Counted from the first letter of the stretch, positions 1 to 64,000 are shown. The stretch: 64,000 nt of DNA from Macrostomum lignano (GCA_002269645.1 NIVC01002777.1:1-64000), one strand, 5' to 3'. The notes: generated from the letters alone by a model not told the origin. Translations and numbers: made by a program.

Positions 1-1197
1 TTGAGATTGATCATCTCCACCGCGGCTTTGAATTCGAGTTTTCACGTCAAATTAACGTTGAAAGATTTCGATTTAAATGATTTTTTAAATAATACCACAC
101 GGTCAATAAAGCGTTTTTCTCCAATAACTTAGCTTGTACAAGCACGCACTGTAGCAACAGCTGACTAATGGTGTGATTGATCATTGCTTTAATCTCGGCA
201 AACTAATTCCTATGTATAGTTATACATCTATATTTATATTATAAATTTACTTCAATTTCAGTCAAATGCATTCCCTATATTCAGGAGTATTAATATACGC
301 CACAGAAGTTGATTTTTTAGACTTTAATATCCGTAATGTTGTTTGAACAAGTGTTCCGGTTTTATTATTATTTCATTAGCTGAAAAGTAATTTTAATTGG
401 GTCGGTCCTTGCAGCGGCAGAAACTATTGATAATTCAACTGAAATATGAATTTTATAAATAATACGGAACTTTAACTACTACATGGGAAATGCAGGGTGT
501 CAAAATTAGAATTGACGTGTCATGACGTCCGCTATGACACTAAAGATACCCGGTATATAAGTTATTATGAGTGATAAGCTATAGCTATAATATGTAAAGC
601 CTGCTTAAACGTGCAGTTCAGTCATTTCTGATTTCTCTCTATCATCGATAAATTGTCTGCTCTTATCAGCAACCACGAGAAGAGACAGAGAGTTGATGAA
701 GAGAGATGGGGAGGCCATTAATCAGTTAGTCCAATATAAGCGATCTGTGTGCTGTGCTTTAACCTCCCCCCCTTTAGCCGCACGGTCGATTTGGATAAAG
801 CCTAGTAGATGTACTGTATGTAAATGCGGTGCCCAGGATCAGAGCATGCAGCCTCTCTCTCCCCTGCTCCTAAGCCTCCCATCTCGCTGACATCAGCTAT
901 ATAGATTTACTAATTGCGACCTCTTCTCTGACCACATGCGAGTATTGGATCCCTACAGCACTGCAGAGCTGCGCTGAGGGCGGACTGTCTATCTCAATCT
1001 TAGCTATGTTTAGTCAATTATAATCGGTGATGGAGTTATAATACCTGATTTAATTAGCGTTTTATTAAAGCTAGACAATGTCCGATATCGTTCTCTAGAA
1101 ATTCAAACAGTCGTTTCTGTATTATTGTTCTCATCAATCTTTACAGTAACCCCTTTTTGCCATAAAATCAATCCTGTCTCTGCCTTTCGGGGTCACC

Positions 1198-1815
1198 CTG
1201 TCATTTCCCGATCCTTCCGCTGTCACTCTTCCATCCTTCCGCTGTCACTCTTCCATCCTTCCGCTGTCACTCTTCCATCCTTCCGCTGTCACTCTTTCAT
1301 CCTTCCGCTGTCACTCTTCCATCCTTCCGATGTCACTCTTCCATCCTTCCGCTGTCATTTCCCGATCCTTCCGCTGTCACTCTTCCATCCTTCCGATGTC
1401 ACTCTTCCATCCTTCCGCTGTCACTCTTCCATCCTTCCGCTGTCACTCTTCCATCCTTCCGCTGTCACTCTTCCATCCTTCCGGTGTCACTCTTCCATCC
1501 TTCCGCTGTCACTCTTCCATCCTTCCGATGTCACTCTTCCATCCTTCCGCTGTCACTCTTCCATCCTTCCGCTGTCACTCTTCCTTCCGCTGTCACTCTT
1601 CCATCCTTCCGCTGTCACTCTTCCATCCTTCCGCTGTCACTCTTCCATCCTTCCGCTGTCATTTCCCGATCCTTCCGCTGTCACTCTTCCATCCTTCCGC
1701 TGTCACTCTTCCATCCTTCCGCTGTCATTTCCCTGTCCTTCCGCTGTCATTTCCGTGTCCTTCCGCTGTCATTTCCCTATCCTTCCGCTGTCAGTTCCCT
1801 ATCATTCCGCTGTCA
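1198..1815. repeat. 22-bp minisatellite (TTCCGCTGTCACTCTTCCATCC)n
   Basis: Tandem unit read directly; it explains the repetitive ORFs at 1125-1871. Confidence 0.95.
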
Positions 1816-2562
1816 GTGGCCTATCCCTCCAGAATAATTCAATGATAATTCCGGTATCCTTCCGAGTTTAATTAATCAACTTATCCCAGGTCATTAACTT
1901 CTGCACCTCCCCCCCCCCCAGAAAAGGTCGGGCAGAACTTTAATTTTAACCAAACATCAGCAGCGCTGGGGCGAAGGGTTCCATAGAAAGGAAGGGGGAG
2001 AGAGAGAGAGAGAGAGAGAGAGAGCCCCAATTGATAAGAGTAGAAGAACATGCTTCTCGGATCAATGGCCTGAGAATCGAGGCCAGGACTAGCAGGACGC
2101 TGCGCAGAGCGGGCTGGGGCCGCATCATGGCAAATCAGAATCGAGGCGCACATAAGCCTGAGGGGCTGGGAGAGGCAGGCAGAGAGACACAGAGGTTACT
2201 GGGGATCTGGCGTGTGTTTGGTAGCCTTGAGTTTGAGCTGGAAGGATGAAGGCGGAGGCCTAGCACGCGGATGATCGTTCCTTTTTCCTCCAGCCTTGCT
2301 CTCTCTGCCCCCCCCCCAGCTCCGCTCTCTCGTCGTGGATTTTGCGAGGAATCGCGCGAATCATACAGATAGAGAGAGAAAGAGGTCACAATATTGGCCT
2401 GGCCCTATAGCCTATAGCTTAACTCCAGGCTACCAATCTCTATATAGCGTTCCCGTTGCTAAAGCCCACTATTGCTCAGGCGACTGAGCTAACCAGTGCT
2501 ATATTGTGCTTGGAAATTCAGACAGACTCCCTGCACCCGGGTGATTACTCCCGCCCGGAGCG

Positions 2563-3006
2563 ATGGAGCCGCAGATTCGCATCCAGCTGGAGCCGCCGGC
2601 TGAGGAGAGCGGCAAGGTGACGATCATTTCGCCGCCCGACATCGCCGGAGCCGCGCCGCCGGCAGTCGCTGGCGACACCGTCCAAGTTCGCCGCCAACTG
2701 TCGCCCAATTCGTCTACGTCGTCTCGATCCCGACGCTCCCGCTCGCTGCCCTCGGTGCACGAGGAGCCATCAGCGGGTGGATCGACTGCCGCAGGCGGCT
2801 GCGGCGGTGGCAGTGGCAGCGGAGTCGGGGTCGCCGATAGCGACGCCGCCGCTTCGCCCTGTAGTCGGCGCAAGCTGTCGGACTCGGTGCGTCGCCTCGC
2901 CATCGACACGATGCCGGCGCCGGTGGACCCCAACGCTAGGCAGCGGCGTCGGTCGTTTGACGCTTCGGCTCTGCAAAATTTGAGCTCCATTCAAGAGACC
3001 GAATAA
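2563..3006 (+). CDS. Putative 147-aa intrinsically disordered Ser/Arg/Gly-rich protein
   Basis: GC-rich island in AT-richer flanks. ATG in strong context (GCGATGG) with an in-frame TGA upstream at 2542-2544. Carries RSRSLP, RRRS, LPSVHEE and LSSIQE motifs. No homology recognised. Confidence 0.4.
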   Translation: MEPQIRIQLEPPAEESGKVTIISPPDIAGAAPPAVAGDTVQVRRQLSPNSSTSSRSRRSRSLPSVHEEPSAGGSTAAGGCGGGSGSGVGVADSDAAASPCSRRKLSDSVRRLAIDTMPAPVDPNARQRRRSFDASALQNLSSIQETE

Positions 3007-3517
3007 TGGGATTTTTATCCTCCTACAATTAGTCTGCGTGCGAACTTACTACTAACTTTTTGTGTAAGAATGAGGCTCTTAGCATCTTCATATGTCTGGG
3101 TTCTCTGGAAGGGAATCAGCATCTTTAAAAGGTTGTCAGGCTTCTTTTAGAGGGTCTCGGCATCGTTTGAAGAGTGTCAGCGACTAGAAAAGATTGAGCA
3201 AATTTTTAAAATGTCTCCAGTGTCAGTGTTTTTTTGAAGGCTGTCAGCATATCTACAGGGTGCCGGGGATTTCTATAAGGCTGTCGGAATCTCGGTAAAA
3301 GGCTTTAGCATCTTTATTGGGTGTCAGGGTTTTGTACTGGTAGAATGCACCAGACTAGCATCTCTAGAATGGTGTCAGAACATTTGGAAATGTTTTTGCG
3401 CATCTATAAGCTCTCTGGAGGGATGTCCGCATCTCAGCTTCTCTAGAAGGTGTTAGCACTTTTAGGATTATCAGCATCTCTATGATGTGTCAGGCTTCTC
3501 TAAAATTCTGTCAGCAT

Positions 3518-3828
3518 AGAAGGGTGTCAGCATCAATAGAAGGGTGTCGGCATCAATAGAAGGGTGTCAGTATCAATAGAAGGGTGTCAGTATCAATAGA
3601 AGGGTGTCAGTATCAATAGAAGGGTGTCAGTATCAATAGAAGGGTGTCAGTATCAATAGAAGTGTGTCAGTATCAATAGAAGGGTGTCAGCCTATCTATA
3701 AGTGTCAGCTTATCTAGAAGTGTGTCAGCATCTATAGAAGTGTGTCAGCATCTATAGAAGTGTGTCAGCATCTATAGAAGGGTGTCAGCCTATCTATAAG
3801 AGTGTCAGCTTATCTAGAAGTGTGTCAG
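3518..3828. repeat. 20-bp minisatellite (AGGGTGTCAGTATCAATAGA)n, degenerate edges
   Basis: Tandem unit read directly. Confidence 0.9.
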
Positions 3829-4439
3829 TAATCTGAGTTCTCCAAGGGAAAACTCAGACATCACTGGTTCTTCAGTGATGGCCTCTGAGTTTTAAAATAA
3901 AATTCTTATCTAGCCAGATGTCAGTCGGAAAAACCCATTTGATTATATTTATCAACCATAGCTTCACGGACAGCTATAATACACTTGAATCTGTCTATGG
4001 CGATACCTCATTCAGCGCTGTGCAAAAAGTCAAATCTTTTTGCTTAGTTTTAAATCCCTCTCTGGGCCACGCGCCTCTATCCAGCAATGTAAAGCAGATT
4101 CCAAGCATTATTGAGTCAATCCTGTTTTATCATTTATCTGCCGTGATATTTATTTGCATTAATAAACCAGATGAAACTCGCTCATCCATAGTAGATACGA
4201 GCACCCGTGACAACGTTTGTCACTTTGCTTGTGCTGCTTGTCAAATCTGTCACTGCACGACAGCTCGCGATTCATTTTTAGCAAGTTCTCTGCCGCCGGT
4301 ATTTTATCTTCCCCCTGATCCCCTGACTAGACTGCCCTCCCAGATTTTTGTTCACTTTTGTGACGTGCTGCACCCGAGGCCCTTTCTGTGCACCTGCTGA
4401 CCGGCTTCTCCGCCTCTGAGTTTATTCACTCTCCTGCAC

Positions 4440-5770
4440 TTCTCTGCTTCCTCTCGCTCCCTCTCCCTCTCCTTCTCCCTCTCCCTCTCTCTCTCTCCTT
4501 CCTCTCCCTCTCTCTCCTTCCTCTCCCTCTCCCTCTCCTTCCTCTCCCTCTTTTTGCCCCTCTCCCTCTCCTTCCTCTCCCTCTTTTTGTCCCTCTCCCT
4601 CTCCTTCCTCTCCCTCTTTTTGTCCCTCTCCCTCTCCTTCCTCTTGCTCTCGCTCTCCCTCTCACTCTCCCTCTCTCTCTCTCCCTCTCCTTCCTCTCCC
4701 TCTCCTTCCTCTCCCTCTTTTTGTCCCTCTCCCTCTCCTTCCTCTTGCTCTCGCTCTCCCTCTCGCTCTCCCTCTCCTTCCTCTCCCTCTCCCTCTCCCT
4801 CTCCTTCCTCTCCCTCTCCCTCTCCCTCTCCCTCTCCTTCCTCTCCCTCTTTCTCTCCCTCTCCTTTCTCTCCCTCTCCCTCTCCTTCTTCTCTCTCTCC
4901 CTCTCCTTCCTCTCCTTCCTCTCCCTCTTTCTCTCCCTCCCCTTCTCCTCTCCTTCCTCTCCCTCTCCTTCCTCTCCCTCTCCCTCTCCTTCCTCTCCCT
5001 CTCCCTCTCCTTCCTCTCCCTCTTTTTGTCCCTCTCCCTCTCCTTCCTCTCCCTCTTTTTGTCCCTCTCCCTCTCCTTCCTCTTGCTCTCGCTCTCCCTC
5101 TCGCTCTCCCTCTCTCTCTCTCCCTCTCCTTCCTCTCCCTCTCCTTCCTCTCCCTCTTTTTGTCCCTCTCCCTCTCCTTCCTCTTGCTCTCGCTCTCCCT
5201 CTCGCTCTCCCTCTCCTTCCTCTCCCTCTCCCTCTCCCTCTCCTTCCTCTCCCTCTCCCTCTCCCTCTCCCTCTCCCTCTCCCTCTCCTTCCTCTCCCTC
5301 TTTCTCTCCCTCTCCTTTCTCTCCCTCTCCCTCTCCTTCTTCTCCCTCTCCCTCTCCTTCCTCTCCTTCCTCTCCCTCTTTCTCTCCCTTCCCTTCTCCT
5401 CTCCTTCCTCTCCCTCTCCTTCCTCTCCCTCTCCCTCTCCTTCCTCTCCCTCTCCCTCTCCCTCTCCCTCTCCCTCTCCCTCTCCCTCTCCCTCTCCCTC
5501 TCCCTCTCCCTCTCCTCTCCCTCTCCTTCCTCTCCCTCTCCCTCTCCTTCCTCTCCCTCTTCCTGTCCCTCTCCCTCTCCTTCCTCTCCCTCTCCCTCTC
5601 CCTCTCCCTCTCCCTCTCCCTCTCCTTCCTCGCTCTCCCTCTTCTTCTTCTTCCTCTCCCTCCCATTCTCCGTCCTCTCTCTCCCCAACTCCCACTCCTT
5701 CTCCCTCCCACTCTTCTTCCTACTCCTTATCTTCTTCCCCCTTCTGCTACTCTTCCCTCTTCATCCCTCT
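4440..5770. repeat. Polypyrimidine (CTCTCC/CTT)-type low-complexity tract
   Basis: Almost pure C/T on the + strand for about 1.3 kb, with internal block duplications. Confidence 0.95.
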
Positions 5771-6104
5771 CCATCACAATCTCTCTACCTGCCTAACAAC
5801 ACGGATTTCCATCCCACCTGCCTTTTCATTCCCTTTCTCTTAAATCTAGTCAGCATAAAATTCCCTGAATTTTCGAAATCCTCCATCATTATTACCGGCT
5901 TTTGTTCTCCACAGAGAATCCGTGTTTGACTGACTGTTCGAAAACAAACACTTGACTAGACATTCGAGAACTAATCCTCCAATACAGGCTGGAACTACTT
6001 GAACGTTTCTTTTGAATGAACCGACTCAATCTGGGAAATCATTGGAATTTGAAAACAAATATTTTCTTCGAGTCACATCTTACACAGTCTGATTTTGAAT
6101 GTCA

Positions 6105-6600
6105 CTTTTAATTTCATCTCTAGTCTCACTGCTAATCTCACCACTAATCTCATGCTTAATCACACCGTTAATTTCATGCTTAGTCTCACCGTTAATCTCA
6201 TGCTTAATCAAACCATTAATCTCATGCTTAATCAAACCATTAATCTCATGCTTAATCTCACCGTTAACCTCATGCTTAATCTCACCGTTAACCTAATGCT
6301 TAGTCTCACCGTTAATCTCATGCTTAATCTCACCGTTAATCTCATGCTTAGTCTCACCGTTAATCTCATGCTTAATCAAACCATTAATCTCATGCTTAAT
6401 CTCACCGTTAACCTAATGCTTAGTCTCACCGTTAATCTCATGCTTAATCTCACCGTTAATCTCATGCTTAGTCTCACCGTTAATCTCATGCTTAATCTCA
6501 CCGGTAATCTCATGCTTAGTCTCACCGTTAACCTTACACTTAATCTCACCGTTTATTTCATGCTTAATCTCATCGATAATCTCATGCTTAATCTCACCAT
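6105..6600. repeat. 24-bp minisatellite (CTCACCGTTAATCTCATGCTTAAT)n
   Basis: Tandem unit read directly; gives the 8-aa periodic ORF 6095-6643. Confidence 0.92.
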
Positions 6601-7244
6601 TGATCTTATTTCTAGATATTATGTGTCATATCATTGCCCCTAATCACTAACTTCACCTTCATTTATTTCTCTCAGTTTCTCCTTACTCCCCGGTCTAACA
6701 CTAAAGCAGTAACCATAGAGACAAATGGAGTCGAGAGCTGGCCTGATCAATACATGCACTATATCATGTGTGTTAAAAGCAATGCCTTTGGCCTGCCAAC
6801 CAGAACCGGTGCTTGGCTATTCCGGTGGATGCTACTCTGCAATGAATATGAGGCCACTTTATAATAGTGCATTCGCTCCATAGCCGCGGATACAGCGGGT
6901 TAGGGAATTGTGGTTAGCGTTTTTTTTCTTCAAGTTTTCACTATTTGCAGAAAGAGCTGCACATCTGGCCAGTGCATTACCTGAGCTGACTGAAGCCTCT
7001 GTAGCGTATCTTGATTCGTCACGTGACTTATAGCTACGTTTCCTTATGGACTGGCTGAAATAAAAGTTTGATATTTCAATAGACTGTGAATAAAAATTAT
7101 TAGCGATGCTTGTGTTGAAGGGTATTTTAATAAGTGACTTATACTGTTTTAAGGTTCCGGTTGTTGCGTTTCTAGAATTCTAGGGTTCTAATGGTTCTTG
7201 TTCTTATGATTATTGTGGCTCTGAGGCTTTTAAAGTCATGTTTT

Positions 7245-7640
7245 TTTAGGGTTCTGGGGTTCTAGAGTTCATGGGTTCTTTGGTCTGGGGTTCTGTGGTT
7301 CCGCGGTTCTGTGGTTCTGGATTCTGTGGTTCCGCGGTTCTGTGATTCTGGGGTTCTGTGGTTCCGCGGTTCTGTGGTTCTGGGGTTCTAGGGTTCTGGG
7401 TTTCTGGGGTTCTGGGGTTCTGGGTTTCTGGGTTTCTAGGGTTTCTGGGTTTCTGGGTTCTGGAGTTCTGGGGTTCTGGGGTTCTGGGTTTCTGGGGTTC
7501 TGGGTTTCTGGGTTTCTGGGTTTCTGGGTTTCTGGGTTCTGGGGTTCTGGGGTTCTGGGGTTCTGGGGTTCTGGGGTTCTGGGTTTCTGGGGTTCTGGGG
7601 TTCTGGGGTTCTGGGGTTCTGGGGTTCTGGGGTTCTGGGT
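7245..7640. repeat. G/T-rich 8-9-bp repeat (GGGTTCTGG)n
   Basis: Tandem unit read directly. Confidence 0.9.
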
Positions 7641-8403
7641 TGTTCTATGATTTTCTAGCTCAAGGATTCTTAAAGTTTAAACGCTGAAAACCCTGGAGTA
7701 TATTCCACCCTGCTGAAAGCAATTACAAGCAGTTCCTCCATCGGAGTAGCAGTTGCCTACTCAGCAGGAGAGGGGCTGAAGTCCATGGGGATTATATCCA
7801 GAGCGAGGCGTTACTTACCATTGTCAGGCACTGGTTACTGGTGCAGACGGTGGGAAACACGTGGAAATATCATTTAGGAAGCAGGTTAGCGTGAAAAAAA
7901 GATAGAGAGAGGAACAGAGAAGCAGGGCACAGAAAAGATGGAGAGAAAGAGAGACTGGGAAGGAAAAAGTAGCCGCTCAGGTTTCGCTACTATCAGCTCA
8001 AGTGACCCGCCTCTCTTGCCCTGCAGCTCCCGGTGAGTAGGGAAAATTTTTTGTTTCATATTTTCTGTCCCTTAAACAGAAGGCTGATTTTTGAAGATGA
8101 TTGCTTTCGCAGTTCTCCCAGTGTTTGCTCTTCTCCGCGGGCAATGAAGTCATGACACAGCGAACTAATATTCAGGACTTGACTTAGCATTCTAAAGAAA
8201 ACATTTTTTGGATAAATCTATAGGCAAGTCGTGTTTTACTACTCATGCCAGTTGAACAGCAGTACGAATTGAATATGCTTAGGTTACTCGTTACACTATT
8301 CTATTTATTTCATCGTTGCGGCAATCCTAAAATTTGTTTTGCAATTAGGAAGCTTTTCAAAATGAAGGACAAAATATTATATTTCTTTGACATATACTTG
8401 TAT

Positions 8404-9290
8404 AGGGCGTCTTTAGGAAGCGGCGCCTTTAGGAAGCGGCGCCTTTAGGAAGCGGCGCCTTTAGGAAGCGGCGCCTTTAGGAAGCGGCGCCTTTAAGAAG
8501 CGGCGCCTTTAAGAAGCGGCGCCTTTAGGAAGCGGCGCCTTTAGGAAGCGGCGCCTTTAAGAAGCGGCGCCTTTAGGAAGCGGCGCCTTTAGGAAGCGGC
8601 GCCTTTAAGAAGCGGCGCCTTTAGGAAGCGGCGCCTTTAGGAAGCGGCGCCTTTAGGAAGCGGCGCCTTTAGGAAGCGGCGCCTTTAAGAAGCGGCGCCT
8701 TTAGGAAGCGGCGCCTTTAGGAAGCGGCGCCTTTAAGAAGCGGCGCCTTTAGGAAGCGGCGCCTTTAGGAAGCGGCGCCTTTAGGAAGCGGCGCCTTTAG
8801 GAAGCGGCGCCTTTAGGAAGCGGCGCCTTTAGGAAGCGGCGCCTTTAGGAAGCGGCGCCTTTAGGAAGCGGCGCCTTTAGGAAGCGGCGCCTTTAGGAAG
8901 CGGCGCCTTTAGGAAGCGGCGCCTTTAGGAAGCGGCGCCTTTAGGAAGCGGCGCCTTTAGGAAGCGGCGCCTATAGGAAGCGGCGCCTTTAAGAACGCCT
9001 TTAGGAAGCGGCGCCTTTAAGAACGCCTTTAGGAAGCGGCGCCTTTAGAAAGCGGCGCCTTTGGATAGCTATCAATCTACCATTCTTTAAGAAACGGCGC
9101 CTTCAGAAAGTGGCGCCTGTGAAAAGTGGCGTCTTTGAAAATTGGCGCCTTCGAAAAGTGGCGCCTTTGAAAAGTGGCGTCTTTGGAAATTGGCGCCTTC
9201 GAAAAGTGGCGCTTTCAAGTGGCGCTTTCAAGTGGCGCTTTCAAGTGGCGCCTTTGGAAAGTGGCGCCTTCGAAAACCGGCGCATTTAGG
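8404..9290. repeat. 16-bp minisatellite (GGCGCCTTTAGGAAGC)n with a degenerate tail
   Basis: Near-perfect copies from 8405 to about 9060; diverged GGCGCCTTTGAAAAGT variants to about 9290. Confidence 0.95.
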
Positions 9291-10029
9291 AAGCCTGATT
9301 TCAGATGAGGACGCCACTCGAATCAGTGCAATTAAAGACTTTGTAATCCGATACAGAGACAGTTTAAGCAGCAACCCCCCAGGCTCAGTGACCGAGATCG
9401 ATAGAGCTTCTATACGAAGGGTTAAATTTTTTGGTCAACACTTTGTCGTTAAACTCTCTCTCTTTTTGAGTCCACTGCTTAACCTGCAATTTTACAATAG
9501 GTAATTATACACCCCACAAACATTGGCGTCGGAAATTGCTCAATCTGACATTGCTAGCTATTTAGTTGAGAAACCGGATGGGCAGGCCTTGCTTGCGTCA
9601 GTGTCTCTGTGTGCCAATAGTCAAACAGCCCCGTAGCCTTGTCCTACTGCCGACTGATGCAATCTATTGACTGACGCAATGAGAGCCTGTTTCAAACACG
9701 GCGCCGTTTTGCTTGCGTCTGGGTTTCGCATATTCGGTCGCCCTTCTCCGGTGATCGATTGGTCGATGGTGGATGGCGGAGCTCAGCGTCCCTGCAATTA
9801 CGAGCTACCTGCCTGCGAGCTCAGTTGGCGCTGATGAGGGCGCTGGGAGGCTGTGCCTGTCAAGCAAGTTGCCCAACAGAAGCTCAGGGGAGCAACCGAG
9901 TCAGGGTTTGAAGATTCCGCAATCATGATGTCCGGGTCAGCCGCGACTCTGATCCGATGGACTGATTTCAGCCAGCCTGTGAGCATCCCAGCGCATGCTG
10001 CAGTAATAAGATTGATTGCTGGCCTGCGT

Positions 10030-11224
<1,195 letters not shown>

Positions 11225-11383
11225 AAATGCGGTACATTTTGCACTTAGGTTCAGCGCAGACACTACAGAATCTTACTTATCAGTAAGCAAGCTTCTAATT
11301 GAGACTTTATCAAGATGTCTCCCCTGTTGCAGATAACGGCAGCTAAGCGCAGTGTCTCCCTGCAGCAATCAGGCCAGCTCAAA

Positions 11384-12101
11384 TGATTGATTACCGAGCG
11401 CATTCGGCGGCAGGCGCGCTGAAATCATTGCGGACCGTCTTGTTGCCAGGCCGGTGTGGGGGGGGCGTCTCCCGCTTTTAGCGAGCAGAGCGGCGGCGAT
11501 GTCGTATCAGAAAATGGACATTCTTTCTGCATCGCAGCGAGTCCTGAAATTTCGCGAGCAGACAATATTTGCGTCGGGCCCGGTCTTAGCTCTGGGGCTG
11601 CCTTCTTAAAAAGCTTCGGCTCTAAACGATTGATTACTAACAGGCAATGTCTGCTGTTTTTAGTTTCAAAGTGAATGAGGCTGGCGCTGGCGGTGGCGGC
11701 GCCTTGGAATTTCTGTGTGAAGTTCTCCGACTGTCACACTGTACTGGGAGGAGACGCGCGGACCGCTTCTTAACAATGCGAATCGGGGACAAGGAGGCGC
11801 GGACCGCTACCAAATTGATGGATTGATTTGGTTTTTACCTGCGCCTGCGCTGCCAAAGTGTGTGTGCGCGTGTGTGTGTGGTGTGTGCGCCCGAACTCCT
11901 CCTTTGCCTTCGGATTGAACTGCAAAGGCCTTTTTTTATCGGAGCCTCGGATCAATTGGGGCTGGGTTCTTATTCTTATTAGAAAGCAGAAATTGCTAGA
12001 AGCCGACGCAGAAGCAGACTGGCCCCAAAGTGGAAGTTTCGATTCTTTCTTTAACTCTCTCTCTCTCTCTCACTCTCACTCTCGCTCGGCGCTCCCTGAG
12101 A

Positions 12102-12136
<35 letters not shown>

Positions 12137-12180
12137 CCCGCCTGCATGGCCTTCCCATCCCGCTCTGGCCAGTGATGGAT
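11384..12180. promoter_or_regulatory. Candidate Pbx/Exd-Hox1 response element cluster 3' of the Hox1 gene
   Basis: TGATTGAT at 11384, Meis/Hth-type CTGTCA at 11731, TGATGGATTG at 11816 and TGATGGAT at 12173. Motif match only. Confidence 0.3.
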
Positions 12181-12389
12181 GAGCTCGCCGGGTGACTGAT
12201 TGCCGCGCCGCTACGAACGTGTCACCAAGGCGCGGGGCTGGGGCCGAGCGGCAGCATGGAGGCCTAGGCAGCACTATCTGGATTGGAAAGCAACTTTTTC
12301 TTGCTGTAATAAATTACAAGCTTTCTGTTGCTTTTTTCAATTGATTTTTTGTGAAACCTATTGCGAATTTCATTCGTACTCCGGCTCCA

Positions 12390-12628
12390 CGGATGGGGGG
12401 CACTGGCCCCTAGCATTGAGGGATGGGGGGCACTGGCCCCTGGCATTGAGGGATGGGGGGCACTGGCCCCTAGCATTGAGGGATGGGGGGCACTGGCCCC
12501 TAGCATTGAGGGATAGGGGGCACTGGCCCCTGACATTGGGGGATGGGGGGGCACTGGCCCCTGACATTGGGGGATGGGGGGCACTGGCCCCTGACATTGA
12601 GGGATGGGGGCACTGGCTCCTGGCATTT
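12390..12628. repeat. 30-bp minisatellite (GGATGGGGGGCACTGGCCCCTAGCATTGAG)n
   Basis: About 8 copies read directly. Confidence 0.92.
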
Positions 12629-14998
12629 GAGATCATTCGCATTGCTAAACAGCAACAGGGGAACTAAGGGGTCAACTGCCCCCAACCTCAAATGAAAATC
12701 GGGGGGGGGGGTCATGATCCCCCCATTTATAAAGAAACGAAAAAGATTAACCATTAGCCAAGCGGGACTGGGTTTTCCCTATAAATTAAGCTCCATGTGT
12801 TAAGATCGGTGGAGAGTTTAGGAAATTGGGATTTGGGTTGGCCGAGGAAAAGGAGAGAGAGAGAGAGACAGGATGGTAAGGAAAAGATTTTTTCTAAGTC
12901 GCCCACCCACTGCCCGCGCTGAACCAGTTAGAAAATTTTCGAATTCCCAGCTTCCATCTAAATAGAGGAGAGAATGGGATATTCTTCCCAGGAGCCAGCT
13001 AATCCGCGCTAATCTGTGCACCTTTTGCCGCCGCCGCTGGTGGCTCTTTTGGGATATCTTTTAGAGGCAGGGGCTTGCCGAACACGCAGGGCTGAGGCTT
13101 GGGGAGGGGTTAGAAACTGCCAAGCCGAAGCCTCATCAGTCATTCTCCCGACAACAAGGGAATGAGGGGGGAGTTTAACCGTCAGCATCTTCTGGTGGAA
13201 GCTTCTCAAAAAACCTTTGCCAGTTTAAGCTTCTTCAAGAGTCGCCTCTCTCTCTCCTTGGTCTGCCCGGATCAAGCCGGGGACCGCTGAGCTGGAGCAA
13301 AGTTGGACAGGAATCAATTCCAATTTTGTTAAGAAAACAACTATTGTGAGGGGTGTCTGGAAAGTTCTGACACTTCTGATCCCAGAGCTAAAGGGGCGAA
13401 TTCCAATTCTTTCTAATAAATTGTATTACTCAGTCCAATTGTGCTCTCGGATTCCCCCAGACCTACCGAAAATGCGCGCCTGTTTCCAGTCCAGACTCGC
13501 CTCTACAGAAGTCCAGGGAGTTGAAAGAGCCAGCCCCAAAACCTGCCCTCCTTCCCCGCGCGCCAAAATACCCGGTATTCCTCCGAAAAATTTAATCAAT
13601 TCCAACTTTGGAAGTTCTTCGAACGTCAGAAGCCGCCGCGCGCCAAACTAATTAAAAGCGAAAAAGCGAAGTGAGCTGAGCTGAGCTGAGCTGAGCTGAC
13701 AAACAAACAGACCTCCCCGAAACCGTCACACCGACAAAAAATTAAAGCCGCGTCTACGCTCGTAACAGGGCTGAACCTGTCAGCTGAGCTCCCGCTATTC
13801 GGCACCCGGTGGGGGGGGGGCTCCACAACCGAGAATAAAATCTAAAGATCAATTGACGAGGGCAGCGCTGACGGATGCGGGAACTTCGAATTCGCTGGAT
13901 TTAACCGAGACCCCTTCTGGCTGCGAGAGTCTGGGAATCAATTTAGCGAGTGTTTGCCTCATCGCTACAGGATTCCAGATTCCCATGGGGGGGGGGGTTT
14001 CAGTCCTCGGAGTGTCAGCTTGGTTCAACCGAGATTTGCATGGCGATCTCTGTAAACATTTGCAGGATGTGGCGCGAGAATTATTGAACTGAAGACTTGA
14101 CTTTTAGAAAACGACACAAACTGTCTTAGAAAAAAAAGCGACGCTTTTACAACTATGGGTGTCGTTTCTATAATCTTTCTTTCAAATTCATTCAAAGAAC
14201 TTTCTTTCAAATTATTGTCTCCAGATCGTAGCTTTGTTAGTTTACTCTGTATTAAAAGGCAACAAAGCAATGCAATTACTATTTTCAGGCTAAACTTTTA
14301 AACTGCCAAACAGATAAACAGCTTGTGCTTATAAAGTTATAATGTTGTTTGCATGATTTATTAGGCGGCATGATATTTATAGGCATGAAGCGATAAGGAA
14401 ACGCAGACAAGCAGACATATAGAGAGTAATAAAATGAGAACCAACTCGCATCTTTCTCATTAATCATGTTGTCTATGCAATGAGAAGGTTATCAAATAGA
14501 TTAGCAGTTCGATTAATACGTGGCATGTGTGTTTCTTGACAGTTCAGCTGCTTTATTAATATCTGTATTAAAGAGAGGTTCACAACAGCAAAAATTGTTT
14601 CTTGGTGAGATGCGATGGCTTGGAGATTGAAGAAAATATAACGGTCTGTGTTATGCAATATGCACATAGTTAATGAGCCAATATAAAACAAATTGTGTAG
14701 CAAATTAAATTCTACCAAAGAAAAACAAATTTTCAACGCAGATTCATTTTATATGCCATCAAGGTTTTCGCCGATAATAATAAAACAATAGCATATCTGG
14801 TAGTAATTCGAATTGAATGACAATTCACACAGTCATAGATCGCTTAATACACACTTGATATCCAGCATAGGAAACAATTCCTAGGTGTAATCTGCCGATA
14901 ATAATGTCAATATTGCAGGTTCCTTGGCAAAATGTGTCACAAATAAGCAATATGAATTTATGAACTGGACAATTTTTTACATTCAATGAACGTCAGCC

Positions 14999-15504
14999 TC
15001 AAGTTGACGCCATCAGCTGGTGCGGCTTCTGCTTCTCGTCCGAGCCGCAGTCTTTGTCCCAGTCTTTGTCGCATACCATCGAGCCGGACGCGACAAGGCC
15101 GCTCTTCATCAAGAAGCTGCTCTCCTTCTGTCGCTTCTTCTGTTTCATTCTACGATTCTGGAACCAGATTTTCACCTGGGTCTCGTTGAGCGCCAGGCTG
15201 TTGGCGATCTCAATGCGCCTCGCTCTCGTCAGGTACTTGTTGAAGTGGAACTCCTTCTCCAGCTCTGTGAGCTGCTTGTTGGTGAAATTTGTCCTGCCGT
15301 TGCCGGGGGCCATGAGGCAGTGCGACGGTGCCTGCTGGGGGTCGAGGGACAGCGGGCAGACTGGCTGGCGAGAGAGCGGGTGGCAGAGCAGCTGCTGCTG
15401 CTGCAGCTCCTGTTGCTGTTGTAGGATCTGCTGTTGCTGCTGCTGTTGTTGCTGCTGTTGTTGCTGCTGTTGCTGCTGCTGCTGTTGTTGTTGCTTCTTG
15501 CAGT
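14999..15504 (-). CDS. lab/Hox1: labial/Hox1 homeobox gene, exon 2 (polyQ linker plus homeodomain)
   Basis: Homeodomain [59 protein letters not shown] has the paralogue-group-1 signature ([21 protein letters not shown]). Acceptor TTTTCTCGCTCAACAG ends at 15505. The frame is open from 15504 to TGA at 14999-15001. Confidence 0.95.
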
Positions 15505-15604
15505 CTGTTGAGCGAGAAAAGCAACAAAAAAATTGTCTTACTTTTTCACCCTTTAGTATTGAAACGGATGGGTCTAAGGGAGCCTAGGGGTATAAGTGGT
15601 TTAA

Positions 15605-15835
15605 CAGTCGGTGAGAATAACATGGCCTTCCCAACCGGTGAGAATAACCTGGCCTTCCCAACCGGTGAGAATAACCTGGCCTTCCCAACCGGTGAGAATA
15701 ACCTGTTATGTTCACCCAGGCCTTCCCAACCGGTGAGAATAACCTGATTGTGTTCACCGGTGATTAGAGGTCTTCCCAACCGGTGAGAATAACCGGGATT
15801 GTGTTCACCGGTGATTGGGGGTCTTCCCAACCGGG
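15605..15835. repeat. 27-bp minisatellite (CCTTCCCAACCGGTGAGAATAACCTGG)n
   Basis: Tandem unit read directly, about 100 bp from the Hox exon 2 acceptor. Confidence 0.88.
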
Positions 15836-16443
15836 TTGTAGAACTGATATTTATAACTTGCTCTTAAATGGTCTGTATTTTTCTTGCTGTTAGTTTACAT
15901 TGCACCGCATTGAAGAAACACACAAATAATTTTCTCTCAAAGCCCCGACACCCAAAAGCTTTGCTTAACAACAGAAAATTCTGGCAACAAATGTTCATAG
16001 TGAAATGTCCTGTTTTGTAAACCAATACCCAGTATTTACGTAGCATAGCTACAATTTTTTTGGTTTCGCAAATCTGCATCCTGGAAATAAAGCATTTCGA
16101 ACTGGAACACTGGAAGTCGCAAGTCAGTTTTGAACATCCATCACCCAGCTGCTGTCTCTTGTGGCTTGTGTTACAATGCTTGGATTGCTAGGCCCCCCCT
16201 ATACGCTGCCCTATTCAATCACCTTTCAGGTTTGTTGGATGTGACCGCGGCAAAAGTGATATATTATATGGGTGTTGATTGCGGCCAAGTGTTTATGCTG
16301 CCCCGATGGGGCGGGGAGGCTGGGGATCCTCAGAATCCCGGGCCTGTTGCTAGGCTGATCTGTACCACAGGGACAATGGGATTGGGAAGGAAAGTGAGAT
16401 GACAACTTTCTTCTTGGAGGTCTTTGCGCCTTCCTTGGGTGCG

Positions 16444-19440
16444 AGAGACGGGGGAGACGGGTGAGATGGAAAGGGAGACGGGTGAGATGGAGAGAGAGAC
16501 GGGTGAGATGGAGAGAGAGAGACGGGTGAGATGGAGAGAGAGAGACGGGTGAGATGGAGAGAGAGAGACGGGTAAGGTGGAGAGAGAGACGAGTGAGATG
16601 GAGAGGGAGACGAGTGAGATGGAGAGGGAGACGAGTGAGATGGAGAGAGAGAGACGGGTGAGATGGAGAGAGAGACGGGTGAGATGGAGAGAGAGAGACG
16701 GGTGAGATGGAGAGAGAGAGACGGGTGAGATGGAGAGGGAGACGAGTGAGATGGAGAGGGAGACGAGTGAGATGGAGAGAGAGAGACGGGTGAGATGGAG
16801 AGGGAGACGAGTGAGATGGAGAGAGAGAGACGGGTGAGATGGAGAGGGAGACGAGTGAGATGGAGAGGGAGACGAGTGAGATGGAGAGGGAGACGAGTGA
16901 GATGGAAACGGAGACGAGTGAGATGGAAACGGAGACGAGTGAGATAGAGAGAGAGAGAGACGAGTGAGATGGAAACGGAGACGAGTGAGATGGAGAGGGA
17001 GACGAGTGAGATGGAGAGGGAGACGGGTGAGATGGAGAGGGAGACGAGTGAGATGGAGAGAGAGACGAGTGAGATGGAGAGGGAGACGAGTGAGATGGAG
17101 AGAGAGAGACGGGTGAGATGGAGAGGGAGACGGGTGAGATGGAGAGGGAGACGAGTGAGATGGAGAGGGAGACGGGTGAGATGGAGACGGAGACGAGTGA
17201 GATGGAGAGAGAGAGACGAGTGAGATGGAAACGGAGACGAGTGAGATGGAGAGGGAGACGAGTGAGATGGAGAGGGAGACGGGTGAGATGGAGAGGGAGA
17301 CGAGTGAGATGGAGAGAGAGAGACGGGTGAGATGGAGACGGAGAAGAGAGAGGTGGAGAGGGAGACAGGTGAGATGAAGAGGGAGACGAGTGAGATGGAG
17401 ACGGAGACGAGTGAGATGGAGAGAGAGAGACGGGTGAGATGGAGACGGAGACGAGAGAGGTGGAGAGGGAGACGGGTGAGATTGAGAGGGAGACGAGTGA
17501 GATGGAGAGAGAGACGGGTGAGATGGAGACGGAGACGAGTGAGATGAAGATTGAGACGAGTGAGATGAAGATTGAGACGAGTGAGATGGAGAGAGAGACG
17601 GGTGAGATGGAGAGAGAAACGGGTGAGATGGAGACGGAGACGAGTGAGATGGAGAGAGAGACGGGTGAGATGGAGAGAGAGACGGGTGAGATGGAGAGAG
17701 AGAGACGGGTGAGATGGAGAGAGAGAGACGGGTAAGGTGGAGAGAGAGACGAGTGAGATGGAGAGAGAGACGAGTGAGATGGAGAGGGAGACGAGTGAGA
17801 TGGAGAGAGAGACGGGTGAGATGGAGAGGGAGACGAGTGAGATGGAGAGGGAGACGGGTGAGATGGAGACGGAGACGAGTGAGATGGAGAGAGAGAGAGA
17901 CGAGTGAGATGGAAACGGAGACGAGTGAGATGGAGAGGGAGACGAGTGAGATGGAGAGGGAGACGGGTGAGATGGAGAGGGAGACGAGTGAGATGGAAAC
18001 GGAGACGAGTGAGATGGAAACGGAGACGAGTGAGATGGAGAGAGAGAGACGAGTGAGATGGAAACGGAGACGAGTGAGATGGAGAGGGAGACGAGTGAGA
18101 TGGAGAGGGAGACGGGTGAGATGGAGAGGGAGACGAGTGAGATGGAGAGAGAGACGAGTGAGATGGAAAGAGAGAGACGGGTGAGATGGAGAGAGAGAGA
18201 CGGGTGAGATGGAGACGGAGACGAGAGAGGTGGAGAGGGAGACGGGTGAGATTGAGAGGGAGACGAGTGAGATGGAGAGAGAGACGGGTGAGATGGAGAC
18301 GGAGACGAGTGAGATGAAGATTGAGACAAGTGAGATGGAGAGAGAGACGGGTGAGATGGAGAGAGAAACGGGTGAGATGGAGACGGAGACGAGTGAGATG
18401 GAGAGAGAGACGGGTGAGATGGAGAGAGAAACGGGTGAGATGGAGACGGAGACGAGTGAGATGGAGAGAGAGACGGGTGAGATGGAGAGAGAAACGGGTG
18501 AGATGGAGACGGAGACGTGTGAGATGGGGAGAGAAACGGGTGAGATGGAGACGGAGACGGGTGAGATGAAGAGCGAGACGAGTGAGATGAAGATTGAGAC
18601 GAGTGAGATGGAGAGAGAGACGGGTGAGATGGAGAGGGAGACGAGTGAGATGGAGAGGGAGACGAGTGAGATGGAAACGGAGACGAGTGAGATGGAAACG
18701 GAGACGAGTGAGATGGAGAGAGAGAGACGAGTGAGATGGAAACGGAGACGAGTGAGATGGAGAGGGAGACGAGTGAGATGGAGAGGGAGACGGGTGAGAT
18801 GGAGAGGGAGACGAGTGAGATGGAGAGAGAGACGAGTGAGATGGAGAGAGAGACGGGTGAGATGGAGACGGAGAAGAGAGAGGTGGAGAGGGAGACAGGT
18901 GAGATGAAGAGGGAGACGAGTGAGATGGAGACGGAGACGAGTGAGATGGAGAGAGAGAGACGGGTGAGATGGAGACGGAGACGAGAGAGGTGGAGAGGAA
19001 GACGGGTGAGATTGAGAGGGAGACGAGTGAGATGGAGAGAGAGACGGGTGAGATGGAGACGGAGACGGGTGAGATGAAGAGCGAGACGAGTGAGATGAAG
19101 ATTGAGACGAGTGAGATGGAGAGAGAGACGGGTGAGATGGAGAGAGAAACGGGTGAGATGGAGACGGAGACGAGTGAGATGGAGAGAGAGACGGGTGAGA
19201 TGGAGAGAGAAACGGGTGAGATGGAGACGGAGACGAGTGAGATGGAGAGAGAGACGGGTGAGATGGAGAGAGAAACGGGTGAGATGGAGACGGAGACGTG
19301 TGAGATGGGGAGAGAAACGGGTGAGATGGAGACGGAGACGGGTGAGATGAAGAGCGAGACGAGGGAGATGAAGATTGAGACGAGTGAGATGGGGAGAGAA
19401 ACGGGTGAGATGGAGACGGAGACGTGTGAGATGGAGAGAG
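16444..19440. repeat. About 21-bp purine-rich minisatellite (GAGACGAGTGAGATGGAGAGG)n, 3 kb
   Basis: Read directly; source of the spurious 1000-aa ORFs. Confidence 0.97.
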
Positions 19441-19847
19441 AAGAAGACACTGAGAGAGACAGTCAATAACTAATGCGGTTAATACAGCTATAAAAAATAT
19501 AAAAAAATACGCTAATCCACAGCACTTTATCCGTGGGATTTCGAGTATACTAGTAAACAAAAACTGGTAGCTTAGTGCATAAGAGTCGATCTAAATTTTG
19601 CTCTTGTGAGCATGGAGCTCTGCAGCATAATATGCGTTACACACTGAGCTGCAAATCTCCTTCCTGTTCTGCATACAGACATTTCTGTCTCTCGCATCGC
19701 ATGCATTTTAATTCAATATTGATGCATAGCCAAACAGGGACAGCCTCACTCGACATCCTGCAGACTCTGCTACCAGTGACCAGTGGTTGCACTTTATAGT
19801 CAGTTAATTTCCAACCGAAATAGCAGAGCGAACAGAGAAGTTCTAAA

Positions 19848-20207
19848 GTCAGACCCCACAGACAGACACTCAGTTGTTGATTTCTCAGACCCCACACACA
19901 GATACTCAGTTGTTGATCGCTCAGACCCCACACACAGACACTCAGTTGTTGATCGCTCAGACCACACACACAGATACTCAGTTGTTGATCGCTCAGACCC
20001 CACACACAGACACTCAGTTGTTGATCGCTCAGACCACACACACAGATACTCAGTTGTTGATCGCTCAGACCCCACACACAGACACTCAGTTGTTGATCGC
20101 TCAGACCACACACACAGATACTCAGTTGTTGATTGCTCAGACCCCACACACAGACACTAAGTTGTTGATCGCTCAGACCCCACACACAGACACTTAGTTG
20201 TTGATCG
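19848..20207. repeat. 36-bp minisatellite (CAGACCCCACACACAGACACTCAGTTGTTGATCGCT)n
   Basis: About 10 copies read directly. Confidence 0.93.
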
Positions 20208-20856
20208 CCCATGCCAGTAGATCAGCTATACAAGAGGCTGACAGTATTGCAGGCAGCCTCATCAAGAAAATTCCCGACTTAAAGCCATACAGAATTATAA
20301 ATCAGAGCTCTCAGCCCCAGCTCTCCCTTGATCCCTTCGTGCCCCCTTCGCCAAATTGACAGAGCAAACTTTGGCCGCTTTAAGTCTGTCTCCCCCACCC
20401 AGGACGCAGCTCCATATGCAAGAGCGAGGGCAAACAAGTGAAGGACAACACACTCATGCACCAGAGCAAACCCATATGAGGATTAGAAAGTGTAGGCCCC
20501 CAACTGAAATTATTAATTCTGAATGAGCTGCATAACCAAACCCAAACCCCTCCTCCGGTCCTGCGCCCTGCACACCTGAGGAATCATGCGCAATATAAGC
20601 TCGGGAAGCTGAAGGGGATGCAGAATGGCATCGGGGGATCTGGGATGGAGATCAGCCACTCACTCCCTCCCATTTTCCAACGATCCCAAACTCGCTCGCC
20701 GCGAAGGTAAACACAGATATATTTTAGTCCCCCTTCGAGAGCTGCGATGTCCCGCATTCTAACGAAAAAGCGACGAAGAAAGAGGAGACTCGCGAGGGGC
20801 TGCCCCAGCCTTAGAAAAGGTAGAGACGCCCATATCATTGTCTCAGTAGTTTTGCC

Positions 20857-21311
20857 ACATTCTCATGGGCAAGTCTCACTCAGCAGATCTCATGGTTGAT
20901 GGCTACCATTCTCATGGGCAAGTCTCACCCAGGAGATCTCATGGTTGATGGCTGCCATTCTCATGGGCAAGTCTCACCCAGGAGATCTCATGGTTGATGG
21001 CTGCCATTCTCATGGGCAAGTCTCACCCAGGAGATCTCATGGTTGATGGCTGCCATTCTCATGGGCAAGTCTCACCCAGGAGATCTCATGGTTGATGGCT
21101 GCCATTCTCATGGGCAAGTCTCACCCAGCAGATCTCATGGTTGATGGCTGCCATTCTCATGGGCAAGTCTCACCCAGGAGATCTCATGGTTGATGGCTGC
21201 CATTCTCATGGGCAAGTCTCACCCAGGAGATCTCATGGTTGATGGCTGCCATTCTCATGGGCAAGTCTCACCCAGGAGATCTCATGGTTGATGGCTGCCA
21301 TTCTCATGGGC
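20857..21311. repeat. 49-bp minisatellite (CCATTCTCATGGGCAAGTCTCACCCAGGAGATCTCATGGTTGATGGCTG)n
   Basis: About 9 near-identical copies; period measured 20886 to 20935. Confidence 0.95.
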
Positions 21312-22814
21312 TGACAAAGACAATGCTTTTTCCTACAGCAAATATCCCGAAGGAATTCAATTAACTTCACGCAATAACAATTGCAAGAAGCGGGTCCTTC
21401 ACTCACTCGGGGTCTTCACTGTTATCTCTGGTTTGCAATTGTTGCACTCTGACTCCGCACTAGACAAGGGGGGGGGGTGGTCAGAAGAATTCTGATAAAT
21501 TCTTACATTCTAAATTTATTGCTTCTTCTGCTCTGAGGTAATAAACAGAGCTAAACTGTAGGATATTTGTTTCTGATCTTATTTCCACACCTGCCTTTGG
21601 GATGTTGTAAGTCCATTGTTACACTTGCTACTAAATTCCCAAGCAGCCTTTGCCCCCTTCTACAGTTCTTGTTGACCCCCCCCATTAAGCTCGAACGATA
21701 ATTTATTGATGAAGAAGAGGAGTCAGAGGATCTTTGTCCTTTCTGATTAATGCGGATCCACTTATGCTATAGGGGGGCATTGGGCCACCTTCCCAAGCCT
21801 CCCGCCTTCAGGCGCCACTTCATAATTTTTCTGCACAAAAGTTAACGCAAAGAGTCCCTGCAGCTGAAGTAGCGAATGCAATGAGGGAGGAAAGAGGCGG
21901 AGGGGGGCAGCCAGTGCCGGCAAAAGATGGCATAAAGATTTATGGTAGGTGCGCTCCGATAGGCGCTTCAGAAAATGTTTTCGCTCGTTCTTATTTTTCC
22001 AATATAAGGCTCCGACCGGCCTTTCCAGGTAGGGTATAGCATTGCATATTTTCGGTTAGCCGTATTGTTAACAATATAAGCGTATCAAACCGCGGTGACT
22101 TCAGGTGGGGTGGGGAGAGGCAGGGCAAGGCCAGGTAAGGGAGCGAAACACCTGTCAACAAGCAATAAATCAAAAGTATTCCGTATTCAATAGCGTATAT
22201 AGAATATCTCTCTGCGTATAGGCCTGGCAGTTGAAGTCCAGCCTGGGGCTGCAGTTATGATATATATATTTGAAACTGATAATTACATAGACAGGGATAT
22301 TAAAATCTTTCGTAGGGTGACTGCATAGGCCAGTCTGTTCCCAACAGTTTTTCAGTTTCACCCACCGGTTTAATACTCATAAGTGCGAAGTTCGAGTCAC
22401 GGGATGCGAGCTTGCTCACGAACTGCTGGGGGGGGACACCTCGCCATGTGGCGATCCAATATTTGACAAGTGAGAGCTGCTCTGCTTTCTGGGCTCTGCC
22501 GCCCGTGGGAACAAACTCGATCTGGTCTGCGTGGTCTGCTGTCCGACTCTCGGAGAAATGATGAATTGTTGCAATTAAATTTGGATTTTATCCCTCGAGG
22601 AACTTTCGAGCTGCTTGCAGTTGGCAAAGGGGAGAAAGTTTTTTTGCTTTAATTTTATATCCCTTGACCCGAAAGCTGGTGGCCAGATTAAATATTTGTG
22701 TGCAAGAAAGCGGTCTGACATTGCAGATGTAGGCACAATTTTGATTTTCGAGATTTCATCAAGCAAGTCAAACTTGGCGCTTCGTGACTGCTTGTAGAAA
22801 AATGTTGAAAGCAA

Positions 22815-23047
22815 ATAAAAACACACAAAAGGTTCAGGGTCTCCCTCAGATAAACACAACAAAAGTTCAGGTCTCCCTCAGATAAACACACAAAAGGTTC
22901 AGGGTCTCCATGAGAGAAACACAACAAAGGTTCAGGGTCTCCATGAGAGAAACACAATAAAGGTTCAGGGTCTCCATCAGAGAAACACAACAAAAGTTCA
23001 GGGTCTCCATCAACAAAACACACAAAAGGTTCAGGGTCTCCATCGGA
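22815..23047. repeat. About 33-bp degenerate minisatellite (GGTTCAGGGTCTCCATCAGAGAAACACAACAAA)n
   Basis: About 7 diverged copies. Confidence 0.85.
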
Positions 23048-25365
23048 AAGCTCGCTAAAGGTTCCGTTCATGGCCAGACACTAAAAATTAGAACCCATAT
23101 AGACTGAATGGACATCGGATTTAACGAATTCAGGACTGGAAGAACTTCTGTTAGCCACTTGTAATAGCTTCAATAATGCTTGCAATGTATAGCGCATATA
23201 CAAACTTTGATATTGAATGGGCACTTGGCCTACTATTTAGCATCGCCATTGCAATTGTTTTGTTGCTATACCGATGGCTTCTGGTTGGTATATAGTAAGC
23301 ACAGGATTGGGCCCGAACGCAATCCGAAAATGTTAGTTATACAGTTTGGATTCGACTACTTTTTTGGCCGAAGGAGTTTCGTTTTCGTCTTCGGTGCAGA
23401 CTGCCGGACCTGTTGCGTCAGTCAGGACCGGGGTTGGCATTCCGAACTGAAGGGTCTTCTTGTCTGGCAATCTGTTGCCTAGGCCTGGGGGCGATATACT
23501 AGGAAACCCATTACAGAAACCTTGAAACTGACAAACTGTGCACATTGCTAAGACTCCCTGCAGGTTCTGTGTATCTTGCCCCCCCCCCTTATCAGGCTTC
23601 CCATTGCTTGTTTACTAGGTTAGTATCTGCATTCCACTGCCCGCGGCGAATGTGAGGATAAATATTATGACTATCAGGCCCTATTAAGGTAACTGCGGTA
23701 AGCCATGTAGGGTTTATCACTCTACGATCCGGCTTAGCAACTATTAGATAACATGACCGGTGCACAGGATGCACACTTATAGTATACACAACCACCATTA
23801 CCGCTAATTGTTAATTGTTATACAATGGTCTGTCAGTCCTGATAGTCCGTTACGCAACCAAAGCCTTGTGTGTTTACAAAGAGGCCACAGGCTGCTTGCC
23901 TGGCCATGGTGTTTTTTGTTACTGCCTTTGCCGGACAAGCGCGGGTAATTGGCTGTCAGGCAGAAAGAAACGAGAAAAAAGGAAGCCTGGAGGTTGGACG
24001 TCCTTCTTGAAGACGGAACGTCAAGAGAGGCAGATGAAGGCAGCCCCCCCCCCTCCCAAGCAACTAAAAATTGCAGCCCAACACCGCAAACAAACTTATA
24101 ATAGCTGCATGGGATCATCTTTGACAAAGAAATTCTCCCAAAAAAACGTCTTGATTATATTGATGATGAATGAGTTCGCTGGTTTGCTTGATAATTACCA
24201 TGATCTGCTGCTATCATGCAGGGAAGCTTTGCTGACTGGTATATAGTAAAATTTCACCTTCGGTTATATGATCTTTAGTATAGCTTCAGGTAAAAATGAG
24301 CAAAGTTGTGACCCTAAAACTGAATAAATTAGCTTCAGGTAACTAAGTGACTTGGTTCCGCAGTGACACCCCTGAAAGAAAATCGAGATTTGCCTTCTAT
24401 GCGCATGTAAGTTGTGCAGAGGTGTCAAAGCAAAAAAATTACCCACGTAAAAACTCGCCTCCCCCTGTTGTCATGCGCAGTTGACATGCGGCAACTTGCC
24501 GGAAATCGCTGGTCCATGACTGGCGCAGTTCCATTTATGCTGCTCAACTGCTCAAGCTCAACCATCCTACAGACTCAAACACCATCCTTTCATTTCAGCC
24601 TTGGCAACTACGCGAAGGTGACTGCTCAGTGAAGTATATAAATGCATCTTGTATGCAGGCAAGTACTCGAGTGCTAAACCCCAGGAGACTATAGAAATCA
24701 TAACACAAGATGACTCAGGAGCCATCAACTTATCGCCGTGTTGAATCGCCCTCGAAAGAAAGACGCGGATTTGGGCAACTCCCAAGCAACCTCTTCTCCC
24801 CCCCTGCTTTGAGCACAGAAACCCGACGGAGCGCAACTGAGCCCCCTGGGAATCTCCTTGATTCTGAGAGCGAGTCCTGATCCCCACAAAAAAGATGCGG
24901 AGAGAAATAAAGAAGCTTTATAAGAGAGGAAAGTTGGCAGCTTTCCCTCTTCGCTTAAGCCTGCGCCCCGCGCGCTTGATCGGTCAAGCGATTAAACATC
25001 AGCTCACTACCAGCGGAGTCATATAAGGCACGGATCTTGGCGTGTTGTTGGAGATAGCTTCCTGCATGGCAGCAAACGGCAGGTGTCAGGTGTAGGAAAT
25101 CCCCCAGAGACCATGATTTTGTATTTAGAGACTATAAGATTAGCATTAAAGTTCAGTACATAGTAGATTGCACACCCTGTGTCAGTGCAGTGGTGCCATT
25201 GTGCTGAGTATAAGCTACTCGTATGTGTATAAACTTCAGGGATCAGTCAGTCAGTGACAGTTGGGCCCCTCGGAAAGCGTTAACGTTATCCAATTAAGGG
25301 ATGGAACTTTCTCTACATTCTTGGCAGCAACACGACAGCAGAGAGAGAGCCAAATAATGACTTAC

Positions 25366-26299
25366 CTTTGCCGGTTGCCTTCGGCTGATGCCGCTTGATC
25401 TCCATCCACTTGAACGGTGGCGATCCGCCGCTCTCGCCTCCGCCAAGAACGCCGCCGCCGCCTCCGCTGCTGTTGCTGCTGTTGCTGCTATTGTTGTTCG
25501 CGTTGGCTTTGCTTCTGCTTCCGGAAGCATGCGCAGTTGCCGTTGCACTGCCGCCGCTGATGCCGCCGCCAACGCCGACTGACGTTCCGCAGACCGGCGA
25601 CGGGCTGACGCTGAGTTCGCTGCTGCTGCCGCCGCTCGGGCTGTGCGGGCACTGGTGCAGCAGGTGCTGCTGCTGCTGCAGATGCTGCGAACCCGTTGAA
25701 TAGCAGTTGATGTCGCCGCCGCCGCCGCTGCTGCCCCATAAAGAATTCACGGCGGCAGTGCCAACCGCGGATGCTGGCGTAGATTCCTGCTTGATGTAGG
25801 CAGCGGCTGCCGCCGCTGCGGCCGCGGCTGCCGAAGCTGTTGAAGGATACTGCTGCTGCTGACACTGGGAATAGTACTGCTGCTGCTGCTGCTGCTGATG
25901 CAGCACCGGCTGCTCCTGATGCTGCAGGTACAGACCGTAGGGTGAATTTATTTGATGGTGCTGCTGCTGCTGCTGGGGATGCTGGGGATGAAGATGATGC
26001 TGCTGATGAAGCTGCTGCTGTTGGTGATGAGTCTGGAAGGCGGCGGCTGTATGATAAGCAGCGGTAGCTTTCGTAGCTTCTATCAGCGATCCCGGATGTT
26101 GTTGATAAGCCAAGCTATCCAGGTTGCACAGCGAGTAGCCACCAGCTGCACCTCCCGAGTTCATCATTCTCAAAGCGGCAGCTGTGGTCTTGCTGTCACC
26201 GCTGCTCCTGTCACTTACGCCAATGTAAGAAGCGCCTGAGTAGCCTGTAATAATACTGTTGCTGCTGCTGCTGTTGTTGGGGCCAAGGACTCCGGCCAT
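25366..26299 (-). CDS. lab/Hox1: labial/Hox1 homeobox gene, exon 1 (Ser/Gln/His/Ala-rich N-terminus plus hexapeptide)
   Basis: ATG at 26299. PolyQ/polyA/His tracts. Pbx-interaction hexapeptide PPFKWMEIKR just before a canonical GTAAGT donor. Splices in frame to the homeodomain exon. Confidence 0.9.
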
Positions 26300-26662
26300 A
26301 GACTGACAGAGGGGAAACTGCGCTTAAGTCAGCTGTGAGAATCTTAATTTGAAGGATTGATTTGAATCTTTTTTTGAGAACCGATTCCCGCGGCCGCTTA
26401 AATGGAGGGAACGCCAAAGTTTGAAAGTGACGGACTCTCCTCTCTCCACCTCTCCCTCCCGCCATTGGCGGGCGCATTTCTGTCCAATAAGAACTGCGAC
26501 CCATCGGCTCCCAAAATTCCTAAAGCCCACCCTTTTTGGCCCCCTTTTTTCCCGCACCGAAAGGAAACTTGCCAGCCAATTATTTGGAAGGCCAGCCCCC
26601 CGAAAGAGAGAGAGGAGAAGAGAAATATATTAGCCAAATGTGGCGGCCAAGTCGGAAGCCTT

Positions 26663-26774
26663 TGATTTATGACGGGGGCCCCCACCTCAGCCCGCAACCT
26701 CTGGGGCGGCGCCAGGCGATTGTAGGCGTTTTTGAAAAAAAGCTAGCTGGGCGCGGACTATCAAACTGATTTAC
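26663..26774. promoter_or_regulatory. Two Exd/Pbx-Hox composite consensus sites upstream of the Hox1 start codon
   Basis: TGATTTATGA at 26663 and TGATTTACGA at 26767, 360-470 bp upstream of the ATG. Motif match only. Confidence 0.3.
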
Positions 26775-27300
26775 GACTGGCTAGCGGCCTCCAAGTCAAG
26801 CCAAGCCAGGAATATAAATACACATTTTTACCAATGCTGCATTGAGAATGTTATATTAAATCAAATTGTAATTCATTTAGCTGTCGGCGGCTCCCCCAGC
26901 CCGATGTGCGCCGTCTCTCTAAGCTTTTTCAATCTCTTTAATGCTATCATTGCGAGCATTTTGAGCTGCACAAAAGCTTGTATACACGCAGTCTGACAGT
27001 CAGCGATATTTTAACTTGGCTATTGAAACACAGCAAGCGGGAGTTGGTCGGTGGGTTTGGGTCGGCCAGCGGCTGCTGCCAAGCTTTAGCTGGGGTAGTC
27101 ATAAATCTCTGCCGACTGCCGCTTTTTTGTTCGCTTCCTCTGCCGCCGTGGTGCGAACAGCAAGGGCCACGGATACCCGGCCTTCAGGCCTTGCGGGGCT
27201 GTGCGAGTGCTGCATGGCCTGTGCGTTGCATTTAAAGAAAGTGTTGTGCATGCTCTAACTAACCTTTGCTCCATTTACAATATTTTATTGGTTCTTATCA

Positions 27301-27750
<450 letters not shown>

Positions 27751-28140
27751 AGCGAAGAGAGGAAAGCGGGAAAGGCAGGGTGAGGTGACGGTTGACAGTT
27801 TTCCGAAGATCAGAGAGTCCCGCCGCCCTGCAGCAGCACCGCTGTCATCCGCCCTTCCACCCCCATCATGTTAGCCCCTCTCCCAGCTTCCTCTATTGTT
27901 GTGTCCAGCCGCAGCCCCCAGCGGCAGGCTTCCGTCTCTCCCACAGCTGTCTGAACAGGCCCCATATGGGGGGGGGGTAGCCCAGCTAATTCAGCATCAA
28001 AAGTCAGAAGGCCAAATGGCGCCAAAAAAGTCTCTGTCAGGAGCGGAAACTCTGAAACTGTGCTCTGGGGAGGCTGCTGAGCGCTGATGGGGCTTCATCA
28101 GAAACCGATACTCCCACAGAGTCCCGGCGTCCGTGTCAAC

Positions 28141-28171
<31 letters not shown>

Positions 28172-28423
28172 GCCATTATTTGTTGATTGGCGCAGCAGCG
28201 GGGGGGGGAGGTTGGCGGCATCTATTGAAGTCAAAAAGTCAGTTATTGGCTTTTAGGGTGACTCCGTGAGTTGCACAATGCGGCGCGGGGCAATTCAATT
28301 GATATCTGAGACTGCCGAGTTGATTAAGTACAGATGCGGGAAGCATAGGGGGGTTGAGCTTCATTCGTTAAACCGCAAAATAACTCTGAGTAGAGTAAGT
28401 GGTGTGTAGGTTGAATTGAGAGG

Positions 28424-29725
28424 CGGATAGATGAGTGGATAGATGATCGACAGATAAGAGATAGATGAGCGGATAGATGATCGATAGATAAGGGATAGAT
28501 GAGCGGATAGATGAGGGATAGATGAGCGGCTAGATGAGCGGCTAGATGAGGGATAGATGAGCGGCTAGATGAGGGGATAGATGAGCGGCTAGATGAGCGG
28601 CTAGATGAGGGATAGATGAGCAGATAAATGGGCGGATGAGCAGATAGATGAGCGGGTAGATGAGGGATAGATGAGCGGATGAGCAAGTAGATGAGGGATA
28701 GATGAGCGGATGAGCGAGTAGATGAGCGGATAGATGAGGGGATAGATGAGCGGCTAGATGAGCGGCTAGATGAGGGATAGATGATCGATAGATGAGCGGC
28801 TAGATGAGGGATAGATGAGCAGATAAATGGGCGGATGAGCAGATAGATGAGCGGGTAGATGAGGGATAGATGAGCGGATGAGCAAGTAGATGAGGGATAG
28901 ATGAGCGGATGAGCGAGTAGATGAGGGATAGATGAGCGGATGAGCGAGTAGATGAGGGATAGATGAGCGGATGAGCGAGTAGATGAGGGATAGATGAGCG
29001 GATGAGCGAGTAGATGAGGGATAGATGAGCGGATGAGCGAGTAGATGAGGGATAGATGAGCGGATGAGCGAGTAGATGAGGGATAGATGAGCGGATGAGC
29101 GAGTAGATGATGGATAGATGAGCGGATGAGCGAGTAGATGAGGGATGGATGAGCGGATGAGCAAGTAGATGAGGGATAGATGAGCGGATGAGCAAGTAGA
29201 TGAGGGATAGATAAGCGGATGAGCAAGTAGATGAGGGATAGATGAGCGGATGAGCAAGTAGATGAGGGATAGATGAGCGGATGAGCAAGTAGATGAGGGA
29301 TAGATGAGCGGATGAGCGAGTAGATGAGGGATAGATGAGCGGATGAGCAAGTAGATGAGGGATAGATGAGCGGATGAGCAAGTAGATGAGGGATAGATGA
29401 GCGGATGAGCGAGTAGATGAGGGATAGATGAGCGGATGAGCGAGTAGATGAGGGATGGATGAGCGGATGAGCGAGTAGATGAGGGATAGATGAGCGGATG
29501 AGCGAGTAGATGAGGGATAGATGAGCGGATGAGCAAGTAGATGAGGGATAGATGAGCGGATGAGCGAGTAGATGAGGGATAGATGAGCGGATGAGCGAGT
29601 AGATGAGGGATAGATGAGCGGATGAGCGAGTAGATGAGGGATAGATGAGCGGATGAGCAAGTAGATGAGGGATGGATGAGCGGATGAGCAAGTAGATGAG
29701 GGATAGATGAGCGGATGAGCGGATA
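28424..29725. repeat. 31-bp minisatellite (GATAGATGAGCGGATGAGCGAGTAGATGAGG)n
   Basis: Read directly; degenerate at the left end. Confidence 0.95.
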
Positions 29726-30679
29726 GATCAGGATAGATGCGTTGATGTGGGTAATATTAAGAATGATCTGTTAGGCGAATATTTTAAATCTGTTTGTTGC
29801 AAATATCGCAGGAAGAAGCGATGACTTTCGGGATTTGAAGTTTAAAAAATAATGCCAAATTAATTGAAGAATGGCGTGCCCGGGAAGGATTGAAAACGGT
29901 AGCAGTCGTGCAGTCCCTGTCGGATCAGAGCAGCCGCCAATGCATGTACGAAGGGATGCCTCAGTGCTTGTATGAAATATGAAAGCAACGGATATCTGGC
30001 CAGACGATCTCAGCCTTATCACCTCTGATGTCTAATTGAGCCGGCCGTGCAGTTTGCTGATCCCCGCTAAATCCCAAATCCCATTCATACATGCGGATAG
30101 AAGGAGTCAGACGGGAAGCAGGGCAAAAAAAGTTGTTGCTTCAGTTAGAAATCTTTTACTGATAGTGAGGGGAATCGAAATAGAGGATTAAGCGATTGCT
30201 GCTTCTGCGTGTGCTGCTCTGGCCCGGTTTATCTGTCGCTAACTCTGACGCGTGAGACTCAAACGATGATCAATCTGCTGGGGCATCGGCAACCGGAGAT
30301 CAACATGCTGCTCGGCGCGGGAGCTGAGCTGTCACCGAACTGTGTCAGCATGCAGGTCTCTGCGCCCTGACACGCAAATGTTGATTGCTATGAAACCTTT
30401 TAAAAAAACGTTTTTTTAATGAAGAAACTGTTCGAACTCGGACTTGAATTTGTTTTTTTCTTTTGAACTGGAGCTCTCGATTTTGGTCACTAAAATGTTG
30501 AAAGCTCGTTTGAGATTCCAATAATTAGATAAATAATAACTCTGGTGTTGTCCGGGTTAACATCCGGTGTATGGAGGTCGTGCGCTTGCCATACTACCTG
30601 TCTGTTTAACAGTAGCGAGTACAGAGCTTTTTTTAGAAGTGGAGCTTAATTTTAGACCTATCAGAGCTGTTATAATAAA

Positions 30680-31550
30680 GCTGGGTGAATGGGAAAAGGG
30701 GTAGGGGTAAATGGGTGAAGGGGTGAATGAGTGAATGGGTGAATGGGTGAAGGGGTGAATGGGTGAATGAGTGAGTGGTTAAAAAAATGAAGGGTTAAGG
30801 GTGAAGGGGTGAAGGGTGAAGGGGTGAAGGGGTGAATGTGTGAAGCGGTGAAGGCGTGGAGGGGTGGAGGGAGGAGGGGATAAATAGGTGAGAGGGGAAG
30901 GTGTGAGACTGGGTGAAGGTGTGACTGGGTGAAGGTGTGACTGGGTGAAGGTGTGACTGGGTGAAGGTGTGACTGGGTGAAGGTGTGACTGGGTGAAGGT
31001 GTGACTGGGTGAAGGTGTGACTGGGTGAAGGTGTGACTGGGTGAAGGTGTGACTGGGTGAAGGTGTGACTGGGTGAAGGTGTGACTGGGTGAAGGTGTGA
31101 CTGGGTGAAGGTGTGACTGGGTGAAGGTGTGACTGGGTGAAGGTGTGACTGGGTGAAGGTGTGACTGGGTGAAGGTGTGACTGGGTGAAGGTGTGACTGG
31201 GTGAAGGTGTGACTGGGTGAAGGTGTGACTGGGTGAAGGTGTGACTGGGTGAAGGTGTGACTGGGTGAAGGTGTGACTGGGTGAAGGTGTGACTGGGTGA
31301 AGGTGTGACTGGGTGAAGGTGTGACTGGGTGAAGGTGTGACTGGGTGAAGGTGTGACTGGGTGAAGGTGTGACTGGGTGAAGGTGTGACTGGGTGAAGGT
31401 GTGACTGGGTGAAGGTGTGACTGAGTGAAGGTGTGACTGAGTGAAGGTGTGACTGAGTGAAGGTGTGACTGAGTGAAGGTGTGACTGAGTGAAGGTGTGA
31501 CTGAGTGAAGGTGTGACTGAGTGAAGGTGTGACTGAGTGAAGGTGTGACT
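30680..31550. repeat. 16-bp minisatellite (GTGACTGGGTGAAGGT)n with a G-rich degenerate left flank
   Basis: Homogeneous core from about 30900 to 31550. Confidence 0.95.
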
Positions 31551-32193
31551 GTCATCTGATTTGCTATGCGTTGGAACCTTTGGTTCAAAAACTTGCTAAA
31601 AACTCGCATAGTTTTTCTTTTAAGAGGTAAGAATTCCTACGAGCCGTATTTTTAAGGATGAATATAGCCATCCTTTATATGGTTAATATTTTCTGTGGCA
31701 ATTTCTTTCTACACTACTACTAGTAAGAGACTTCGCTAATTCTATTACTATTTTGAGAGTAATAAAGCAAGTGAAATCAAAGACAGTGGAGGCTGGTTCC
31801 GCTGCATTGTAAGACAATGGAAACCCCTCGAAAAGAGCCCTTTGTTAGGCGCTGATAGTGTAATTGTAAAAAATGAATCAGGCGATGCATTTGCTATTTA
31901 GCTGCTAGAAGGGGTTTTGCGTAGCATGATGAGTCAGGTGTGTGAGAGGCTGTGCGAGCGCAGAGCTGGTGTAAAGTCAGCTTCCTCACAAAAATGATTT
32001 CATCAACAAGAAGCGGGTTTTTATTGAATTCAGGAAATGGGGATTATGAGGGAAAATAAAAAAATGCACTAAATTATTTTTTGCCTATTTCATTGAGTTA
32101 GGAACGTAAAAATGAGACAAAAACACACAGAGGAATTTAAATCATTTCAGCATTCTGAGAGAAAAAGCAGAATTCAGTTTTTTTTCTGATATA

Positions 32194-33530
32194 GTCAGAG
32201 AGAGGAGAGTCAGAGAGAGGAGAGTCAGAGAGAGGAGAGTCAGAGAGAGGAGAGTCAGAGAAAGAGGAGAGTCAGAGAGAGGAGAGTCAGAGAGAGGAGA
32301 GTCAGAGAGAGGAGAGTCAGAGAGAGGAGAGTCAGAGAGAGGAGAGTCAGAGAGAGGAGAGTCAGAGAAAGAGGAGAGTCAGAGAGAGGAGAGTCAGAGA
32401 GAGGAGAGTCAGAGAGAGGAGAGTCAGAGAAAGAGGAGAGTCAGAGAGAGGAGAGTCAGAGAAAGAGGAGAGTCAGAGAGAGGAGAGTCAGAGAGAGGAG
32501 AGTCAGGGAAAAGGAGAGTTAGAGAGAGGAGAGTCAGGGAAAAGGAGAGTCAGAGAGAGGAGAGTCAGAGAGAGGAGAGTCAGAGAGAGGAGAGTCAGAG
32601 AGAGGAGAGTCGGAGAGAGGAGAGTCAGAGAGAGGAGAGTCAGAGAGAGGAGAGTCAGAGAGAGGAGAGTCGGAGAGAGGAGAGTCAGAGAAAGAGGAGA
32701 GTCAGAGAGAGGAGAGTCAGAGAAAGAGGAGAGTCAGAGAGAGGAGAGTCAGAGAGAGGAGAGTCAGGGAAAAGGAGAGTTAGAGAGAGGAGAGTCAGAG
32801 AGAGGAGAGTCAGAGAGAGGAGAGTCAGAGAGAGGAGAGTCAGAGAGAGGAGAGTCAGAGAGAGGTGAGTCAGAGAGAGGAGAGTCAGAGAGAGGAGAGT
32901 CAGAGAGAGGAGAGTCAGAGAGAGGAGAGTCAGAGAGAGGAGAGTCAGAGAGAGGAGAGTCAGAGAGAGGAGAGTCAGAGAAAGAGGAGAGTCAGAGAGA
33001 GGAGAGTCAGAGAGAGGAGAGTCAGAGAGAGGAGAGTCAGAGAGAGGAGAGTCAGAGAGAGGAGAGTCAGAGAGAGGAGAGTCAGAGAGAGGAGAGTCAG
33101 GGTAAAGGAGAGTTAGAGAGAGGAGAGTCAGGGAAAAGGAGAGTCAGGAAAAAGGAGAGTTAGAGAGAGGAGAGTCAGGGAAAAGGAGAGTCAGAGAGAG
33201 GAGAGTCAGAGAGAGGAGAGTCAGAGAGAGGAGAGTCAGAGAGAGGAGAGTCAGAGAGAGGAGAGTCAGAGAGAGGTGAGTCAGAGAGAGGAGAGTCAGA
33301 GAGAGGAGAGTCAGAGAAAGAGGAGAGTCAGAGAGAGGAGAGTCAGGGAGAGGAGAGTCAGAGAGAGGAGAGTCAGAGAGAGGAGAGTCAGGGAAAAGGA
33401 GAGTTAGAGAGAGGAGAGTCAGGGAAAAGGAGAGTCAGAGAGAGGAGAGTCAGAGAGAGGGAGAGACAGGGAGAGGGAGAGTCAGGGAAAAGGGGAGTAG
33501 GGAGAAGGAGAGTCAGGGAGAGGGAGAAAC
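32194..33530. repeat. 15-bp purine-rich minisatellite (AGAGAGAGGAGAGTC)n
   Basis: Read directly. Confidence 0.96.
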
Positions 33531-34554
33531 TGGAAGAGTGAGAGTCAGAGAGAAGGGGAAGCAGATAAGGAGAGTGAAGAGAGTGAGAAACAGGGGAGAG
33601 AAAGACGCCAGGAGCCTGTAGTAGGGATTAGCAGAGGAAGATGAAGAGAGGCAGAGTGAGAAGGCGAGCTGAGAGAGCTGGAGAAGGAAGACAATGGAGC
33701 AGCATGTGGAGAGCTTTATGAAATGAAAAGCTGTAGTGAATGAGGCTTGCAGCAGATTTGGAAAAGCAAGTTTAACACCATAAACTATAAACAAAGTGCG
33801 GTTGCGACAGTGAATGGGGTGCAATGTCACTAAGGTTTAGACTTTTGTTAGCTAATTAATCATTTTCGGATTTTTTTTGACAATAACCTGTCCACGAGCG
33901 AATGACAAATGCGAGCGACTTGAAAAGGTCAGACGAGAGAGGAAGAGACCGATGATGGAGCCCGGAGGTTTTGCATTGAGCAGGCAGCTTGCGGGGCTGG
34001 CGTCAGCAACTATACCCTATCGTTTCCCTTCCTACTTGCAGGATCCCGCTTTCTGTTTGTAAAATGCCGGCATTTCCATGCAGTTTTAGCTGCATTGTAG
34101 CAGTCCCGCAGTCTCTATCAGGGACCTCTGGATGCACCTGGACGCGAACTCGCTCAGCTTTTGATTAAGTTGAATCGATTTTTGCGTTTTTTGACTCATG
34201 CCTAGGAATGATATAAAAATTTATGCAAGTTATTTAGAGTTTTTATAAATTTCGTCGCATCATCTTATAAAATTTAGTAGTGGCTACGTGCGTCCAGTCC
34301 AAATACATTTATTTCAAGGTCCCTGCTCTCCCTCAGTCTCTTGCTCTCTCTCTCTCATGATATTTCAGCGCAGCCGCACTGCTGCACCGTGGGAACCAAT
34401 GAAATTCGTCCTACAGCACAGGGGGCTGATAGAGAGGCCACACGCTCAGGGCTATATACATGGATTAAGCACAGTCCTAGCTAGACTACAGTTCAGTGGG
34501 TTTTTGGTTTTTCGTTAACTTTGAAGCCCGGTTGATGCTCTCAGCTCAATCGAG

Positions 34555-35832
34555 ATGAGCAGCCGGAGATATCCGTACGCTTCGTCCGTGTCCTCGGCGG
34601 AGTCCAGAGACTACAGGCGGCACAGGCGGCGGCAGGCCAAGCAGCAGAAGCAACTGGCTCTGCCAGACAGCCCTTGCCAGCTGCAGCACCAGCGCCAGCA
34701 CCAGACAGATGCCGCTCCTACTCACGAGGTTCACGTAAACTATGACGACCGGCTCTACCGGCTGACGGGACTTGAGCAGGCGGCCACGTGCCAGGATTTG
34801 ATCTTCGCCCTGCTGTGGTTCCGCAGCTTCCACAGCAGGCGGAAACGCCAGCAGACTCAAAGCCAGATGGAGCGCCAGGAAGCTGAGCTCATGGCCGAGG
34901 CCGTCAAGCACGAGCTGGTGATCGACTTTCCAGGCAGAGTGAAGCGGGTTCGCGGCCACCTGCCGGTGCTGCGACTCCTGACTCACCTTCGTCGGCGAGC
35001 GAACGGGCGGAGCTTCCAGCTGCGGGTTCGTCAGCGGCGATCGGTGGCGATGCTAGCCGCGGCTGCGGCCGCTTCCACAGCCGCTGAAGAGGAGGAGCGG
35101 TCGCTGGAGCTGCGCATTGTCGACTGGGGACCCGGCGACGAGCAGTGCGGACGGCATTGGCGCAATGAGCAGGCGGCGGCCGTGGCGGCGGCGGCGGTGA
35201 CTAGGGGAGGCGCATCGACCAGGAACAGCAGCACCAGAAACGGCGGTGACGGCTGCGGCGGCGAAGATAGCGGCGGAGGCGGCGGAGGGCTGGACCCAGC
35301 CGACAAGGCTCTGATGCTGGAGTGGATGCGAAAGCTGAACTTCCCGGTCGATCGCTTTGACGGCAACGCCGACGAAAGCGGGGGCCGCGACGGTGACGGC
35401 GGCGGGTGCAGCGGCGGCAGAGTGAAAAGCCTTCAGGTCAGCTTTCGGCATCAGACGCGTCGACGCGTGTTTAAAGCGTCAGCTTTGCCACCCGACGTCG
35501 AGGACGATGACGACGAAGACTACGTAGACGAAGACGACGTCGAAGATGACGATGCGGAATTCGGCAAAGAAGAATTCCAAGGCGAGCAGCGGCGTCAGGC
35601 GCAGAGCAGTTGCTACTGCCTGCCAAGCGTCGTGGTTGCCGGCCGTCGAGACGACAGCAGCGACACCGGGGTCGACTGTCTGACGCCGTCAGATTTAACT
35701 GGTACCGCTGGTGCCGCCGCCAGCGAGCTGAACGCCGTGAAAAGTTTGCCCGACAGTGAGAATGCGTGCCGAACTCAGTGCATTATCGAATTGGATTGGC
35801 CGGATTTTGCCTACATCGCTACTCCCGTGTGA
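34555..35832 (+). CDS. RASSF10-like: N-terminal RASSF family (RASSF9/10-like) Ras-association domain protein, 425 aa, intronless
   Basis: EVHVNYDDRLYRLTGLEQAATCQDLIFALL aligns by eye with the RASSF7-10 RA start (xxVW...GLxxxTTCxDVxxxLL). A basic insertion is followed by ELVIDFPGRVKRV...VLRLL. The C-terminal DDSSDTG recalls the SDTG motif of RASSF9/10. Ends in a class I PDZ-binding tail (ATPV*). GC-rich. Confidence 0.72.
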   Translation: MSSRRYPYASSVSSAESRDYRRHRRRQAKQQKQLALPDSPCQLQHQRQHQTDAAPTHEVHVNYDDRLYRLTGLEQAATCQDLIFALLWFRSFHSRRKRQQTQSQMERQEAELMAEAVKHELVIDFPGRVKRVRGHLPVLRLLTHLRRRANGRSFQLRVRQRRSVAMLAAAAAASTAAEEEERSLELRIVDWGPGDEQCGRHWRNEQAAAVAAAAVTRGGASTRNSSTRNGGDGCGGEDSGGGGGGLDPADKALMLEWMRKLNFPVDRFDGNADESGGRDGDGGGCSGGRVKSLQVSFRHQTRRRVFKASALPPDVEDDDDEDYVDEDDVEDDDAEFGKEEFQGEQRRQAQSSCYCLPSVVVAGRRDDSSDTGVDCLTPSDLTGTAGAAASELNAVKSLPDSENACRTQCIIELDWPDFAYIATPV

Positions 35833-35984
35833 GGGCGTCGCATCACCGTCAACAGGCCCTTGTAATTATTGAATGGATTGTAAATCGCTCAGCTCTTTCT
35901 GTACTTGCCCTCTTGAATAGTTAAATTGCTAATTTCACTTTCTGCGCGGTATTTTGATGTTGCATCGGTTCGGCTTGAGGCTGC

Positions 35985-36757
35985 AGGCATAGAGTGGGAT
36001 TGAGTAGGGCATGGGGTAGAGTAGGCATAGAGTGGGGTTGAGTAGGGCATGGAGTAGAGTAGGCATGGAGTAGAGTAGACATAGAGTGGGTTAGAGTAGG
36101 GCATGGAGTAGAGTAGACAGAGAGTTTAATAGAGTAGACATAGAGTGGAGTGACTAGACAGAGTGGAGTAGAGTAGACAGTGGAGTAGAGTAGATATATA
36201 GTGGAGTAGAGTAGACAGAGTGGTGTATAGTAGACAGAGTGGAGTAGAGTAGACAGAGTGGTGTATAGTAGACAGAGTGGTGTATAGTAGACAGAGTGGT
36301 GTATAGTAGAAATATAGTGGAGTAGAGTAGACAGAGTGGTGTATAGTAGACAGAGTGGTGTAAAGTAGACAGAGTGGTGTATAGAAGACAGAGTGGTGTA
36401 TAGTAGACAGAGTGGAGTAAAGTAGACAGAGTGGTGTATAGAAGACAGAGTGGTGTATAGTAGACAGAGTGGTGTAAAGTAGACAGAGTGGTGTATAGAA
36501 GACAGAGTGGTGTATAGTAGACAGAGTGGTGTAAAGTAGACAGAGTGGTGTATAGAAGACAGAGTGGTGTATAGTAGACAGAGTGGAGTAAAGTAGACAG
36601 AGTGGAGTAGAGTAACAGAGTGGAGTAGAGTAGACAGAGTGGAGTAAAGTAGACAGAGTGGAGTAGAGTAACAGAGTGGTGTATAGTAGACAGAGTGGAG
36701 TAAAGTAGACAGAGTGGAGTAAAGTAGACAGAGTGGAGTAGAGTAACAGAGTGGAGT
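35985..36757. repeat. About 19-20-bp degenerate minisatellite (GTAGACAGAGTGGTGTATA)n
   Basis: Read directly. Confidence 0.9.
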
Positions 36758-38280
36758 TTGCGTCAATTAGGATGATGTAGATTGTGGATATAAGAAGCTG
36801 GAACATAGATGTGGCTCAAGGCAGCACAATTATCTGAGCCGTACCTTCAAACCGAAGCATTGAGCCTCATTAAAAAAACAATCAGCTTTCATCACCGCCT
36901 CATCCGTGATTTGTTTTCCATTTCTATTAGAAATAAGCCGCTACCTCCCTTTTCAGTCACTTTTCCTTCGACTTATTGTCCCAATAAGTGTAAAAAAACC
37001 CAATAAATATTCTCTGTATTGAATAATCAGTCTATTAATAACTATTAAAAATCTTTCCGAGTGAAACAGAAAACGGATTTATTCGAGTTTATTTGTCTCC
37101 AGATTCGGGATTCGTCTGATCGATAATGCATTGTCAATGAGTCAGAATGCTGCAGAGAGATATAGGTATAGGGGAGAGAGATGAGACGGTGACACAAAAA
37201 CCATTTATTTTAGAGTATTCATTTTCAATATCCCATAGGTGATCAATCAGGCTCAATAGGGATTTGGCGATAAAGAATGAGCGAGTGCGGGGAGAAGGCA
37301 GAGCTTGAGCTGGGAAACTGACATCATTGATACAAAGAGAAGTCTGCACATGGCGGCTGCTCTCTACCAAAGAGGTCCGGAGTCAGAACTTGGAGTTGAC
37401 GACTCTTCGCCAACACCTCAGCAACTCCAGCTTCTGCTTGTGGGCCTCCTTGGCCCAGGTGTCCAGGTGAGTTAGAGCTCAAGCCCATATAATCTGTTTC
37501 CTTGCTTTGACCGATGACCGGTCATAAGTCAACCTGAGGAGAGTTGGGGAGAAGGAAACGGTTTCGCGTGAGGGAGAGAACTGATAGGGAGGGAGAGACC
37601 GGATGCTTCGATCCTCCTCGCGGGCTCTCTGCCTCTCTGGTCGGCTGCTTTTTTGATCCTTGCTTGCATTTTTGTAGAGACGTCAGGCCTTATAAAATCG
37701 CGGCTTCGCGTAACCAATACTTAATGTTTAAGAAGGTTTCGTTCGCCAGGCTAAGCAGCCTGGTAGCCAAAATAGCTAATTGAATTTTGCGCAGTTACAA
37801 ATGCGTGAAAATATTTATAATTGTGCCTGGAGTCTCTAATTTGTTCCATATAGCTGAGAGAGTTCAGGTGAGAACTCTAACTGAAGGGAGGGTTAACTGA
37901 CTTTGGGTAATTCGTAAGTTATCAAGTATTTGAGTTAAACAGAAAATATCCGCAAAATATTTTCCTGAATCGATTAAGTGCGGCAAAGTATAGTAGTGAG
38001 ACAGTGGATTGCTAATCTATTCTCAATCATAGATGAATAGATTGGATTGCTAATCTAGTCTCAATCATAGAGGATCAGAGTGGAATGCTAATCTAGTCTC
38101 AATCATAGAGGATTAGAGTGGATTGCTAATCTAGTCTCAATCATAGAGGATTAGAGTGGATTGCTAATCTAGTCTCAATCATAGAAGAATAGAGTGGATT
38201 GCTAATCTAGTCTCAATCATAGATGAATAGAGTGGATTGCTAATCTATTCTCAATCATAGAGGAATAGAGTGGATTGCTA

Positions 38281-39651
38281 GACCTGTCTAGAGGCTCTCA
38301 GGAGAGCGCAAGGGCGCGCTTGTCGCACGATCATGAGCGCCCCTCCGTCTGCTCCTTACGATGGCCTCAACGCCTTCCTCAACATTCCTCCGCTGGACAT
38401 CTTTGTCCGCAGGGAAGCGGCTAAGACTGCCCGCCGTCTAGCTGACGCTGGCATTCAAATCCAGCCCCATAGGGCCATGGCTAAGCGCAAGCTTCTGCCC
38501 CACGCTGACCTCTGCCTCAAGGACTTGAGAGACAGCGGCGGGCTCCACGTCCTATCTGACGGCGAACCCCGCACTCTCAACCTCTTTCAGCGCTACAAGG
38601 TCACCATCCCCTCTAGGGATGCTGCCAATGACCACTGGAATTTCCAGGAGGTCCATTGCTACACGGACGGATCCATCAAAGACGGTCGCGCCGGCTTTGG
38701 GGTCTGCATCATCATCAACGGCCGCGTCATTGCCACGCATGCCCAGCACACTGGTAGACTCTCCACAGTCTTCCAGAACGAAGTCCTTGCCATCAGCTCT
38801 TGCGCTGCAGAGCTGAACGCCAAGGTTACGAGAGGAAAGACTATTGTCATCCACTCTGACAGCCAAGCGGCCTTACAGGCCCTTTGCCACACCACAACGA
38901 ACTCCCGGATAGTCGCCGACTGCGCCCGGCAGCTCAACCTCCTGGCCAGAAGCAATACTGTCAGGCTGAAGTGGATCCCAGGGCACGCAGGGTTTCCGGG
39001 GAACGAGCTGGCAGACACCCTCGCCAAGAGGGGCGGCTCTGGCTCTTTCTTCGGCCCTGCCCCCCTGGTCCCTATGCCCTTGACAGTCATCAATCGTCAG
39101 ATCGACGACTGGGCTGACTCCCTCCACAGGGACAGATGGGCGGGCACCCAAAACTGCCGGCAATCTCGTGCCGCGGTTCCTTGCCCGTCTCACAGGCTCA
39201 GAAACATCCTTCTGAACCAGAATCGGAAGGATATTCGAGCCCTTGTCATGACCCTTACCGGCCATGGCTACCTCGCCAGGCACTGCTTCCTCCGAGGCGA
39301 CCTCGAGAGCGAAATTTGCCCCTTTTGCGAGTGCGACAATGAAGATGCTCAGCACTTTGTCTGTCACTGCCCTTTCTTTAACAGAGACCGGCTACGCTAT
39401 CTCGGGCCGAACCCGTCCATTGACGAGGTCTGCCAGCCCGACAGCATCCCACGGCTCATCCAGTTCCTTCGGGCGACTAGACGAGCCAGTTTCTTCCCAA
39501 CGGAAGATCACGCTGCAGGACGGACCGGCGGACCACCCTGACCGGCCCCACGCCTCTGCCTGTCTGCGGGCCTTCAGGGGCTAGCGGAATGGGCGACCCT
39601 CGCCTCCCCGCTGTGTCTACGGACCACCCTGCAGCTAAGTCAAGTAAGTCA
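38281..39651 (+). mobile_element. 5'-truncated non-LTR retrotransposon with RNase H (LOA/R1/I-group-like)
   Basis: 14-bp TSD AGAGTGGATTGCTA at 38267-38280 and 39652-39665. Short 3' UTR with a stem-loop and a TAAGTCAAG-type tandem tail. The ORF is open from the truncation point. Confidence 0.92.
38282..39541 (+). CDS. C-terminal part of LINE ORF2: connection domain, RNase H and CCHC zinc knuckle (5'-partial)
   Basis: RNase H catalytic motifs YTDGS, QNEV, HSDSQAA, WIPGH and GNELAD. Knuckle CPFCECDNEDAQHFVCHC. No stop codons from 38282; the ATG at 38333 is internal. Confidence 0.92.
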   Translation, partial: TCLEALRRAQGRACRTIMSAPPSAPYDGLNAFLNIPPLDIFVRREAAKTARRLADAGIQIQPHRAMAKRKLLPHADLCLKDLRDSGGLHVLSDGEPRTLNLFQRYKVTIPSRDAANDHWNFQEVHCYTDGSIKDGRAGFGVCIIINGRVIATHAQHTGRLSTVFQNEVLAISSCAAELNAKVTRGKTIVIHSDSQAALQALCHTTTNSRIVADCARQLNLLARSNTVRLKWIPGHAGFPGNELADTLAKRGGSGSFFGPAPLVPMPLTVINRQIDDWADSLHRDRWAGTQNCRQSRAAVPCPSHRLRNILLNQNRKDIRALVMTLTGHGYLARHCFLRGDLESEICPFCECDNEDAQHFVCHCPFFNRDRLRYLGPNPSIDEVCQPDSIPRLIQFLRATRRASFFPTEDHAAGRTGGPP

Positions 39652-41643
39652 AGAGTGGATTGCTAATCTAGTCTCAATCATAGATGAATAGAGTGGATTG
39701 CTAATCTAGTCTCAATCATAGAGGAATAGAGTGGATTGCTAATCTATTCTCAATCATAGATGAATACAGTGGATTGCCAATCTAGTCTCAGTCATAGAGG
39801 AATAGAGTGGATTGCTAATCTAATCTCAATCATAGATGAATAGAGTGGATTGCTAATCTAGTCTCAATCATAGATGAATAGATTGGATTGCTAATCTAGT
39901 CTCAATCATAGAGGAATAGAGTGGATTGCTAATCTATTCTCAATCATAGATGAATACAGTGGATTGCCAATCTAGTCTCAGTCATAGAGGAATAGAGTGG
40001 ATTGCTAATCTATTCTCAATCATAGAGGAATCGAATGGATTGCTAATCCAGTCTCAATCATAGAGGAATAGAGTGGATTGCTAATCTAGTCTCAATCATA
40101 GAGGAATAGAGTGGATTGCTAATCTAGTCTCAATCATAGAGGAATAGAGTGGATTGCTAATCTAATCTCAATCATAGAGGAATAGAGTGGATTGCTAATC
40201 TAATCTCAATCATAGAGGAATAGAGTGGATTGCTAATCTAGTCTCAATCATAGATGAATAGAGTGGATTGCTAATCTAGTCTCAATCATAGAGGAATCGA
40301 ATGGATTGCTAATCCAGTCTCAATCATAGAGGAATAGAGTGGATTGCTAATCTATTCTCAATCATAGAGGAATAGAGTGGATTGCTAATCTAGTCTCAAT
40401 CATAGAGGAATAGAGTGGATTGCTAATCTAATCTCAATCATAGAGGAATAGAGTGGATTGCTAATCTAATCTCAATCATAGAGGAATAGAGTGGATTGCT
40501 AATCTAGTCTCAATCATAGATGAATAGAGTGGATTGCTAATCTAGTCTCAATCATAGATGAATAGAGTGGATTGCTAATCTAGTCTCAATCATAGAAGAA
40601 TAGAGTGGATTGCTAATCTAGTCTCAATCATAGAGGAATAGAGTGGATTGCTAATCTAGTCTCAATCATAGATGAATAGAGTGGATTGCTAATCTAGTCT
40701 CAATCATAGAAGAATAGAGTGGATTGCTAATCTAGTCTCAATCATAGATGAATAGAGTGGATTGCTAATCTAGTCTCAATCATAGATGAATAGAGTGGAT
40801 TGCTAATCTAGTCTCAATCATAGATGAATAGATTGGATTGCTAATCTAGTCTCAATCATAGAGGAATAGAGTGGATTGCCAATCCAGTCTCAGTCATAGA
40901 GGAATAGAGTGGATTGCTAATCTAATCTCAATCATAGATGAATAGAGTGGATTGCTAATCTAGTCTCAATCATAGATGAATAGAGTGGATTGCTAATCTA
41001 TTCTCAATGATAGAGGATTAGAGTGGATTGCTAATCTAGTCTCAATCATAGAGGATTAGAGTGGATTGCTAATCTAGTCTCAATGATAGAGGATTAGAGT
41101 GGATTGCTAATCTAGTTTTGACTATGAGTTCAGAAGCTGCAACTCTTCAAGTATTGTTTCAAGGATGCGGTAGCATACTGTTAATAAATTTACCAGCATC
41201 ACTGCCTTTCAAACGTATCTACAGTCCTACCTGATTGGCACAATATTTTCCTAGTTAAATTGTCTTTCTTCCCAAAAGTTTCCAGGGTCATGGCGCAGTT
41301 TGGATGGGGAAATGTCGCAGTTCGAAAGCCCTCAATATGATGAGGCGCAAACTTCGGCGTGTCCCCAGATCTTGTCCTTCAGGACAGCCCGTCTATGTTG
41401 AATCAGGATGTTGTGGCCACCTGACTTCAGCCTAGCATTAGTCGAGAGCCATGCGTTGCTGCCCCCCGTTCGCTCTACCCTGGCCCGTGAATAAACAGGA
41501 AAATTTTTGTTACTGAAAAAGCATGGTGGGTCAGCCAGCAACCAGCTTTCGACTTGCGCTGCCCCCCCCCTCAAGGAGGCCCAAGACCGGAGCCTGAACT
41601 GCCGAATCTACATTTAGACAGCTGTGGGCCCGCTGCAGTTATC

Positions 41644-43070
41644 GTGACAATTGTCTCATTGTTATCTCAAACGATTATACTGAATATTACTGAATTCAGT
41701 GACAATTGTCTCATTGTTATCTCAAACGATTATACTGAATATTACTGAATTCAGTGACAATTGTCTCATTGTTATCTCAAACGATTATACTGAATATTAC
41801 TGAATTCAGTGACAATTGTCTCATTGTTATCTCAAACGATTATACTGAATATTACTGAATTCAGTGACAATTGTCTCATTGTTATCTCAAACGATTATAC
41901 TGAATATTACTGAATTCAGTGACAATTGTCTCATTGTTATCTCAAACGATTATACTGAATATTACTGAATTCAGTGACAATTGTCTCATTGTTATCTCAA
42001 ACGATTATACTGAATATTACTGAATTCAGTGACAATTGTCTCATTGTTATCTCAAACGATTATACTGAATATTACTGAATTCAGTGACAATTGTCTCATT
42101 GTTATCTCAAACGATTATACTGAATATTACTGAATTCAGTGACAATTGTCTCATTGTTATCTCAAACGATTATACTGAATATTACTGAATTCAGTGACAA
42201 TTGTCTCATTGTTATCTCAAACGATTATACTGAATATTACTGAATTCAGTGACAATTGTCTCATTGTTATCTCAAACGATTATACTGAATATTACTGAAT
42301 TCAGTGACAATTGTCTCATTGTTATCTCAAACGATTATACTGAATATTACTGAATTCAGTGACAATTGTCTCATTGTTATCTCAAACGATTATACTGAAT
42401 ATTACTGAATTCAGTGACAATTGTCTCATTGTTATCTCAAACGATTATACTGAATATTACTGAATTCAGTGACAATTGTCTCATTGTTATCTCAAACGAT
42501 TATACTGAATATTACTGAATTCAGTGACAATTGTCTCATTGTTATCTCAAACGATTATACTGAATATTACTGAATTCAGTGACAATTGTCTCATTGTTAT
42601 CTCAAACGATTATACTGAATATTACTGAATTCAGTGACAATTGTCTCATTGTTATCTCAAACGATTATACTGAATATTACTGAATTCAGTGACAATTGTC
42701 TCATTGTTATCTCAAACGATTATACTGAATATTACTGAATTCAGTGACAATTGTCTCATTGTTATCTCAAACGATTATACTGAATATTACTGAATTCAGT
42801 GACAATTGTCTCATTGTTATCTCAAACGATTATACTGAATATTACTGAATTCAGTGACAATTGTCTCATTGTTATCTCAAACGATTATACTGAATATTAC
42901 TGAATTCAGTGACAATTGTCTCATTGTTATCTCAAACGATTATACTGAATATTACTGAATTCAGTGACAATTGTCTCATTGTTATCTCAAACGATTATAC
43001 TGAATATTACTGAATTCAGTGACAATTGTCTCATTGTTATCTCAAACGATTATACTGAATATTACTGAAT
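41644..43070. repeat. 55-bp highly homogeneous minisatellite (GTGACAATTGTCTCATTGTTATCTCAAACGATTATACTGAATATTACTGAATTCA)n
   Basis: About 26 copies with no variants seen; no spacers. Confidence 0.97.
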
Positions 43071-44006
43071 GTCACTGAATGTCACTGAATGTCACTGAAT
43101 GTCACTGAATTTCACTGAATATCACTGAATGTCACTGAAAGTCACTGAAAGTCACCGAAAGTCACTGAATGTCACTGAATGTCACTGAATGTCACTGAAT
43201 TTCATTGAATATCACTGAATAACACAGAATGTCACTGAAAGTCACTGAAAGTCACTGAAAGTCACTGAAAGTCACTGAAAGTCACTGAAAGTCACTGAAA
43301 GTCACTGAAAGTCACTGAAAGTCACCGAAAGTCACTGAATGTCACTGAATGTCACTGAATGTCACTGAATGTCACTGAATGTCACTGAATTTCACTGAAT
43401 GTCACTGAATTTCATTGAATTTCACTGAATATCACTGAATGTCACTGAAAGTCACTGAAAGTCACCGAAAGTCACTGAATGTCACTGAATGTCACTGAAT
43501 GTCACTGAATTTCATTGAATATCACTGAATAACACAGAATGTCACTGAAAGTCACTGAAAGTCACTGAAAGTCACTGAAAGTCACTGAAAGTCACTGAAA
43601 GTCACTGAATGTCACTGAATGTCACTGAAAGTCACTGAAAGTCACTGAAAGTCAATGAAAGTCAATGAAAGTCACTGAATGTCACTGAATGTCACTGAAA
43701 GTCACTGAATGTCACTGAAAGTCACTGAAAGTCACTGAAAGTCACTGAATGTCACTGAATGTCACTGAAAGTCACTGAAAGTCACTGAAAGTCACTGAAA
43801 GTCACTGAAAGTCACTGAAAGTCACTGAAAGTCACCGAAAGTCACTGAATGTCACTGAATGTCACTGAATGTCACTGAAAGTCACTGAATGTCACTGAAT
43901 TTCATTGAATTTCACTGAATATCACTGAATGTCACTGAAAGTCACTGAAAGTCACCGAAAGTCACTGAATGTCACTGAATGTCACTGAATGTCATTGAAT
44001 GTCACT
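43071..44006. repeat. 10-bp minisatellite (GTCACTGAAT/GTCACTGAAA)n
   Basis: Directly abuts the 55-bp array. Confidence 0.97.
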
Positions 44007-45616
44007 TCAAATTTGAGAATAAGAAATTCAGCTGTTTTCTATTTGACAAAGCTGCAAACAGAATGGAACTCAAACTCAATAGCGGATCCTTGGGAGTCAG
44101 AGTGGGTCAGTTGACCAAAACCTAAAAAAACCGAGCCAACCTAAAAGTAGTTACTCCAGGTTTTGGTTCTGGACCTCCTTGACCTCGCCACCAGAGCCAG
44201 CTTCTCCCTTCATTGCAATTCAATTCGTGACTTTGCAAATCTGCAAATGCAGTTTCGCTACATGCTCCTAGGTTGTGTGTGTGCGTGCGTGTGTGGGGGG
44301 CTTTTGCGCTGCTAAAGTCTGACTGGCCCCTCCGGTGTTCTGTGGAGGTTCGTTTGGAGGCTTGGATGACTTTGTAAACACGGTGTGCCTGGGCTAAAGT
44401 TATATATGCACACTTGTTGCTAGCTGGAATGTCTCCAATGTGTTTTCAATCTGATGGCTACAGTGGGCAAGCATGAAATACTGAACACATTTTTTAGCAA
44501 GCTGAACGAACGAACCAAATATGGTTTAAATGAAGGGTAATAACTCAGTTGAATCACCATATTGGCCGACTGGCTGACGAGCTGTCAATCAAAACTTGAC
44601 AAAATTTTATAAATGCGCAATGTTTCAACAGATAAGGATCTGTGACAGTTAGAATTTTGAAAGCAGTTAGTCATCACTTTATTTTTTAATTTTACTGCTT
44701 ATGCTATCTGTACTGCTGTGCTGTTCACTGTTGCCGCAAAAACGGACTCGAAAATAAACTAACTTTAACCTGAAATTAAGGGAAAAAGCAAATAATGAAA
44801 GCAGCAAAGCCTAAAAGCCTTTCAAATTTCTTTTTTTTTCACTAAAAACTATCTTGGCCAAAGCCGCCCTCGGGCCCCCTCCCATTCTGAAGCCCCGATA
44901 AGGCATACGGGACATGTCAATCACCCTGAAACCCGGTTCTCGCCCCCTTCATCTGAGAAGCTGCTGCCTTCGTCCCAGCAGTAATCCCACGCCTCTCTGG
45001 GCCTCCTGACGGCTTCAGCACCCCCGCAGACAATATTTTCAAACGCGAAATATTATACTTGACAGCAGCAACTGGCCGGCCTGTCCGGCTCTGTCCGGGG
45101 TCGGTCATGACCAGGGACAGTTGCCGCAAATTAGTATATTATTATTGAACAGACTGCAGAGCCAAGCTGCAGGGCAACTTTCTGGTCTGGGGAAATTTTA
45201 CACTTTCTTTCTATTCGCACCAATGCTGCTGCTGCTCTAACAGCATCGGGCGGCGACATTGCGGCTTGGCTAGGGAAAGACGAAGTGATGAAGACAGATT
45301 TCCATTGCGCTGTTTTTTTTTAATGTTGAAATTTTTATTGCCGCATTTTCTGCTTGGCACGCTTTTCGTCTTAAAGAAACCGAAGCGCTGAAGGTTGCTG
45401 GGGTCACGATGTTTATTTTGCGCTTCGCTGGAAGCTGCAACGAGACAAGAAAAGATGAGAACTGAAACCTTTGCCACCCCTCCCGAATCTACAGACAGCT
45501 TCAGCCTGACTGCACAGCTTCACTTTGCACACAAATAGTGGATAAGTTTTTGCACCACCTTTTAATACTGCTATCATAACTTCTTTTGATTACCATCATT
45601 TTTGAAACCACCATTT

Positions 45617-45805
<189 letters not shown>

Positions 45806-45982
45806 GCATGCATAAGGCAGTTTGAAACTGCCAACCACGCACACGGAAGATTGAAGTTTGCCAGTTGTCGAACATTCGAAAAAACCGATATTTCGGCCAG
45901 AACCTGCCCTTCTTCAGGGTTTATATTTGGGGTATAAAAACAACGATTATTTTAGCAGTGAACTCATTTTATTACTGAAATT

Positions 45983-46012
45983 AGATAGACAGATAGATAA
46001 ATAAATAAATAA

Positions 46013-46097
<85 letters not shown>

Positions 46098-46100
46098 CAG
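45983..46100. repeat. (GATA)n/(TAAA)n microsatellite
   Basis: Read directly. Confidence 0.95.
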
Positions 46101-46339
46101 ATTAATTCCCGTAATTAATAGATATTTTTTACCTGCGGTAGAGATGAAAAATTGCGCAAAATTCAGTGGGGACATGCTTTCTTCTCTGAAGCTGAGTGTA
46201 CCGTGGATTAAGCTTAAGAAATAAAGCACAAATTGCTACATGTGTGCCTTCTTTGAAGGATAATCTGATTTAGGGACAGTCGTTCTTGGGGGAATAACGT
46301 TTGGTGTCTCTTTTTAATCGATACAAAACTAACCAGTGA

Positions 46340-47915
46340 TCAAATGCAACAACAAATACAACAGAATACGCGTTCAGCGTCACAGGCGCGAACGAACGCC
46401 ACGCCGCCGGCCGAATCCGCAGGCAGTCGACGAAACGCCGAGTGCGCGCCTGCCCCTGCCGGTAGGGTCCCTGCAGCGTTAGCAGCAGCACCTCCTGCAT
46501 CGGCTGTGGGCAGTACGACTCGGCGCGGATGATGTGGCCTGCCAGCTGGAGTCGCCGACGGCGCAACAGGTCGCTTGGACGGACCAGGCCGGCGCGGTGA
46601 TACAAAGCCGCGTTGGTCACTCGCTCGTAGCCGATCTTGAAGGCGTCGCGCAGCAGGCCAGCGTGCGCCGCGTCAAATTTTGCTCGAGCGACTCCGTCAG
46701 CGTCCAGATCTCGGCGTTGTACGAGCGTACAGCAGGACGGTCTCGATCACCGCCTGGAACAACGCCGCCATCTGGCGGTCAGGTAAGGCCTCGGACTGCA
46801 GGACTGCCTTCACAGAACGAAAGGCAGCCCAGGCAAGCCCGCGGACGCCAGGAACCAGACCACCGAGGTACTCGTAGACGAACTGCTGACAGCGCGGGAA
46901 CTCCGTCACCTGTCCATCAGCGCCTCGGCACAAAATCGCAGCTTTGATGTCGTCCGGCACGCAGAGCACGACGGTCTTCTGCGTGTTGACCACCTGGCCG
47001 ACACTCGCCGCAACAACAACAAGCTTGTCCAGTTGTCGCTGGGCGCCCTCGACAGTTGAGGACAGCAGGGCGAGATCATCGGCGTAGCCAAGCACGCTGA
47101 GCCGCCTCTCCGGTTGACGTCGACCCACGCGTCGCCGCAACAGAAAGCCGTCGTCGTTGGTAGGAAGAGCGATCCGCAGCACCCAGTCAAGCGCCAGAAC
47201 GATCAGAAACGGCGCAAGCGTATCTCCCCGAAGCACCCCGGAGGATGTCTCAAAGAAGTCCGATAGGCCGTCCGGTGTTGAAACAGCAGCTTTCGTATCA
47301 CGGTACATCACCATGATGGCGGAAATCAGCCGCTCTGGGACGTTGTACACACGAGCACCTTTGGGAGCACAGACCTGACGAACAAATCGAATGCCTTCTT
47401 GAAATCTATAAAGATAACAATCAGGAACAACTGGCGTGTCCGCGCCTCCTCGATGACTCGGCGAAGAGCCAGGATTTGCGTCACTGTGCCGCGATGGGGC
47501 CGGAAGCCGTTCTGCTTAGGACGGCGACCTCGCTGTCCACAAAGTGGATGCGTAGCGCCTCGATGGGCACCTCGTCGAGACCCAGTGCTTTCCCACCGGG
47601 TGACTGTTGGCTCACAACGTCGGCTGTGCTGACTGGTGTGCTGACTGGTGTTAGGCTGAAACTCTCTTCTGCCGGCAACGGCATCTCCGGCGGCAGCGTC
47701 AGACTGTCTGGCAGCCGGGGTGGCGGCGCGTTGACAATGGCGGCGAAGAACTCACGCGTTCCTGCGCTTGTCCGCAGAGTCGTCTGCCAGGTTGAGCGGA
47801 ATACACCGCTTTCGCCCCAGGTTGATAGCCGACCAGGCACGCGACCTCTGGCATCGGGTCCAGCGGCAGAGACGGCCCAAACGGCGTCATCAACAGCAGC
47901 AGCCCAAATGACGTC
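46340..47915 (-). pseudogene. Decayed RTE-clade LINE reverse transcriptase fragment
   Basis: Pieces in different frames: KALGLDEVPIEALR, QNGFRPHRGTVTQILALRRVIEE...FIDFKKAFD, GVLRGDTLAPFL (QGD changed to RGD), GYADDLALL and RRRRLQLAGHIIR. Frameshifts and an internal deletion are present. Degenerate (TTG)n-like 3' tail near 46345-46365. Confidence 0.9.
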
Positions 47916-47967
47916 ATGATAAAATGCAGAAAATGGCAGAAACAAACCATGATGCCCCCGCGGTTCT

Positions 47968-48737
47968 CGGTACCCGATTCCCGGTACCCGATTCCCGTTA
48001 CCCGATTCCCGGTACCCGATTCCCGGTACCCGATTCCCGGTACCCGATTCCCGGTACCCGATTCCCGGTACCCGATTTCCGGTACCCGATTCCCGGTACC
48101 CGATTCCCTGTACCCGATTCCCGGTACCCGATTCCCGGTACCCGATTCCCGGTACCCGATTCCCGGTACCCGATTCCCGGTACCCGATTCCCGGTACCCG
48201 ATTCCCTGTACCCGATTCCCTGTACCCGATTCCCGGTACCCGATTCCCGGTACCCGATTCCCGGTACCCGATTCCCGGTACCCGATTCCCGGTACCCGAT
48301 TCCCGGTACCCGATTCCCGGTACCCGATTCCCGGTACCCGATTCCCGGTACCCGATTCCCGGTACCCGATTCCCGGTACCCGATTCCCGGTACCCGATTC
48401 CCGGTACCCGATTCCCGGTACCCGATTCCCGGTACCCGATTCCCGGTACCCGATTCCCGGTACCCGATTCCCGGTACCCGATTCCCGGTACCCGATTCCC
48501 GGTACCCGATTCCCGGTACCCGATTCCCGGTACCCGATTCCCGGTACCCGATTCCCGGTACCCGATTCCCGGTACCCGATTCCCGGTACCCGATTCCCGG
48601 TACCCGATTCCCGGTACCCGATTCCCGGTACCCGATTCCCGGTACCCGATTCCCGGTACCCGATTCCCGGTACCCGATTCCCGGTACCCGATTCCCGGTA
48701 CCCGATTCCCGGTACCCGATTCCCGGTACCCGATTCC
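47968..48737. repeat. 14-bp CpG-rich minisatellite (GTACCCGATTCCCG)n
   Basis: About 55 copies read directly. Confidence 0.97.
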
Positions 48738-49475
48738 GAGTATTCGATTCAGTGAATTGGAATATTTAGTGTAGATCCTGAATGGGATGACGTTATTACA
48801 CTGCTTTTTGCGGTAAAGTCATATATATTGGGTATAAGAGTGAGAGGGGTTCTCCTCAGATACAAAAAATAAATCATAGTTAGTTTTTTCGACCGAATCG
48901 ATGCTTTCCAACGGTCTGTCTCTCTTGCCGTCCCATCTCTTCTCCTCCCCCTCTTCTCCGCCGCTAAATAATTAATTACCCCAAAAAACCCACAGCCATA
49001 AATGCGGGCCTCGCGGCAAGGCGAGAGGCGAACAAACCGCAGTCAGCGCCCCATCTGCAACCAGTTACTTATAGCCGTCTCTATGCTTCACTCACTGGCC
49101 TCTTTGCCATCCAAACCCATCTTCAGACTGCACGCATAAAATTTACAGTTTTTTCCTCCTATCAACATTTATATAATTAATTGCTGGATTTTTCTTCTAT
49201 TGGACAGTGTTGGGAGATACGAAAAAAAACTTTTTTTGTGAGTAGGATATTATGTTTTAGACTAATGCAGCTTTACTCTCTGCAGCTTTGTGCGACTGAG
49301 AAATACTTTTCTATGAATGTCAGCATTTATTTCATATTTACTGTATTATACGAGTACATCGGATAATACATTCCATAAATATTTATGTATATTAAGTCAT
49401 TTACAGCAACCGACAGTAATTGACAGTAAACGACAGACTGCTGTGAATTGCAGCACTGTCAGCAGATGACGGGAC

Positions 49476-50475
49476 ACTGACAGCAACTGAGAGACATAGA
49501 CAGCAACTGAGAGACATTGACAGCAACTGAGAGACATTGACAGCAACTGAGAGACATTGACAGCAAATGAGAGACATTGACAGCAACTGAGAGACATAGA
49601 CAGCAACTGAGAGACATTGACAGCAACTGAGAGACATTGACAGCAACTGAGAGACATTGACAGCAAATGAGAGACATTGACAGCAACCGAGAGACATTGA
49701 CAGCAACTGAGAGACATTGACAGCAACTGAGAGACATTGACAGCAAATGAGAGACATTGACAGCAACCGAGAGACATTGACAGCAACTGAGAGACATTGA
49801 CAGCAACTGAGAGACATTGACAGCAAATGAGAGACATTGACAGCAACTGAGAGACATTGACAGCAACCGAGAGACATTGACAGCAACCGAGAGACATTGA
49901 CAGAAACTGAGAGACATTGACAGCAACTGAGAGACATTTACAGAAACTGAGAGACATTGACAGCAACTGAGAGACATTGACAGCAACTGAGAGACATTGA
50001 CAGAAACTGAGAGACATTGACAGCAACTGAGAGACATTGACAGAAACTGAGAGACATTGACAGCAACCGAGAGACATTGACAGCAACCGAGAGACATTGA
50101 CAGAAACTGAGAGACATTGACAGCAACAGAGAGACATTGACAGAAACTGAGAGACATTGACAGAAACTGAGAGACATTGACAGAAACAGAGAGACATTGA
50201 CAGCAACTGAGAGACATTGACAGCAACAGAGAGACATTGACAGCAACTGAGAGACATTGACAGCAAATGAGAGACATTGACAGCAACTGAGAGACATTAA
50301 CAGCAATCGAGAGACATTGACAGCAACTGAGAGACATTGACAGCAACCGAGAGACATTGACAGCAACAGAGAGACATTGACAGCAACTGAGAGACATTGA
50401 CAGAAACTGAGAGACATTGACAGAAACAGAGAGACATTGACAGCAACTGAGAGACATTGACAGCAACTGAGAGAC
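49476..50475. repeat. 20-bp minisatellite (GACAGCAACTGAGAGACATT)n
   Basis: About 50 copies read directly. Confidence 0.96.
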
Positions 50476-51714
50476 AGTAACGGAGAGACACTGACAGGAA
50501 CATTGACAGACATCTATTAAAAGCAATTGATAGTCGCTGAAATAAAAAATTATAATTTAATATACGAACGTAACCAATCAAATATCAACAGAAGAGCACT
50601 TTCTTCTTTAAAAATTCAGCAAAAGTCAGCGTATTGCTGACTCAGGATTGAGAATGAAATATTTAGAGATATTCACCAGCCAGACACATAGCTATCCATA
50701 ATTCCAAGAAACCGCAGTCACATCACGCTTTCCGGTCGGCTCTTAAGCAGGCCTGCTCAAGCGCAAACATTGTCGCTCGATGCCCAGATGCTAGCCTGAC
50801 TGACAGATCTCCCAGTGTGGGAGCATGAGGAGGATTGAAGCGGGATGCAGGGGAATACTGGATCCTCTCAGCTCGATTCTGTCTTTAATTTGCCCCAGGC
50901 CAGGGCTATACTAGCTGTGCTCAGTAATCCTTTTCCCGTGTTCGTGCTCAGACGCAATTTCAATCGAATCAGTTCACAGCATTGCACCATGCAGATCGGA
51001 GCACTGCGTACAACAGTTGTTGAGAGTTAGCTGGGCTTTAAATAAACTGCACGGGCCTGCATGTTCTCGGTCGAGATAATCATATAGTTCTGCATTCCCT
51101 ATATCATAGCGCCCAATCGAACGGATAGGAGGCCAGAGAGTTTTTACCTTAGTTTGACAATTCGAAGCTGCATGCATGAGTCATGGCAGCAGGATGTGCA
51201 CTGTAAATCATAAGGGTCCGTGTGGGGTCCGTTTTGTCAAAACGGACCCTAGGGTCCGAAATATATGTTTTTACTTCGCACCTCTCACACATACAGTACC
51301 ACATAAATGTTATGTGCAATGGCTTAAAATGCATCTTAAGTGAAGGTAACGCTTGTTTCTCACTCTTTTATACAAATGTAAACTTCATGCAATGTCCAAG
51401 AACTGCGTATGAACTGATTACATAGTTTCCATTTTATTTTCACTATTCTCCAATTAAAATTTTCATTTAATGCTTATAAGGTAAAACAGAAAATAAACAA
51501 TTGGCATAAAAGATTATTATAACGTTTCTTTTGTTGTACCGTGCCTGTGTGTTTTGAGACTTTGATCCGTACGCAGGTGACGATTTAAAAAGCAACGCGC
51601 TCTCATCACCCTGCCGTGTTTTATAGTTAACTCTGCTATAAGTTTCAGATTTTCGGCCTTGCGTAGCTGTATAATTGTAGCAATCATCGTGATAATGTAG
51701 TTATATTTTGTTGA

Positions 51715-54153
51715 ATGTATAAATGTCAGTTTTGTTCTGTTGTTAGTAGTGATATATTTAAATTATTAACTCACATAAAATGTCATCATTCGTTTGGCTG
51801 CAAGTGGTTTAAATGTCCTGCTAAAGATTGTTTCCATTCTTGCACATCTATTGAGTCACTAAGAGCACATGCTAAAAGGGTTCATACAGTATCATCAGAA
51901 TCAATTAATCAAGCAAATATAGACACTCGACCCATAGACATAGGCATAGACTCAGCTAATGTACCTGGGACCTCATCTACTAATGATAGTATAAATGTTG
52001 ATTTAGCCAATGGTGATGATGTTCTTAATCAAAGCAGTGAAGAGTGTCGTGAAAAACTGAAGCAGGAATTGGCTTTAAATTTTGTATATTTTTATTTAAA
52101 AGCAAAGGATTTTTTTATTGTTTCTAAGCATAAGTCTATGCAACTAAGCCTATTAGTTAAGGAAATAGTGACTGAATTTGCAAGCAATTATTTTAAACTA
52201 TTTAAACAGTTTTTAAAGGAGTTTTACCCAGCATTACTTACAGGAAACTTTTTGGAATTACTTGACCTACAAGAAATGATTGATATATCTTTAAGTGATC
52301 TATTAAATGATAGAAAGATATTAAATATTTTAAAAACTGATTTCAATCTAGTGCAACCCACTGAATATATTGATAAAGAAACACAACGAAAAATACAGTA
52401 TGTTTCTATTGCAGAAACACTGAAATCAGTTATAAAGAATGAACATCTATTAAAATATATTTTGCAAGTTGATAAAACTAATAGCTGTTTCTTTAATTCC
52501 CATTATTATTATTCATATATATATCCAATGGCTAAAGAAGGAATATATTTAAAGTTGTATTCTGATGAAATAGAAGTATGCAATCCAATAGGTTCTGCTA
52601 AGACAAGACATAAGCTATTTGTTATTTATTTTAATATTTTAAATATCCCTGACTATGTTAATTCATCCTTAAATCTATGCTTCCTTAATATGATATGTAT
52701 AGATAGTAATATTAAAGCACTTGGTCTCAACAAATGTATAGCACCTTTAGTTGCTGAGTTAAATGAATTGTACTTTAATGAATTGAGTATTAATGAAAAT
52801 ATAATGCTACCTGTATTAGCATGCTTTATGACTGGGGATAATCTTTCAATGAATCAATTTTTTGGGTTAAGAAAATGCTTTTCTAGTGGTCATATTTGTA
52901 GATATTGTACAATATCATTTCAAGATCTATGTAATATTGACATGGAAAATCTGAGTAAATTATTTAATTTCAATAGTCGAGATCATACCTCTATTATTGA
53001 TTCATCAGAGAGGCTTTGCCATGGGTTCGTTTCAACTTCTCTTCTTTTTGATGTGGCATATATTAGTTTACCATATTTTTTTCCACCTGATATAATGCAT
53101 GATATTCTAGAAGGAATCTCCCATATTGTAGTAGGACTGGTATTTGAATATGCAATAGATCAACTACATGTTAGTATTGATGAAATCAACTCTAGGCTTT
53201 CTAAAATCCCATCTATTTCATTTCCAACAGTAACTAAATATAATGTTCGAAACTATCATTTAACATGTACAGCTAGTCAAATGATGCACTTATTACAATA
53301 TTTTGGTATTTTATTTGGCAATTTGTTTGATACTAAGAATGAAGTATGGGAATTGTATATATATCATCGCTTATTTATAGATATTATTTTTGCACCAATA
53401 TCTTGTAGCCAAACAATTAGTATAGACTATTTAAAGTTTTTAGTTGCAGCACAAATAGAACTTATATATAAGCTTGCAAAGGGTAATCCAAAATATAAAT
53501 GCAAATTGCATTATATATGCCATTATCCTTCTTTATTTTCTTTTTATAATGGTTTATATTATCTTTGGTCAATGAGAAGTGAAGCCCATCATCAAGTAGT
53601 AAAAGAAATTAGTAGAAAATCTAAGAATTATATTAATGTCTCATACACATGTGCAAAAAAGCTCCAAGTTCAAAAAGCTCTAACAATTAAGCACTTTGTG
53701 CCAATTGATTATAATTGTTCTCATTCAACAGCTGTTCAACTTAATTCTATTTTATTTCTTCCAGATCAAATTAAATTATGTGAAAAATTTAAAATCAAAA
53801 GAAGTGATATAGGCCACTTTTGCTTTTCTACTAATAGTCTCGTATATAAAGGTTTTCATTATAAGACTGCAACTACAAACAATCGATATGCTGTGCCGAT
53901 ATTATCTCAAGGAACATTATTATTCTTATTAATACACCAAATTTTGCAAATAAATAATAGGTGGGTTGTCGTTTGTAAGAAAATTGAATCTACATTTCAA
54001 TGTCATTTTAATTGTTATTTGTGTGTAGTTAGGAATGATAGTAATTGTTTTATTGCACCTGGGGATCATGTTAATCATCAACCTATACCACTATTCTGTT
54101 ATAATGGTCAATTATGTTGTGCACTAAAATATTCCCCTATTGTTGATGGTTAG
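51715..54153 (+). CDS. EnSpm/CMC-type transposase with two N-terminal C2H2 zinc fingers, 812 aa
   Basis: Zinc fingers CQFC...HIKCHH and CPAKDC...HAKRVH. Animal EnSpm motifs LYSDEIEVCNPIG...HK, GDNLS...FS...CRYC, PPDIMHDILEG and WSMRSEAHH (putative D-D-E triad with CxxC and DxxH). No stop codons. Confidence 0.88.
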   Translation: MYKCQFCSVVSSDIFKLLTHIKCHHSFGCKWFKCPAKDCFHSCTSIESLRAHAKRVHTVSSESINQANIDTRPIDIGIDSANVPGTSSTNDSINVDLANGDDVLNQSSEECREKLKQELALNFVYFYLKAKDFFIVSKHKSMQLSLLVKEIVTEFASNYFKLFKQFLKEFYPALLTGNFLELLDLQEMIDISLSDLLNDRKILNILKTDFNLVQPTEYIDKETQRKIQYVSIAETLKSVIKNEHLLKYILQVDKTNSCFFNSHYYYSYIYPMAKEGIYLKLYSDEIEVCNPIGSAKTRHKLFVIYFNILNIPDYVNSSLNLCFLNMICIDSNIKALGLNKCIAPLVAELNELYFNELSINENIMLPVLACFMTGDNLSMNQFFGLRKCFSSGHICRYCTISFQDLCNIDMENLSKLFNFNSRDHTSIIDSSERLCHGFVSTSLLFDVAYISLPYFFPPDIMHDILEGISHIVVGLVFEYAIDQLHVSIDEINSRLSKIPSISFPTVTKYNVRNYHLTCTASQMMHLLQYFGILFGNLFDTKNEVWELYIYHRLFIDIIFAPISCSQTISIDYLKFLVAAQIELIYKLAKGNPKYKCKLHYICHYPSLFSFYNGLYYLWSMRSEAHHQVVKEISRKSKNYINVSYTCAKKLQVQKALTIKHFVPIDYNCSHSTAVQLNSILFLPDQIKLCEKFKIKRSDIGHFCFSTNSLVYKGFHYKTATTNNRYAVPILSQGTLLFLLIHQILQINNRWVVVCKKIESTFQCHFNCYLCVVRNDSNCFIAPGDHVNHQPIPLFCYNGQLCCALKYSPIVDG

Positions 54154-54624
54154 TTTTTTCTTTAAGAACAATTTATATTAGTTAGTTGACAAAATTTGTC
54201 TATATGTCACTTTTAAAGCAAAAATATTTCAATCAATGTAAATAATGCATGTGGTAGTTTTGTTATGAGACTCCATGCAACCTGCAACATGTAGGCAGAA
54301 AAGAAGGCAGCTACTTTTTTCTTTGGTGTCCCAATTTGGATTTTTCAACTTGGTTTATGATGACTTCCTTTCATGGTTGTCTGACAGACACTTGAGTCCA
54401 AAGTGCTGTACCGGTTTTAACACTTTCAACGCCATAAAAGTTGTTTGCTGGCTACTTTCCCATTGTTTCAATATGTATATACCCATATGCAGTATAATAT
54501 GTATATACCTATAGTACTTCTATACTATTTTGTATGTTTTTAGTTGTCACTTATTGTACTTCTATTGTCTATTAGTATTTATGTAATATAATCCTTAGTT
54601 TCGAAGCATGGTACATTGCTACTA

Positions 54625-55152
54625 TTTCAATGAGACATGTTGCAGTAGCAGTCTTGGGCTAGTCAGTCATGAGATATGATGGAAAAGAACAAGCATTTGC
54701 TGACAAAGAGGGAAACTTTGTGTCTACAAGTCCCCACCCATGGCTATGCTGAACTGTTTCAATGAGACATGTTGCAGTAGCAGTCTTGGGCTAGTCAGTC
54801 ATGAGATATGATGGAAAAGAACAAGCATTTGCTGACAAAGAGGGAAACTTTGTGTCTATAAGTCCCCACCCATGGCTATGCTGAACTGTTTCAATGAGAC
54901 ATGTTGCAGTAGCAGTCTTGGGCTAGTCAGTCATGAGATATGATGGAAAAGAACAAGCATTTGCTGACAAAGAGGGAAACTTTGTGTCTATAAGTCCCCA
55001 CCCATGGCTATGCTGAACTGTTTCAATGAGACATGTTGCAGTAGCAGTCTTGGGCTAGTCAGTCATGAGATATGATGGAAAAGAACAAGCATTTGCTGAC
55101 AAAGAGGGAAACTTTGTGTCTACAAGTCCCCACCCATGGCTATACTGAACTG
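54625..55152. repeat. Four near-identical 132-bp tandem copies between the transposon ORFs
   Basis: Units start at 54625, 54757, 54889 and 55021. Confidence 0.95.
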
Positions 55153-55529
55153 TGTTAGTGAGGCATTGTTGGTTGCAATACTTGTGATGCTTATGAGCGG
55201 GTATACAGTCATTGAAAAAAATATGGATGCTCTGCTACTATGTCTTCAATTTTAAAACATGAAAGGTGCATACTTCTACTGATGTAATGTTGTTTGTGTA
55301 CCAATTTGCTGTTGAGGGGTCCTATATATACTGTATATTGAATTATGTATGTATTGAGTAATGTTTTCTACAGTAGCAGATTTGTATCTCACTGTTATTC
55401 TCCATGTACTGTATACTGGAATTAGAATTTGACATTCATTTGAGATGATGAAATAGATATGAGCACAATGTCTGTTTTGCCTGTGTTACCTATTAGATTT
55501 AATCATCTTCATATGTCAAATTCTAATTT

Positions 55530-57149
55530 ATGCTGCGAATCACCAATCGTGACGGTTCACGGAAGAGGCTAGTCAAGCCGTCCTCATTCAACCAGCTTCT
55601 TGAGCAGGGATGTGCAAAACTGGAGCTGGAGACTACCTGCGAGATTCAGGTTGTCACGGCAGATGGCTTTGTGGTGGATGATGACGACTTCCTGCCTGAC
55701 CTGGCAGCTAGCAAGACCGAGCTTATCTTCCTGCGTCAAGGGGAGGCTTGGGCACCTCCAGCACCAGCAGCTAGCAATGTGGCTACGCTGCCGAGTAATG
55801 ACGCTTCAGGAAGCGAGACTGCCGGCGACACAGCGCCTGACGATCAGACTGCAGCAGCCTCGACAAGTGCAGCTTCTGCTGAAGGAAGTAAGCCATGGCC
55901 ACTTCTTTACCGGCTGCCGCGGATGCCAGACTTGGATGAGGCGCTGCAAGATCTGCGTCGCAATCCGAAACGTGGCGAAGATTTTAAGATGAAAGCGACG
56001 TTTGTGAATACGTTTCTGAAGTACACGATAAATGACATCTTCCGGAACTACAAGTCAATGAGCAACCCATACCTATCCGCTGGTGAGATACGGGACGTTT
56101 GCAATGCAATTATTTCGACTTACCCGGGCCTCAGCGACACTTCACCAGATGGCCGTCAGTTTTGGCGGGTCAAGATTACTCGTCGACTGAAAGAGCTGCG
56201 CAGTAAGATCCTGCCGCAATGCAGCAGTCCCATTGTTTTAAACAGCCGGGAGAAGTTCGGACGCAAGCGTGTACCCTTGGACGCTGCAGAGAAGCGCGCC
56301 AATATTGAAGCAGCGGTGGTGGCAGATGACGGCGGTGATTCTGAAGAAGACGTTGACCCAGTCAAAGAGCCTGAAGAGAAGCGCCTCCTACTGGACCAGT
56401 CAGATGCTTGCAGTATTGCTAAGAGCGTCTACCTGGGCTCCTGCGAGATCGACGAGGTTCCACCAAGGCATGAGGAGGCCCGGAAGTCCCTCAACCAGAG
56501 CTTCAACCTAATGCAGATCAACGACGTCCTTGAAGCCATGAAGGATCTCTTCGCTGTCAGAATTTTGCGTTGCCAGGAACTAACCATCCAGGAGCAGGTA
56601 AACCTGTACAAGCCACTCGTCCTCTGCCCGGTCATCCTGCAGGAGGCCTACCTCATGATTGACACGTACAGAAGCAACGCCAAAACGGACTACATTCTGC
56701 CAGAGTCGCCAAGCGACATCGGCAAGAACATCCGCACAGCACTTCTTCAGCGTGTCTGGCCAAAGAGAATCACAATGAAAAACTACAAGATGTGCCAGCC
56801 TTTCCTGGTGGACACTGATGACGATGAGAAGAAGATTGCTGCAGCATTTTGCCTTCTTCTTGGCCGCACTGGCTGCAATCCATCAGTCGTTTTTTCGCCT
56901 GAGCTGCCCATCCACATCATTCAGCAGGGTGATGTCTGGCGCGGTGTCGCTATCAATGGAGCCGAGCTGCTTTTCGACTCCCCTGGAGACATCGTTGTCT
57001 GCTTCACCGCGTGCTTTGTGGCTTTCAATCTGCAGCATATCCCGTGCATTGAATCATTTCTGGAAGCCATTGAGGTTCTGTCGAAGCTCCGGAAGCGCAG
57101 CGCTGTTTCGCGGCGCCCTGCAAAAACTCTTCTCGATGCACTTGGCTAA
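55530..57149 (+). CDS. Transposon accessory protein with an N-terminal CIDE-N (CAD)-like domain, 539 aa
   Basis: Residues 1-76 (LRITNRDGSRKRLVKPSSFNQLLEQGCAKL...VVTADGFVVDDDDFLPDL...TELIFLRQGEAWAP) align by eye with the CIDE-N consensus (FRVxNxDRS...ASSLxEL...LVLEEDGTxVDxEEFF...LxKGQKW). The C-terminus (CFTACFVAFNLQH...FLEAI) resembles the second-ORF proteins of animal EnSpm elements. Confidence 0.8.
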   Translation: MLRITNRDGSRKRLVKPSSFNQLLEQGCAKLELETTCEIQVVTADGFVVDDDDFLPDLAASKTELIFLRQGEAWAPPAPAASNVATLPSNDASGSETAGDTAPDDQTAAASTSAASAEGSKPWPLLYRLPRMPDLDEALQDLRRNPKRGEDFKMKATFVNTFLKYTINDIFRNYKSMSNPYLSAGEIRDVCNAIISTYPGLSDTSPDGRQFWRVKITRRLKELRSKILPQCSSPIVLNSREKFGRKRVPLDAAEKRANIEAAVVADDGGDSEEDVDPVKEPEEKRLLLDQSDACSIAKSVYLGSCEIDEVPPRHEEARKSLNQSFNLMQINDVLEAMKDLFAVRILRCQELTIQEQVNLYKPLVLCPVILQEAYLMIDTYRSNAKTDYILPESPSDIGKNIRTALLQRVWPKRITMKNYKMCQPFLVDTDDDEKKIAAAFCLLLGRTGCNPSVVFSPELPIHIIQQGDVWRGVAINGAELLFDSPGDIVVCFTACFVAFNLQHIPCIESFLEAIEVLSKLRKRSAVSRRPAKTLLDALG

Positions 57150-57579
57150 CTGACATTTACAACTGATTTTCCACTTTCCCTTCCTATTTGTCTATTGTGT
57201 GTCGTCTTCTCCACTTTCACGTCTTGCAGATGCTACCTGTTCTTAAAGCTTGCCGTATTTTTCACTTTCCCTTCCTATTTGTATGTTGCGTGTAAGTGAC
57301 ACAATTTTGAATTAGGTGTTGTGTTGAATTATAGAACACGCCGCGTATTCTAATGGTTTTTTGCCATTGTGGCAATACATTATGCATAGTACAAAATTAG
57401 TAATATAATATAAGAATTGCAAACATCATTATCTTCGCAATTGCCAATACCTGATTAGCAAAGCCTGCAGATTGCTGCCTCCTACAACTCGTTTTTGGGA
57501 AATAGTATTCGCCTTTTTCATTTTTTCCTTTTGGCGGGCTCTTTCTGTATAATAAAAAGGAGCGTGAGCGACCTGAAAA

Positions 57580-57880
57580 AGTGGACCATTTTTCGGACCC
57601 CTCTTTTGAGGGTCCGTATATAGCGACGCTGCGGACCCTATAATGGACCCCTAAGAACGGACCATCGTGGACCTTTTTTCGGACCCCTCTTTTGAGGGTC
57701 CGTATATAGCGACGCTGCGGACCCTATAATGGACCCCTAAGAACGGACCATCGTGGACCTTTTTTCGGACCCCTAATTACGGACCTCCTTGAAAAACCGG
57801 ACCCCTATGGGTCCCTATATAGCGACGGACCGGACCCTAACTGCGGACCCTCGTCGGACCCTTTTTCGGACCTTTTAAAA
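57580..57880. repeat. Right subterminal repeat block of the transposon (86-bp unit, about 2 copies plus diverged parts, GGACC-rich)
   Basis: GGACCC recurs at 57595, 57681 and 57767 (86-bp period). Confidence 0.9.
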
Positions 57881-58124
57881 TTACAGTGTGCCTGGAGTTT
57901 GGCGAATGGCATTAATATGCTTTTGAGAGACCGTGTGGCTGGGACCCATAGATCTTCTTGAGTAAGCTCATAAGGTTGGTGAAATCTTCTCAAAGGAACT
58001 GAGTCAGGGGGGCGGTATCAGAAAGCGAATTATGCAGGGGAATTATAAAGGCTATAGCCTAGCCGCCTTGGCATCTTTTACTGCCTCCGGAGCTAATAAA
58101 AATCGGATTACGGGACAGTCGCAG

Positions 58125-58159
<35 letters not shown>

Positions 58160-60104
58160 CATGAGTCTATTTGGCGAATATGATGACTATCCTTAGTTCT
58201 CGATCAAGAGCTATGATATATTCATAACTATATAGCTAATGACTCGAGCAGTTATAGATCAGAAATTATTAGTAGGGGATGTACATATGAATACTTTACT
58301 CAGATGGGTTTGTAAGAACATACTAAACATTTTAGAGCAGATTTTCTAGTGTACACACAATGTCTGAAGCCGAACTGCGTGTTTGCCAAAATGCATTATA
58401 TAGTCTAATCCAAGTTCTCAATCAACCTAACATACACGTTACATGTATGTGTATGTTTGCTCAAAGAAATCGAACACCATGTGGTTGTGAGATCCACACT
58501 GTACCATATACATACTGTACGCTGTCGGAAACCTGGAAGCAGAATTCCATTTAATTGACTACATGTACGATTCCATTTTAATTTGAGTCTAAAACACATC
58601 GTTATTAAGATATAATTAATTAGCTGAAGTATATTTGTACATGTACGAGTTCTATGCTGCAGTTCATTTATTTAAAAACATAAATGTACATTTGATTGTT
58701 CTTCCAGTTGACATGCGATAGATACATTTAACACAGTTTTATTATTAGATTTAAATTTTTAGTCTTTCTTAGCTACAAGTGTATGGATTTTAACCCACAT
58801 TGTTGCATATACATGTACATATTATATGTAATCTTAATTACCGTCACTGCACTCAATTTGTAATAGACATTCAGGATGCAGCGCGCTATCAGTTGGTGCA
58901 TCACTTTGCCAAAATCAATTAAAATAAAAAATATCGAACACCCTACATGTAGACACGTAGTATAAATGCTATAGCGGTCCTTGGTAGTAAATGTAGATCT
59001 ACGTGTACTAGATTTTTCTCATCATAGCTCCGAAGATCGTTGAGTCGCAGCAGTGTTCATTAAGGGTCTCTCATCTGTTCAGATAACTACTTAATCAATG
59101 AAAACTCTACTCTTGTTGTACTCTTGTAATAATCTTGTTCTGTTCAATGTTTCCTGCTATAAACATCCGTAATAGAGTACAGTATCATACATAATATACA
59201 TGTATATGCCTCATCGCCAAAACGCAGAGTACTGTGGTAAAGTTGCGCGTCCGAGAAAAAGTAGAATTAAGAAGGTGAGCGCTATAATCTTTTATGCGAC
59301 ATGTTTCACCTTCTTAAAACGCAGTCGTTTGATGATAGTAGGTAAAGTAATGTAATTCTAGTGATCCCTACTAGTGAGTAAAATTAAAGATCCTGGTAGC
59401 CGCAGAATAAAATTTACTGACCACAGAATTGCGATTGTGTACTGTATTTTGTTTTCTATTTTTATACATCGATCAAGTCAGTAAATTAAACTTCTCAAAA
59501 CAGCACGTCAAACAGAGTCCGGAACAATGAGTACATTATGTAAAACAATATAAAAGCATGAAACAAAAATTATTTGATAATAACTCATAATATAGTCAAT
59601 AGAAGAACGAAAAGTAAACTAAATTTTAATAACTTACACGGGTACTTGACAAATATATTAGATCTTAAAATGTTTTCGTACATTTAAATCACAAAAATAA
59701 TCTGATTAAACGGAATATTAATATCGAATATATATTGATAGCACTGAGCTGTATATGCGTATGCGGTCGATTTATTTTTAAATATATAATATTAATAGTC
59801 TGTTACTGGGATAAATTCGCAGTCTTCATAAGACGCTTTAGTTTCAATAAATATGACAATTCAATACGTAATACAAATCAAAAAGTTAAAGTATAGCAAT
59901 CACAGTAACAGTATTGTATTGCTCTCAAAATTTTAGTTACTGGCACTCTACTGCACTGCCGTAGTGCAGTTTTGAAGTTTTGAAGCATAGAATTAGTCAT
60001 AATGCTTAATCAGGCCAAAGTCTCTTTAAAGTATTTATTTGTATTTAAATAGTTTATAGATTACTTTTCTGGAGTCTATATAATTTAAAACATAACTTGA
60101 CAAT

Positions 60105-60380
60105 CAGTGGCGGATCTAGAGTTTCATTTTGGGGGGGGGCGGTCCAAGTTTGGGGCGCCAACACGAGTGTAAAGGGCGCCAATTTTTAAGCTAGGGGGGC
60201 GCAAAAAATGCATTTGGGGCGAAAAATCAAGCTTAGGGGCGCAAAAAAAGACGTTTGGGGGCAAAGATCAAGTTTAGGGGGCGCAAATTTATGTTTTTGG
60301 GGGGCGCAATATGTTCGGTCAAGCTATTTTTGGGGGGGGGGGGCGGTCGCCCCCCCGCCCCCCCCCTAAATCCGCCCCTG
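60105..60380. mobile_element. 276-bp non-autonomous hAT-type MITE
   Basis: TIRs CAGTGGCGGATCTAG and (reverse complement) CAGGGGCGGATTTAG match at 13/15. Perfect 8-bp TSD TTGACAAT at 60097-60104 and 60381-60388. Internal GGGGCGCAA repeats. Confidence 0.9.
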
Positions 60381-61186
60381 TTGACAATTGCCAATATTTA
60401 AAATATTATTAGTATATATTCCAATTAAACTAAAATTAAATATCAAATGAACAAATTAAATAATTAAACTAAAGTAAAGACTATATAAAATTTTTTGTAT
60501 CAATCAATCCATTAAAAAGCCCATGTGTTCCTTTTGTTTTTGGTCAATAAATTATTTTAGACTTATTTTTTTATGAATAATATGAACAATAAATCAATGC
60601 CAATAGACAATAAACTTTAAACAAATAATTAACAATAAATTGAAATTGTAGTTCTTATAGAAGGCCCTAGACCTAGTATAGCAACTATTATAGGCCCTAA
60701 TAGATATTAGATGCTGGCTTAGCCTTATCCTAGATTCCTAGATGCATTCTGTGTACACTAAAAAAATTTGCCCATATATAGATATATTGTTGATAAACCA
60801 ATGGCAATGCAATTGCATAGACTTTATAGGCTGCATAAACTCATAGGCTCAAAAAATCATATTGTTGAAAACTGATTTAGCAACCACCATCACAAGCTCA
60901 AAAACTCACAAGCCCAAAAAACCACATCATCAAAAACTGATTTAGCAACCACCATCACAAGCTCAAAAACTCATATCGTTGAAAACTGATTTAGCAGCCA
61001 TTTATTAAAATTATATAAAAAGTAAACTTCTACTACTATGGTTTGTTTATAAAATAATATTGTTTTATTCTCCAGTTTTTTAAGCGATTAAGTGAAATAG
61101 AGCTAGTTAAATTTTTAAGCATCTTATCTCCTAAGTGAAAACAAAACTTAACTTATATAAGGCAGCATAATACTATATTATTGTAC

Positions 61187-61764
61187 TGTGGCGGAGAGCC
61201 TGATTGCAGCGCATGGGCATTTTGGCGGACGGCGTCCGGCGCGGATCTAATACGGCGTGGCGCGGCGCGTACGGCGTGCGGCGATTAGTACGGCGCGGCG
61301 CGGTACTAATTAGATGCCAAGGCATTTAGGCTTGATAAGACAGTCATAGTTACTCCTGCCGTTTACCCTTTAGGGTTTTGCTTTTGTTAATTTTGCTTTA
61401 GGGTTTCTTTCACAGGTAAGTCATTTCACAGCGTGGCGCAGGTTGTGTAGGCGTCTGGCGTACTTAAGCCATGCGCTGCAATAGGGGCGGAGAGTACACT
61501 CTGCCCCCAGACAGTCTGTCCCCCAGCGTCCGGTGCATTGTCTTAGCAGGGATGTGTCATCCACCTCTGTGTGGCATAGACCAAGCCAATTTAGTTGGCT
61601 CAACCTCTGTGGGATCTGTGTGTCTGGGGGCTGGGGTTACAAAGACTCATATTGCGCTGGCCTACCAGAAGGCTCTTTATATCCCCAATCCATGCTTCAC
61701 ATTTTTTCCACTCTGCAAAATACACTCCATGTGCAATACATAGCAAGTTTTGTCAGGCGCTACA
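61187..61764. mobile_element. Possible solo LTR
   Basis: GC-rich 578-bp block in AT-rich DNA. Starts TGTGGCG and ends CGCTACA (6/7 inverted match). Flanks GTAC/ATAC would be an imperfect 4-bp TSD. Confidence 0.4.
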
Positions 61765-63258
61765 ATACTGTGCTATTATGTAATTTAGATATAAACTTTT
61801 TTTCTTTCATTTACTTTGTACTGTATTATAATGTAATTCAGATATAAACTTTCTTTATTTCATTCACTAAGTTAAGTATAATATAGCTGTATTAATAGTA
61901 ATAGTTCTGTGACGTGGATATTTCCATTAATAACCTATAGTATACTGTACTATATACAATACTAAATTATAGTTTTCAATGTAGCTATAATAAGAACACA
62001 TTCAATATACTCAAAAAAGAACAATAGCTTGCAATTCCATAGATAAATGTACTATACAATCATAAAGCAGTCCAAAAGATGAAACAAGTGAACAAATTAA
62101 TGGTAGCTAAATTGTTTGTTATAGTCAATCACCACATAACCTCCACAGGTGGCACAATCCAATCTGAGGCTGCTGGTCATTTAGCTATCCAGCCATTTTT
62201 AGTTGTAGCATGTTATCTTTGTTGTTAGTATTACTTCGTTTTTCAACTACCTTTTCAAATGTAGCTTTAGTTGTACTTCCTAATTTGATGATGATGCTTA
62301 AAATCAATGATAAAATCAAATCTTAAAACAATGATCCTTAAAATACAAAATTGAGACCATTAAATAAACTTGTCAGAGTGGAGCTAGGTTACCAAAGAAG
62401 AGTTTAAAAAAGGGCAGTCAGTACAAAGATGCCAGTTTTTGGAAGATTTCTGCCATTGTTTCAGTCTTCACCATTCTAAGTTTATTTATTATTACCAATT
62501 GTCCTTCATACAATACTATTCAAATTTATGTTGTATGGACTAAATTTGTCCTAAAATATCCAATACAATGTGTTGGTGGCAGCTAAATCAGTTTTTAAAG
62601 ATGTGATTTTTCATGCTTGTGACTTTTTGAGCTTTTGTTGCTAAACTTTTCGGCGATGTGAGCTAAACTTTTCGACAATGTGAGTTTTTGAGCTTATGAC
62701 TTTTCGAGCTTGTGATGGAGCCCTGTTTCGATGATTTGATTTTTCGAGCTTGTGATGGCAACCCATTTCAATTGCGCAAATAGCTATTAGATTAGGAAAT
62801 CTATGCTATTATCTATTGTAGATATAGTGAAACATTTAAAAAATATCTTTTTTGAAAATACATAATGTATGTTTACTATATATACTATTTATAAAGTTCA
62901 CAGCATAATAACTTAAAGATGCGACCATTTTACTTAATTAAGTTTTTATCAATTTATCAATTTCATTAGAACTAAAATAGTTTATTATAAATATATATGG
63001 ATGAATGCAGTTGTGTTTAAGTAATTAGCCAATTTGTATATTTAAATTAATTTAATTTCTAGTCAGAGGCTGGAGCATATCTAGGATTTTTTGGAGTAAT
63101 GGCTGACTTATTTGACCATTTTGATATGCCATAAATGCTACTCCACTAGAAATCTAAGGTTATAACAATCAAGCATTGTACTCTATTCATGGCTATCCCA
63201 GTCAGTATTGCATGTGCTAGTAAATAAACTGATTATTGGCAGCAGTAGCAGCAGCACC

Positions 63259-63580
63259 ATGCAGGCAGCTCAATCTGGCTGGCCAGCAGCTGTTGCCGCT
63301 GCCGCGTCCTCTGCTCCCTCAGCAGCAACAACTAGTGTTACCATGGAGACCAGAGACAATTACTCTGAAGGCAATGGTCGGGCAATTATGAAAGTGGAGG
63401 AAGACGACATAGATGAGGAAGAAGCAGATGATCCGCAGCAGCGGCGAGATCAGGATCCAGATGATGACGCTGAGGGCGTGTGGAGTCAGGACATCGAGCA
63501 GAGCTTCCAAGAGGCGCTGGCCATGTATCCACCTTGTGGGCGGCGGAAAATCATTCTGCAGGAGGAGGGCAGAATGTATG
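63259..63580 (+). CDS. TEAD/sd: TEAD/scalloped transcription factor, first coding exon with the N-terminal half of the TEA domain (3'-partial)
   Basis: [41 protein letters not shown] matches the TEA domain start. Phase-1 donor TATG|GTGAGT at 63580/63581 falls inside the MYG-RNE motif. Likely ATG at 63259 (ACCATGC); the exact start is uncertain. Confidence 0.92.
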
Positions 63581-63600
63581 GTGAGTTGGCTTTATTGCTT

Positions 63601-64000
63601 AATGGGAATCGCTCCCTTGCTCAGAGGCGAATCGCTCATTTGCTTAGAGGGGAATCGCTCATTTGCTCAGAGGGGAATCGCTCATTTGCTCAGAGGGGAA
63701 TCGCTCATTTGCTCAGAGGGGAATCGCTCATTTGCTCAGAGGCGAATCGCTCATTTGCTTAGAGGGGAATCGCTCATTTGCTCAGAGGGGAATCGCTCAT
63801 TTGCTCAGAGGGGAATCGCTCATTTGCTCAGAGGGGAATCGCTCATTTGCTCAGAGGGGAATCGCTCATTTGCTCAGAGGGGAATCGCTCATTTGCTCAA
63901 AGGCGAATCGCTCATTTGCTTAGAGGGGAATCGCTCATTTGCTCAGAGGGGAATCGCTCATTTGCTCAGAGGGGAATCGCTCATTTACTAAGGGGGAATT
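63601..64000. repeat. 23-bp minisatellite (GAGGGGAATCGCTCATTTGCTCA)n in the TEAD intron
   Basis: Read directly; runs off the end of the window. Confidence 0.95.

Follow-up and report, generated by a model that had tools for sequence, protein, structure and literature searches.

A CIDE-N domain in the accessory protein of a CMC-group DNA transposon of Macrostomum lignano

Introduction

Why would a DNA transposon carry, beside its transposase gene, a second gene whose product opens with a CIDE-N domain, a module that assembles with itself and is otherwise familiar from the machinery of apoptotic DNA fragmentation? The question is raised by positions 51199-57888 of a 64,000-nucleotide stretch of Macrostomum lignano DNA (NIVC01002777.1; the whole stretch is referred to here as the window), which make up a CACTA/Mirage/Chapaev (CMC) group transposon of 6,690 bp. 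An earlier note on this DNA, based on reading the sequence by eye, had described a complete EnSpm/CACTA element encoding an 812-aa transposase and a 539-aa second protein (ORF2) with an N-terminal CIDE-N domain. It had suggested that the domain scaffolds the transposition complex, acts on the host cell death machinery or is ancestral to these ORF2 proteins. We found no literature on an association between CIDE-N and transposons.

Ends, copies and coding capacity of the element

The element is an autonomous, recently mobile cut-and-paste DNA transposon of M. lignano and belongs to the CMC group. The claim that it is complete, with intact termini, a target-site duplication (TSD) and two intact open reading frames, was borne out, and a second copy was found. 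Its main features are:

51197-51198, no strand: left TSD, TG (flanks the element on both sides, as it does the second copy, L001)
51199-51220, plus strand: left terminal inverted repeat (TIR), CACTGTAAATCATAAGGGTCCG (inverted-repeat pair I6; homology with the second copy starts here)
51214-51258, no strand: left subterminal repeats, four copies of GGTCCG/CGGACC (motif positions; motif and spacing as in L006 and L003)
51715-54153, plus strand: ORF1, intact 812-aa transposase (N-terminal C2H2 zinc fingers, CMC-type DDE core)
54621-55153, no strand: internal tandem repeat in the ORF1-ORF2 spacer, 132 bp in four copies (TRF, 99% matches; also in the second copy)
55530-57149, plus strand: ORF2, intact 539-aa accessory protein (relatives; downstream of the transposase on the same strand)
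57583-57873, no strand: right subterminal array, about 20 GGACC(C)/CGGACC repeats (motif positions; TRF)
57867-57888, minus strand: right TIR, ending ...ATTACAGTG (pair I6; homology with the second copy stops here plus TG)
57889-57890, no strand: right TSD, TG (same TG as on the left side)

The TIRs, 22 nt each, are imperfect (77% complementary), and the termini are of the CACTG...CAGTG type (CACTGTAA...TTACAGTG). The left TIR has no other match within the window (0 expected by chance), and the CACTGTAA terminus is common to the related elements L003 and L006. The second copy, on NIVC01001793.1 (L001 5665-12358), is 99.97% identical across 6,694 bp, with only two nucleotide differences, at 52245 and 55259; homology extends no further than the TIRs and the adjoining TG at either end, beyond which the two loci have different DNA and genes. 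That the two copies differ by 2 of 6,694 nt at unrelated loci, with homology bounded by the TIRs, shows that the element is mobile. The TSD, for which the earlier note gave no length, is 2 bp in four independent insertions: TG in both copies, and TA in the complete relatives L006 205-6272 and L003 906-7509.

ORF1 contains, in order, the candidate catalytic and signature residues D284, D375, C395-R-Y-C398, H599-Y-I-C-H603 and E623, all invariant in a 10-sequence alignment (A2). These residues fit the CMC transposase signature D-D-C(2)C-H(3)H-E as defined in PMC12730594. Homologues occur in M. lignano, in Ixodes scapularis and in metagenomes. A Pfam search with ORF1 itself gave no match; six of ten homologues match Transposase_21 (best E 4.5e-5) and five of ten match Plavaka (best E 4.5e-6), in both cases below the Pfam threshold, and the family consensus gives colinear matches to Transposase_21, Plavaka and DUF4218, all under their gathering scores.

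Relationship to known elements

The CMC group is characterized by a short TSD (2-5 bp) and by ends of the form 5'-CA...TG-3' (CACTA/CACTG), and the M. lignano element has both. EnSpm/CACTA in the strict sense requires a 3-bp TSD and a transposase placed within EnSpm; the TSD here is 2 bp. Subterminal repeat arrays, a further hallmark of EnSpm/CACTA, are present at both ends, and no homologue of TnpA (Pfam Transposase_24) was detected in a Pfam search of ORF2. The label EnSpm used in the earlier note holds for the CMC group as a whole, but the TSD departs from the 3 bp of classical En/Spm, and the assignment is no finer than EnSpm/Mirage/Chapaev.

The maize En/Spm element likewise has CACT(A/G) termini, short subterminal repeat arrays at both ends and two element-encoded proteins, namely TnpD, a DDE transposase with a C(2)C...H(3-4)H signature, and TnpA, which binds the subterminal repeats and is required for transposition (PMC1636069, PMC12730594). 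It differs in the length of its TSD (3 bp versus 2 bp) and in producing its proteins from one transcript by alternative splicing, whereas the M. lignano element has two separate intronless ORFs; TnpA has no CIDE-N domain and ORF2 no similarity to TnpA. The animal TRC (SmTRC1 of Schistosoma mansoni), Mirage and Chapaev elements share with the M. lignano element animal hosts, including a flatworm, a 2-bp TSD, a Transposase_21-related transposase and extra non-transposase products, which are not conserved with plant TnpA (PMC1636069). SmTRC1, compared by description only, has termini beginning with CCC and not CACTG, and its additional proteins PrA and PrB were reported without detectable relatives, with no CIDE-N described (PMC1636069).

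The CIDE-N domain of ORF2

Three parts of ORF2 can be delimited:

55533-55751, plus strand: CIDE-N domain, aa 2-74 (Pfam PF02017, PDB sequence matches, Foldseek)
55890-56264, plus strand: WPxxYxLP motif and, after it, a basic helical domain, aa 121-245, pI 10.1 (conservation, model)
56430-57146, plus strand: second helical domain, then a small alpha/beta domain at the C-terminus, aa 301-539, with an AFNLQH motif (model)

The N-terminus of ORF2 is a genuine CIDE-N domain and not a generic ubiquitin or PB1 fold; what had been called by eye is confirmed by profile search and by AlphaFold/Foldseek comparison. Pfam PF02017, with a curated gathering score of 23.5 bits, matches residues 2-74 of full-length ORF2 with E = 4.4e-11 (43.1 bits) and aa 1-80 alone with E = 1e-12 (48.3 bits). 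The domain scores above threshold even in paralogues only 29-46% identical to the window ORF2 (P0014, P0015, P0017 and P0019; P0016 lies just under, at 23.2). Its PDB sequence matches are CIDE-A, DREP2, ICAD and CAD, and ranks 1-7 in a Foldseek search with the AlphaFold model are all CIDE-N domains (DREP2, FSP27, CIDE-A, DREP3 and CIDEC), with a target-normalised TM of 0.72-0.84 and an rmsd of 1.4-1.9 Å, as opposed to 0.55-0.64 and about 3-4 Å for ubiquitin, UFM1 and PB1. The Foldseek E-values are weak (~1e-2) because the query comprises 539 residues; pLDDT across the domain is about 76-89. The motifs first spotted by eye are present (T-A-D-G, VVDDDDF and GEAW), and the ORF2 family, unlike cellular CIDE-N proteins, does not preserve the initial E of the 'EDG' motif.

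The basic residues of the domain are R3, R11 and K12, which sit in the N-terminal strand region, together with R13, K16 and K30, and the acidic residues are D45 and D50-D53. ICAD residues D66, D71, D72 and D74 align to D45, D50, D51 and D53, and CAD R36 aligns to K30. The position of CAD K32 is occupied by K or R in most paralogues and by Q26 in the window ORF2, and the basic patch is therefore weaker in the window copy. The roles of these interface residues in CAD/ICAD, and the head-to-tail polymerisation of CIDE domains with both charge patches, have been described (PMC6292858). Going by the alignment, both patches are retained in ORF2, where their contact role is putative.

By profile and fold, ORF2 shares this domain with DFF40/CAD, DFF45/ICAD, Drosophila DREP1-4, CIDE-A, CIDE-B and FSP27, as it does the N-terminal position and the acidic and basic patches. 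The rest of ORF2 is unrelated to these proteins, with no CAD nuclease domain, DFF-C or CIDE-C found by Pfam, and its gene, unlike cellular CIDE-N genes, lies inside a mobile element beside a transposase.

The remainder of ORF2 and the subterminal repeats

Even at E up to 10, CIDE-N is the sole Pfam match of ORF2; Transposase_24 and other TnpA-type models are absent. Long disordered linkers, acidic and of low complexity (aa 77-118 and 244-298), flank the region of aa 121-245, which is modelled as helical (pLDDT about 80-90), contains W123, P124 and P130, invariant down to the fish protein introduced below, and is a candidate DNA- or transposase-binding part. Residues 301-539 have a pLDDT mostly >85. 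They resemble no solved structure (best PDB fold match at E 0.9, probability below 0.15), the C-terminal 420 aa of ORF2 have no relatives in the PDB by sequence or by fold, and neither comparison gave a recognisable DNA-binding fold in the ORF2 core.

Four GGTCCG/CGGACC motifs lie within the leftmost 60 bp of the element and about 20 within its rightmost 300 bp, where the array includes an 86-bp tandem duplication (57581-57774, TRF); elsewhere in the window the motif is rare. Motif and spacing are kept across three subfamilies (the window element, L003 and L006) whose proteins are merely ~45-50% identical. The two genes differ strongly in composition: ORF1 is AT-rich (GC 0.29, GC3 0.18, CpG o/e 0.24), and ORF2 has a GC of 0.535, a GC3 of 0.59 and a CpG o/e of 0.84, in a window with a GC of 0.457. 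This split recurs across subfamilies and is therefore old.

Recurrence of ORF2 and exchange of its N-terminal module

Full-length relatives of ORF2 (P0014-P0018 at 44-47% identity, P0019 at 29%) are in every case preceded by a homologous transposase gene on their own strand. A transposase followed by a CIDE-N ORF2 is found at two more loci of M. lignano and on one metagenome contig, all three diverged, and the pair is also present in an AT-rich organism other than M. lignano. ORF2 is stably associated with the element, since the second copy, the diverged M. lignano and metagenome loci and the other organism's element all carry it. The earlier note had named in advance what would count against it: the lack of a significant profile or structural match, a domain already routinely documented in this family, or other copies devoid of ORF2. 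None of these was encountered, as far as the search reached.

A cichlid fish (L007) and two environmental assemblies (L008 and L010) likewise encode the ORF2 core, there too downstream of a related transposase. In this set, an N-terminal exon preceding the core matches PB1 (E 8.8e-4) or SAM (E 6.4e-3), both under the Pfam gathering thresholds and the SAM match spanning half a domain; the L010 module has no Pfam match, looks beta-grasp-like by eye and aligns with the PB1-like module of the fish. PB1 and SAM, too, are head-to-tail polymerisers. When the N-terminal module of the fish and L010 proteins was compared with the flatworm CIDE-N, no similarity was detectable (hhalign probability 0.5%), and the suggestion that CIDE-N is ancestral to these ORF2 proteins finds no support.

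Possible functions of the CIDE-N domain

In our proposed model, the zinc-finger DDE transposase encoded by ORF1 would cut at the CACTG termini and insert the element with a 2-bp duplication, and ORF2 would be an accessory protein, a functional counterpart of maize En/Spm TnpA and not its homologue. Its conserved core, which resembles no solved structure and includes a strongly basic helical domain, would be joined by a disordered linker to a CIDE-N domain acting as in DFF40, DREP and CIDE proteins, that is, by charge-driven head-to-tail self-association. CIDE-N would thereby multimerise ORF2 on the GGTCCG subterminal arrays (four repeats on the left and about 20 on the right), and the multimer may help to pair both ends, or recruit or regulate the transposase. 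DNA binding by ORF2, its polymerisation and any role in synapsis are steps that we infer, and the C2H2 fingers of the transposase, rather than ORF2, could read the GGTCCG repeats. Further points against the model are the lack of a recognisable DNA-binding fold in the core, the sub-threshold PB1 and SAM matches, the lost initial E of 'EDG' and the Q26 of the window copy. As a whole explanation, an autonomous element whose ORF2 polymerises via CIDE-N on its subterminal repeats strikes us as evenly balanced between right and wrong.

Several other roles have to be weighed against this. ORF2 may control copy number or expression, for example as a repressor coating the subterminal repeats, or tether the element to chromatin or a condensate, with CIDE-N giving multivalency and the protein being dispensable for the chemical steps. 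We regard such a role as rather unlikely, with some points in its favour: in maize, TnpA acts on its own element as repressor and as activator (summarised in PMC1636069), the long disordered linkers of ORF2 would suit multivalent assemblies, and the strong, conserved gap in composition between the CpG-depleted ORF1 and ORF2 suggests that the two are expressed or controlled very differently. It overlaps, however, with the model above, since both invoke polymerisation on the repeats, and the two cannot be told apart from sequence alone. That ORF2 is a captured host gene fragment, a product of Pack-CACTA-type transduplication without function for the element, is highly improbable and close to refuted. 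Its host-like GC, unlike that of the AT-rich transposase gene, would agree with capture, but M. lignano subfamilies (~45% identity) and another organism (29%) retain ORF2 at full length and in the same place and orientation, CIDE-N is still detectable in the 29% relative and the core motifs are invariant, the core is also tied to related transposases in fish and other assemblies, and the split in composition is old.

The remaining possibility is that the domain is directed at the host, binding DFF40/CAD or DFF45/ICAD through the usual CIDE-N/CIDE-N interface and so damping apoptotic DNA fragmentation, or protecting element DNA, upon the double-strand breaks of transposition. The four ICAD acidic residues that contact CAD all have acidic counterparts in ORF2, forming exactly the patch by which ICAD binds CAD (PMC6292858), and the nearest cellular relatives by sequence are DFFA-like (a crustacean DFFA, P0027; a snail CIDE-N+DFF-C protein, P0028; CIDE-A and ICAD from the PDB). 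There is also a precedent for a parasitic genetic element encoding CIDE-N: small proteins of clade-a betabaculoviruses (e.g. MyunGV#8 ORF38) are proposed to bind host DFFA or DFFB (PMC5245865). However, these viral proteins are 91-111 aa long and consist of the domain alone, whereas in the transposon it heads a 539-aa multidomain accessory protein and stays permanently attached to that protein's large conserved core. Moreover, the same position in related elements holds PB1-like and SAM-like modules, which have no known link to DFF; selection therefore seems to act on generic self-assembly. No M. lignano CAD or ICAD match was found among the ORF2 relatives, nor in the literature, and we consider a host-directed role unlikely.

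Conclusions

Among the functional ideas of the earlier note, scaffolding by CIDE-N polymerisation fits best, because both charge patches are kept and the corresponding position in related elements is taken by other modules that polymerise. Binding to CAD or ICAD seems to us less likely than self-assembly on the subterminal repeats, since CIDE-N, PB1-like and SAM-like modules all polymerise head-to-tail. In this transposon, CIDE-N most likely polymerises a helper protein rather than interferes with cell death.

The accessory protein and its CIDE-N domain

The transposon at 51199-57888 (6,690 bp) has the two genes and the intact termini that an earlier note on this DNA had described:

51199-51220, left terminal repeat, CACTGTAAATCATAAGGGTCCG
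51715-54153, ORF1, transposase gene (812 aa)
55530-57149, ORF2, accessory protein gene (539 aa)
57867-57888, partner of the left repeat, the pair forming 22-nt imperfect inverted repeats

ORF2 starts with a genuine CIDE-N domain, which the note had recognized by eye. The Pfam model PF02017 matches residues 2-74, nearly its whole length, with 43.1 bits (E 4.4e-11) when the entire protein is queried and 48.3 bits (E 1e-12) when only residues 1-80 are, well over the gathering score of 23.5, and no rival Pfam family comes near this score on ORF2. In a sequence search of the PDB, meaningful scores are obtained only for CIDE-N domains, namely those of CIDE-A, DREP2, ICAD, CAD, FSP27, CIDE-B and DREP4. 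In an AlphaFold2 model of ORF2, built with eight relatives, the domain has a beta-beta-alpha-beta-alpha-beta topology at a pLDDT of about 76-89, and in a Foldseek comparison with the PDB the first seven ranks are all CIDE-N structures (target-normalised TM 0.72-0.84, rmsd 1.4-1.9 Å), followed at a lower level by ubiquitin, SUMO, UFM1 and PB1 (TM 0.55-0.64, rmsd about 3-4 Å). Pfam, the PDB sequence search and the structural comparison thus rule out that only a generic ubiquitin/PB1 fold is present.

Judged by alignment, the domain also appears to have retained both of its interaction surfaces, the acidic and the basic patch. In the HMMER alignment, D45, D50, D51 and D53 of ORF2 are the counterparts of mouse ICAD D66, D71, D72 and D74, the acidic residues that reportedly contact CAD (PMC6292858). 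On the basic side, CAD R36 aligns to K30, which is invariant in the ORF2 family, and CAD K32 aligns to Q26, a position held by K or R in most paralogues; the N-terminal strands further hold R3, R11, K12, R13 and K16. CIDE domains with both patches (DFF40, DREP2, DREP4 and FSP27) form head-to-tail oligomers or filaments, and DFF45 has the acidic patch alone (PMC6292858).

The remainder of the protein consists of a disordered low-complexity linker (aa 77-118), an invariant WPxxYxLP motif and a helical domain with a pI of 10.1 (aa 121-245), beyond which an acidic linker, also disordered, leads to another helical domain and then to a small alpha/beta domain that carries the motif AFNLQH. This core is modelled with high confidence, many blocks having a pLDDT above 90, and neither Pfam, a PDB profile search nor a Foldseek run on aa 119-539, modelled separately, found a relative of it.

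Boundaries, mobility and class of the element

The left inverted repeat occurs only once in the window. An identical ORF2 protein is encoded on two contigs of GCA_002269645.1. The window is part of one of them, NIVC01002777.1, with 100% identity across the 18.5 kb that were compared, and the names that NCBI and UniProt give to homologues agree with the free-living flatworm M. lignano as host. The second copy, on NIVC01001793.1, is 99.97% identical to the first across 6,694 bp. Homology between the two copies extends past each inverted repeat by a TG dinucleotide and no further, and the flanks are unrelated: downstream, one copy has a peptidase M13 gene as its nearest neighbour and the other a TEA/YBD-domain gene. 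This limit to the homology is the best evidence for the true boundaries of the mobile unit. As only positions 52245 and 55259 distinguish the two copies, whose encoded proteins are identical, transposition must have been very recent, and the element may still be active.

The target site duplication (TSD) reported in the earlier note is 2 bp, TG at both copies, this being the sole length that fits both of them. A 4-bp duplication, GTGC, with ACTG termini was considered and rejected: it fits the window copy alone, the flanks of the second copy being CTGC and GTGG. Two complete related elements, one on a metagenome contig (L006, 205-6272, with a perfect 14-nt TIR) and one at another M. lignano locus (L003, 906-7509), have TA at both ends.

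ORF1 itself has no significant Pfam match. Its homologues are found in M. lignano, in the tick Ixodes scapularis and in further assemblies, and an alignment of 10 sequences has as invariant residues D284 (LYSDE), D375 (GDNLS), C395-x2-C398, H599-x3-H603 and E623. These fit the arrangement D...D...C(2)C...H(3-4)H...E, described as the signature that transposases of EnSpm/CACTA, Mirage, Chapaev and Transib have in common (PMC12730594). Transposase_21 is matched by six of the 10 homologues and Plavaka by five, and the family consensus gives colinear matches to Transposase_21, Plavaka and DUF4218, all under their gathering thresholds. TSDs in the CACTA/Mirage/Chapaev (CMC) group range from 2 to 5 bp. 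Membership of this group is well supported, since the signature residues occur together with CACTG termini, subterminal repeats and a TSD of such a length. Classical En/Spm elements have a TSD of 3 bp, in contrast to the 2 bp seen here, which the M. lignano element shares with animal CACTA-like elements such as SmTRC1 (PMC1636069).

The subterminal repeats are copies of the hexamer GGTCCG/CGGACC, four in the first 60 bp of the element and about 20 in the last 300 bp, some of the latter owing to an 86-bp tandem duplication; the hexamer is rare in the remainder of the window. It is likewise present in the elements at L003 and L006, at a similar spacing from the CACTGTAA terminus, and the proteins of these elements share only about 40-51% identity with the window's. 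The spacer between ORF1 and ORF2 contains a further tandem repeat of 132 bp x 4.

Conservation of the two-gene arrangement

Word-indexed searches, whether started from ORF2 or from its alignment, recovered only the query, probably with low-complexity linkers dominating the candidates. HMMER, run exhaustively against 1.84 billion representative proteins, gave only 18 matches, six of them full-length or nearly so. Four relatives at 44-47% identity belong to M. lignano or a JGI metagenome, to which one truncated protein can be added, and one at 29% identity comes from the Logan assembly of run ERR11523656; a metagenome scan gave no confirmed relative. CIDE-N scores above threshold in the relatives P0014, P0015, P0017 and P0019 and slightly below it in P0016, and the N-terminally truncated P0018 has no CIDE-N match.

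The earlier note had considered that other copies of the element might lack ORF2. Contrary to this, at every ORF2-relative locus whose DNA was fetched, namely at the M. lignano loci L003 and L004, at L005 (run ERR11523656, from an AT-rich organism) and in the complete 6,068-bp element of L006, an ORF2 gene lies 0.5-1.5 kb downstream of an ORF1 homologue on the same strand. At L005 (5118-5988) ORF2 is split: a 108-aa ORF of its own, some 870 bp further downstream, encodes the C-terminal domain, pointing to an intron or an insertion in the gene. In the tick genome a transposase homologue of 809-814 aa is present in many near-identical copies. The one tick locus inspected (L009, from CM063347.1) has such a homologue at 7001-9445 and showed no ORF2-like sequence within 7 kb; either the lineage has a single gene, or the accessory gene has perhaps diverged beyond detection.

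The two genes differ markedly in composition:

Base composition of the two genes
Gene; GC; GC3; CpG o/e
ORF1; 0.29; 0.18; 0.24
ORF2; 0.535; 0.59; 0.84

The same split is seen at L003, L004 and L006, and in weaker form at L005. Because it recurs across subfamilies with only about 45-50% protein identity, the split is old and presumably maintained; self-limiting codon usage, or a difference in expression or in methylation, may be the cause.

Other modules at the head of the same core

A weak match in the exhaustive search is a protein of the cichlid Maylandia zebra (P0026, LOC143421845), which aligns to ORF2 in the WP motif and in both the basic helical and the C-terminal domain. Immediately upstream of its gene, at locus L007, is a remnant that resembles ORF1 (tblastn E 3e-31). 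With an HMM of the ORF2 family, the WP motif and the exons that follow it were also located downstream of transposase homologues in two environmental assemblies, L008 and L010.

Loci with an ORF2 core and related transposase sequences
L007 (CM083346.1), 8133-9312 and 10001-16584, cichlid fish
L008, 10369-10983, environmental assembly
L010, 4389-4646 and 5604-7457, environmental assembly

The N-terminal exon at these three loci is not CIDE-N. That of the fish matches Pfam PB1 (E 8.8e-4, 19.6 bits where the gathering score is 23.6), the exon immediately upstream of the WP exon at L008 matches half a domain of the SAM model (E 6.4e-3), and the exon of L010 has no Pfam match, resembles the fish module and is beta-grasp-like by eye. 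Heads of a PB1-like and a SAM-like type are thus probable, at scores under the curated thresholds, and if these assignments hold, one accessory core would have been joined to three different modules. The flatworm CIDE-N alignment has no similarity to the module of the fish and L010 (hhalign probability 0.5%), and the suggestion in the earlier note that CIDE-N is the ancestral module of ORF2 is therefore rejected at the sequence level; divergence of the two past recognition within the beta-grasp fold is possible. PB1, SAM and CIDE-N modules have head-to-tail polymerisation as a common property. An architecture of this kind may recall vertebrate SAMD3-like genes, possible domesticated relatives; a literature search for SAMD3 together with transposases gave nothing relevant.

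Proposed role of the accessory protein

The domain is identified, it keeps its charge patches, the architecture and the repeat motif are conserved, and the N-terminal module varies; on these grounds we favour self-assembly of ORF2 via CIDE-N, the first of the ideas put forward in the earlier note. The domain would drive assembly of the protein, probably on the long GGTCCG repeat arrays, and the core might bind DNA or the transposase and so influence transposition. This would parallel TnpA of En/Spm, which binds subterminal repeats and is needed together with the transposase (PMC1636069).

The domain could instead serve as a decoy that acts on the CAD/ICAD system of the host. Its acidic patch is the one that ICAD uses, its closest cellular relatives are DFFA-like, and for betabaculovirus CIDE_N proteins the same idea, binding to CAD or ICAD, has been proposed (PMC5245865); the swapping of modules in related elements weakens this explanation, which we consider quite unlikely, and a literature search on DFF in flatworms gave nothing relevant. 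That CIDE-N forms a working interface to the apoptotic nuclease system, binding CAD or ICAD, seems to us more doubtful still. Were it true, the element could sense or blunt the cell death that its double-strand breaks provoke, for instance among neoblasts, the stem cells of a regenerating flatworm, and in its germline, and mobile elements would be vehicles that have moved CIDE-N modules between animal lineages. A purely regulatory role, which the sequence does not separate from assembly, is unlikely, and a captured fragment without function is very unlikely because ORF2 is conserved. Self-assembly remains our preferred reading.

The surrounding DNA

Outside the element, the window (1-50600 and 63604-63999) has an unusual density of minisatellite arrays, more than 20 distinct ones, with periods of 4-93 bp, lengths of up to 3 kb and, in many cases, extreme strand skew.

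Examples of minisatellite arrays
16452-19438, 21 bp x 140
39652-41116, 38 bp x 39
41644-43078, 55 bp x 26

Long open frames at 4352-5929, 9853-11336, 16226-19560, 28324-29691 and 49397-50581 run through repeats and are not genes. A 402-aa ORF at 38333-39541 (+) has an RNase H domain (Pfam PF00075, E 4e-15) and lies between two arrays of the same 38-bp satellite (38003-38280 and 39652-41116). It probably represents either a piece of a retroelement or an RNase H gene inside satellite DNA. Two ATG-initiated ORFs, at 25313-26299 (-, 328 aa) and 34555-35832 (+, 425 aa), have no Pfam match.

Novelty and meaning

Two-gene CACTA-like elements are already known in animals, and CIDE-N is regarded as part of the animal machinery for apoptotic DNA fragmentation and for lipid droplets. 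Automatic annotation names some M. lignano gene models 'CIDE-N domain-containing protein', and a literature search, with Repbase and Dfam outside its scope, found no paper that links CIDE-N to a transposon or transposase. What appears to be new is a CMC transposon with a CIDE-N-headed accessory protein, the class of the element being familiar. A conserved and selected CIDE-N in such a protein is a third context for the domain and, beside the baculoviruses, the second case of a genomic parasite that carries it. M. lignano is a model flatworm capable of transgenesis, and the near-identical element at two genomic places makes a direct test of activity, or the development of a tool, possible.

The wider finding is possibly that of interchangeable polymerisation modules on a conserved accessory core. 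The loci compared here suggest that a clade of animal CACTA-like elements is designed in this manner, with a CIDE-N, PB1-like or SAM-like module that polymerises head-to-tail. If this design holds, it would give the second ORFs of animal CMC elements a concrete and testable function, the multivalent assembly on subterminal repeats in a manner analogous to TnpA.
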